A DNA stretch of 64,000 nt from Balanoglossus misakiensis (taxonomy: Eukaryota > Animalia > Hemichordata): assembly GCA_040954595.2 (NCBI GenBank), contig CM082590.2, positions 9,574,088 to 9,638,087 of the forward strand, in the 5' to 3' direction. The notes beneath the pieces were generated by a model. That model made no database searches and was not told the origin of the DNA. It was given only the letters and a program-made list of their open reading frames with translations. Shown here one piece after another: positions 1 to 64,000 of this stretch. The first letter of the stretch is position 1; every line of letters begins with the position of its first letter. Both the position numbers and the translations under genes were made by a program.

Positions 1-3000
1 CACGCACACACACGCACACGCACGTACACACCTGAGTTTGAACGTTAACACACAGGAACCAACATGGCGGTACATTTTACAAAACCAATGTCATGACAAC
101 CACCAAAGGCCCCCTTAGCTAATAACCCAGTATCACTAACCGACTCCTTAGCCTGCCGTCTGTGGGTAATTGACATTTTCACTCAGAACACATTCAGTCG
201 AACACACTGGTTGACGCCACACCCCAACAGCAGTAATTAATAGCGTAATTAATCTTACATTACAAAAAAAATCCCCAGAGTTTAAGACTCAAGACTCTGG
301 TCTTTGTGAGTGCTGTCAATCTACAATGCCATTAACCCTTCCACCCCACCCCATCCACCCCCATCTCCCTGCAAATAGACTCATCCGTACCATTGAAAAC
401 AACAGGACTGACCTAAATCAAGTAGGGTGGGAGGGCTAACCGAATAAAGTAATCGAGTATGGTCAACTCACTGGCAAATAACAACATTGACCATTTCACA
501 ATACTGGCATCTGCGAGGTGCTCACACAGTACGCACATTTCTCAGTGCAAGTGCTTTTTATAATGTATATACATGAATACTTAATTTTTTTCCCACTAAA
601 AGACCGTCTGCTTTTAAAAAAATAACCTAATTCAAAGAATAACAATTCTACTTTGTAATAACGTATCCGAACATGCTTTCTTTAAGCAATGCTGCTTGCT
701 ACTATAACTAACTCCCCCATATTATATAAATTACATCTAATCATAAATATTTTTCATCCTCCTGAGGATACCTCTATTACGTTCAGTAACCTAGAAAGAC
801 CAAACTGGTTCCCCTAGGCATATGACAAAAAAATTAATTGACAACCAATCAGGGGAAAGAATGCACAACAAATTAAAATCTGATCTTTTCATGCAAAATA
901 AAGCAAAACAAAATACTGGCTGTTTGTTTTCTAATTTCAAAATGAACACCTCACCAAGAGAGTTTATAGACAAACAAAAATAAAATAAACACAACTGTGA
1001 TGTAAAAGAAACAATAGCAGGAAAAGTAAGAAAATTGAATTAAAAAGCACCAAAATGTTACTATACTTGGCAACTTGTAAAACATTTTGTAAAATTTACG
1101 ACACCCTCAAAAAAAGTTCACAATTCTAGTTTCTTTGTGTCTTACTGTTCAGCTACTTTTGCAGCCTGATCTAAGCGGTCTTTATTAAATAAATTTTGTA
1201 GTACTCCTTAGGTATGTGGTAGTAATTTACAGTGCTCCCTAGAGTAAGTTAGATTAACACTGAGATAAATAGTTTCCATGACAATCAAAGGTCAATAAAA
1301 TCAAAATCACAAGATATTTTTCCAACTTGTGTCGTCATGGCAACTTTCAATTTATTTAGACATGGTACTATGAACTTTGACATACCATGAAATTTGGAGT
1401 TACTACAAACTTTCAACAAAACAGACACTCCAATGACTCCCTAGGTTCATTTGAATTTTAAAGGTGTGCATTTTAAAAAAGCAAGGCAGTTGATGTAAAG
1501 AGCACAGAAAAATATTTTTTTTTGCTAAACTACTTATTTTGATACCAGCTGCAGTTTGTGTCATATTTCAAAAGGTAAAAGTTCAAGAAAAATTAAAAAA
1601 AGTTTATTAGTTTCTATTTTACATGGATTATTGTAAGTACACTACAGTTCTTGAGGTATGTGATTCTAAGAAAATACACCCCGCCACCCCTATAATTCCT
1701 GATATTGGTTTTACCATTACATGTCAATAAATGGACTACTCTATGCATGCAGGTTAATCAGGGGTGTTCAGTCTAAACATGAGGTCACTGTTACAATCAT
1801 TGCTCGCAACCCTACTTAAAACCTGTTTACAATTCACTAGCCACTCATAATATATACAAGTATATACATGGTGTGAACACACTGATCCTGAGGGAGGAAG
1901 GACATCACTTATAACAGCCTTGTTGTCACATGATCGAGTCAAAACTTCGCCCTGTCTATTTGCGGTACTATTCTTGCTGATCACGCATGTTAACAGCTGA
2001 AACAGAGGTCACTACATATACCTTTTGTGTTCATGGTCATGACATGAGGGCGCAGCCATTAGGTTTTCTGGGGGGGGGGGGGGAGGGGGCACAATTAGTT
2101 AAGACCAGTTCTCCAAAATTTTAGCAAATGCCAATGCCAAGAATGATGTATGGAACTTGTCAGATTTCATAGACATATGGTTTACAAAACTCAGCTGCTT
2201 AACTGTGTTATTAAACCTCCCTGCTGAACCCTCCCTTATTTTTTCCAGTGAACCCTCCCTTAAATTCATCCTATATAATTTTTTATACAAAGTCCGAGTT
2301 ATTGATCACTTATTTTCTTACAAAGGGGAAGTTAGCTCTATTGACCAAATATGGCATAATTTTTTCCTTAATTTTTGACCAAACAAAATTGCTGATAAAA
2401 CCAGGTTAAAGGCGCAGTAATCTTCATTAGGAACCATATTATATTTATCTATTAATATTAGAGACTTGAGGTAGAACAACTTATTGGCAAGCTCAGACGA
2501 GATTTTGAAACTTTCACTCATTTTAAGGTCGGAAAGTAACATCTGAACAGAGAGGTGTTTTATGCATTCAGAGAGCAACATTTGGCAACAGATTTCTCCA
2601 CGTTTAGTAATTATCATATCATATAAGGAAACAGATTTTCCATATTTGGTAAATAGGCGATAACTACTGAACCCCATATGACCATATGTGGAAGTTTTAT
2701 GACCTAACTGTATTGTCACTTCCATATTTGGAAAATTCAATTCCTTGTACAGAAACCTCATGGATAGATTTTTCAAGTCACCTAATGATGGACTAAAAAA
2801 TTGGTGGGTGATTAGTCATCGCTGCTGCGAGCATCTTTACTAGAGAACTAATCAAAACGTTTGCTCACGTGAAATGCGCATTATTTACCTTTTTAGATTT
2901 CCCAACATAAAGTTCACAGCAATATTCACCATGGTAACCCTCAAGTATCTAAGCTCTTAATGATGCTTGCAAATTATGACAAAAAATCGGAAGCTACGAG

Positions 3001-3140
3001 ATTTAATAAATCTGGAATTGGCGATTTATAAATTTTTTTTTAGAGCCGCTCATTTCATCAGTTATTCGGTGGTTGCCTGCCAATAGCTATGAATGTTTTT
3101 TTTTCTCCTCAAAAATCTCCATACTTGGTGCCTCTCATTG

Positions 3141-3232
3141 TAACCCTTTCACCCCCAGTTTCCTTTACAGAGGTCCACTCTTACCATAGAAAACAATGGG
3201 TTTGGACTGAACCATGGTGGTGAAAGGGTTAA
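3141..3232. mobile_element. ~90 bp MITE, piggyBac-like ends (TTAA-CCCTTTCACC...GGTGAAAGGG-TTAA)
   Basis: Terminal inverted repeat TAACCCTTTCACC / GGTGAAAGGGTTA; the internal sequence recurs at many sites in the window. Confidence 0.8.
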
Positions 3233-4686
3233 CAGGATTATAACTTTGCCCACTGAAAGTGAAAAATAACCTAAAGTAACCTGGAGCTTGAATTAGACTA
3301 GCTATGCCGAGCTTGAGCTTTGAAACAAAATATTTGGGTTCAGTCTCCCAAAAGCGGTTATATAAATATTTGTACATGACACAGTGTACATTAATAATGG
3401 TTATCCATTCCTGAGATTTTCAGCTGACTACACCGACGACAAAAAAATAAAATAAAAGAATTTCACAGTTAGTTTGTCACTGAGGGACTAAATTCATAAA
3501 GTAACAAAACACAGAGGTATATTGTGAAGCGCGATATTACACACGATTATAATCCCGTTGCATTCAACACTAGTAAACATAGAGGTATTAAATATGCTGA
3601 AATACCCGACGATAGATGATGCGGTATTTATGTCACCACATTCAGAACTATTAAATATTGACAAGTATGGTGTGAATTTCCAAGTACCGTTAACGATCTC
3701 CTGATCTTTTCGAACAAGCAGTTAACATTTTTATCGCCTCCCCCTTTTTTAAAACACCCAAGGAGTCAATTTCACGTCAGATGATGTATAGTAGTGACAC
3801 CCCCTGATACTGAGTGTCTGCTGTATAGGAGTGCCACCCCCTGATATACACAACGTTATAGAGGTATTCGCCGAACATCAATTCCCCTCCCCCCCCCCTC
3901 TCTCCCCGCTATTAAGTTACATAGAATATTATCACTATTTGAGGTAAGTGTGAGGTAAGAAGAGAAAAGAAATCACAAACTATCAACACAAAATGTCCTG
4001 GATACTCGCGGGCTACCCGCCATCTCACGAACATAGTAGAACATAAATATGAACGCACTGTGAATGAAATACTTCTTTCAAAAATTCTGAAGAGGAGTTG
4101 TAACTGTCCTTAGCGCAGTACTCTTCAAAACTTCAGTGGTTGACTCTAAATATTGTTTGTTGTTATTTTTTTTGACCTGATACCGTAACGGAGGTGGGTT
4201 TTTTTTTACATAACAAACGATGCAGCATTGCTGTTTTGGATGGTGTCCTGTTTCCTGTCGGAACTCCGTGAGAGAATTCTCTTTGGAAAATTCTTGTTTC
4301 CTGGTTCTGGATGAGTGAACGTACGTAGTGCAGATCGTGCTGAAGTACCTGAATTTTGACAGCTGCCATGACGACGCGTACAGTGCGCGATTTTTCGCCG
4401 ATTTCGACGAGTGAGACCTGTCACCCGTGAACGACATCATCGCGGGAATCCATTCCACAAGAAACGTACGCTTGTCGTCATTTTTGAAGTGATGCTCAAA
4501 AGCCACAAGTCTGCCTGCTGAGAATACCACAAAACAAATACGTTTTCGATCCACAGCATCTTCAATTCAGGTTCCTGGTTTTAATCTGAGTCCTTGAGAT
4601 TTCGTTGCAAAATGATATTCATAACACGTTTTGTCGTGTGACGATCCACGCCATACACAGTGCTTATGATACACACACATACGCCC

Positions 4687-13786
<9,100 letters not shown>

Positions 13787-15829
13787 GATGGAGAACGAGC
13801 TTGAAGTTCAAATAAACGGGCTCTATCAAATGCGTTACTACTCCCCAAGTTCACGTCGCGATCTTCACTTTCTTCCAATTTCCAGTCCTATATTTGGCAA
13901 CAGTAGGCAGTCCGATAACTGATTTATCGAACCGCATTAGAAAATCCTTCGAAAATCCCCGTGTTTGGGGTCCACGGGAAGCGATGAAAACTATCAAACT
14001 GCAGCAAGGATAGCTCCTTCATAATACCCAAAATGGCTGCCTTTATTTTCGAGCACGGCACTCACACACATAACAAACATACCCGGATGTAATGTAACCT
14101 CTGAACGTTGACCGAAGTGTCCTCGTCTGTGATTGGTCACTCTTTATACCGAGTTACGCGCATCAAATGCGCCTGTTTCGCATTAAATTTATATACTGGG
14201 TGTAAAATGCAACCAGAATCAACAAAACTCATTTATGTCTCCCTGTCTATACCCCTTTCTCCGAATATTCAATTTAGTCCTGCTAAAGAGGGACCTTGAC
14301 TTATCCTGGAAGTAGCCAATCAAATGCGATGTTTGAGTTTGCTGTGATCTACAGGATGATGGACAGGTTAGATTGTATCAAACTACGGCTGTCGTCACAG
14401 TTGAACTTCCTCCCTGAACTCTCTGCGCGCGCTGAGAGCGTCAAGGTCAATATCTCGGCTGAGGAAAAGGCCTTCAAAATATTGATTGTTGGGAAAACAA
14501 CAAACGAAGCCCGGAAAATCGTTTCCTTTGTGCGAATCAAAGAAAAGTTAACAAAGGAAACAGATCAACTGATATCCGATAGTCAAATGATGCGGTTTCC
14601 CGAAAGATTTTAATCTTTTAATCTTTAAAAATTCGCAAATGGCCAATATAAAAACAATTTACGCGTGAAACATGAATGTGCTTTATTCTCATAACATACA
14701 AATGTAATCAATCCCGCATGTTAGCATTGTAATACAAGTATATTTTCAAAAAGCCATCCTGAATGTGAAAATATTTCATACATTAATTCCATAATAACTA
14801 TTTGCTTCTCAAAACTACTATTTTTCTCTGACAGTCTTCTAGAAGTACGTGCCGGCTGTATTACGATTCAGGCACCTCTTTTTGACATTTCTCTATTGAT
14901 TTTCTGTGTCGTAATTGACACATTCCTAGGAATTCGAACTGTAGATATCGGACATGATATTGAAGGTTGATTTCTCCGTGCGTGCGCGTGAACAATGATA
15001 TGTACATATCTAGTCTGTAAATTTCACGATATGGAAACAATATAGCCGTAAACAGTTTTTAAAAAAGTGTTCTTTACCCTTCCTATAACTTGAATCATAC
15101 AAACTTTATCACTTCGACATTTTCTATTCTTCACATCGCATAAATCTTTAGGCCTAGAATCTTTTAAATTCTTTTGTTTTTATTTTGCAATACATTGATA
15201 TTCGGTGTGGTATAATTGCTGCGTACTTCATTGGTTCGTTTTCATAAAAGATCGCCCCTTTGTTGCGTTGATAAAATAAGAAGAACGATATTATATCCGC
15301 GTTATAAGGCCAGTAAACTGTGCTTCCCATTCGACACTCATTGTGGTCACATAAATCTTAGAGAAAATGACGGGTAAATATTGCAAAATCTGTGTCGCCG
15401 AAAGTGGGTCGGGTCGTCACAGTGTACGTGTGCAGAATGCCTGGCCTATCGCTTCATTGGAAAATATAGGACATTATTGTAATGTGCATGACAGTTCGTT
15501 GAGCTACATTTGTCAATCCTGGTGGACTTGCGAAATAGGGGGAGTGGTACCAGTACTTGTACTTGGCCAAATGTAAACAGTACCATAATGCGCCACGGTT
15601 GTTGTGATGTTCACGTTTCAAGTTTACGCAGGCGCACGCGAAACTGACAACTCGTTGATTCCATACAGCCTTTATTGACATTATAAACATCAAATCAGGG
15701 GTCAATATGAACGATTGTGTTTTGTGACATGAGTATTGGTGATAAATCTCTCGCCGAGAGCTATCGTGATCTGTAAAACAGAACTAAACTCGCAAAATAA
15801 GCATTTTCGTACAAGCCACCCATGTACAT

Positions 15830-15960
15830 TTCGTGATTGGTTACATATGACGTAATTTCTTGGTTACTATATTTAGAGCGAAACCGCTAAGTGATTGGCT
15901 TAAGATTTATGACGTTTTGCCACTCGTGGAGTTTATTGGTTAATGATGACATCAGTTGCT
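15830..15960 (+). promoter_or_regulatory. Proximal promoter of the bZIP gene: CCAAT boxes and CRE/ATF-like sites
   Basis: ATTGG at 15836, 15894 and 15935; TGACGTAA at 15848; TGATGACATCA at 15944; lies just upstream of a putative non-coding exon ending at donor 16079|GTAATA. Confidence 0.55.
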
Positions 15961-16400
15961 AAATATGGAACTCGCGGTTGCACCATAAGTACGATACGAT
16001 TGCACCAGCAAACTGAAATTGTTATCAACGTCGAAGGAGAGAGATCGTTAGCGCAAGCTGTCCGCTTGGACACCCAAAGGTAATAGTAATTTTCTGGTTA
16101 AAATCCTAAAGTCAGATTTAGCTCTAAAAACAGTTGAGCATCGGAAATGGGGTAATCAATGTTTGGGACGTGTGTGTTTCAACCATATACACATATATCA
16201 TTTGATATATCTACCAGACATTTTAATATTTGCAAGGTGAATTTTACTCAGTTTTGCTTGCTTCTTAACAGGCGAGGGAGGGAGTAAGTATCGTGGAGGG
16301 ACAACATCTCGATTTGAGTGCGTGCGAAGAAACCGTCAACATTCAGCGTCTAGGAGAGACCCAGCCCTTTGTTTCCATAGCAACGGAACCCGCCGGAGAC

Positions 16401-16583
16401 ATGTTGTGTGACAGCCTTGTTGTGAGCTTGCTTGACAAGAACTTGGATTGTGAAGGAAAGGTGGCCATGGACGATTTAATCGATTGGTTTGAAGACGATT
16501 CAGATAAGTTTTCTACCAAAGATGATCGCCATGGCCTCCAACATTGCCTTACGTTGGATCCTGGTGCCAAGTGGCCTATTTGA
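16401..16583 (+). other. 60-codon upstream ORF overlapping the bZIP start out of frame
   Basis: ATG 16401 and in-frame GCCATGG 16467; stop TGA 16581-16583 lies 53-62 nt downstream of the main-frame ATGs (16522/16531). Confidence 0.7.
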
Positions 16584-18400
16584 CAAAGGTAAATGGGGGA
16601 AATATATCATACAAAACATGAAATGCAGCCAAAATGAAATAAACATATCTTTGAAGGAAGCTACGAGTATCTAAACTCATACGAAAGCTGACATGGTGGG
16701 AAGGGCATTGTAAAAAAACAGACACTACTTGAAATGGACTAGATCAAAGGTGCTATTTTGGCAAAGGGGCGTGTACAATCATTGCACTATTGTCTCTGAT
16801 TGTGTGCTGAGTAGAGATTTAGAAATGGACGAAAGGGGGAGGGGTCTCCTGGTCCTAAAATCTGAAGTTTTGCTGTAATGAAAAACATAACAATTTGAAA
16901 TTATTCACTTCTTTTGTCAAGGCATTTCTGCAAGACTTATTCTGTGTTCTGTGGCGTGTGTCCATGAAACCAACCCTTTGGATGTCCGATGATTTCTGAG
17001 CGAACAATGTCTTGAATTTTTGTTCCGCAGAAGGCATCGATCTGTCAACAGTTGATGTCGCTTCAGAAATCGACATCCTGAAGACAGCAGTGGACCAATC
17101 AGAACTGTTTCCCATACTTCATGATGTTGCGCCGGACAATAGCGATGTTGTTCCGTCGCCCGGATTTGATGTCATGGGAGACATCTTCTTCGATGCCTTT
17201 ACGGATCTGTCAGGGCTTCTAAGTGGGGTAGGTGATCTTTTGATTCAAGTGTTTACCCATCCAACCCTGTTTTGGCTGATGCAAGCTTAGTGTATGTTAT
17301 TTGTGATGCAAGACATCATCATTCTCAAAGTCCTGCAAGATATTGACATTCCCAGGGTCCTAAATTCTCAGTGACATCACTTGTCGTCGTGGCAACAATT
17401 TTCAATACCTTGCATGCATAATTAATGAGGGGTGTTTCACAACATGATGCAAGCTCAGCACTTCTTGATGAAATGTCAGCAAAATAAAACAGCAAAACGT
17501 TGAGAGTGAATAATTCTTTCTGCGATGGTTGTGATGCGGATAATATCAAGATGGTGTCGTTTGCGGTAATCAATCTTTTTTCTTGTGATTCAGATTTTTA
17601 GAATTGGTTTTGCTGTTGTTTTTATCGTTTGATGTACTGTAGAACTGATCTTTCTCAAGAATGACTTCAGTCAAGACTGTGTTAGTGGCTACGCCAGTGT
17701 CTATAGTGGCCACTTTCTTACAGTATCTGTGCATTTTACATGTACCTTAATTGATGAGTCTATGAAGGCCAGGAACTTTCCTAAACTAGCCTTTATTGAC
17801 AGGTCATTTAATGCACATGTAAATTGCAAATTTTTTTTAACAAAGTGGCCGCTATATAGAGGTGGTAACTAACACAGGTTTGTTGAAAAGTATATTTGGT
17901 TTTTGCTGAGGTGGGGAAACAATAAGATTAATGTATGCCTTAATATTATTTGTTTACAGGAGGAGCCCTGTGGAGCTACATCTGATGTGGAAGTGCTTGA
18001 TACAATAAACAGCGAGGCTATTCTACCAAGTACTTCCACCCCCTTTGAAGAGAAAGCGGTACAATCTGGAAAGTCCCCAAGAAAACGAACGCTTGCTGTT
18101 TACGTGGAAGAGGATGACAATGAATTCGAACAGGAAGAGAAGAAGCCGAGGACCTCCACGTCAACCGCAAGCTTCGAGAAATATCGCGAGAGGCGCGACA
18201 AGAACAACGTCGCTTCGAGAAGATCGCGCGAGATCAAGAAAGTCAAAGATTCTGAGCTGGTCAAAAAAGCTGAAGAACTGGAGGAAAGTAACAACAAACT
18301 TAAAGACCAAATAGAAGAACTGACGAAGCACACAGAATTTTTGAGAACGAAATTAATCGAGACTCTGTCATCGAAAAGATTGGCACAAGCCCAGAAGTAA
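16522..18400 (+). CDS. bZIP transcription factor, C/EBP/PAR-like, 3 coding exons
   Basis: Exons 16522(or 16531)-16588, 17031-17227, 17960-18400 join in frame (phase 1, then 0). Basic region KYRERRDKNNVASRRSR followed by leucine heptads (LEESNNKLKDQIEELTKHTEFLRTKL); acidic N-terminal half. Confidence 0.85.
17277..17474 (+). promoter_or_regulatory. Intronic cluster of C/EBP-ATF (CARE/AARE-like) motifs
   Basis: TGATGCAAG at 17277, 17304, 17445 and TGATGAAAT at 17466, all fitting TGATGnAAn. Confidence 0.5.
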
Positions 18401-19276
18401 AGTAAATAAGAGAAATGTTTATAAAACTTGACAGAGAAACCTGATTATTTTTTAGGTAAATGAAAAAATTAACATCAATATCAGTTGTTTGTTTGTACAC
18501 CTACAAATGGAATAGTCTAGTAATGAAATAGACCAATAGTAGAATGTTCCATTGATGTACGGGGGGGGGGGGGGGGTATATGCTTGTCTAGAAGACGCAT
18601 AAAATACTGAGAAATGTTTAAAGATTGAAAAGTTCATGGTTCCATGTCAAAGCACCACCTACCCATTCATCCCAGCAAATTACTTTGACCCCAGTGTTTT
18701 CTATTGACATCATTGGACCACTAAACTAAAACACAGGGGTGGATGGGTTCAAAAACACTTGTCTGCAAGTGTTGATCACCTTTAGTGATAAAAAAGTCAT
18801 TTACATGTACATTTTTTTGTGAAAACTAAGTTTGAAGTTTTTTTTAAGAGACTATGTCATACCAGGGAAAAGAAACATGGCCCTAAGCACAGTAAAAGTT
18901 TATAGGAGAAAAAAGAAACAGGTTATCTGACCTTTTCAATGTCACCGATGTTTTAAGAAAAATTAAATGGCCCATGTGTTCACTTTTGTTGGCTGAAATG
19001 CAACAAAATAAAAATATAATGTTTAAAAGATCTTAACTATCTTGGTATTTTTGTGTGTGAGTGTGCTGATGTGGGTTGCAGTAACAACAGGTTTCTTGGA
19101 AATCTATTTCACGAGAATTTATTGCCGCTACAAATAGTTGGTTAAAATAATTGCAGGGTTTCTGTAAAATTCACCATTCTCGCGGCTAACTCGATACCTA
19201 CTCTATTCCTTCTGTTCGTATGACTTAAAAAAGTCAAAATATTGTACTTCGAGGATACTGTGTTGTGTGGTTGTTC

Positions 19277-24239
<4,963 letters not shown>

Positions 24240-25002
24240 GATTTCGGCGTCCAAAGACAGCGTAGGTACCTGACCTTATCGTCTGCTTGATCTGCAGAGG
24301 AAACGCCCACCTTTGATGTCAAAGTTCAAAGGTCATCAAAGATGTCGCCCGAAATTGTTCTGTCATTGCCAGCGGTCCCTTCTTGTTCGATATATAGATA
24401 AAAAAGGTAATGTAGCGCTGGAAAATGATGCTCTACCGATTTTACTATTAAATATTCGAAAATAAATTATTTTCTTCAAAAATCCTCTTCTGTGCAGAAA
24501 AGCTGACATATACCGACGAGGGCGCACTTATACAACAATGTAAATTTCGTTGTTTCTATAGAAACTGTGGTATTTATGTAAATAATCATTGATTAGCGTC
24601 CTACTATTTTAAGTCACAAGAATGTTGCCAAGACCATCTTTTGACATCAGTAATATGGAGTACACATCACGTCAATCAGCACATTAAAACAAAAATACAC
24701 GTACACACAACTTTAACTTTTTGGACAAAGTCCTTTTAATAATACATTTTGTCTACAAACTGCTTCATACATGAAAGTTACAATGGTTTTTAAAAGCCCC
24801 ATTTTAAGCAAGATATATTTCTATTTCAGGGCAAAACTTCAGCCTCAAAGTATCACACTTAAGATGCTCAATCCATGGACATATAATGCAGAAGTATTGA
24901 CAGAGTATTGTCTGAATGTCCTTGCGCAAGAACTGTGTGGGTCTTCAAGAAAGATTTCTAAGAAAATGAGCCCTGTCTGGGACACTCAAAAATTGTGTTG
25001 TA

Positions 25003-27319
25003 TCAAGTCTGACTCATCAGACTGCTGGTTTTATGTATTCTGAGATGCTTTGTTAGATTTCCTTTCAATTTGCATCTGTAGCCGCAGAATTCACATTGCC
25101 ATGGTTTCTCGTCGGAGTGAATCAAGAGATGTTTCTCCATATTCGTCTTCGAGGAGAACTCGCGGCTGCAGAGCGGACACTTAAACTGGTTGGCTCTGGT
25201 GTGGATGTACAGATGCTGTTGAAGCCTGAAGCGGTTGCGAAACTCTTTCCCGCATCGATCACATTGAGCTCCTTCGTTGTCGTGTACGACGCGAAGGTGA
25301 TGTTTGAACGATTGGTAGATAGTGAACACTTTACTGCAGATCTCGCACGTGTACACGGTCGGGTTTTCTTCGTGTGAGGTCATGTGTTCCACCAGCTCGC
25401 AGTTGCGTCGAAATTCCTTGTTGCAGTGTTTACAAATGTGCTGTTTTACGGTATGCCGATTCAGGATATGCACGCGCAGCCCTGCGTCGGTCAGCAGGGT
25501 CCGATCGCAAATTTTGCATTTGTACGTTTTTTCTTTTGTGTGAATGTTCAAGTGTGCGTCTAGCTGATCTTTCCAGTGGAATTTTCGACCGCAATGCGAA
25601 CACTGGATCATCTTTTCCATATGTTCCCGTCTGTGCTTCACCAAACTGTCGTTGGTCTTAAAAACCGCTTCGCAGATTTGACACTTGTACCGATTCACGC
25701 CACTGTGAGCATTCATGTGAAGCCAGTGCTGCTTGCGATCAACGAATTCTTTTCCGCAAAGATGGCAAAAGTACAGAACCATCTTAGTCACATGATCGGA
25801 CAGAAGATGCTGGTGCCACTCCTTGTAAAATAAAGTCACACCACAGAACCGACATTTTCGAATCTGACACGGGCCCTTCACGCGATGCACTTCGCAGTTT
25901 CGTTCCTTCTTAAACGCAAATCCGCATTTCTCACAAATGTACGGCTTGCCCTCATTCCTGTCTTTCAGAATCAATTTGATTTTCTCCCTCCACGCTTCTA
26001 ATTCTTCTTCATTGTTAGCTGTGCATTTTTGGCGAATTAATGTTCTTCGAACTTTCGCTTCATTCGCGGATTTCGCTGCATCTCTTCGTCGCTTCCGTGT
26101 CCTCTTCACTCTCTCTTTGTCATCTTTAGTTTTCACATCTCTTCCAGCTCGTGTTTTCCTCTCAAGCCCATCATCGCAGTCATCATTGTCCTTCTCTGCA
26201 CTTTCGCTGCCCTCAGCACTTGACCTCTGACCCTGTGAACTTTGCACCGACTCTGCTTCGTTTTCTTTCTTCACTTCATCGTGCTCATCTCCACTACTTT
26301 CTTCTTCATCGTCAATGGCAAAACTGTCATCACTCCTTTTATCATCACTGTCTTCTCCATCCTCTTCCTCCTCCTCCTCCTCCACATCACCATCATCACT
26401 ACCACCGCCATCATCGTCACCATCATCACCACTTTCACCATCACCACCACCATCATCACAATTATCAGCATCTTTTAAACCCCCCTCATCATCTTTCCGA
26501 GCCCCAGCAATGGGAAAAGCAGTCTCTATTCCTGGTAACGGAGCCTTTTCCGGCTTTTCTTCCATCACCACTCTTGATTCCTGTAACCGTTCAACAGGAT
26601 AAGAAAATCTCTCTTCTACACCGGGCCCATTCTTGTCTGCCCCTTCACTCCTATATCCTGAATACCCTGCATCCCCACTGTAAGTGAAGTTACCCATCAA
26701 ATTAGCAGGCGGACACCCCTCTCTGTAGTACACAGGTCTACTCATTTCCTTTCTGGCTGTCGACTGAGGATGTGGGTTGGTTGATGAGATGACATCCTTT
26801 TCTTTCACATCTAATCCTCGCGATGGCTGTCTCACCAAGTTACTCGGTATATGAAAATCGTACGATCGACATTTCAGACCTGTAGTCTGGAATTCTCGGA
26901 CAAAGTCTTGACTTCCCATGTACTGTGATGATATTCCGTCCTCGGAGATGATGACAAACGCACTGCATCCTAATTTCTCCATCAACTCTTGAGTCTGAAA
27001 GAAAAGATAAGATGACTTCGAATTTGATCAAAACAGACGATCATAGTAGACATTGGAAATATACCCAGCCAAGTAAAGGAAGCAAACTGAATTTGAAGCT
27101 ACCCTGGCTTGACAGAGGGATGATACAGTCTGATTTGACATGCCAGCACTATTTATAATAAAGCCCCCCCCCCCCCCCCTGAGGGCCCCTCCCTAACACA
27201 GGCACTTATTATAGTCTCAGTGGTTTCTGTACACTTAATGACAACATCAAACTAACCTTCTCAAACACTTCATCCTTCAATCTAACCGACAGCCCGTCAT
27301 CTGGCCCTGATGACTGCAT
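25003..27319 (-). CDS. C2H2 zinc-finger protein (cluster member 1), 2 coding exons
   Basis: Exon 1 27319-27257 (MQSSGPDDGLSVRLKDEVFEK|GTTAGT), exon 2 26994-25003 (TQELMEKLGC...). Acidic linker, basic segment, about 11 CxxC...HxxxH fingers. Confidence 0.92.
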
Positions 27320-28065
27320 TTTCTCGACTTAAAAGAACAAAGCAAGCCAGGGTAGAGTTTGACCTTTTTGACCCTGCCCTTTTTCCTTTCTCTGTCGATA
27401 GCTGGCGCTCATGAGATTCGCGCCCTCAACGTTTGATATAAAATATGCCTCCTATCTTTTGTTTGATCTAAATTTGACCCCGTCTGGGCCCCACTACACT
27501 AGCCAGTAGTCCAATCCATTTCTAGTCTTTTCCGAGCACAACTGCAACATCGTTGTCAAGGGGACGATTAACAAATTCAAGGCCTCGTTGTGTTGATATT
27601 TCTCAATAAAAGACAGCGTTTGTTTACATGTTCAATATGGTCAACAAAAAAGTTTGTTAACAAGTATATTCCATGAAATTAAATGTAAAGAAATCAGACC
27701 TTTACATAAGAGTACACATCATGCGACTCAGCAGAACAAAACAAAAATACACATACTCACAACTTTGACTTTTTGGACAAAGTCCTTTTAATAATTCTCT
27801 TTGTGTTTCAAAATGCTTCATACATGAAAGTTGCAATGGTTTTTAAAAGCCTTGTTTTAAGCAAGATATATTTCTATTTCATGGCAAAACTTCAGCCTCA
27901 AAGCATCACACTTAAGATGCTCAATCCATGGACATATAATGCAGAAGTATTGACAGAGTATTGTCTGAATGTCCTTGTGCAAGAACTGTGAAACATTTCT
28001 AAGAAAATGAGCCCTGTCTGGGACACTCAAAAATTGTGTTGTATCAACAAGTCTGACTCATCAGA

Positions 28066-30326
28066 CTAACTGGTTTTATGTATTCTAAGATGTTTGGTTA
28101 GATTTCCTTTCAATTTGCATCTGTAGCCGCAGAATTCACATTGCCATGGTTTCTCGTCGGAGTGCATCAAGAGATGTTTCTTCATGTTTGTTTTGGACGA
28201 GAATTCACGGCTGCAGAGTGGACATTTCGACTGGTTGGCTCTGGTGTGGGTGTGCAGGTGCTGCTGAAGTTTGATTCGGTTGCGAAACTCTTTCCCGCAT
28301 CGATCGCATTGAGCTCCTTCGGTGTTGTGTACGACGCGAAGGTGGTATTTGAACGATCGGTGGATAGTGAACACTTTACTGCAAATCTCGCATGTGTACA
28401 CAGTCGGGTTTTCTTCGTGTGTGGTCATGTGTTCCACCAGCTCGCAGTTGCGTTGAAATTCCTTGTTGCAGTGTTTACAGATGTGCTGTTTTACAGTATG
28501 CATATTCAGGATATGCATGCGCAGATTTGCGTCTGTCAGCAGGGTCCGATCGCAAATTTTGCATTTGTACAATTTTTCTTTAGTGTGGACGTTCATGTGT
28601 GCGTCTAGCTGATTCTTCGTGTGGAACTTTCGATCGCAGTGCGAACATTGAATCGTCTTTTCTGTATGTTCCCGTCTATGCTTCACCAAACTGTCGTTCC
28701 TCTTAAAAACCGCTTTGCAGATTTGACACTGATTCACTCCACTGTGCGCTTTCATGTGATGCCAGCGCTCTTTGCGTTCCAGAAATTCTTTTCCACACAG
28801 ATGGCAAAAGTACAGAAACATCTTAGTCACGTGATCGGAAAGCAGATGCTGGTGCATCTCCTTGTAAAACAAAGTCACACCACAGAACTGACATTTTCGA
28901 ATCTGACACGGGCCCTTCATGCGATGTATTTCGCAGTGCTGTTCTTTCTTAAATGCAAATCCGCATTTCTCACAAACGTACGGCTTGCCCTCATTCCTCT
29001 CTTCCAGAATCAATTTGATTTTCTCCCTCCAAGCTGCTAATTCTTCTTCGTTGTTAGCTGTGCATTTTCGGTGAATTAATGTTCTTCGAACTTTCGCTTC
29101 TTTCGCGGATTTCGCTGCATCTCTTCGTCGCTTCCGTGTTCTCTTCACTCTCTCTTTGTCATCTTTAGTTTTCACATCTCTTCCACCTCGAGTTTTCCTC
29201 TCAAGCCCGTCATCGCAGTCATCATTGTCCTTCTCTGCAGTTTCGCTGCCCTCAGCACTTGACCTCTGACCCTGTGACCCTCGCACCAACTCTGCTTTGT
29301 TTTCTTTCTTCACGTCATCGCGCTCATCTCCACTACTTTCTTCTTCATCGTCACTGGCGAAACTTTCATCACTCCTTTTATCATCACTGTCTTCTCCATC
29401 TTTTTCCTCTTCCTCCTTCACGTCACCATCATCACTACCACTGCCATCATCGTCACCATCATCACCACTTTCACCATCACCACCACCATCATCACAATTA
29501 TCAGCATCTTTTAAACCCTCCTCATCATCTTTCCGAGCCCCAACAACGGGAAAAGCAGTCTCTATTCCTGGTAACTGTGCCTTTTCCGGCTTTTCTTCCA
29601 TCACCACTCTTGATTCCTTTAACTCTTCTACAGGATAAGAAAATCTCTCTTCTACACCGGGCCCATTCTTCTCTGCCCCCTCAGTGAAGTTACCCATCAA
29701 ATTGGCAGGCGGACACCCCTCTCTGTAGTACACAGGTCTTCTCATTTCCTTTCTGGCTGTCGACTGAGGATGCGGGTTGGTTGATGAGATGACATCCTTT
29801 TCTTTCACATCTAATCCTCGCGATGGCTGTTTCACCAAATTACTCTGTATATGAAAATTGTACGATCGACGTTTAAGACCTGTAGTCTGGAATTCTCGGA
29901 CGAAGTCTTGACTTCCCATGTACTGTGATGATATTCCGTCCTCAGAGATGATGACAAACGCACTGCATCCTAGTTTCTCCATCAGCTCTTGAGTCTGAAA
30001 GAAAAGATAAGATGACTTCGAATTTGATCAAAACAGACAATCAAAGTAGACATTGATAATATACCCAGCCAAGTAAAGGAAGCAAACTGAATTTGAAGCT
30101 ACCCTGGCTTGACAGAGGGATGATGCAGTCTGATTTGACATGCCAGCACTATATATAATAAAGCCCTCCCCCCCCCCCCCCCCTGAGGGCCCCTCCCAAC
30201 CGCGACGGGCACTTATTATAGTCTCAGTGGTTTCTGTACACTTAATGACAACATCAAACTAACCTTCTCAAACACTGCATCCTTCAATCTAACCGACAGC
30301 CCGTTATCTGGCCCTGATGACTGCAT
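28066..30326 (-). CDS. C2H2 zinc-finger protein (cluster member 2), recent paralogue of member 1
   Basis: Exon 1 30326-30264, exon 2 29994-28066; same architecture and intron phase as member 1. Confidence 0.92.
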
Positions 30327-30560
30327 TTCCCGACTTTAAAAGAACAAAGCAAGCCAGGGTTAGAGTTTGACCTTTTTGACATTGCCCTTTTCCCTTTCTC
30401 TGTCGATAGATGGCGCTCATGAGATTCGCGCCCTCGACGTTTGATATAAAATGTGCCTCCTATCTTTTGTTTGATCTAAATTTGACCCCGTCTGGGCCCC
30501 ACTACACTAGCCAGTAGTCCTATCCATTTCTAGTCTTTTCCGAGCACAACAGCAAACATA
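30327..30560. promoter_or_regulatory. Compact bidirectional promoter between ZF members 2 and 3
   Basis: Only 234 bp between divergent ATGs at 30326 (-) and 30561 (+). Confidence 0.7.
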
Positions 30561-33102
30561 ATGGCTGAACAGAATTCGGAAGCTACTACGTTATCAAGAA
30601 GTGACTTAATAGAGGCATTTTTCGACAGGGTAGGTGACAGACACTGTACTTTGATTTGAATGACAAAAGACCCTGGCCATTTTCTTAACCAGCGCGTCGA
30701 TCACAGACGATTAACGGTCGCGCGGTCACAAAACATAGAATATCCATTGTGTTATATATTTACAGTGTATATTAAATCAGAATGTCACTGGCAGACTGAA
30801 TAATCACCAAAGAGATCACTGACGTTCGATATATTAGTTGATGATGATGCTGACCAGTGGCTCTGTTTCAATGTAATCCATTTCATATTGTACACACCCC
30901 ATTGTAGATTTCAAGCGCGTCGACTCGAGCGCGTCTGATCTTTATAATGATAAACACATGTGCATTTCTGCATTGCAAGAATGTGTCGATTTCATGGCGA
31001 TATGTCCTGTGCAGATAGGATTTTTGGCCTTTTTTGGCAACAAGAGCTTTCTTCATAAAGTTATTATGGCATAGCTGTAATACTGCTGTTATAACAAGTA
31101 TTTAGTGATTCTTATTCCTGTATTTCATGTTTTCCAGGGTCAGGAATTGATGGAAAAGCTTGGATGCCGGATGTTCCTCCTTGTATCAGAAGACGGAATG
31201 CAGTCGGAATACATGGGAAGTGAGGATTTCTTGAGGGAGTTCTACTCTTGTGGATTGAAAGTGAAACCACAAGACGTTCCCAGAAAGAGTGTGAAGCGAG
31301 CGAGGCAACCAGCGGTTTGGATCCATCCAAGCGACGGGGGAAGATATGATCAAGAAATTCTCTACAGCAGTGGACAAAATACAACACCACATTCATTATT
31401 AGTGCCACAGTCTATTGAAACTGGACAGGCAGTTTCTATGAATCCTGAGAATGGCACAAGAACAAGTAGCTCCTTTGGAACCAGAGTAGGTAAAAGTCAA
31501 TCGGGTGATAACTGCGACCAACAGGCTCTGATTGGAAGTGATGGCAACTGGCAACATCAAAAGATATTTTTGCGGCAAAGACGTTATTGTAACCAGTTGG
31601 AAATCCAGCGTCGGACTTTAAGTATGGAGAATCCTGTTGCTGCAAGTAATGAAGGGAGCAGTGATTTTAAGTCATCGTCTGCTGAACACCGCACATTAGA
31701 ATCAGATGATGGAGATGACGCTGAGTTGCCAGGCAACCAAAATGGTGATGGTGAAGAAGTTGCCATGGGTAGTTGTGAGGGGCTGGGCGGTATAGCAGCA
31801 AGGATGGAGGAGAGAAATTATGAAATGAAAGATGGAGACCGTGATACTGATATGGCTGGCTTTGAGATTAGGCAAGTTACTGATGAGTTGCCAGGCAACC
31901 AAAATGATGAGTTTGACAATAGAACGCTTGCACAAGTGAAATATCCGATTTTTGTGAAACGTGGGAAAAGGATGTACTCAGAGAAAGAGGACGAGACAAT
32001 AGACGTTGCAAAAAAGAGAAATCTTGCAAAGCGTAAAACCCAAAAATTCAATTCTGAAGAGGAGGTTGACAACCACCGAGAAAAGCTGAGAAGTTTATTC
32101 CAGGAATTCAATGAAAGTGAACAGTATGTGTGCGGGAAGTGTGGCAGATCATTCAAGCAAGTCCACGGCTTGGAGATCCATCAGGTAAAAGGGCTGTGCT
32201 CGGAATGCAAGTGTCAGTTTTGTGGGAAGAGTTTCCCGGTGAAGGAGTGGCAGGAACATTTGCTGAAGGAACACGCGGAGAAGATGCTGATCTATGACTG
32301 TCATCTGTGCGGGAAACAGTTTGTGCATCGCTCGAAGCACTACCACCACGTGCAGAACCACGACGTTGACCAACGCCCCCACACATGCGGTGTGTGCGGA
32401 GCAACATTCAAATGGCACTACTCATTGACGAAGCATTTGCAGAAACATCAAGGCGTAACGGTGAAGTGTCAGTTCTGCGATTACGAGGCTGTCACGCAAA
32501 GCGATCTGAAGAAACACGAAAAAAAGCACACCGATGACAAATACGATTGCAAGTATTGTGGGAAGAGTTTAACCAGCGAGCCTAGCTTACACAGACACAT
32601 TGAACGCTACCACGTCAAATCAAAGTATAAATGCAACATTTGTGAGAAGCAGTTTTCCATGCAACCTGAGCTGCGCGCACACATGCTGCGACGCCACCAA
32701 GAGAACCCGGAACTTCACAAATGCGAGAAATGCGACAAAGGTTTCTTGACCGCGATTCTTCTCAAAGCGCACGTGCGTGTGATCCACAGCGAAAATCCCG
32801 TTCAATGCGAAATCTGCGGCAAAAAATTCAAACACATCTCCAAGTTGAAGGTGCACATGCCCATCCACTTCAAATCCGAGTTCCAGAACCACCAGTGCGA
32901 CCTTTGCCCTCGGAAGTTCCTGTCCCGGCCGCAGCTCAACGTTCACGTGCGATCGGTGCACTCGGACGAAAGACCGTTCAAATGCGAGAAGTGCAATTAC
33001 TCCTGTAAACTGAAGGGGAATCTGACGAAACATATGAAGACACACAAAGCATCATCTGAACCTGCAGCTGAACCTGTGGCTGACAAAGGAAGCCTTCCAT
33101 AA
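30561..33102 (+). CDS. C2H2 zinc-finger protein (cluster member 3), 2 coding exons
   Basis: Exon 1 30561-30629 (MAEQNSEATTLSRSDLIEAFFDR|GTAGGT), exon 2 31138-33102 (GQELMEKLGCRMFLLVSEDG...), about 11 fingers. Confidence 0.92.
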
Positions 33103-33876
33103 TTAAAACAAAACTGACACTGTATAGTATTATCACTGAAGTACCTAAGATGCTTAGTTCATGTTGTTTATACTTGGCTGCTTGGGGTTGTTTCCTTTGA
33201 CCAAAATTATTATTGCCTCATGTATGCACATTAAAGTAATCTTCTACTGAATAAAGACATTACCTTTTGCTTAAATAAACTTGCTGTGTTTCCATTTGTT
33301 TTGATGCATCATTCCATTCCTTTCATATTTCAATATCTTGCCAGCTGCCCAGTAATGGTGAAAAAGTCAACAGAAAGTTCTGCTTTTCATAATTTTTTCT
33401 TCTTCTGATGTTCAATAAATTGCGCCATCTTGCTCGAACAGTTGATCGAGAAATAAACTCGTAACGGAGACGATGTCAGTACCAAATAATCACGGTTTCA
33501 GTGAAAAACCCACACGCCATTGACTGTACACACTCGTTCGCCGAGTTCACTGTGGTGACCCAGGTTGACCTTTAAGAGCAGGTCAAAGTTCAAATAATTA
33601 CATATCCTTCTCGATTGATTAATACACATCTATATATAACACCTATGGCTTTAGTTAAGCCACAGGGGCCCCCTGGCTAAGCCAAGACTTGTCAGCTCGT
33701 CGACAGCCTTACAAACATCATTGAAAAGATCAAAATGTCTTTCTTTTGGTGAATGTGACATTTCGCCGACGAGGGCGTGATTTTGAGGTCAAAGTTGAAA
33801 CCATAGAAAACTACGAGCGCTTGTTGACATCTGGGAAAACTCATCCTTTTACAACAACCTGAGCTTTCCTGGTACA

Positions 33877-34687
33877 ATGGATGGCATATCGAAGTTAGCA
33901 AAACCAACCTGGCCTTTGCCTTCAAATGGTTTGGATAATCAGCTTTTGGGAAAACAACTCAAAGACAGTTTATTTGCTACGGTGAGTGAGTGATTTCCTC
34001 GGGTGGACAAAGTTAGGTAGAGATCCATATTCTCTTGATAGCAGAGACCTCCGCTTTGGAAGACTAATTTCTATCCAGATCGGAGCCCAGATTCCCTGTG
34101 TGGGACTCGCGGTCTCTTTGACGGAACAGTCAAATGTGAAAATCGAAGGTTGTTGTTGTTGTCGTCGTCGTGGCAGTGGTGATTTCCACCAAAATTATTG
34201 ACCCAAACACAATAACTTCTTTTACAGTGCCGGGAATTGATGGATAAGGTCGGCTGCAATGTCTTCGTGATCATCTCCGAAGACGGAATATCATCTGAAT
34301 TTTTTGGAAGTCAAGACTTTGTTAGGGAATTCAAAGGAAGAGGATTGACTATGACTCCATGTGATGTGGAAATAAACCCTGTTACTGGTGTTTCCGGGAA
34401 AGGACCAGGAATGTCTAAATCGTCTCATGCTGGAAGCAGTCTAACTAAGGAAACAGCTGTACCCTCTGAAAGACAACGTGAACATTTGACTGGGAGAATA
34501 TTACAGGTGGAAGAAACTGATGTTGAGATGGAGACAACTTTGGAAGATCGTTTGCAAGCAGGTGAGATATCAGATGGTAAACATGATGATGTTGATGATG
34601 ATTATTTTGATGGTGATGGTGGTGATGACGATAGTGGTGATGATGGAAATGATGACGACTATGATGAAGAAGAAGATAGTGATGATG

Positions 34688-34776
<89 letters not shown>

Positions 34777-36048
34777 ATTGATGATGGTAACTTCAACAAG
34801 GACAATGGTTCAAACCATATGGAAGATCATAGACAATTGGAGGAGAGACTACACCAAACAAACAACTCGGGAGAAGTGAGCAGTGCTTATGGAGAGGCTG
34901 ATTCACTCCCACAAATAAATAACCATGGAAACAGTGATGTGTCTGATGGTGATGCAGGAGAACACTGTGATGTTGCCATTGGCGACAAAAATCTCCACAA
35001 GCAGTCTCACCAGCACAATTTGCAGATGAATGTTTTGCCTGGCAGTATTTCCAACAACTTTGGAGCTGCAGATAGCGATGATGCAAAGAGAAGGAAAATA
35101 CACAGGGAGAAGGTCAGAGAAGCGGCCATCATTATACAGAGAAATAAACCTTTCATTTGCGAGAAATGCGGTTACGGGTATCAGCTGAAACGAGGCTTGG
35201 ATTTCCACATAGCGAGCGGTGTTTGTAGGAAGAGAACTTGCCGATACTGCAAAGTCGACGTGATATTCAAAGACTGGACTGACCACGTGGCTGATGAACA
35301 TGCGCATAAGATTAAACTTTTACCTTGTCGCCGTTGTGATAAAATTTTTATAGAACGGCACGAAAGACTCCATCATATGAAAACAGAACACCAGTCTGAG
35401 ATGATCTTCCCGCAGAAAATTACTGATGAAAAGAGTCGCAGAAAAAAAGCCTTCAAGTGTCGTTTTTGTGCGCGCTCTTATGCAAAAGAATCCACGACAG
35501 CTAGACACGAAGAAAAACACATCGCCACGAGAAGGGATTCGAATACGTGTCAGTTATGCGGTAAAGAATTCAAAGGCAGGTCGATTTTCATGCGACATGT
35601 TGAAGATGTTCATTCCAAACATCATTTTCCGTGCACCGAATGCGACAAAAAGTACAGAACCAAGCTGGAATTGGATAAACACATGGAGAACCATGGTAAA
35701 CTATTCAGAACATATACCTGTACATTATGCAGCGAAACGTTCAATACGAATAATGAATATGCCCGACATCGTAAATATTTCTGTAGAAAAATCTCACGAG
35801 TTCCATTCATCTGTGAGATATGTGGCAAGAGTTTTTCCAGAAAGTATTATTTGACGTCTCATCTCAAGCAACACGAGAAACCTCGTCACAAGTGTGACCA
35901 CTGCCCTCGTGTGTTTAATCTGAAATCAACACTGACAACGCATATTCGGTCCGCGCACAGCGACGAACGACCCTGGCAGTGTGACAAATGTGGCTACCGA
36001 TGCAAACTACGAGAGAATCTTCAAAAGCATTTGAAAATTCACAAATAA
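33877..36048 (+). CDS. C2H2 zinc-finger protein (cluster member 4), 2 coding exons
   Basis: Exon 1 33877-33981 (...KQLKDSLFAT|GTGAGT), exon 2 34228-36048 (CRELMDKVGCNVFVIISEDG...), poly-Asp tract, about 10 fingers. Confidence 0.9.
34681..34773 (+). repeat. (GAT)n coding microsatellite encoding poly-Asp
   Basis: About 30 GAT codons with one GGT interruption inside ZF member 4. Confidence 0.95.
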
Positions 36049-38432
36049 TCTCACTTATGTAGATTGTTAGAAAAATGACTGAATGAAATATTTCATCCAA
36101 ATAAACCCAGCTCGACTATCTGTAATTTTTTTTATTCTGCGTATCAACCATTTTTTTTTTTTGCTTTTTAAGACAGGATTAATTAAATGAAGTGTATGAT
36201 CTTCTCAGATTGTTTGAAAATAGTTTAGTCCAGACTTGAATATACATGTATTTGTCAATAATATTAATTTTGAAGTTTTTGTGGTAAATAAATAATCTTC
36301 GATAAACTATTCAGTGTGTCGTCCATTACATAGATGTAAATACTTACATCAGAAAGTAATGGTGTCTGTACGTTCCCTGGTACAAAAACAATAGTACAAG
36401 GAAGAACTCCACACAGAGGGCACATTGCAGAAGAGTTTTTCGCTCAGCACCATCTGCCAACAAATATTTGTTTTCAAAAATCCCCCACCCACAGAAATCA
36501 AATATTCTACCCTAAAGTATAACTTGTGGCTCAGAACAGAGGCGCATATCGTGATTTCGACGGATTTGACCCCGTTTTGGAAACGTGATAGTAATATGGA
36601 ATTATTGACAGTGTCAAATGCAGCTGTTATAACACCACAGTTTTACACCAAGAGATCCTCGAGCTAAAGTTGTTGAAAAGTAACGTGAAATTGCCAGTGG
36701 TTCCACAAACACGGAATATAGACTCAACACACATCAAAATCAAGTAGGGAGAAGTATTCTCCTTGATGATGAAGCAATCACATCGCAGCAAAACATGTAC
36801 GACTAAAACGTCAGCCTGTTTAGGTTTTTACTAATACTATTGTCCAAAATCATTGGGCTTTTACCACACCAGTTTCCATCATTTCGATCGCTCTCTCATC
36901 GTTGAAGGAAAGGATAGTAAATCATTATATACAAGAAAAAATAATAATACCACGATTTATCTGAACTCGATAATTATGTAAATATTACCCACAATACAGC
37001 AATACATGCACTGAAACGTGAGTGTGTTCGTGTTTTTTTATTTTTGCAATTTTCTCATCCACTTGTCAAATATCTTAAGGCTTTCAAAACACATTTCCAT
37101 TTCAACTGCTTTTTACATCATTTGGGGGAAATGGTATTAAATCGAATTTGCCTTCGGGGTTTATACAGAAATTGATTTTTAGGCCATAAAGAGAAATAAT
37201 ATTGTTACGCGCACTCATTTTTCCGAGTTTGAATTTTATTCCTAGTTTTTATAATTGAAACTTCCACCTTATAGTTGCTTAATTCTGTCGGTACGTTACT
37301 CTGTAGGGAAGTAGTTTTTCTGTTACCTATTTTCTTTTGCAATAATTTTTGAATTTCAAACTAAACAATTTTCTCTTTCAATCAAAATTTTGCACGGTGA
37401 CCCTCAATCTTTCTTCTCAATTTAATAGAGAGTAAAATATATAAGAGAAGACTGATTTTTGAGGCGTGTTCTACCTCAAGACAGAAGAATCACAATTTCT
37501 ACATACATTCTACTCTCCACAAAAAATCATCGAAACGATGTGTTCATACTTGGCCGTACGGTGAAACATCACCATGGGCTATTTATATCCCTGGGCATTC
37601 TTACAATTAGTCTAGTTAACGGATGAATAGATGGATGGATAAATGGATGGAAGAACGAATGAATGAAACAGCTTAATTGGGAACAAGTGCAGGCATAATA
37701 AAATATGATTTCCGCCCTCTTGGAATTCATCGTGACAGGAACACCTGTTGGGATGCCATTGTCTCTGCTTATTCACTCGAATCTCAGGTCCCCTCACAAT
37801 CATTGAAAAACAGTCTGTTATAACTCGTGCACGGAAAACAGTACAAGACCTTTTAAATCCCCATGAGCTGAAACTCGACAAAATGTGTTAAGCTTTAAAA
37901 AAATCGTGGATATGCTTTTAATTCTGTCTATTTAAATGACATTGCCTGATACTGATAGCCTGATAGTATATCGAGATAGCTTATTTATGACGATTGGCCA
38001 AAAAATAACAGAAATATCATTTCAGCCGAAAATTGCGCGTCATAATTTATTTCTGATATCATAGATCGAGATGGGAAAATACCCATGCTAAGGGTCGATA
38101 TTTACTGTACAATTTACTTTCGATTTCCTATATCCTGAAAAGTAATTGAATTGAAGATTTTCGATTGAAAAAACTATGTGCTTACCGCGTCACGTGGGTT
38201 AACGTTACTTTATTAGTTTTCCTGTTTGACCTAAATGAATTGTGTAAATCTATGCAATTATACTCAGAACAGACAGAATGAAAATGGAAGACTTAAGGAC
38301 AGGTGTTATATATTATTTCGCTTTCCCTGGTTATATTCTGGAAGTCGGCAATGTGATCTTAGGTGTAAGTTTTCCATGCTATGCTATCTCAATATGATGT
38401 TGGTAGATGAAGAAAAATCGTGAATGAAAAGT

Positions 38433-38504
38433 AAATTCCAGTCCGGACTTGAAACAAATGTCAACAATACCGATGATGATTATTACAAGTCCGGGCTGGA
38501 ATTT
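38433..38504. repeat. Short inverted repeat / hairpin-type interspersed element
   Basis: aaattccagtccggacttg (38433-38451) pairs with caagtccgggctggaattt (38486-38504); single arms recur near 49862 and 50225. Confidence 0.6.
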
Positions 38505-41500
38505 AATTGTCAGCAAATAACAACAGCGTTTATTCACATAAATTTATAAGCATGGATTTTATATGTAAGTTTCCCAGCTGCGGCATCTCAATATGATATG
38601 TGGTAGATAAAGAAATCATTATTCGCGTTTGTCTTATCCACTTTCGACTAGAGTGACACGTCAGCGTTCGCGTATCAGTTTCCTCTCCATCGTGACGCCA
38701 ATCAGAGAATAACATGAAACTTTATGATGGAAGCAAAAAAATGTTGAAAAAATGGAAATTTGAGAAGCGTGGATGAGTGATGCGAGGGGCCAAAATTACA
38801 CAAATCGCTCTCTTGAATACACATTTCTGATGGTTCACCGCTCGAGTAAATTCCCTACCCGCAGAATGGATGTCAACGGAAGTCTGTTTACACTGGGTTT
38901 TTTGATCTTTGATGAATTCAAGCTTAGCTCAATATGCAGGATGTTACTAGGTTGATTAAATGTCAACTGCGGTAGAGCTTTTTATTGGTATGTCCATAAT
39001 TGACACGTCAAACACAAATTGAAGCAAATAACTCATCGATTTTCCTGTACTCTTGTCATGGGGATAAGTTTTTAGACCACAGCGACTGGGTCACGTGGGG
39101 AAAATGTAATAACGTGAAGATGTATCCCGCTGTTCACGGGCGCGCGCGCAGCGATGTGACTGTCATCAACCCGCATTAATTTGCTCCCGATGAGGAGGAG
39201 AGTCACGTGATGTAATATTACTGAAGCCTGACCAGCTTGTAATGTTCTCTTCTTTTTTATTACGAGTCACGCTACACTTGGCGGACAGGCACTCGTGCAT
39301 GTAACAACGTCCAAATATTGACACCGGCTTCGAGAATGCCCGAAAGAGTACGGGGAGAAGTGTTTCCGCAGATAATACTTGGAACCACGACAGTCGAAAC
39401 CTACGTATGAGATTCTTGGCTGTGGTATAGTCCTTCACTGTTTATCGGTCTATTCTGTACCAGAAGCGAAGACCCAGGAAAGTCCGCTTGTTTTCTATTG
39501 ACGTTTTGCCAACAACAATATTTTCTTACACCATTTTTGTGAACCGGACGTCAACTTAAAGTCATTGGGAAACAGCATAAGGCTGCAACAAGGTAAGGTA
39601 AAGCTTTTACATTTTTATCTACTTTCAATTTTGGCAGCCTTTGTCTCAGTTAAAACACACCGTGGACAATCTACAACCCATTCTCGAAGAGAACTAGCCA
39701 TCCTTCTACTTACTGTCCACCCCTCTGTACATACATGGTTTCGTCCACGTCTCTCATTCAAAACAAATATCGAATAACTCCATTAAGAGATCCGGTTTTA
39801 ATAAAGTCGGCGATCGATTAAGTAAGAGAGATGACCCTAAGTTGATCGCTCTTCAAACCGATGGATGGATGGCTACAATATTAACAGAACGTACTCACCG
39901 CTCTAGTTTTACTTAGATATAAATTTGCAGCCCCATATCGATGTCTGTGAAATTTGTGGTAGTGCCCGCAAACCCACGAGCAATTACACACACTGACCCG
40001 TTTTAGATGAAACGTCATAATTGTGATATTAATAAAAATGACATAACAGTAAAATTATCATCGTTATCCGAGCTTTAATATGCTAACGAGAAATTAAATG
40101 GTAACAAAAGTCTATGGCTTTCTGTGTCATCTGCTGTTATTCTGCTTCTACGGATTGATGTTTTTAAAATTCATCAAATCTGATAGAGCAAAACTCAATC
40201 ACACTGTACTTTCATTTCTTGAAAGAAGACGTGTGGTTGCACCGTATGGGGTGATGCGACCCAATGTAAACTCAATGAATGTTTTTACAATAGCAAATTA
40301 GAAGTTTACAATTGCAAGGAGCTGGGGCGTGTATTTGACATATTGCAATTATTGAATCTACTGAAAGGCAGAAAATGTGAACACTGTCTTGCAGATTAGA
40401 GGCCTTGACATCCAGGCAGACTTGGAGGGGGGGGGGCATTCAAGATGGCTACCTGAAAAACCAAGATGGCTGCCAATTTGCATGTCGAACCAAGATGGCT
40501 GCCAATTAAAGAGCGATAAAAGTGCTGCAAGGTCTTCAGACATTGTTTGAAAAAAGCGGTTCTGGTTCTGGGTTTGCTTTCGCAAATACCTACTTTTTAT
40601 AACGTAAGCCTAACACTGCTACCATATTGGATCGTATCGCAAACAAAAGTGGATATGAATATATATTGCCTGTGCAAACAAGTGATTGAGAGCAGATTTA
40701 AAGTGTCTCCGTTTCCACGCGATTTATGCAAGGATTCAGAAGCTGCTTGGTTGTAATCCGCGAAATCAATGACAATGCAATGTTCTATGGATTTTTATAT
40801 GGAAGTAATGTAAAACAGTACAAATGGAACAGATGCAATGATTTCATCGGGAATCTATAGATGTGGTAATTTGCTTTATTTCGTTAGAAAGTATTGAACT
40901 CCGATATGTATGGAATTCCCACAAATTTGAAAGGCCGACGATGGTCTTATGCGCATGTGCGTAATTTCGTGTGTAGGCCCTACAAAACATTACGTCCAAT
41001 CCAAATGTTCTGCAAAATTTGCGTTCGACGCATTCGGATAGTGGACTGCCTTCGCTTCCTTCAATATTTCATGTGCACCGTGAAAGTAGAATTTAGTTGC
41101 TTCGGTAATTAACCAAATCCCGCGAGATCTCGCAGTGATCGGAAAATCAGTACTTTGAACTTTCACGTTATCAAGTTCGCTTGCCAAGTTACAGATTTCA
41201 TAGCCTTAAGCATAACCTTTTTAGATGGTGTAATTTTTCATTTTTAAGTGACTAATTATTCCGGTAATTTTACCCTTACATTGATATATTTATTGTCCCC
41301 TGGAGTGGATACACACTGAAACGAATGCGACAAACGTGTAACCTGGTACCCTGCCTTTGCTAACCTTGGGTGGCTCAGTCACTCTTTCATAACGAATTTG
41401 CCTTCTGGTATACATATATTCTGTTATAATGTTTTGACAAATAACATGTTTTCTGTATGCTCTTGTTCTATGTAGGCCAATATAGGTCATTAGCATTTCG

Positions 41501-42482
41501 TCTGCTATGTCCATTAGCAGACCAATATCGTTAATGTTAAATAGATCAATTTAATCTTAAGTTCACGAGTCTTTTATCGCCTTAAACAAATACCAAGGCC
41601 GTCTAATTGATTTTCTCGGATGCATTAAAGTGCTTTGACATTAAAATATATAATCATTGGTTAATTGTATTAAATTTATTGCATGTTTGCATTAGGCGTT
41701 TTACTGCGAGTGCGTATGAACACAATATCGTTTTCAGATGCCCACGCGACTTGCGTTGGTTGCAGAGCTGTCACTAAAAGTCTCGGTATATTAATCACAG
41801 GTCGATGGATTAGATGACTACAATGTACGACGAGTTACCATAGAGCGGTCGTTTGCGCCAGACAGAGTAAATGTGGACTCCACGGTCAAAACTTCAGCTC
41901 TTAGAACAACCAGGGATTGACGAAGACGTCCGTAATAGGTAAGAAATGCAATTTTGTACTACTACTACTAGAAGTACTTCTCGGTTGGGACCCTGCGGTA
42001 CGTTGGAACAACAAAACAACAACAAAATCCCTTATTTTGAAAATATGGGAAAACGTGAGACCAAAACACGCTATACAGTACTGCCTTATAAGCTTACTAC
42101 CTTATGACCTTAAGGAAGAAAACAGATATTATAACGCAAATTATCGCTTGCAACATCTATAGATAAGAAAGTAACATAAACTGAAGCTATCGCCTGTACA
42201 AAATATTGTTCAATCCTGGAAAACGCCAGTGACGAGCATATCTATGCATAACCCTTTGAACTAAGCCTACGCATGTTGCCACTGCACAAAACCATAATCC
42301 GCAAAGTACATATTATGGAACAATGGGCCAGTTTCTAATTTCCATTGCATTTTTGAATTAATTGCGTCTGTATTGTCTTTCACCGAGGGTCAAAAGGTGA
42401 ATCTGCTAACGTTGATTATGACACTGGAGACACGTGCACCATCATGCATTATACTGTAGATAACGTTACGTTGACGTGGCAA

Positions 42483-42493
42483 TCTCTCTCTCT

Positions 42494-42534
<41 letters not shown>

Positions 42535-42553
42535 CCCCTCTCTCTCTCTCTCA
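42483..42553. repeat. (CT)n / poly-C microsatellite
   Basis: Directly visible. Confidence 0.95.
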
Positions 42554-43228
42554 TACCATATAAATCCACTGAACTATACTAAACCGCATTGACAGTTTTG
42601 CAAATTTCTCCCTTTTCCAGCAAAACATTAATAGAAGCGAAATGCAAAGTATTTTCAGACAGTTTTTATGACCCTATTATCACAAAATCGGCGTGTCTGT
42701 GTTGGGCACCTACATAAATATGGGGACGAAGAATAACATCTATGTATAGTGTTAATAGACTCGAACAATTACAGTGGTGTTCATGGCAACCAGCCAGCGC
42801 CCTCTCCATCACCCCGGGGGTGTCCATAATTCACCATTTTTTCTGTAAAACTGTAAATACAATGTCTGCGACCTTTTCAACATTACAGAGAAGTTATGCA
42901 TCCTTGTTTACAGTGGTTCGCCCTACGCTAATTTGACATATTTCGAACGGCATTTTTATGACTTTAATATGCATGGCATTTAAATCCTGGCATTTTGATT
43001 AATGTCAACTTTTACTCATTTCTTCCACAGGATATGCTGCGGAGGAATTGCTTATTATAGACTTATACAACTTTACAAGAATTGGTTCAAGTAGGCTAAC
43101 AATTGAAATCTAAAGAGGTTTCCTGAACGAACGTTTGGATTTTGAAACTGGGATCTTCAAGTTCACGAACGACGTTTTTGAAGCAGATATTTTCTGACTG
43201 TAAATTTGTTTGGTAAAACAGACCAAAA

Positions 43229-44116
43229 ATGAATAACTCTACCGAATATTACGTCGACTTGCCGAACTATATGGTACCTGGCTACATTTCCATGGCAATA
43301 TCAGTCATGGGAATTTTGAATAACTTGTCGTTTTTTCTCGTCATCGTCAAATCAAAGGAGTTGCACAGTGGGGTTTATAGGTTGTTGGTGAATCTAGCAA
43401 CTTCTGATGTTGTCTTTTTGGCGGTGGAGATTTGGACTCAACGCCGGGGGCACAACTGTACCAATGAGGCCCTTCATGCCATGACGCTTTGCGAGTCAAG
43501 TTGGACGTTCTTGCTTATAAGCATCGATAGATATATCTCTGTGTGTCATCCCTTCAGTGCGAAATCTCTCCTCAAGACTAGGAACATGGCAGTCAGTGTA
43601 TCGCTAACTTGGGCGTTCAGCCTTCTCATGACCCTACCACACTTGGTACACTGTTCCTACTTCCTTTACACCATTACTCTCTGCCTCCAAGCATCTGTCA
43701 TGTTTATCTCCGTCACCGTGGCAACCACGTTGTATGTTTTGGTTGCCAGGGCGATGCATCGACGAAGCAAATCCTCAGCCGTGCCCGTGTCCAGCGTCAA
43801 TGAATCAAAACGCGTTGTACGGACAGTAATAATAACAAACATAGTGTATTTTAGTTGTATTTTTCCAGCTTTTCTGCTACTTGTGATTTTGCAATTTGAA
43901 TACGATCAGTCACTAGTAATCATACTCTATAATATACACCCCTATGTCCGTCTCCTGTTTCCGATAAACAGCTCAATAAACCCATTTATTTATCTTTCAT
44001 GCAACTCGACTTACAGAAAGGCGGCACAGAAAGTATACTGCCAGTGCAATGTTAAAAGCAAGCGCCACAGAAATAAGGAAAGCAATGGAACTAATACAAA
44101 AGAAGTTATGCTATAA
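43229..44116 (+). CDS. Class A (rhodopsin-like) GPCR, orphan, single coding exon
   Basis: N-terminal N-glycosylation sequon (NNS), GILNN (TM1), NLATSD (TM2), SIDRY (TM3), W..S.L.TLP (TM4), CIFP (TM6), NSSINPFIY (TM7). Acceptor at 43030 and donors at ~41938 and ~39592 suggest 5' non-coding exons. Confidence 0.9.
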   Translation: MNNSTEYYVDLPNYMVPGYISMAISVMGILNNLSFFLVIVKSKELHSGVYRLLVNLATSDVVFLAVEIWTQRRGHNCTNEALHAMTLCESSWTFLLISIDRYISVCHPFSAKSLLKTRNMAVSVSLTWAFSLLMTLPHLVHCSYFLYTITLCLQASVMFISVTVATTLYVLVARAMHRRSKSSAVPVSSVNESKRVVRTVIITNIVYFSCIFPAFLLLVILQFEYDQSLVIILYNIHPYVRLLFPINSSINPFIYLSCNSTYRKAAQKVYCQCNVKSKRHRNKESNGTNTKEVML

Positions 44117-44230
44117 CATATACCAGCCTCATCCATTTCAAGGGTGACAGTCGTCCGAACTGAGCATGAGTGACTTTTCTTTTCATAAACACATCATTTG
44201 CATGTTATATTAAAGTATATTGGCTATGTG

Positions 44231-44464
44231 ATACAAAGTAACTAAGTATTGTTTGCAGTGATGTACATTGTAGCAGTTACACTACAGTATAATACAAAGT
44301 AACAATAGTATTGTTTGAGTGATGTACATTGTAGCAGTTACACTACAGTGTAATACAAAGTAACAACCACATTGTTTGCAGTGATGTACATTGTAGCAGT
44401 TACACTACAGTGTAATACAAAGTAACAACACATTGTTTGCAGTGATATACATTGTAGCAGTTAC
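44231..44464. repeat. ~58 bp minisatellite x4
   Basis: Unit atacaaagtaacaa..attgtttgcagtgatgtacattgtagcagttacactacagtgta. Confidence 0.9.
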
Positions 44465-46030
44465 GTATCTTGACTTGCTAGCAACTGTGCTTTGTAGAAC
44501 CCAATGATACGACATCCAACACAATAACAAGCTAGATAGAAATAGCTTTATACTTTATATTTTATAGGTTGTATTTGGTTTTCTTTTTAGGATCTTATCG
44601 TATCACTACTGGAAAATTTCTCAACCATAATTAATACCTTTGTAAAGTCCACTCATACCTGTATTTTATAAAGCGATTTTGGCAATAAATTATATAGTTT
44701 ATTTTTCGTGAGTCATTATGAATGAAGGGGTAATGATAAACTTTTTTAACTGCAAAAGTCGCAATTATACCGGCAATTTCCCCATAATGTTACCCACTTT
44801 GATATCTGGGTGGGGTAAATCTTTCCTAGACCGCCACCAACGGTTATAAAATCGGTCACTTTCTTTTAAAAACTTTACGTACAGTGCCCTATCTGGATAT
44901 TGCACTTTAGTTGGGGTTTCCTTTTTGCCTCACACAACAGTTTAGCGCCTGAAAACGTCAATTTTTTGACGTACCGGAACTTCCTTGAAGCACCTTGCTG
45001 GTGTACACAATCGAAAATTTCTACTCGATAGAGAATAAATTTATATGTTTCGAGAAAAAAAAGACAGAAAGCTGTTACTTACAGTAGAGGATGTCCGCGT
45101 TGAGGTCTGCAATTCCAAGCCAGGAGAGCATCCTTCGTCAAGTCACTTTCCATGACCGATGGTTTATGCACATTATCTTCAACGAGGCTAGCAAAATTTT
45201 GGAAAATCCAGTCCATTGTCACAGTACTAGTCATGACCCCAACTTTCACTCGGTTGTCGAGATTTGCCCTTGGTAATAAACAGGTCGTTGTTGTCACTAC
45301 TTTCAGCCATGATGTTTGTAGTCAAAGATGGAGTCTCGAATGATGGAAGAGGCTCCTCACTGACCATCTGACAAATGAACTGGCTGAGAACTATCCAATC
45401 GTAATGCATCATGCACCAGGTGTATTTTATGACGCTTGTGATTGGCTGATGTGATAGAGACGTTGTTTTGCATACCAAGATCACATATGCAGTCAATGCC
45501 AGTGTTGTAAGCCGGAAAAAGTGCTCCTCACGAGCAGAAGTTCAGATATTGATCATTTTTGATATGCCACAGAAATTTAAAACTTCCAAGGTGTTATCTG
45601 AACAGTCTCAGACATTTTGCAAACATCTGAAGGCGAAAGAAATGTATGTACACCAAAGCAAGGAGTTCCGGAGAGCGCCCTCACACGTCAAGTTGTAGTT
45701 ACACCTTCAGTTTCAGGGTCAATACAATTAGCGCCATCATGGGGAGGGGGGGGGGGGGCAATGTTTGAATGGATAATCTGCAAACCAGAAACTTATGATG
45801 GTAGCTCAGATTTGATGGTAGTACAGATATTAATGAATTCAAAATTCACTTTGATATTTGTGCAGAGTTGAATGGCTGGTAATAGCCGAACAAAAATACA
45901 ACATATTCCATTAAAATGAAGCAGTCAAAAGCTATGGTGGGTAAAGTTTATCAGAAAGTTTATTTCGAAACGTAACAGAAAAGGTCATATAATAGAAACA
46001 TGCAAAGTTGTACCAAAGCTGCTGGCAGAA

Positions 46031-46123
46031 TTAACCCTTTCACCACAATGGTTCAGTCCAAACCTTTTGTTTCCTACAGTAATGTTGGACCTCTAAAGAG
46101 GAAAATGGGGGTGAAAGGGTTAA
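46031..46123. mobile_element. Complete copy of the ~90 bp MITE with TTAA at both ends
   Basis: ttaacccttttcaccacaatggttcagtcc...ggggtgaaagggttaa. Confidence 0.8.
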
Positions 46124-47973
46124 ATACCAGAAATTTGATGACAGATAAAACACCACTGTGAAAATATCAAGACATTTTCATTGCGTCTCCTTGACAACAG
46201 AGTTTCGTTGTTAGCCAATGGCTGCCATCTTTTTCATAACACACACTATCTTTATTCATCTCAATACTTTGTATAATTCTACCAAAATTCGCTTAAATCT
46301 TCTTGAAATCTTAGTTGAGAGGTTTTGGAATTTTTTGAAGACGCACAAACCAAAATTACCTCAAGACACAGAAGCACTGAAATTCTGCACATGTTGTCAG
46401 CGTTTGGAATCTTGCCAGCGATAGCAACCAGCTCATGTATTAAATCGCTCAACATTGCCTTAAAGGGCTTAATTTGACTTGTGCACTAATCTAATAAAAA
46501 TGTTTTATATTACATGTTTGTATTTTGACCATTGATGTATACAAGGGGTAGACACTGCTTACATATACAAGCTAAAATTATTTGTACAGTAATCAAGCAA
46601 ATCTGGGATACGCCCTACAAGTTGGACTACATTATTGAAGATATCAGCCTATATCAGAAGAAAATATATACTTTTGTGTAAAAATGTATGGTGTGTGATG
46701 AGAAGGGTTGTTTGCCTGCATGTTCAGATGTGCTTATGTGCATGCACTGTGGTGTTGTGGTCTGGGGTGTTGTGTTGTGTTAACCCTTTATACCCTATTG
46801 CATCACTACTCTCAACGTTTTTTTGTGTTTTATGGATAAATACATTTAACACTTCAGCCAAACTTAATGGACGTGGATATGATAAAATCAATGAAATAAC
46901 TACTAAATCTATTATTACTGGATACAATTATGAATCAATTGTCTTGAATAAAACACAAATAATACCCAAAGCATACATTATGTTGCGATTCACTGTTTGA
47001 AACACCATGTTGGTTGTGAATGCAACACTAAGGAAGTTGAATGAACTAAAATGTAACCAGTGAAATTCTGCATTGATACAATGTAACAGAATGTACAAAA
47101 GCTTCAAACATTGTTTCAATCAGTTGTTACAATTTCATCATTTGTTAAAACTTTTTGTAATTTCTGTTACAATGTATACAAATGCAGTTTCACTTGTTAC
47201 ATTTTAGTCAACTTGTCTCCTACAGTAGTTTCCTAATAAGGCTTGCATATGTAAAAGTATTGGCCGTGTTTCGCCATAAACAGAACTGACAAAACTCTTA
47301 TTAAAAGTCTATTCAATCTGAAGTATATCTACATCATTGAATGATATTTTCAATCAGAAATACCCACTGTGTCAAGACAAATTGAAATTTACTGTGTAGG
47401 AACAGAAATTAATTGGGTAAATATACAAAAATGAGGTTTCAACTGGACTACCCAGCTGTGACTTTGCAATGTAAAATCTACCTTTCAATTTATTCGGTCA
47501 ATACGATGGGAATCTGTCACACCACTTAAATACAAAACAATGACGTGACATCTCTCGTAGGGTCATATAATTTACATAAAATTGGGTAATTATTTGAATT
47601 TGTATTGTTTGGATATCTGACATTCTATCAATGCAATAAACTAACAAAGTAGGGATGATTTCCTTAGAGTATAAAAACAGGAAACTTTGTTAAAACTTGT
47701 GAAAATTACAGAAATTACACACTAATCAATAGATACTTGTATATTTTTAACGAGTCTTGCCTTTAATATAAAACAAACGGCTCCAAAAAAAAAGATATCT
47801 TTCATATCATTATTTTATCTCCCAAGACATTTCTCTGTTTTCTTCAAACGATCAATTTCTTACAATCACACCATCAAGAAAAGGTGATGAAATGTCTTGG
47901 AAGATTTGGATGTTTGTTTGTCCTCATTTGGCCTGACCTTTGACCCCAGATTTGTCGTGTATCACGTGACATC

Positions 47974-50900
47974 TTATTTCTTCATCATGCCCCTGGTAAA
48001 AGAAAGGAAAAGGAAAACATGAAGACATTTATGTTCCAATATTCACTGAGGCTTATAGAGGTTCTTTTAACATTCTATGCCTAAGGGACAGGAAAAGTTG
48101 TTCGGTATAAACAGGTTTCCAGATTAGACAGGGTTCGGTTTAGACGGGTTTTACTGTGGTTTGCAGATTCTCTTCCCAGAATGCAATACTTACGATAAGA
48201 GCTCAATGGGCAACGGGAATATGATTGTAGAGTTCTTCTCGGCAGAGATCGCGTTCAACGTCTGCAGATAACGCAGTTGGAGCGCGGCTGGAGATTCATT
48301 GATGACATCGGCGGCTTCCTTCAATGCACGTGACGCATTCTGCTCTCCCTCAGCTGCGATCACCTGTTGAAGACAATCATAAAAGAATGCTGTGTTTAAA
48401 AACCATGTACTATCCTTGTAAGATCACAAGCAAAAGACATCTCAATGTTGTCTTGTGTTTATAAAATTTGTCTTTACTTAGAAGTCTGTGACTGCGAACG
48501 ACCGTAAAGTTATAGACACTCATACATACATACATACATACATACATACATACATTTATACTTGCGTACATACAAACAGAAACTATCTTCAGTCTATAAG
48601 ATAAGGTCCTATCATATATGGCAATAGGAGCTTAACCCTTTCACCCCCACATCACTCTATTGAGGTCCAACTTTACCATTGACAATAATGGATTTGGACC
48701 AAACCAAAGTAGTGAAAGGGTTAAAATAGGGGAGTCTTACCTTGGCTCTTGCTTCTCTGGATGCTTCTGCCTCGGCGGCCATGGCACGTTGTAATTGAAC
48801 GGGTAGACGCACGTCCTTACTGCAAATTTAAGACACAACATGACAAATTCTTTTCCCCAATTCAAAATACCTGAATTCTAGACCCATTTAAGTTAATACT
48901 TGTCCGCACATGATAACATTATGCTAAAATTACCAGCACTTTGCTATCTTTCATAAATCGCAAAAAAACTCACGAGTACGCCATGCATTGGAGAAAATCA
49001 AACTAAAGCCTACAGATTTTACCCTCTCTTGCCACCAACATGGTCGAGTCCTATTGTCTCTACCTATGGATGGACCCATTTAGAGGGAAACAGGGGGGGT
49101 TGAAGGGTATGATTATCCCTCGTAGGTAGCAAGCGAAACAAATCTACCACAGAAAGAAAACGTTGCCTACAGAAACGTAATGGGAGCGTTAACATAGAAT
49201 GCGACAGCCTGAATCCTTGATCTCGGAAACTTTACTCACATTTCGACTCGTTCCACATAGATACCCCATGGGTCTGTAGCTTCATCAATAGCGGTCTAGA
49301 ATGTTAAAATCAGTGATCGGGACATTAGAAATGACAGCGAATCTGTGTGAAACAAGGCCATTAGTACTCACATTTCAACACGTTCCACATAGATACCCCA
49401 GGGATCAGTGGCATCGTCCAAGATACTCTAGAGTGGAATGAAAATAACACGGGAACAAAAAATGAAAACGATTCCGTCAAACAAGAGCTGCAGAAAAGGA
49501 AACAGACCCCTTTGACTACCACAGTGTCATTGGGCAAAAGTTCTTGTTATGGATTTCAACACTATATAAACTTTTGTTGATTGATTGATTGACCACAGAT
49601 AAGTGAAAACATTTTCATAGAGTTGCTCCAGAAGGCTATCTGCGACCGAAAGTGCGAGTCGCACTAATATCGCAAGTCGCTATCTTCGACTGTCTCAAAC
49701 GATATCTGCGAATGATATCTTCAACCCCTTTGAATTATGTCTACGATCGTCACAGTTGTAGTAATTTTGTCCCAGAAAGGTTTTCCGAGTAGACTGATGT
49801 CCGCGTGCGGTGGCCCCGGGTTGATTTGACCGTAGACAGCCATTGTTATTGTTGACATATGAATTCTAGTCCGGACTTGAATTCAAATTCTGCACAACCA
49901 CAATGCTGAACATACACATGTTATCGTTCTCAGTTAAAGTATGTCCAATGGCCACTGTAGGAGGTACCACATGCCGGTAGGACGAGGGTTAAATAATAGC
50001 ATGGATTATGGTAGTCAAAGGGTTATTTCTAATCGCAGCAGAATGACAGCTTGTCAAATGAAAGTTTTGCTACAGAGATGGAACACATTATAGAAAAGTC
50101 AAGCATGAAAATGTCTTGAAAATGAAGTCAATGCGATTGAAATAAAGCAAAGAAAACAAAGAGAATGACAAGCGAGCTCTTGTAGAATGCCTCAGTCGAT
50201 GCCTTAAAGTTAAAGTTTCTAACACTAGTCCGGACTTGAATCATTTGTGGTCAATAACAAAGGCCATTACTCATATACAGGCTCTGATGAGTATCTAATG
50301 ACTGAACATAAAGCTGTCCAGAGTAAGAAACTGGTGTTATACAAGGGAGAAAAATAGACATAAGTTAGAGTTACTGGGGCTTTAACAAACATGTGGTACC
50401 AGTACACATACCGACGTTGAAAGATTACTAAAAGCTGATTATGTCCAAAGTTGACTAGTTGAATACACAGGTAGTTGCTCTTGTAAGTTGTATGCCTCTA
50501 GCACGCACTAGACTAGTCTCTTTGATAACGGCCACAATACACAAAGTTATCATATAATGCCAATTCACAGACTGAATAATTTTCATAGAAGTTGAAAACA
50601 TCGCGCCACCGCCAAAAAGTATCGAACGTTTTAAGTGATTTCTCTCCGTTTCACAACTGCTGAAGAGTATCGAACATCACAATTACCGACCTGCATTTGA
50701 TGACTGATGTTCTCACGGTCAGCCAAGATCTCGGCCAAGTTCTTAGTTCCCAGGACGTTTCTCAATGTGGTCTGCGCCAAGAGACGGGTGGAGTGGTTGG
50801 AGTTCTCCACGTTGGCCACGGAAATGGTGGCGTTGTTGACGCGGTAGTAGACGACCGCGTCCACGGATACGGTCACACTATCCTTGGTCAGAATCTGCAA

Positions 50901-53900
50901 GCAGAGAATCAGGAACTTAACTCTTTGAACGACATATTAACGTGTCCGTCATCTTTCAAAAAAATAAACCCTCATAACTTTTTCCACATATTTTCTCAAA
51001 TTTTGATTAAGATATGAAGATTATGAAAAAGTGTTTCTATTTGGTCTAAAATTAAAGGGGAAAATTAGGCTTGCTCAGAAAGAACCACACTGAAGTAAAA
51101 CTGGAGGATACGAGAGATGTCCAGTTAAGCAGAAAGGAACCTTACCTCCTGAGGGGGTACATCAAAAGACACTGTTCTCAGATCAACCTTGGTGTAGCTG
51201 TCTGTACATGGCAGGACAAAGAAAATACCTAGCGAGAAAGGAAATTAAAGGGACATTAGCTGTTTCTTTTGGCTTTATTTTCAGTATTTTCGTTCTGTGT
51301 ACCAAATGTAATTTCTTGTTCTACTCCAAACAGCACGCTAATTTTGCCTCTCCCATGACAAACAAATTGAAATGTTGACAGCACCAGTGGCGTATTGTAG
51401 TACTTCAACAATTCATAACTGTCACAGTGTGTGCTGTCACATGTCTGTGAGTCACTCAAGTTACCATTGAGGTTGTCAGTGAAGTCTTTGGGAGCGTTCT
51501 CAAATGTCACGGTAGAACAGGTTAAGGTTTTGTCTCGATCAACGTAACCGATATCAGCTTTTCTTTGGCTGACATTGCAAGTCTGAAAATCAACGACTGC
51601 TTTGTATACGCAAATTGACTCATGTGGTTTTATTTCAATTGTGTCACTGGTGCTATGGCGATTGCTGTTAACACAGCATTAGTCAGCAGTTTTCATGTTA
51701 TTGTGAAATACATGCAGGCCAAATATATGTTTCCAAGTCCTTCAAAACAGTGAGAAAGTCTGGGGAATCAGTAGTCAAACCAAGGGTAAACGTACAGCAC
51801 CAATGGTGTAGCACGACCCCTGATTGTGGATGTTTCGAAAAGAGTGAACGCACCCTACATAAGCACAAATCATAACTGTTTACTCACCAGGTCCTTTGGC
51901 TCCACCAGGCAACAGACGACCAAGTCGAAATATGACTGCTCTTTCATACTCTTGCACCACCTGAAAGAGTCAACGCACTTTCATGATAGTCATTGATGAA
52001 CATTACACGTACCCTCAAAATTACCTGACTATAAAACAACATTATGTCACAAACATATTAAATGTTTAATTTTGTGACTATTTTTATCAGTATATGAATT
52101 CTATATATCAACCACGGATTTTTGTTTTCAAGCAACTTCTCAAATCATTTACAGTAGTAAAGTTATCATTTACACAATTTCTCTATTTGTAGTCTACTGA
52201 GAAAATCCTTAAAACAATAAAAGTTGTGTACCCTGTAACCATATAACCCCCTTTTGACTCTCTTTCACCCCCTTTCTTTGTAAATGGATCCAACTTTACC
52301 GACTGATCAATGGGACCGTACCAAAGCATGCGGGTGAAAGGGGGAGTCACCTTATCTTACCTTGATGCAAACACAGAGAGATAACGGGAAGGTTATAACT
52401 ATGAAGAACCCTGAAACAATCAGGAGTATCACTCCGCAACATCCAATGGAATAATCGGCTGAATCGTCCGCTGTGGACAAGATATACATACAATGAAGGA
52501 GATCGTTAATTTAATGGCGGGTACAGACAAAGAGATCTTACCTTGATGCACACGCAAAGAGAGAAAGGGACAGTAATGATGACCAAGAACCAAGACAATA
52601 TAGTCAGAATCCATCCACAACATCCCGGCGAATAATCTGCGGACTCGTCCGCTGTTAGTAGAAGGAAAAGATTGAGGAAAGTTGAGGATTTTATACAGTT
52701 AGTGGCAGAACTATCGTGCTATCCAGGTGTGCCCTTACAAAAACATTCTATAGATATCTATAGAATTCTATAACCCGCTATTGAATTTGAAATTGTGAAC
52801 TTACAAAAACATTCTATAGATATCTATAGAATCCTATAGCCCGCTATTCAAATGTCACAAAAGACTACAGAATTTCTGTAGACATCTATAGAATTCTCTA
52901 GGCTTTTGAAATTCTATAGAAGTTTGCCGAATTTTTATGAAATTTATAGAATTCACTAGGCTTTTGAAACTCTACAGACGTTTCTAGAATTTCTGTGGAT
53001 ATCTGTAAAATTCTCTGTAGTTTTTGGACCCTTTTCTGAAGATGATTTTTCAGCTCAGACAAGCCTGAGACTTGCTAGAGGCCCCCACAACCCTGCAGCA
53101 CCTGGACATGCTTGAGTTCCGCCACGTACTGAAGTGAACATCACACTATTATACTGTGGAATACTTTATTTTCATTGGAATTTATTTTCCCTGAAATTCT
53201 TTTTTCACTATTTCTTGGCGGCATCTTATGCGCAAGGAATAGGAAATAAGAATTTCCAGTGGGTTTCTATTTTAGAGGAAAAATTAGTCCGTGAAAAAAT
53301 AGTGGTCCTCGTAAAAATTAAGTATTCGACAGTAGTTGTTAGATTACAGACTGTGTCAAAACCACAACACATTAACAGAAGATTAGAGAAGTAGGAATCG
53401 CTTGGTTCAGAGATTAGAAGAAGGGATGCCGTCATAGACTGGATGTTGTGGCTTTGGAGTGAAATTATAATTTTACAGAAAATAACGCCAGCTGTACTTT
53501 TACAATTGTATGTATACTGGCTAAATAGAGACAGACCATGCGACATTCTTGAAGGAGTTATACAAGAAAGTAGATACACAGAGCAAGAATATCGTTAAGT
53601 TAAGAATTAATTGTTTATGTTAGTACATCCATGCATTGTGTAATGACAAATCAACATGCATAAATAGTGAATAAAAAATCATTAATTACAATCATAACAG
53701 ACAATCATTAATTACAGATAACGAGCAATGCCCATCCCTCTACACATGCTAAACCAAGAAGTCCCATACGAATATGGAAGCCTCTAGCATCGCTCAACAA
53801 GAAAGGGACCTTTCCTGTATTAAAAATTACGACCTCAATTCTGTGTTTTTATATTCAAATATGAATGAAGCCTACACACACATGAATAAGTCATATTCAT

Positions 53901-56900
53901 AATCTGTCGCATTCCCATCAAAATTCTGTAACGTGATATGAAAGTAAACGCGTCTGACGAACTTTAATCAATTTGTCACTTAGTAATTAGTTTTCTGTCA
54001 CCCACTATTTTATGAGTTCGTCACTTTTTGACATTGTCACAACTTGCATGCATAAAACAACCATTTTTCATCTGGTCATAATAAGGGCATTTGCAATTAT
54101 GTGTAAAGACTTCTATGTGGTCGTTGAATGCTTAGAAATTTATATTGTACCTTATTACTCGACAGTACGATTATTGTGCTACTGAACAATCGCGTCAATG
54201 AAATCATTAATTAGACTTGTCATTTCATCTCCTATTTTTTAATTTTATTTTCAGTGACTGTTCTGTTTTATAAAAGAACACATGAAATTGAAGCATCCGA
54301 CAACTGAATAATATATTCAAATGTATGCAAACGAGCTGGCATCCAGCCAAAACAGGACACTTCTGTCACTGAGAACAGTTTGTATATGCACGCGAATGTG
54401 TCCCTGTATTTGTACTGTATAGTACTCTATGTACTGTACAAATACAGCACTGTATTTGTATACGGTAGGTTAAGGGAAAATTATATAAAAATGGACGTAG
54501 AAATTAAGGTACAAGACAAAAATGAAGTTGATATACACTGAACTGTGCCTTTAACCCTCTGAACACCACACAGTTTCTTGCTAAAATATCGGTGCAACAT
54601 TTTCTCATTTTTACGCATTTTTCTCTAATTTTCCCCAAAATTTTAGGAAAAAAAAGCTGAAAAACTATAAGGTGACGGCAAGTTGACTTTTGCGTGATTA
54701 ATTTCTTGCCCTAATTTGCAAATGCAAGTGTAGCTGGCCTCTGTCAAGGTTGTTAGGCCATTTTATTGTGAGGTCCACCAGGATATTTTATGCTCTCACT
54801 GGGCACGTATCATTGCCCGTTTGTTCTTAAAATAGCACTGCACCGCAAAGACTAGGTCTGCATAATGAAATTTCACATATGGCCTGCTTGCTAATAATAA
54901 CAGCTATAATTAGACATTTTGTAGGTTTTGTACATCGAGCAGTCCTCTTGAAATGCCGGTGGTGTTGTATCGTTTCTCTTCCTAAGTTGGCATTTAGCTG
55001 TACGACCCTAACCCTGCAGCTGTCTTTAATGGCGTGCTACGAAAAATATCCATTCCACAATTCTTGAACAGCATCTTTCTTGTCTGATACATGATGTACG
55101 ATATTTCACTCAAAACGAAACAAGTTCAATAGATACGTCTGTTAATAATATACAAAATATACAGCATAGAAAACAATGCATTATTTATCAGTAAACATCA
55201 ATCACCATGTCATTCCAGACAATGAGTTGTTTAATTTGAGATACCTCAAGTTGCCAGCGTCCTTGGCAACAGTTGTACTCAGTGTATCAACATTTTTTTT
55301 TCGCAAATGAGAATTTGCACATTTCGGAGTGTCGTTTTGATACGAACAATACAGAAGTTACTTGTGTCTTGAAAGAAATCGAAATAGATATAACATAGTC
55401 TTCATTTTCCAATAAAGTCTGACTTTCAGGGGATTTCTGGTGACCTTGGGAGTGTGAAGGATAATTTACAAGTAGATGACGCGATAAGTACGAGAACATG
55501 GCAACTCAACATTATGTGTTGCTGCTTTTTTTTTATCGAATTGTCTCGAGAGATGAACGCCAAGAGAGAAGTGTCTCACTTGATTAATCATGGGAGTAAC
55601 TGCATCCCTAGATTGGCTCATGATAGTAATTTTCAGCCTCAGCCAAATTAAAATTAATTTTTCTTCTTTTAAAGAGCGAGGAGTCGTCCTGTCTGGCACT
55701 ATCTGTCCCATACAACATAGTTGCTAGCTATTCAAAAGAGTTGTAAATAACTGCTACACTGTACATCACTGCAGACAATCTGGTTGTTACTTTGTATTAC
55801 ACTGTAGTGTTACTGCTACAATGTACATCATCACAAAGGATGTGGTCGTTACTTTGTATTACACTTTAGTGTAACTGCTACAATGTACACCATTGCAAAG
55901 GATGCGGTTGCTACTTTGTATTACACTGTACATTTTGACAAAGTGTGTTGTTACTTTTTAGCTCATTTCCAATTTACATATAGGTCTTTCCCTTGGGACC
56001 AATCAATGGTATGTTTATATTATAAACCGAAAAGTCTTGTGGAGTTAGGAAAAACAAGGTCTGATAAAAAAGCACGACTCTTGATCGGAAAAAAAGACAA
56101 AAAAGCACAAAATACAGCAAAGAGTCTGTACATCATTTTATCAGAAGGTTAATCATGACATTTTTATTTGTTTAATCATCACACAGATAAATTATATTTA
56201 TGTCTTAGATGTACAATTTATCTTGATTGATTTTCATTAAATACATGTATGAGCGTACCTTGACAGCAGGATGATTTACCAGTATAATTTTTCATCACAG
56301 AACAAACACTTCTCACTTATCTACATAAATGTATTTGCATTTGGGAAATATTCATGAGGGTCATTCCATCTTCTGTCCACACATTTTGGCCACCAGCAAA
56401 ACAAACATTTTCCGACAGACAGAAAACATTTAAAGTGTTCTCCCTCAAGGTTATAATGTCAGTTTGCATAACAATATAATTGTTATAATGAATTCTATTG
56501 TTTTTCCTCTAAAATAAATAACTGTTCAAGGGAGAATACACTGCTATCCATTCAAGACAAGAGATAGTCAAACACTTACACAGACTTTATTATTTGCTTT
56601 GCTACAATGTACATAGAGTGAAACATTTCGAATCACAGTATCAAACAGGACTGAGTAAAATTTACAGTCTGCATAGGTATGTTAGTTAGTCCCGGCATTT
56701 TTTTTAAAAATTATTCTTTATTCCGATTTGAAAATGTCACACCTGTGTAGGCCTTGGAAGTGACCGAACAACTTTAAAGGTTGCCTAGCAACAATCTGCA
56801 ACACAAGATCATGTGATGCACCCTCCACCTCCACCCTGAGGTGCCCTTGAAAGAATGTGATCCCTAAAAAAATTCCAGCCTCTCTGAGGAACCTTTTCAA

Positions 56901-59442
56901 TTATTGTGAAATACTTGATTTTCACTGGAAATTTTGAATAATACTAAGTTTTTATTTTCACTATTTCTAGTCAATTGATGTGTATAGCATAGGAAACAGG
57001 AATTTTCACTGGGATTTTAATTTTTGAGAAAAAATTAGTACAACGGGGAATAGTGAACACAAAGTCCTAGTATTACCTAACAAGTATTGGATCAGTATAC
57101 CCACACAGCCTTGCAAACACTACTGAGGCATAACAATCAAGGTGTGAGATATGCCAAAAATATCAATAACCCATCAAAAATTAAAAAAGAATATAATGTC
57201 AAAGTCAAACAAAATTATGTCAAAATCGATCATTTTTGTCCTTTTAAAGACTTATATTTGATTGACAGGTACAGTTGAAAATTTGTTTAAAAGATCAATA
57301 TTTCTCTGACCAAAACTGTTGCCTAGCACATCAATTAAGCAGAAATGTTATTATATAACCATATAGACCTAGCCATGTTTAAATATTCATACGGCTTAAA
57401 TTATATATATCTCATAAAACTCAAACACCACCAGAGCTAACTTTAAGTTATCTTACTGCAGAATGAACAATTCCTCTTTTCACCAGAGATAATAAATGTG
57501 GTAGTTAATCACATTATTTCCATAGTGGATCAATCTTGGCAATTTCCAGGCTTACAAATTAAACAAGATTAGCAATGTTATGTAATCAAGTGTTTGTAGC
57601 TAGCTTAGCCTCAAATGGAAAATTTTACAAGCTCAAAAGCAGGCAAAATGTACACAAATTTTAATACAACTGTACTATTTTATTAACACCCTGATTTTGG
57701 CAACTTAGATCCTTAATGAATCCTTAATCTTTATGTTTTTCAAGTTTATAGAAGCCAGTTTTTTTAAAAACAGCTGGGCTCTCGTGGTTTTATGGAGTGT
57801 GTTTCGCATGTACTGTACCCAGTCTAAATTGTTTGAAGTTAGGGGGCCTCACCATTTAGTTGATGACGTTTTTGTTATGCAAATAAACAGCATGTGACCC
57901 GCGCGCTGTTGTAATACGGGGTCGCGTTGAACTCAACAACCCAGGCACCAAACCCTGCGATCTAACAGAAGAATTACAAAAATAGTCAACATGTAACGCT
58001 AATTTGTATCGTTAGGTACTGAACTGATAATAAATGTCTCATACTAGCTGCTTAAAAACAATAAAACCGGGAAATGAAATGAAATGAAATGAAATGGACA
58101 TGTAGGCAATCGACAACTATTTGCAAGCTGTAATGGACAATAGAAATGGTATTGGTACTCCATATATTGTCTGATAGTGCATGCGTCGGTAATTAGACAG
58201 TCTCTCGACATACCAATCGACCTATCTATCAAAACATATCACCTGCTACAAGTACGTGCGTGTGGATAACGGTATATTATAACAGGGTTCAAATTTCGGT
58301 CGATAAACATACATGACTGAGCTAGTTACACGACTCCAAGGTCAGTTGACTGAAATCGTGAGCGCACTTGACGACGTACTGTTGCGTGCACGGTTAACGC
58401 TACAGAATTTACAAGACTTGGCGTTTTAAACAAATAACAGAGCTGCAGAGATATCAAACTCTACTTTGTCGAGGAATTATAATACTGTTTCTGCTGAGAA
58501 TCATTGCCCTGTTAATTTTAATCGACAACGCAAACACGGTTGCGTTGCATAATGGCCAAGCCCAACGTCACACTCACAGATCAATATTTAGTCTCACAAA
58601 ACACAACCATGTCTACTCCACCCATTTGGAGGAAAATTATTGGGATTTTTTTTTCAATCCGCATCACAAGATTCGTCCAATGCCACTGTCTACAAAGACA
58701 CGCCTTCCTTCACTTCCGTTTTTACCAGACCACAATCTAGTTTTGAGTTTGGAATGAGGAAAAAGGACGCATTTTCTCTCTTCACTCTGGCATAACGACA
58801 CGCCCTGTCCCCTTTCACTAAGGTAAGGGCGCTTTCAAAAAATGGCACGGAGGTTAAAAAAAAACCTCTTGTAATAATCATATATCACAAATTTCAACAT
58901 GGAACACCTTTACTGATCGAGAGGAAGTACCAGGATCATGTATTGCGGTCTCGTCGTGTCTTACAAGCAGTCGCGTTTTCACAGTCATATAAAATCGGAC
59001 CTTCCGATCCTCGACATCATAAAAAATAAATAGATCATGCATGACAGACAGATTGGTCAGTTTCGCTTATTATAAAATTGTTTTATAAATATCTAGACAT
59101 TTTCTCAAGCTTCTGTTTTTCATAGTATCATCTTTCAGTGAGTTTTCCTCGATTTCTTCTAAATCTAAGCCGTGTAACCTTGGTAAATAGAATGCGAAGT
59201 CTTGGCTAAGGAAAGGTCAATATCACTTAAGATGAAAGATCTGGCGATTATTTCGAGGTCACAGGTATTGAAATCTCTGAAAAAAGACTGATTTACCAAC
59301 AAATGCATCAAAACCCAGGACGCTTAAAATTTTGCTGTCCCAAACATTTTCTTGCAGAAACCCATCTCTACCCTAGATGAATCTTACCTCCGATTGGAGT
59401 ATCAAAATTCACAGTATTCTTGTTGTGTGCTCTTTCCGCCAT
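47974..59442 (-). CDS. STOM: Stomatin (band 7 / SPFH family)
   Basis: Exons 59442-59388 (MAERAHNK...), [52651-52542 or 52470-52361], 51960-51888 ([16 protein letters not shown]), 51228-51146 ([14 protein letters not shown]), 50894-50691 ([18 protein letters not shown]...[10 protein letters not shown]), [49427-49372 or 49295-49240], 48819-48741 ([19 protein letters not shown]), 48363-48194 ([10 protein letters not shown]...IIFPLP), 47992-47974. Phases consistent. Confidence 0.95.
48632..48724. mobile_element. Complete copy of the ~90 bp MITE (stomatin intron)
   Basis: ttaaccctttcaccccc...gtgaaagggttaa; more degenerate copies near 7314, 23670, 49019 and 52258. Confidence 0.8.
49240..49427 (-). 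CDS. STOM: Stomatin duplicated exon pair (56 nt each), SPFH domain
   Basis: 49427-49372 [18 protein letters not shown] and 49295-49240 [18 protein letters not shown]; both have TAG acceptors and GTGAGT donors. Confidence 0.9.
52361..52651 (-). CDS. STOM: Stomatin duplicated exon pair (110 nt each), membrane hairpin
   Basis: 52651-52542 [36 protein letters not shown] and 52470-52361 [36 protein letters not shown]; both CAG acceptors and GTAAGA donors. Confidence 0.9.
52736..53020. repeat. Palindrome-rich tandem repeat (ttctatagatatctatagaa core)
   Basis: Two ~65 bp units (from 52736 and 52801), each containing the perfect palindrome attctatagatatctatagaat, followed by decayed units. Confidence 0.75.
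55758..55930. repeat. Inverted copy (about 3 units) of the 58 bp minisatellite
   Basis: gttactttgtattacactgtagtgttactgctacaatgtacatc matches the reverse complement of the unit at 44231-44464. Confidence 0.85.
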
Positions 59443-60920
59443 TTCTTGACCGGGGTCTTGACTAACTTTGTTCGTAGACATACACGGTGGGTTTATTTAT
59501 CGCTTGAGAGATATAAATCTCTGATAAGTTGCGATATGAAAGTGCGATTTCGTGACTTAAGTCGAGAAAGGCCAATAGACGAATGCCTACGTCAATTCGC
59601 CATACTGCCTCTTATTTAAGGACCGCTTAAGTTGGTCGAAATCAGTGATTCAACATCACGCAGGTCACTTGACTATGCATGTATTATGTTGGCATGGCAA
59701 TCAACGGAAATAAATAACCTTTGGTCAATAGCAGGGTCAATAAAGTTGCTCTATCTATTGTTGGCTGACTTCCAATGTGGACACAAGAAAAGATATCTGT
59801 TTGTTAAGACATCTACGTCACATTTTCACGTCAGAGGTAGAACAAAGATCGACTTAAAAATAGCAACGCATATATGTGACCTCCAAACTTTAAGTGTTTC
59901 AGGTCGCAGACCTCTCAAATGCGGTCATCAGGTGATAGCCCCCCCCCCCCCGCTTTATTCCAAGTTTAGATTTGCGGGAAAAGTGGGAATAGAGGGTTAA
60001 ACATTTCTTGAGTGGTTCGAGTTTATTTTGGTGAATTCTGTATTTTTATGGACAAAGCTTTTGAGCAGAGAAAAACAGCTCTCTCACATTTAGATAATTG
60101 ATGATTAGAACAATAAAATTGCTGATGTATGTATTGTGTATTGTCATACTTTTTGTACCTGATCTTAAAATATATATTTTGCTGTCCCAACTATGTAAAA
60201 CTTCTGTAACCTCCTTTGCATATGAACCGGAGGTATTGAAACGCAAATAAACGAAACTGAATCTGAGCTATTTCTTCGCAAAAGTAAATTAATTTGACTG
60301 AGCGTACGAGATGTTGCAACAGGGAAAAACGTAAAACAAACGGCGAAGACATTTTCATCACATGGCGCATGAGGGCGCTGTCGTTTAAATAAGTACAGAG
60401 AAAAATCGCTCATTTTTGTCATTATTTTGTTATTTTATTCAAGTTTATTTGGTAGGCTATTTACTCACAGATGCATGTCATTGTCTGATCTCATGGCTGC
60501 ATTAAAATCCATACATGAACAGTACATATGAATATACAATCATCATTTTATGGTCAATATCAACAGTTGGAGACGTATACTATTGTTATACATATGGGCG
60601 GATTGAGTTGAAACAAAATGTTATATATTGGCGTTGACATTAAAATTGACATTTATAAAAAAAAGTACATTCCACATAAAATGAGCAAAAGCAGTCAGTC
60701 GTATCGCTAAATATTTACAAGACAAATAACAAAATGTCAGTAGATGTGTTTTGTGGCAGTAGATACAGGCTTTTGGTATTCTTTACAAGAATATTAACAT
60801 CTTCAAATAACAGTGTAAATGCACGTTTCGACTATTTATCTTCGAAAAGCATTACACTGGCGAGCACAAGCTGTTGTAGGTGTAGCTGAAAATTCCCAGA
60901 ATCATTCTGAGGATAAATGT

Positions 60921-63900
60921 TCACGGTATTGTCAAACCACACTCTATCCATCTCACGTAGAATTTTCCAGTCCAGGTGTTTCCAATTCCTCCTCCAATCG
61001 ACGCCAAGCGAGGTGCCTCTCCCCATCTTGAGCGGTAATAACCTGAAAATGAAATTTATATAAATATTTTAATAAGCATAAATCATAAGATAAAATGTCA
61101 GAAAGCCAAAACTGTCAGGAAAGGGCGAAACAAAACAGAAATGGAAACTGTAAAATGATGAAATTTCTGGTCAGACTGGAAATAGTCGGGCACCCAACCG
61201 GAAACTCACCACGCGTCAATGGCGAATCCCAGAAATCATTGTCAATGCTTCTCGACTCCGCAGTTCCACCCAGAAATTCACAGTGATCTTGACCATGGCC
61301 GCTGGAGTCGGCAACGTTGAGGAAGACGTCATCTAAGTCATCGCTGAGGAAAATCTTGTATCGGGTTGGGGAACACAGTATCACACCCACGTACATGCCT
61401 ACATCATATCCACTCAGCTTAACTAACTGGTCTCCGTTGCAACTGTTGTACGTGTCATCATACATGAAGTTTCTACGTGTCCACCTGTCGCGAAAAACTA
61501 CAGAAAAATGTCTCTTTAAAATTGTGAATTTAGTTTAAGAAAAACGAAGTTCAATACCAGTGCCTTTTAACATTACTTTCAGTTGTTAATAACTTTTCAT
61601 AAGTTTCACAAGCGACTCAGTTTTGGAGTTCATTTCTTAAAGAAGATTATGCATGATCTTACTTTCTTCTTCGCTATCGTCTTCATCATCTTCATCATCA
61701 TCACCGTTTCCCGGAGACCAGTCTTTGATGCAGGTGCAGTTTCGACCGATGATCCTCAATCCCGTTTGCCGACATTGAGGACAGCAAACATCGAGACCGT
61801 TCACGCTACCGACCCAATCTCTATCACAGTCGTTGCACATAGCTCCACTCCAGCAGATTTCGTATTCTGGTTCTGGTAACAAACAAAAAACAGTAAAGTA
61901 TTAAAACTCACGAGCTGTGGTTGAAGTCGTGCAGACAACCAGTTTGCACACATTTTCGTCTGATGCACGACCAAACTGCAATGACATGCATGGAACATGT
62001 ATGCAGGAAGACGTAAGCGAGCGTGCGCACTTACCAGTTGGTACTCCAGGTACAGGATCCACACAGACGACATTGCAGCCATTCAGACAGCATTTCTTTC
62101 TGCCTGAGCAATCTTGGTCGCTTTCACACTCTTGTCTACATCTACCGCCGCTTCCACCCCCGAAAGCGGGACATTTACCATCTTTTTCTGTTGACCAAAA
62201 ATGTCGGAGAAGAAAACCTATGAGTTGCAAACTCTCTAAATTTGTTATCGCAAAATATCTCCAGAGCACAAAGTCAAAAATATCAACATATCCCAACAAA
62301 ATGCCAGGATGTCAAGATTCCATGATGGTCACGAAACTCACCAACTGGCACAATAGGTGCTGGATCTCTGCAGACAATATTGCATCCGTCCCGGCAACAT
62401 TTCTTCGCACCCGTGCAGTCAAAGTCGCTTTCGCACTCTTGTCGGCATCTGAAGATATCCCCACCTCCCTCAGATGCGGGACAGGTACCTTCTTTCTCTG
62501 TAGTTAAGAGAAGACAGCAGAGAACATGAGCCAAAATAATAATAAAAGTAGAAGTCGGCGTCAACTGACTGACGGAATTGGTCGTTTGTTAACAAGTAAA
62601 TCGTAGACTCGAGATATGACAAGTCGCCAGTGTATTACAGGGTGTAGCATTTGCAAGCCGTCTTGCCCAGATGATATACCAAACCCCAAACAATAACTGC
62701 GTACAGATCACACTTACCACCGGGATCTTCTTCAAGTGGCAAAACACAAACATGTCCACAGCCATTACTGCAACACTTGGTACGATCCGGACAATCTCGG
62801 TCATACTGACACATGTCAACACAAATGCCCGCTTCACCGGGGACTGGACAGGTTCCAGGTTTAACAACTGCGGAGAAAAAAGGAATTAATTTACTTAATA
62901 TTTATTGTTGGTGTCATACAAAGATCAGTGGGATTATTAGGAAATTAAAACGAGGTCACTGTAAGAAACAGGGGCTGACTTACCAGGGGGGGCAGTTGGT
63001 GCTTTAGTTGTTGTGCTTATTGGTCTGGCCGTTGTCCTCCCCTGAGGGTTGGTGATCAGGTGGTAGTTACACAAATCCCCGGTGTTACAGCACACCGTTG
63101 TAGTTTGGTAAGCCGACCTGCCGGGGAGCTGACGACACAAGAACGGATTGGCGTCCACGGTGGCCTTGTCCAGACACCGGAAAGAGTACTTCTCTCGCCG
63201 TCCAACCACCACCTTTTCGCCGAAACAGCTTCCGTCTGTGACGCAGGTTCTGTTCCTCGAGTTGCAGTCAGTGCAGTAACACGTTACTGTGGGATAAAAT
63301 CAACGATTGACACTTTGTGATATGATCTAAAAATCGGAAGAACTACTGAGACCTACTTGATCTGACGAGCTTTGGTGTTCCGTTTCGCATGTTTCGTGGA
63401 GTTCTGAAAATTGTCTATTCACGAGCTCCAATTCAGTGTAACTTATAATCACTTAAAAATATTATATTTGAAAGTCACGGTCATATTAAATTATTCTACC
63501 AAACTCAATGAGGCTACTTACACTGTCTGTGGTTTGTAGCCGTTGGTTCTGGTGTTGGCACGACCCCACTGCACGAACCCTCTCTGAAGGTAACGTCATC
63601 AATCCCCATGCTTGTGTATGGCCAACCGGAGTGCACGGTTTCAAAGACAACCTGAAGAGGGAATTTAAAAAAATATGTTTTTCATATTCTCATAATGATA
63701 TTTTGATCCTTGTTGTCCATAATATATAATTTACCTTATCATAAGCTAGGAGCAACAAAATAACACATCTGGCCAATTCTGTTGGACGATAACTAAACCT
63801 GATGCTTTCGTCATTTTTGCTCAATTCAAGTTGGCCTTTTTTGGTTACATTTGATGGCTTGTTTGTGTTGTTCAGCTCAATGAGTGATGGTCATAATTAA

Positions 63901-64000
63901 CATCATTTCGCTGATCAGTTGAAACACGATTCGTACCTGATATGAGTCGCCAACCTCACTGCTTATATCAACTTCAGCCAGATGCCACCTGCGTTGGTTA
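60921..64000 (-). CDS. Mosaic extracellular protein, 5'-partial: MAM, TGF-beta type I receptor-like ectodomain, 3 WAP, Cys-rich module, TARSH/FNDC1-type C-terminal domain
   Basis: Exons >64000-63937 and 63651-63522 (NQRRWHLAEVDI...QVVFE...GIDDVTFREGSC, MAM end), 63286-62984 (LTCYCTDC...TCVTDGSCF...CCNTGDLCN), 62867-62718, 62497-62342, 62187-62035 (KxGxCP...C..D.DC....KCC..GC...C, WAP), 61872-61663, 61497-61210 (YVGVILCSPTRYKIFLSD...GHGQDHCEF), 61042-60921 (GYYRS...WIECGLTIP*). All in frame. Confidence 0.88.

What the first reader, a model, noticed from the sequence alone, without database searches (positions are those of the whole stretch)
25003..36048. Four C2H2 zinc-finger genes share an unnamed N-terminal domain resembling the MADS/SRF dimerisation module
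Seen: after splicing, all four begin with a ~50 aa block, e.g. RLKDEVFEK|TQELMEKLGCSAFVIISEDGISSQYMGSQDFVREF, DLIEAFFDR|GQELMEKLGCRMFLLVSEDGMQSEYMGSEDFLREF, QLKDSLFAT|CRELMDKVGCNVFVIISEDGISSEFFGSQDFVREF, split by a phase-0 intron at the same position, while linkers and most fingers are unrelated. Knowledge (recalled): SRF reads GIMKKAYELSTLTGTQVLLLVASETGHVYTFAT; the pattern K..EL....G...hhh.SE.G and the helix-beta-hairpin-helix layout agree, but the basic DNA-binding N-terminus of MADS is absent. It is not KRAB, SCAN, BTB or ZAD. Inference: a lineage-specific effector/dimerisation domain defining a ZF family analogous to KRAB- or ZAD-ZNFs.
Basis: partly seen in the sequence, partly recalled or inferred. 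Interest (0 to 1): 0.8.

Follow-up and report, generated by a model that had tools for sequence, protein, structure and literature searches.

The report
SRF-derived pairing domain on zinc fingers
Four neighbouring zinc-finger genes, members of a family found so far only in acorn worms, begin with a small uncatalogued domain that is predicted to fold and pair like the muscle regulator SRF and is cut by an intron at the same spot as SRF genes, so it is likely a recycled piece of SRF that has lost most of its DNA-gripping residues and likely lets these proteins work in pairs.

Summary
The four two-exon C2H2 genes and their shared ~60-residue N-terminal domain are real. The domain reaches no Pfam cut-off. 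Its 27 database relatives are all from three acorn worms (Ptychodera 19, Saccoglossus 6, Glandiceps 2). A model from 19 sequences (pLDDT 79) has MADS proteins as its top Foldseek hits and MADS/NRF1 chains as the top 5 of 48,161 in VIA-align, though absolute scores are weak (Z up to 5.4). A homodimer is predicted with MADS geometry (0.53, best control 0.02). New result: Pfam, hhalign and several structural alignments agree on one register, and in it the family's phase-0 intron falls after MADS residue 31, exactly where SRF genes fetched here are interrupted (23 loci with the full intron). The dimer residues L28, E34 and L35 are kept; the basic arm, K23, R24 and K30 are mostly lost. Best reading: an SRF-derived, likely DNA-binding-dead dimerisation module fused to a finger array, working like SCAN, ZAD or the NRF1 dimer domain. 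Corrections: two genes are 87% identical duplicates, the finger arrays are related, and the family is small. Repression and expression are untested. I found no description in print.

The parts
25003..27319 (-). Gene A: exon 1 27319-27257, intron 262 nt, exon 2 26994-25003; 684 aa
   Evidence: Pfam zf-C2H2
28066..30326 (-). Gene B: exon 1 30326-30264, intron 269 nt, exon 2 29994-28066; 663 aa; tandem duplicate of A
30561..33102 (+). Gene C: exon 1 30561-30629, intron 508 nt, exon 2 31138-33102; 677 aa; head-to-head with B (234 bp between start codons)
   Evidence: groups with 11 Ptychodera proteins, 100/100
33877..36048 (+). Gene D: exon 1 33877-33981, intron 246 nt, exon 2 34228-36048; 641 aa
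   Evidence: groups with 3 Ptychodera proteins, 100/99
26851..27298 (-). MADS-like domain of A (27298-27257 and 26994-26851), split by the phase-0 intron after MADS position 31
29851..30305 (-). MADS-like domain of B (30305-30264 and 29994-29851)
30588..31281 (+). MADS-like domain of C (30588-30629 and 31138-31281)
33940..34371 (+). MADS-like domain of D (33940-33981 and 34228-34371)
25768..26007 (-). Gene A: family-specific helix + C2HC + short C2H2 module before the canonical fingers
28807..29046 (-). Gene B: same atypical finger module
32059..32298 (+). Gene C: same atypical finger module
35086..35325 (+). Gene D: same atypical finger module
24658..30555 (.). Tandem duplication unit (about 2.9 kb twice) carrying A and B with promoter, intron and 3' flank
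   Evidence: blastn 90.8% over 2904 columns; sliding divergence

Best explanation
The four genes belong to a small acorn-worm C2H2 zinc-finger family whose N-terminal domain is predicted to be a MADS-fold dimerisation module, likely descended from a copy of the SRF gene and likely no longer able to bind CArG DNA itself. Shown: the genes, the shared domain, its intron position, and the loss of most basic residues in the SRF register. Predicted: helix 1 of two chains packs antiparallel through the residues equivalent to L28 and L35, the first strands pair into a four-stranded sheet, and a short second helix covers it. Inferred: a 5' part of SRF (end of exon 1, intron 1, start of exon 2) was joined to a finger exon before the three sampled acorn-worm species diverged; DNA recognition passed to the array of 10-11 fingers, tethered by a 200-400 residue, mostly acidic, poorly conserved linker. 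A dimer would then bring two arrays to paired or distant sites, and paralogues would likely heterodimerise because the interface residues are conserved across them. This is the division of labour solved for NRF1 (MADS-like dimer domain plus separate DNA-binding domain) and known for SCAN and ZAD proteins. The invariant family-specific residues of strand 2 and the tail may form a cofactor surface.
For: Fold: model of the Ptychodera member P0003 from 19 rows, pLDDT 79.4, H4-22, E27-32, E35-41, H43-48. All Foldseek rows shown above rank 45 are MADS proteins: SRF 1k6o prob 0.97, SEP3 7nb0 prob 0.99, TM 0.64, rmsd 2.0 over 49. VIA-align top 5 of 48,161 chains: SEP3 Z 5.4 (rmsd 3.5, 54 aligned), SRF 5.3 (5.0, 60), MEF2A 4.9, MEF2D 4.4, NRF1 3.7; next unrelated 3.1. 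Atlas: the three best named clusters carry SRF-TF, scores 0.80-0.81, a lead only. Register: Pfam SRF-TF positions 17-48 on residues 9-39 of one Saccoglossus member; hhalign vs 8 SRF rows P 0.018, 32 columns; ungapped scan gives one offset, reached by 2 of 2000 shuffles; SEP3 and MEF2D structural ranges start at residue 18 = model residue 1. Intron: of 119 loci fetched, 108 are MADS; 23 show a donor right after residue 31 plus the next exon, 52 more show GT there, 32 read through, 1 is cut off. Fused or variant gene models of Ptychodera and Saccoglossus break at this same residue (P0007, P0009, P0031, P0032). Dimer: score 0.53, best of 3 controls 0.02; mark reached by 21 of 30 microbial dimers and 0 of 23 monomers, and by 17 of 29 eukaryotic dimers (animals 7 of 16) and 0 of 30 monomers; runs agree in at least 75% of contacts, pLDDT at least 69; contacts 11-11, 11-18, 7-18, 26-30, 28-28, 29-45. 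These match L28 and L35 of the SEP3 interface (PMC8346517 section 6). Position 28 is L/V/F, 34 is E/D and 35 is L/F in 24 of 24 rows; K/R stands at 23 in 2 of 24, at 24 in 1 of 24, at 30 in 0 of 24; 18 of 24 proteins start after MADS position 4; SRF residues 2-31 hold 11 K/R, the window genes 2-4. The domain is under purifying selection between A and B (omega 0.20).
Against: Every absolute score is weak: Foldseek E 0.15 or worse, VIA Z under 6, hhalign probability 2.5%, Pfam 12.4 bits against a cut-off of 26 and in only 1 of 19 members. Six sequence searches of the PDB listed no MADS chain at E up to 10. The Atlas gave only unnamed clusters for the window's own gene C exon 2. The dimer was folded for P0003, not a window protein, and the pass may be from memory of solved MADS dimers. 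Helix 2 and the tail are poorly modelled (pLDDT 56-65), and MEF2-type chains fit with lower rmsd than SRF. SRF structural ranges start at 156, two residues off the sequence register, and several MEF2 ranges start at 16. A type II protist sequence aligns in the same register (7 of 2000 shuffles), and MEF2 and NRF1 intron positions were not tested. The shuffle test used columns chosen after the register was known.
Confidence: 0.68

Rival explanations
1. Same fold and function, different route: the domain came from a transposon-borne MADS-like gene (itself possibly SRF-derived), as SCAN is held to come from a retrotransposon capsid (recalled), and related MADS-fold heads are widespread in invertebrates below my detection limit.
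For: Unchecked earlier notes of this scan report MADS-fold partner genes in Academ-like transposons of mussels, mushrooms and other animals, and MADS-like heads on lola-like loci and on mollusc/annelid finger proteins. My only exhaustive profile search used the narrow 7-row, 48-position profile.
Against: I saw no transposase or terminal repeat at the cluster (not searched for specifically). The intron and the SRF-type residues at positions 39-43 and 49-52 point to SRF itself. None of the 76 or so non-acorn-worm finger proteins fetched carried the domain (best 1.4 bits or none).
Confidence: 0.15
2. The domain's main job is to recruit a co-repressor or co-activator, KRAB- or FiNZ-style, with or without dimerising, and the family silences transposons.
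For: MADS domains dock cofactors (entry titles SAP-1/SRF, HDAC4/MEF2A, MATalpha2/MCM1; PMC10810270 passage). S37, G41, S42, G53, L54 are invariant in 19 rows and lie outside the MADS consensus. Contact residues differ between A and B at 12 of 36 sites against 15 of 155 other finger sites, p 0.0008. Ptychodera has a young clustered expansion.
Against: No cofactor or repression evidence was obtained. Omega at contact sites is 0.30, not above 1. The family is small and the last finger is conserved across species, unlike an arms-race family.
Confidence: 0.1
3. The helix-hairpin-helix fold is convergent or derives from the NRF1 dimer domain, and the intron match is coincidence.
For: The motif is small and all scores are weak. 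NRF1 has the same dimer fold at 16% identity with 'no apparent evolutionary relationship' to SRF (PMC10810270). Phase-0 introns after lysine codons are favoured sites (recalled).
Against: NRF1 ranks below four MADS chains (Z 3.7; Foldseek rank 46) and no Pfam NRF1 model matched. Sequence register, structure register and intron agree. A uniform chance of the intron match is about 1 in 190 (62 codons by 3 phases; my estimate, higher with site bias).
Confidence: 0.07

Closest known systems
Serum response factor, MADS/SAM core (PDB 1K6O, 1SRS, 1HBX; Pfam PF00319)
   Same: Predicted helix-strand-strand-helix fold and antiparallel dimer; L28/E34/L35 equivalents; SRF-type residues at 39-43 and 49-52; phase-0 intron after position 31.
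   Different: Basic N-terminal arm and most of K23, R24, K30 absent; below the Pfam cut-off; 18-20% identity; fused to 10-11 zinc fingers; multi-copy and fast-evolving, whereas the SRF rows fetched are 80-95% identical to each other.
NRF1 dimerisation domain (PDB 8K4L; Liu et al., PMC10810270, passages read)
   Same: MADS-like fold used mainly to dimerise, joined by a flexible linker to a separate sequence-specific DNA-binding domain.
   Different: Weaker structural match (Z 3.7); NRF1's domain has extra helices and contacts the DNA backbone; its DNA-binding domain is not a finger array; no NRF1 Pfam match.
SCAN-, ZAD- and BTB-C2H2 proteins (listed as the N-terminal effector domains in PMC12774644, passage read)
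   Same: N-terminal interaction domain, variable linker, C-terminal finger array, clustered lineage-specific copies.
   Different: No sequence match at E up to 10 and a different predicted fold; far fewer copies.
KRAB-ZNF and FiNZ-ZNF (Wells et al., PMC10547256, passages read)
   Same: Lineage-restricted N-terminal domain, clustered genes, variable base-contact residues.
   Different: FiNZ is a 28-residue acidic sequence on its own exon with about 700 genes in zebrafish; here the domain is about 60 residues, split by the intron, shares its second exon with the fingers, and repression is untested.

Membership tests
MADS-box transcription factors (SRF type) | Pfam SRF-TF score above the gathering cut-off (26 bits) | tested here: not met
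   Best 12.4 bits, E 0.11, in 1 of 19 members
MADS-box transcription factors (SRF type) | Long helix, two-strand hairpin, second helix | tested here: met
   Predicted only: model; MADS chains top; element limits match SEP3 18-40, 44-48, 55-58
MADS-box transcription factors (SRF type) | Dimer through antiparallel helices (L28, L35) and a four-stranded sheet | tested here: met
   Predicted only: 0.53 vs best control 0.02, may be from memory of solved MADS dimers; residues conserved in 24 of 24 rows
MADS-box transcription factors (SRF type) | Basic N-terminal arm and basic helix-1 residues that contact DNA | tested here: not met
   18 of 24 proteins start after position 4; K/R at 23, 24, 30 in 2, 1 and 0 of 24; K/R at 31 in 15 of 24. 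That arm and helix contact DNA: PMC8346517; individual residue roles recalled
MADS-box transcription factors (SRF type) | Sequence-specific binding to CArG boxes | not testable with these tools
   Needs a shift assay
MADS-box transcription factors (SRF type) | SRF gene structure: phase-0 intron after MADS residue 31 | tested here: met
   23 loci with donor and next exon, 52 with GT only, 32 read-through among 108 MADS loci; window intron at the same aligned residue
NRF1/EWG family | NRF1 DNA-binding Pfam domain | tested here: not met
   No match at E up to 10 for domain or whole proteins
KRAB-, SCAN-, BTB- or ZAD-C2H2 proteins | Match to the KRAB, SCAN, BTB or zf-AD profile | tested here: not met
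   No match at E up to 10
KRAB- or FiNZ-like repressor families | Transcriptional repression through a co-repressor | not testable with these tools
   No data
Tandem C2H2 zinc-finger proteins | Array of C2H2 fingers above the Pfam cut-off | tested here: met
   zf-C2H2 81-111 bits, 7-10 stretches per gene; 10-11 fingers by loose pattern

The most novel reading that the evidence does not exclude
A duplicate of the SRF gene was turned into the head of a zinc-finger family, giving animals a third kind of MADS-derived regulator that keeps SRF's intron as a fossil; its members pair combinatorially with each other and also with SRF itself, retargeting or damping SRF, and it is one of several hidden MADS-fold heads on invertebrate transcription factors that fill the role of BTB, SCAN and ZAD.
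Probability: 0.2. Interest if true: 0.85.

Novelty: new variant of a known kind. Interest (0 to 1): 0.64.

Why it matters
Animal MADS proteins are normally just SRF and MEF2 types (two lineages, PMC8346517). A degenerate SRF core reused as the pairing head of a C2H2 family would be a new entry beside BTB, SCAN, ZAD and KRAB, and one whose donor gene can be named, because an intron marks it. That makes the origin of zinc-finger accessory domains directly testable in a deuterostome outgroup, and gives a natural experiment on how a DNA-binding dimer fold becomes a pure dimer fold, as proposed for NRF1. The weight is limited by the narrow range (acorn worms so far), the small family and the lack of any functional data.

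Tried and rejected
No whole genome is held, so no genome-wide count. No RNA holder listed. First model from 7 rows was too poor for Foldseek, though VIA-align already placed NRF1, SRF, MEF2A, SEP3 and MEF2D in ranks 4-14 at Z 2.6-3.0. Viral structure library: nothing under E 0.48. Viral contigs: 30 pattern matches, none confirmed; the same query had no usable stretch for metagenome contigs. In the representative search 12 of 28 rows were repeat proteins with many tiny matches and were dropped; they score under 7 bits per domain. P0005, a 55-residue ENA member of a cluster, is unrelated and was dropped. A search with the atypical finger module to find outgroups returned 103 proteins; only acorn-worm ones carry the full module (70 bits or more; others 40 or less). 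No CArG box in the three upstream regions checked. Positive selection on contact residues is not shown. Literature: ten searches. Seven bore on novelty or precedent and listed nothing on a MADS-fold head in C2H2 proteins or on this family, judged from titles and abstract starts; one search found the NRF1 structure paper; two searches sought the SRF exon border, and PMC12385735 gave only that human exon 2 is 267 nt. PMC3640940 and PMC10004826 (passages) were not useful. No supplements were read; domain tables in supplements or subscription journals could already list this domain.
Full report
Observation. The four genes exist as described. Each has a short first exon (63, 63, 69, 105 nt), a phase-0 GT-AG intron at the same residue, and a long second exon holding the rest of the domain, a linker and the fingers; all splice to one open frame. 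In each, the chosen ATG is the first in frame after an upstream stop. Between independent pairs the domain is 47-63% identical and the linker 19-26%. Two corrections: A and B are a 2.9-kb tandem duplicate, 90.8% identical, and the finger arrays are related, not unrelated: they align finger by finger, begin with an atypical helix + C2HC + short C2H2 module and end in a conserved last finger.

Range. Pfam gave no family for the domain of the window genes or of two relatives at E up to 10. A word-based search with the window profile found 3 proteins. An exhaustive HMMER search of 1.84 billion representatives with a 7-row profile gave 28 rows, 16 of them true members and 12 repeat artefacts. A 19-row profile found 27 proteins among 7990 candidates scored: 19 Ptychodera flava, 6 Saccoglossus kowalevskii, 2 Glandiceps talaboti; some are isoforms or fused models, 24 of 27 carry fingers, and 15 of the 19 Ptychodera proteins list the same longest-contig length, which suggests one cluster. 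The window is therefore likely an acorn worm (inferred). A tree of 24 of 34 sequences (10 fused, truncated or redundant models left out) puts C with 11 Ptychodera proteins (100/100), D with 3 (100/99), A+B apart, and the 4 Saccoglossus proteins together: old subfamilies with separate expansions. The atypical module is also confined to acorn worms among 103 hits. The deeper profile was not run exhaustively, so distant members elsewhere are not excluded.

Fold. A first model (7 rows) was poor. With 19 rows, P0003 residues 12-73 fold at pLDDT 79.4 as helix 4-22, strands 27-32 and 35-41, helix 43-48; the last 20 residues are uncertain. Foldseek lists only MADS proteins among the rows shown above rank 45, with probabilities up to 0.99 but E-values of 0.15 or worse; NRF1 is rank 46. 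VIA-align ranks SEP3, SRF, MEF2A, MEF2D and NRF1 first to fifth of 48,161 chains, Z 5.4 to 3.7, ahead of 3.1 for the next; a second look at 358 Foldseek chains has 20 MADS entries then NRF1. These Z values are below the tool's own bar of 8; the support lies in the clean ranking and full coverage of a very small domain. The Atlas gave SRF-TF clusters as the best three named hits for a Saccoglossus member (0.80-0.81) and only unnamed clusters for the window's gene C.

Dimer. Two copies of the P0003 domain scored 0.53 against a best control of 0.02; the mark was reached by 21 of 30 microbial and 17 of 29 eukaryotic solved dimers (animals 7 of 16) and by 0 of 23 and 0 of 30 monomers; runs agree in at least 75% of contacts, pLDDT at least 69. 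The contacts are antiparallel helix 1 (11-11, 11-18, 7-18), antiparallel strand 1 (26-30, 28-28) and helix 2 on the partner's strand (29-45). Model residues 11 and 18 are MADS 28 and 35, the two leucines named in the SEP3 interface (PMC8346517, section 6 read). The pass may reflect memory of solved MADS dimers, so it shows likeness rather than binding.

Register and intron. Pfam SRF-TF aligns positions 17-48 to residues 9-39 of one of 19 members (E 0.11). One matches human SRF at E 2e-50. hhalign of the family against 8 SRF rows gives P 0.018, probability 2.5%, 32 columns, with family column 14 on the lysine at MADS 31; against 2 type II protist rows P 0.43. An ungapped scan finds the same offset for both (SRF 21.0, 2 of 2000 shuffles; type II 15.5, 7 of 2000). 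SEP3 and MEF2D structural ranges agree (model 1 = residue 18); SRF and some MEF2 ranges start two residues earlier. The family's intron lies after column 14. Of the 119 loci, 11 are not MADS and 1 is cut off; 23 have a donor (21 GT, 2 GC) directly after residue 31 and the next exon 47-2114 nt downstream, 52 have GT there with no next exon found, and 32 read through (the last likely include transcripts and lineages without the intron, and the loci are partly redundant: 21 distinct intron lengths among the 23). I recall human SRF intron 1 after K171, the same residue; PMC12385735 shows only that exon 2 is 267 nt (passages). Odd gene models in Ptychodera and Saccoglossus break at the same residue, so the intron is likely family-wide. 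This match is independent of protein modelling but depends on the register.

What was lost. In 24 rows, positions 28, 34 and 35 are fully conserved in kind, while K/R stands at 23 in 2, at 24 in 1 and at 30 in none; 18 proteins begin after position 4; SRF residues 2-31 hold 11 K/R against 2-4 in the window genes. [quoted passage not shown] Between A and B the domain has omega 0.20; base-contact residues of the fingers differ at 12 of 36 sites against 15 of 155 elsewhere (p 0.0008) but with omega 0.30, so specificity is diverging without proof of positive selection.

Mechanism. Most likely the domain dimerises the proteins and the finger arrays read DNA, as in NRF1, whose MADS-like dimer domain is linked flexibly to a separate DNA-binding domain (PMC10810270, passages). 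Heterodimers among paralogues, cofactor docking and pairing with SRF are inferred possibilities, untested. Rivals: relay through a transposon-borne MADS-like gene, suggested only by unchecked earlier notes; a KRAB-like repressor role; convergence or NRF1 origin.

Comparison and novelty. It works like SCAN-, ZAD- or BTB-finger proteins and is not a member of any. It fails two defining MADS tests (profile cut-off, basic DNA-binding arm), so it is a MADS-derived domain, not a MADS-box factor. A 2026 paper lists BTB, ZAD, SCAN and KRAB as the N-terminal effector domains and does not mention MADS (PMC12774644, passages); the metazoan ZNF survey mentions neither MADS nor hemichordates in its main text (PMC10547256). 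Seven searches on novelty or precedent listed no description, within an open-access library and without supplements. Verdict: real; new variant of a known kind; confidence 0.68 in the full explanation (about 0.9 for the fold alone); interest 0.64.

Noticed in passing
window 25768-26007, 28807-29046, 32059-32298, 35086-35325: A second family hallmark: a conserved helix followed by a C2HC finger and a short C2H2 finger with a conserved Trp, found only in acorn-worm proteins among 103 hits. Function unexplained; possibly protein-binding. Some Ptychodera models carry it twice.
   Followed up: partly
window 24658-30555: Uneven divergence of the A/B duplicate: intron 9 of 262 bases (3.4%) and promoter about 2-5%, but finger region 8-14% with dS 0.36. 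Suggests gene conversion of the 5' part, or a mosaic of haplotypes.
   Followed up: partly
window 30327-30560: B and C are head-to-head with only 234 bp between start codons, likely a bidirectional promoter; A carries a copy of it without a partner gene.
   Followed up: no
L001, L029, L064: Divergent SRF-like genes from unnamed contigs have the same residue-31 intron, two of them with a GC donor, hinting that the intron is very old.
   Followed up: no
L023, L059, L076, L086, L103, L112: One SRF lineage reads through residue 31 but its frame breaks shortly after the hairpin turn, suggesting a different intron position in that lineage.
   Followed up: no
window 4687-7955 (-) and 62937-63299 (-): Exons of two activin/TGF-beta receptor genes: a kinase plus ectodomain near the left end and another ectodomain at the right end.
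   Followed up: no
window 17873-18400 (+), 43217-44116 (+), 50631-50936 (-), 61901-62588 (-): A bZIP gene, a single-exon rhodopsin-family GPCR, a Band 7/stomatin exon and WAP-domain exons.
   Followed up: no
window 3136-3232, 22336-22427, 22903-22996, 46031-46125, 48632-48725: A dispersed repeat of about 92 bp in five copies, 75-89% identical; also a tandem unit of about 60 bp shared by 44227-44496 and 55711-55930.
   Followed up: no
window 34600-34780: Gene D's linker has a long GAT repeat giving 43 acidic residues in 50.
   Followed up: no

Follow-up and report, generated by a model that had tools for sequence, protein, structure and literature searches.

A type I receptor-like ectodomain in a predicted secreted mosaic protein of acorn worms: a possible low-affinity decoy for TGF-beta-class ligands

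Acorn worms possess a conserved protein architecture, as judged from gene models and sequence comparisons, in which a domain derived from a TGF-beta family signalling receptor is embedded in a soluble mosaic. We examined the gene in Balanoglossus misakiensis, within a window of 64,000 nucleotides (the whole stretch of DNA that was analyzed), together with its orthologs from three other species. The domain is very likely of type I receptor origin and, within the type I receptors, most likely of the ALK4/5/7 type. New here is that the Glandiceps and Saccoglossus orthologs are predicted to begin with a signal peptide and a single module with the orphan fold of betaglycan and endoglin. Secretion of the protein is likely, and it seems somewhat more probable that it binds a ligand of some kind than that it binds none. 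Our leading reading, which we hold tentatively, is that an ALK4/5/7-type ectodomain copy, carried by a conserved acorn-worm protein devoid of a membrane anchor, acts as a low-affinity extracellular decoy for a ligand of the activin, myostatin or TGF-beta class.

Gene model and exon structure

A previous inspection, made from the sequence alone (hereafter the sequence-only reading), had proposed, without naming a strand, a symmetric 303-nt phase 1-1 exon encoding the ectodomain. This exon was borne out, in frame, on the minus strand, with a pyrimidine-rich acceptor ending in CAG and a GTAAGT donor. The peptide quoted for it was also correct, its first Leu being the codon split over the upstream junction. 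The gene model comprises nine exons from position 63999 to position 60924 (Table 1), which when joined give 524 stop-free codons, followed by the stop codon at 60923-60921. It is partial, as its 5' portion extends past the right edge of the window. All eight introns (116-285 nt) have GT-AG borders, and phase 1-1 is found in six consecutive internal exons, the ectodomain exon among them. Pfam was run on the single exons of this model.

Table 1. Features of the mosaic gene in the window, in the direction of transcription.
Feature	Position	Strand	Basis and remarks
MAM-domain exon, 3' part	63937..64000	-	tblastn with Glandiceps ortholog P0003, E 8e-5; GT donor, phase 0; 5' end beyond the window
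MAM domain end and short linker	63522..63651	-	Phase 0 to 1; Pfam MAM positions 131-158, 15.7 bits (partial, below cut-off); 80% identity to P0003 402-431
Type I receptor ectodomain exon	62984..63286	-	Read 63286 to 62984, AG/GT ends, phase 1-1; ectodomain with 10 Cys ~63286-63066, Pro/Thr-rich linker ~63065-62984
WAP domain 1	62718..62867	-	Phase 1-1; Pfam WAP 55.8 bits
WAP domain 2	62342..62497	-	Phase 1-1; Pfam WAP 43.9 bits
WAP domain 3	62035..62187	-	Phase 1-1; Pfam WAP 46.7 bits
Small unnamed Cys-rich module, then acidic stretch	61663..61872	-	Phase 1-1; 34-40/48 residues identical in three orthologs; no above-cut-off Pfam family
TARSH_C, first part	61210..61497	-	Phase 1-1; Pfam PF21731 110.5 bits
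TARSH_C, second part, and stop codon	60921..61042	-	Pfam PF21731 positions 94-126, 21.1 bits
Two AATAAA hexamers, ~470 nt past the stop codon	60434..60449	-	Motif scan; putative polyadenylation signals

The sequence-only reading had further stated that WAP domains and a soluble C-terminal domain, instead of a transmembrane helix, GS box or kinase, follow the ectodomain, and our analyses agree. The top 19-residue hydropathy of the window product was 1.28 versus 2.52 in a genuine receptor helix, the C-terminal domain is TARSH_C, and the product ends with it and has no hydrophobic tail. No GS box, kinase or transmembrane helix was found in the gene product of the window or in its orthologs. When the window was queried with a type I receptor (P0014), the gene was matched at the ectodomain exon only, and the sole kinase match belonged to a separate gene at ~7 kb. 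The window also holds a type II receptor gene, the ectodomain of which is a single phase 1-1 exon of 336 nt. Splicing of our ectodomain exon to the kinase of this type II receptor, 55 kb downstream, was considered and rejected, since several genes lie between them and the receptor has its own ectodomain exon.

Identity of the receptor domain

The ectodomain exon matched the Pfam family Activin_recp (PF01064) with 32.5 bits (E 1.8e-7), for a cut-off of 20.9. In the isolated domains of the window protein and its orthologs, Activin_recp was the sole Pfam family at E<=1 in all four copies; at this threshold none of them matched UPAR_LY6, Toxin_TOLIP, CD59 or the BAMBI family PF06211. Type I receptor chains accounted for 16 of the 17 matches at E<=10 in a PDB search with the window domain, TGFBR1 ranking first (E 1.9e-5), followed by ALK4 (4.9e-4) and BMPR1A (0.01), and no Ly6 or three-finger protein was among the 17. 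A profile of the four domains retrieved seven receptor chains from the PDB at E<=0.01, all of them ALK5 or ALK4. With hhalign, the domain scored 98.4% to the GS-box receptor P0014, and 9.6% to the ectodomain of the type II receptor encoded in the window. The Activin_recp score, the PDB ranking and the hhalign result thus uphold the earlier assignment to the ALK5/TGFBR1 type rather than to a generic Ly6/uPAR domain, and the comparison of family profiles that had been suggested as a check favored Activin_recp (4/4 copies) over UPAR_LY6 (0/4).

Among 1.84 billion cluster representatives, six proteins were found at E<=0.001, namely two orthologs, the receptor fragment P0014 and three repeat proteins. 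P0014, the best single-domain non-ortholog, combines an ectodomain with a transmembrane helix, a GS box and a kinase, and is 41-42% identical over the whole domain. P0013, P0015 and P0016 were discarded as repeat-summed noise, since the domain profile scored none of their individual stretches higher than 10.2 bits. Run against the 1651 open frames of the window, the four-domain profile gave one strong match, namely the exon that had gone into building it, and the next reached 10 bits. Two lines of evidence are free of this circularity: the E-value of 2e-5 against the PDB, and the fact that the domain is conserved in three other species.

The cysteine spacing of the domain is 1,2,6,5,16,12,14,0,5, with 17 in Glandiceps where the others have 14, and its first five values (1,2,6,5,16) are the same as those of ALK5, counted from the PDB alignment. 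The AlphaFold2 model built from the alignment of the four domains was poor (mean pLDDT 45), and a fold search with it placed TGFBR1 first at Z 3.9 and no chain at Z>=5. Of the 173 pattern matches in a metagenome scan, one was confirmed; it lies on a contig of 1 kb that covers half of an ectodomain exon and offers no surrounding context. A feature search of the ESM Atlas with the Ptychodera protein P0001 gave no usable match.

Orthologs and conservation

The order MAM, receptor domain, WAP and TARSH_C recurs in Ptychodera, Glandiceps and Saccoglossus, which represent three families of Enteropneusta. The orthologs are P0001 and P0011 of Ptychodera flava, the 818-aa P0003 of Glandiceps talaboti and, from Saccoglossus kowalevskii, P0012, which is incomplete at the C-terminus; their sequences are predicted gene models throughout, and all of the records are named 'uncharacterized'. 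Unlike with the isolated domains, Pfam did not report Activin_recp on any full-length ortholog scanned, which may be the reason for these names. The receptor domain of the window is identical to those of the three orthologs at 57, 47 and 49 of 74 residues, the first WAP domain at 28, 17 and 16 of 40, and the adjacent linker at 15/27, 6/25 and 8/29. All ten cysteines of the receptor domain and 37-47 of its 64 other residues are kept, and the number of WAP copies varies from one to four among the orthologs.

Outside hemichordates, the architecture was not found in searches that were word-limited or needed ~36 bits, which diverged relatives could escape. In the one run with the ortholog alignment, 7990 candidates were scored and seven came back, P0003 and P0012 being the only orthologs among them; an echinoderm match (P0023) has no receptor domain.

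The sequence-only reading knew of no described protein with this architecture. A literature search on the protein, its domains and the ortholog accessions, which covered mostly open-access sources, likewise found no description of it, and the architecture proved to be conserved in the three other acorn-worm species. TGF-beta novelties and a type III receptor of Saccoglossus are treated in the supplement of the hemichordate genome paper; the novelties listed in the passages of the paper that the search covered do not include this protein, and two supplementary spreadsheets had no match to our search terms (PMC4729200).

A betaglycan/endoglin orphan-fold module in two orthologs

P0003 and P0012 start with a hydrophobic N-terminus, read here as a signal peptide, followed by a domain of ~180 residues ahead of MAM. 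Residues 82-231 of P0012 matched betaglycan weakly (E 0.036), and family profiles of the module gave E values of 6e-5 and 7e-6. P0012 also carries the precomputed Pfam accession PF26060, which we take to be a TGFBR3/endoglin N-terminal family. The structural match was obtained with the model of a Glandiceps paralog (P0004), to which the orthologs P0003 and P0012 are linked by sequence identity, the orphan module of P0004 being identical to theirs at 90/179 and 90/183 residues (~50%). This model, confident across most of the orphan-module region, matched the betaglycan orphan domain with Z 16.9 (rmsd 2.6, 149 residues), human TGFBR3 with Z 12.7 and endoglin with Z 11.3; those three rows alone reached Z>=8 among 48,161 chains, the next being at 5.5. 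Foldseek on the same model concurred with the betaglycan match (E 2.7e-7), and phmmer with P0004 alone against the PDB gave betaglycan at E 1.9, short of significance. The Glandiceps and Saccoglossus orthologs are therefore predicted to carry a single orphan-fold module, one per protein.

The module and the signal peptide were seen in two of the three ortholog species; the window does not contain the module, and in Ptychodera the gene models begin within MAM or past it. Hemichordates and a brittle star also have proteins that combine an orphan module with TARSH_C and lack the receptor domain (P0004, P0022, P0023); these carry a coiled coil or a trypsin domain. The module is also present in five bacterial loci, in tandem copies in two of them. 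Because it also stands beside trypsin domains and in bacteria, the orphan module alone does not imply TGF-beta binding. Its presence in two orthologs raises the odds of a role in the TGF-beta pathway. According to the respective studies, betaglycan binds TGF-beta only with both orphan subdomains (PMC11865472), endoglin binds BMP9 through OR1 and not through OR2 alone, the orphan pair of endoglin and betaglycan is duplicated and circularly permuted (PMC5464963), and betaglycan is single-copy in sea urchin (PMC11239237).

Ligand-contact features and proposed mechanism

As described in a structural study (PMC8718839), ALK4 and ALK5 anchor on the ligand via the beta4-beta5 loop. This loop has a Phe that serves as the knob in a knob-in-hole contact (ALK4 Phe82), an N-terminal extension of five residues and a cis-proline (ALK5 Pro55, ALK4 Pro77) that is reported to be important for ligand binding. 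The beta3-beta4 region of ALK4 contacts the ligand prehelix, and the ALK4/5 ectodomains by nature bind activin-class ligands with low affinity, except when a type II receptor is tethered to them (same source). In all four copies of our domain, the Cys6-Cys7 (beta4-beta5) loop has 12 residues versus 14 in ALK5 and P0014, and the cis-proline is missing from its position. At the knob position, the copies of the window and of Ptychodera have Phe, that of Saccoglossus has Tyr and that of Glandiceps has Gln, so that the residue is aromatic in three of the four. This loop is the least conserved part of the domain (4/12 and 4/14 positions invariant). The most conserved part is the Cys5-Cys6 segment, with 11 of 16 non-Cys positions invariant across the four copies, which we map to the beta3-beta4 face that meets the ligand prehelix in ALK4 (PMC8718839). 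By sequence, the loop features of ALK4/5/7 (extension and cis-proline) are thus wanting, although ALK4/5 are nearest by sequence rank.

The sequence-only reading had inferred a secreted or matrix-tethered decoy or co-receptor for activin/Nodal/TGF-beta ligands. A soluble, receptor-derived mosaic, on which this inference was built, stands, but a stand-alone high-affinity trap is weakened and in our view unlikely, because the loop is shortened, lacks the proline in 4/4 copies and is poorly conserved, because ALK4/5 are weak alone (PMC8718839), and because betaglycan requires both of its orphan subdomains and OR2 of endoglin by itself does not bind BMP9.

For the origin of the protein, we propose that the ectodomain exon of a receptor gene was duplicated, that the copy, a phase 1-1 unit, moved by exon shuffling into a secreted scaffold of greater age running from an orphan module to TARSH_C, and that this insertion would have preceded the split of the three acorn-worm families. 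We counted as support for shuffling the phase 1-1 run of exons, the phase 1-1 ectodomain exon of the type II receptor gene and the orphan-TARSH_C proteins without a receptor domain. Exon 2 of human TGFBR1 is presumably a phase 1-1 ectodomain exon as well. The B. misakiensis gene may also encode a signal peptide and an orphan module past the window edge. In the proposed mechanism, the domain would sit on the type I (wrist) site of the ligand, weakly on its own, and could be aided by avidity, either supplied by the orphan module or gained when MAM, WAP and TARSH_C cluster the protein in matrix or mucus. With the domain in place, neither the ligand nor its complex with a type II receptor would be able to recruit the signalling type I receptor, so that Smad2/3 signalling would be locally damped.

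A bolder version of this proposal appears unlikely to us. Here, acorn worms would have a natural secreted composite TGF-beta trap, a chain uniting a type I ectodomain with a single orphan module, and both weak sites would jointly capture an activin/Nodal/TGF-beta-class ligand in the matrix. The orphan module would then be a living example of the proposed unduplicated ancestor unit of endoglin and betaglycan.

Alternative readings

It is possible, if short of probable, that the domain derives from a type I receptor and was repurposed, so that the protein, with its protease-inhibitor-like WAP repeats, adhesive MAM domain and TARSH_C, is a secreted component of matrix or mucus in which the conserved beta3-beta4 face binds another partner or packs internally. 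The missing cis-proline and the shortening of the loop by two residues in 4/4 copies, the Gln at the Glandiceps knob position and the poor conservation of the anchoring loop all fit such a change of use. So do the variable number of WAP domains (1 to 4) and the kindred scaffolds with trypsin or coiled-coil modules instead. However, two rare modules otherwise known from TGF-beta receptors and co-receptors share one chain in two orthologs, and the receptor domain is better conserved than the first WAP domain or the linker. We rate repurposing nearly as likely as a weak decoy.

A protein that binds a TGF-beta family ligand and presents, stores or shuttles it, without blocking, is improbable. The analogy is with betaglycan, which passes its ligand to the signalling receptors, its orphan domain being displaced by TGFBR1 in the hand-off mechanism (PMC11865472). 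The weak affinity of type I ectodomains and the orphan-fold module of two orthologs would suit a hand-off of this kind, but there is no membrane anchor to concentrate the ligand at the cell surface, and a mimic of a type I receptor would probably hide the very site required by the signalling receptor.

A generic three-finger module of the Ly6/uPAR kind, made ALK5-like by convergence, is in our view a very improbable identity for the domain. The ESM Atlas search did not separate it from other three-finger folds, the three-finger toxin, TGFBR2, LYPD2 and PATE clusters (0.81-0.83) being level with or above the Activin_recp cluster (0.81), all below 0.9 and hence leads only, and Pfam Activin_recp includes non-receptor nematode proteins too. 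Against convergence stand the Pfam results on the isolated domains, with none of the three Ly6-related families matched, the PDB list free of Ly6 proteins, and the identity to a GS-box receptor over the entire domain. Least credible of all is that the exon is an unspliced relic or the mosaic a gene-prediction artefact: the ortholog sequences are all predicted models, but the splice sites are canonical, the frame is open through nine exons, the order is identical in models of three other species, and the cysteines and most other residues of the domain are conserved.

Comparison with known systems

Compared with the ectodomains of TGFBR1/ALK5 and ACVR1B/ALK4 (PDB 6MAC, 3KFD, 7OLY), the domain of the low-affinity decoy candidate has the same ten-cysteine type I layout with ALK5's first five spacings, a short beta1-beta2 loop and a Pro-aromatic motif before Cys7. 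It differs from them in lying mid-protein, with no transmembrane helix, GS box or kinase, and in its beta4-beta5 loop, two residues shorter and without the cis-proline. The Glandiceps and Saccoglossus orthologs resemble betaglycan (TGFBR3) and endoglin in the orphan-fold module near the N-terminus, but they have one module rather than a duplicated, permuted pair, join it to a type I ectodomain in one chain, and have no detected ZP domain or membrane anchor.

BAMBI, a single-pass membrane protein, has an ectodomain derived from that of a type I receptor, carries no kinase and damps signalling. The acorn-worm protein would likewise be a kinase-less derivative of such an ectodomain, whereas it is a soluble mosaic with no PF06211 match (4/4 copies) and no transmembrane helix. 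WFIKKN1/2 (GASP) proteins are secreted GDF8/GDF11 antagonists with WAP, follistatin, Ig, Kunitz and NTR domains, and are not known to have a receptor-derived domain. They share with our protein a predicted secreted, multidomain build with a WAP domain, but neither the window gene nor its orthologs had detectable follistatin, Ig, Kunitz or NTR domains, and the receptor-derived domain is found here. The C-terminal TARSH_C is shared with the ABI3BP/TARSH matrix family, although no fibronectin type III domains were detected in the acorn-worm protein and the remaining architecture is unrelated. In the engineered ActRIIB-ALK4-Fc trap, a low-affinity type I ectodomain is tethered to a high-affinity type II ectodomain (PMC8718839). 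There too a weak type I ectodomain is made useful by tethering to a second ligand-binding unit, but that trap is man-made and has a type II partner, whereas the only candidate second unit in the acorn-worm protein is the single orphan module.

Judged by the sequence features that were tested, the protein belongs neither with the type I receptors nor with BAMBI or the type III co-receptors. By analogy, its working would be like that of a pseudoreceptor or ligand trap, and this function is putative.

Significance

Known extracellular TGF-beta antagonists have dedicated folds, such as follistatin, chordin, noggin and DAN, or are membrane pseudoreceptors. If the decoy reading is true, soluble reuse of a signalling receptor's ectodomain would be a different means of shaping Nodal/activin/TGF-beta gradients. 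Should the composite trap be true as well, its design would be one otherwise known so far from engineered receptor fusions. The occurrence of single orphan-fold modules in bacteria and in secreted proteins of ambulacrarians is relevant to the origin of the endoglin/betaglycan fold. Acorn worms are central to the study of deuterostome axis evolution, and the receptor domain has been kept across three of their families.

Neighboring genes in the window

The mosaic gene that carries the type I receptor ectodomain shares its strand with an activin-type type II receptor gene, which lies approximately 53 kb further downstream. Three genes were located between the two: a bZIP gene, a rhodopsin-family GPCR gene that lacks introns and a Band 7/stomatin-like gene with several exons. 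We also observed C2H2 zinc-finger arrays in four long open frames (25006-36045), two of which were covered by the Pfam scan, and a similar N-terminal motif was found across all four. A long trinucleotide run, read as poly-His or poly-Ile depending on the frame, is probably a simple repeat.

Features of the window and of related loci
Feature	Position	Strand	Remark
Type II receptor gene	4690-7831	minus	
Ectodomain exon	7496-7831	minus	phase 1-1
Transmembrane and kinase exons	~7261-6482, 5800-5465, 5169-4690	minus	
bZIP gene	17873-18397	plus	
Trinucleotide run	~23150-23280		
C2H2 frames	27027-25006, 30027-28069	minus	near-duplicate pair
C2H2 frames	31081-33099, 34216-36045	plus	
GPCR gene	43217-44113	plus	
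Band 7/stomatin-like gene	~48193-52718	minus	
Cys-rich module, mosaic gene	61663-61872	minus	
Bacterial orphan-fold relatives	L001:463-1956, L002:1-1908, L003:988-3390, L004:826-1902, L005:1096-2643		
Type I-like ectodomain exon	L006:431-563		metagenome contig

Modules of the mosaic gene and their relatives

The mosaic gene encodes a conserved Cys-rich module of approximately 48 residues, followed by an acidic stretch. No Pfam family scored above the cut-off for this module, of which 34 to 40 of 48 residues were identical in the orthologs, and the database protein P0002 carries it twice. Separately, an exon on a metagenome contig (L006) covers the N-terminal half of a comparable type I-like ectodomain; the exon stops mid-domain, and the contig supplies no context that would assign it to a gene.

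A wider ambulacrarian family shares the C-terminal TARSH_C domain behind differing front ends (P0004, P0022, P0023, P0002). TARSH_C is preceded by a coiled coil and the orphan module (betaglycan/endoglin orphan-domain fold) in a Glandiceps protein, by trypsin and the orphan module in Ptychodera and Amphiura proteins, and by a coiled coil and WAP in a Ptychodera protein. Relatives of the orphan-fold module were also observed, at 25 to 35% identity, in bacterial proteins, including those of Cupriavidus, Hormoscilla and two myxobacteria. These relatives are arranged in tandem at two bacterial loci (L001 and L003), as is TARSH_C in the Chondromyces protein P0005. Therefore, both modules of the secreted scaffold, the proposed older recipient of the receptor ectodomain exon, have bacterial relatives.
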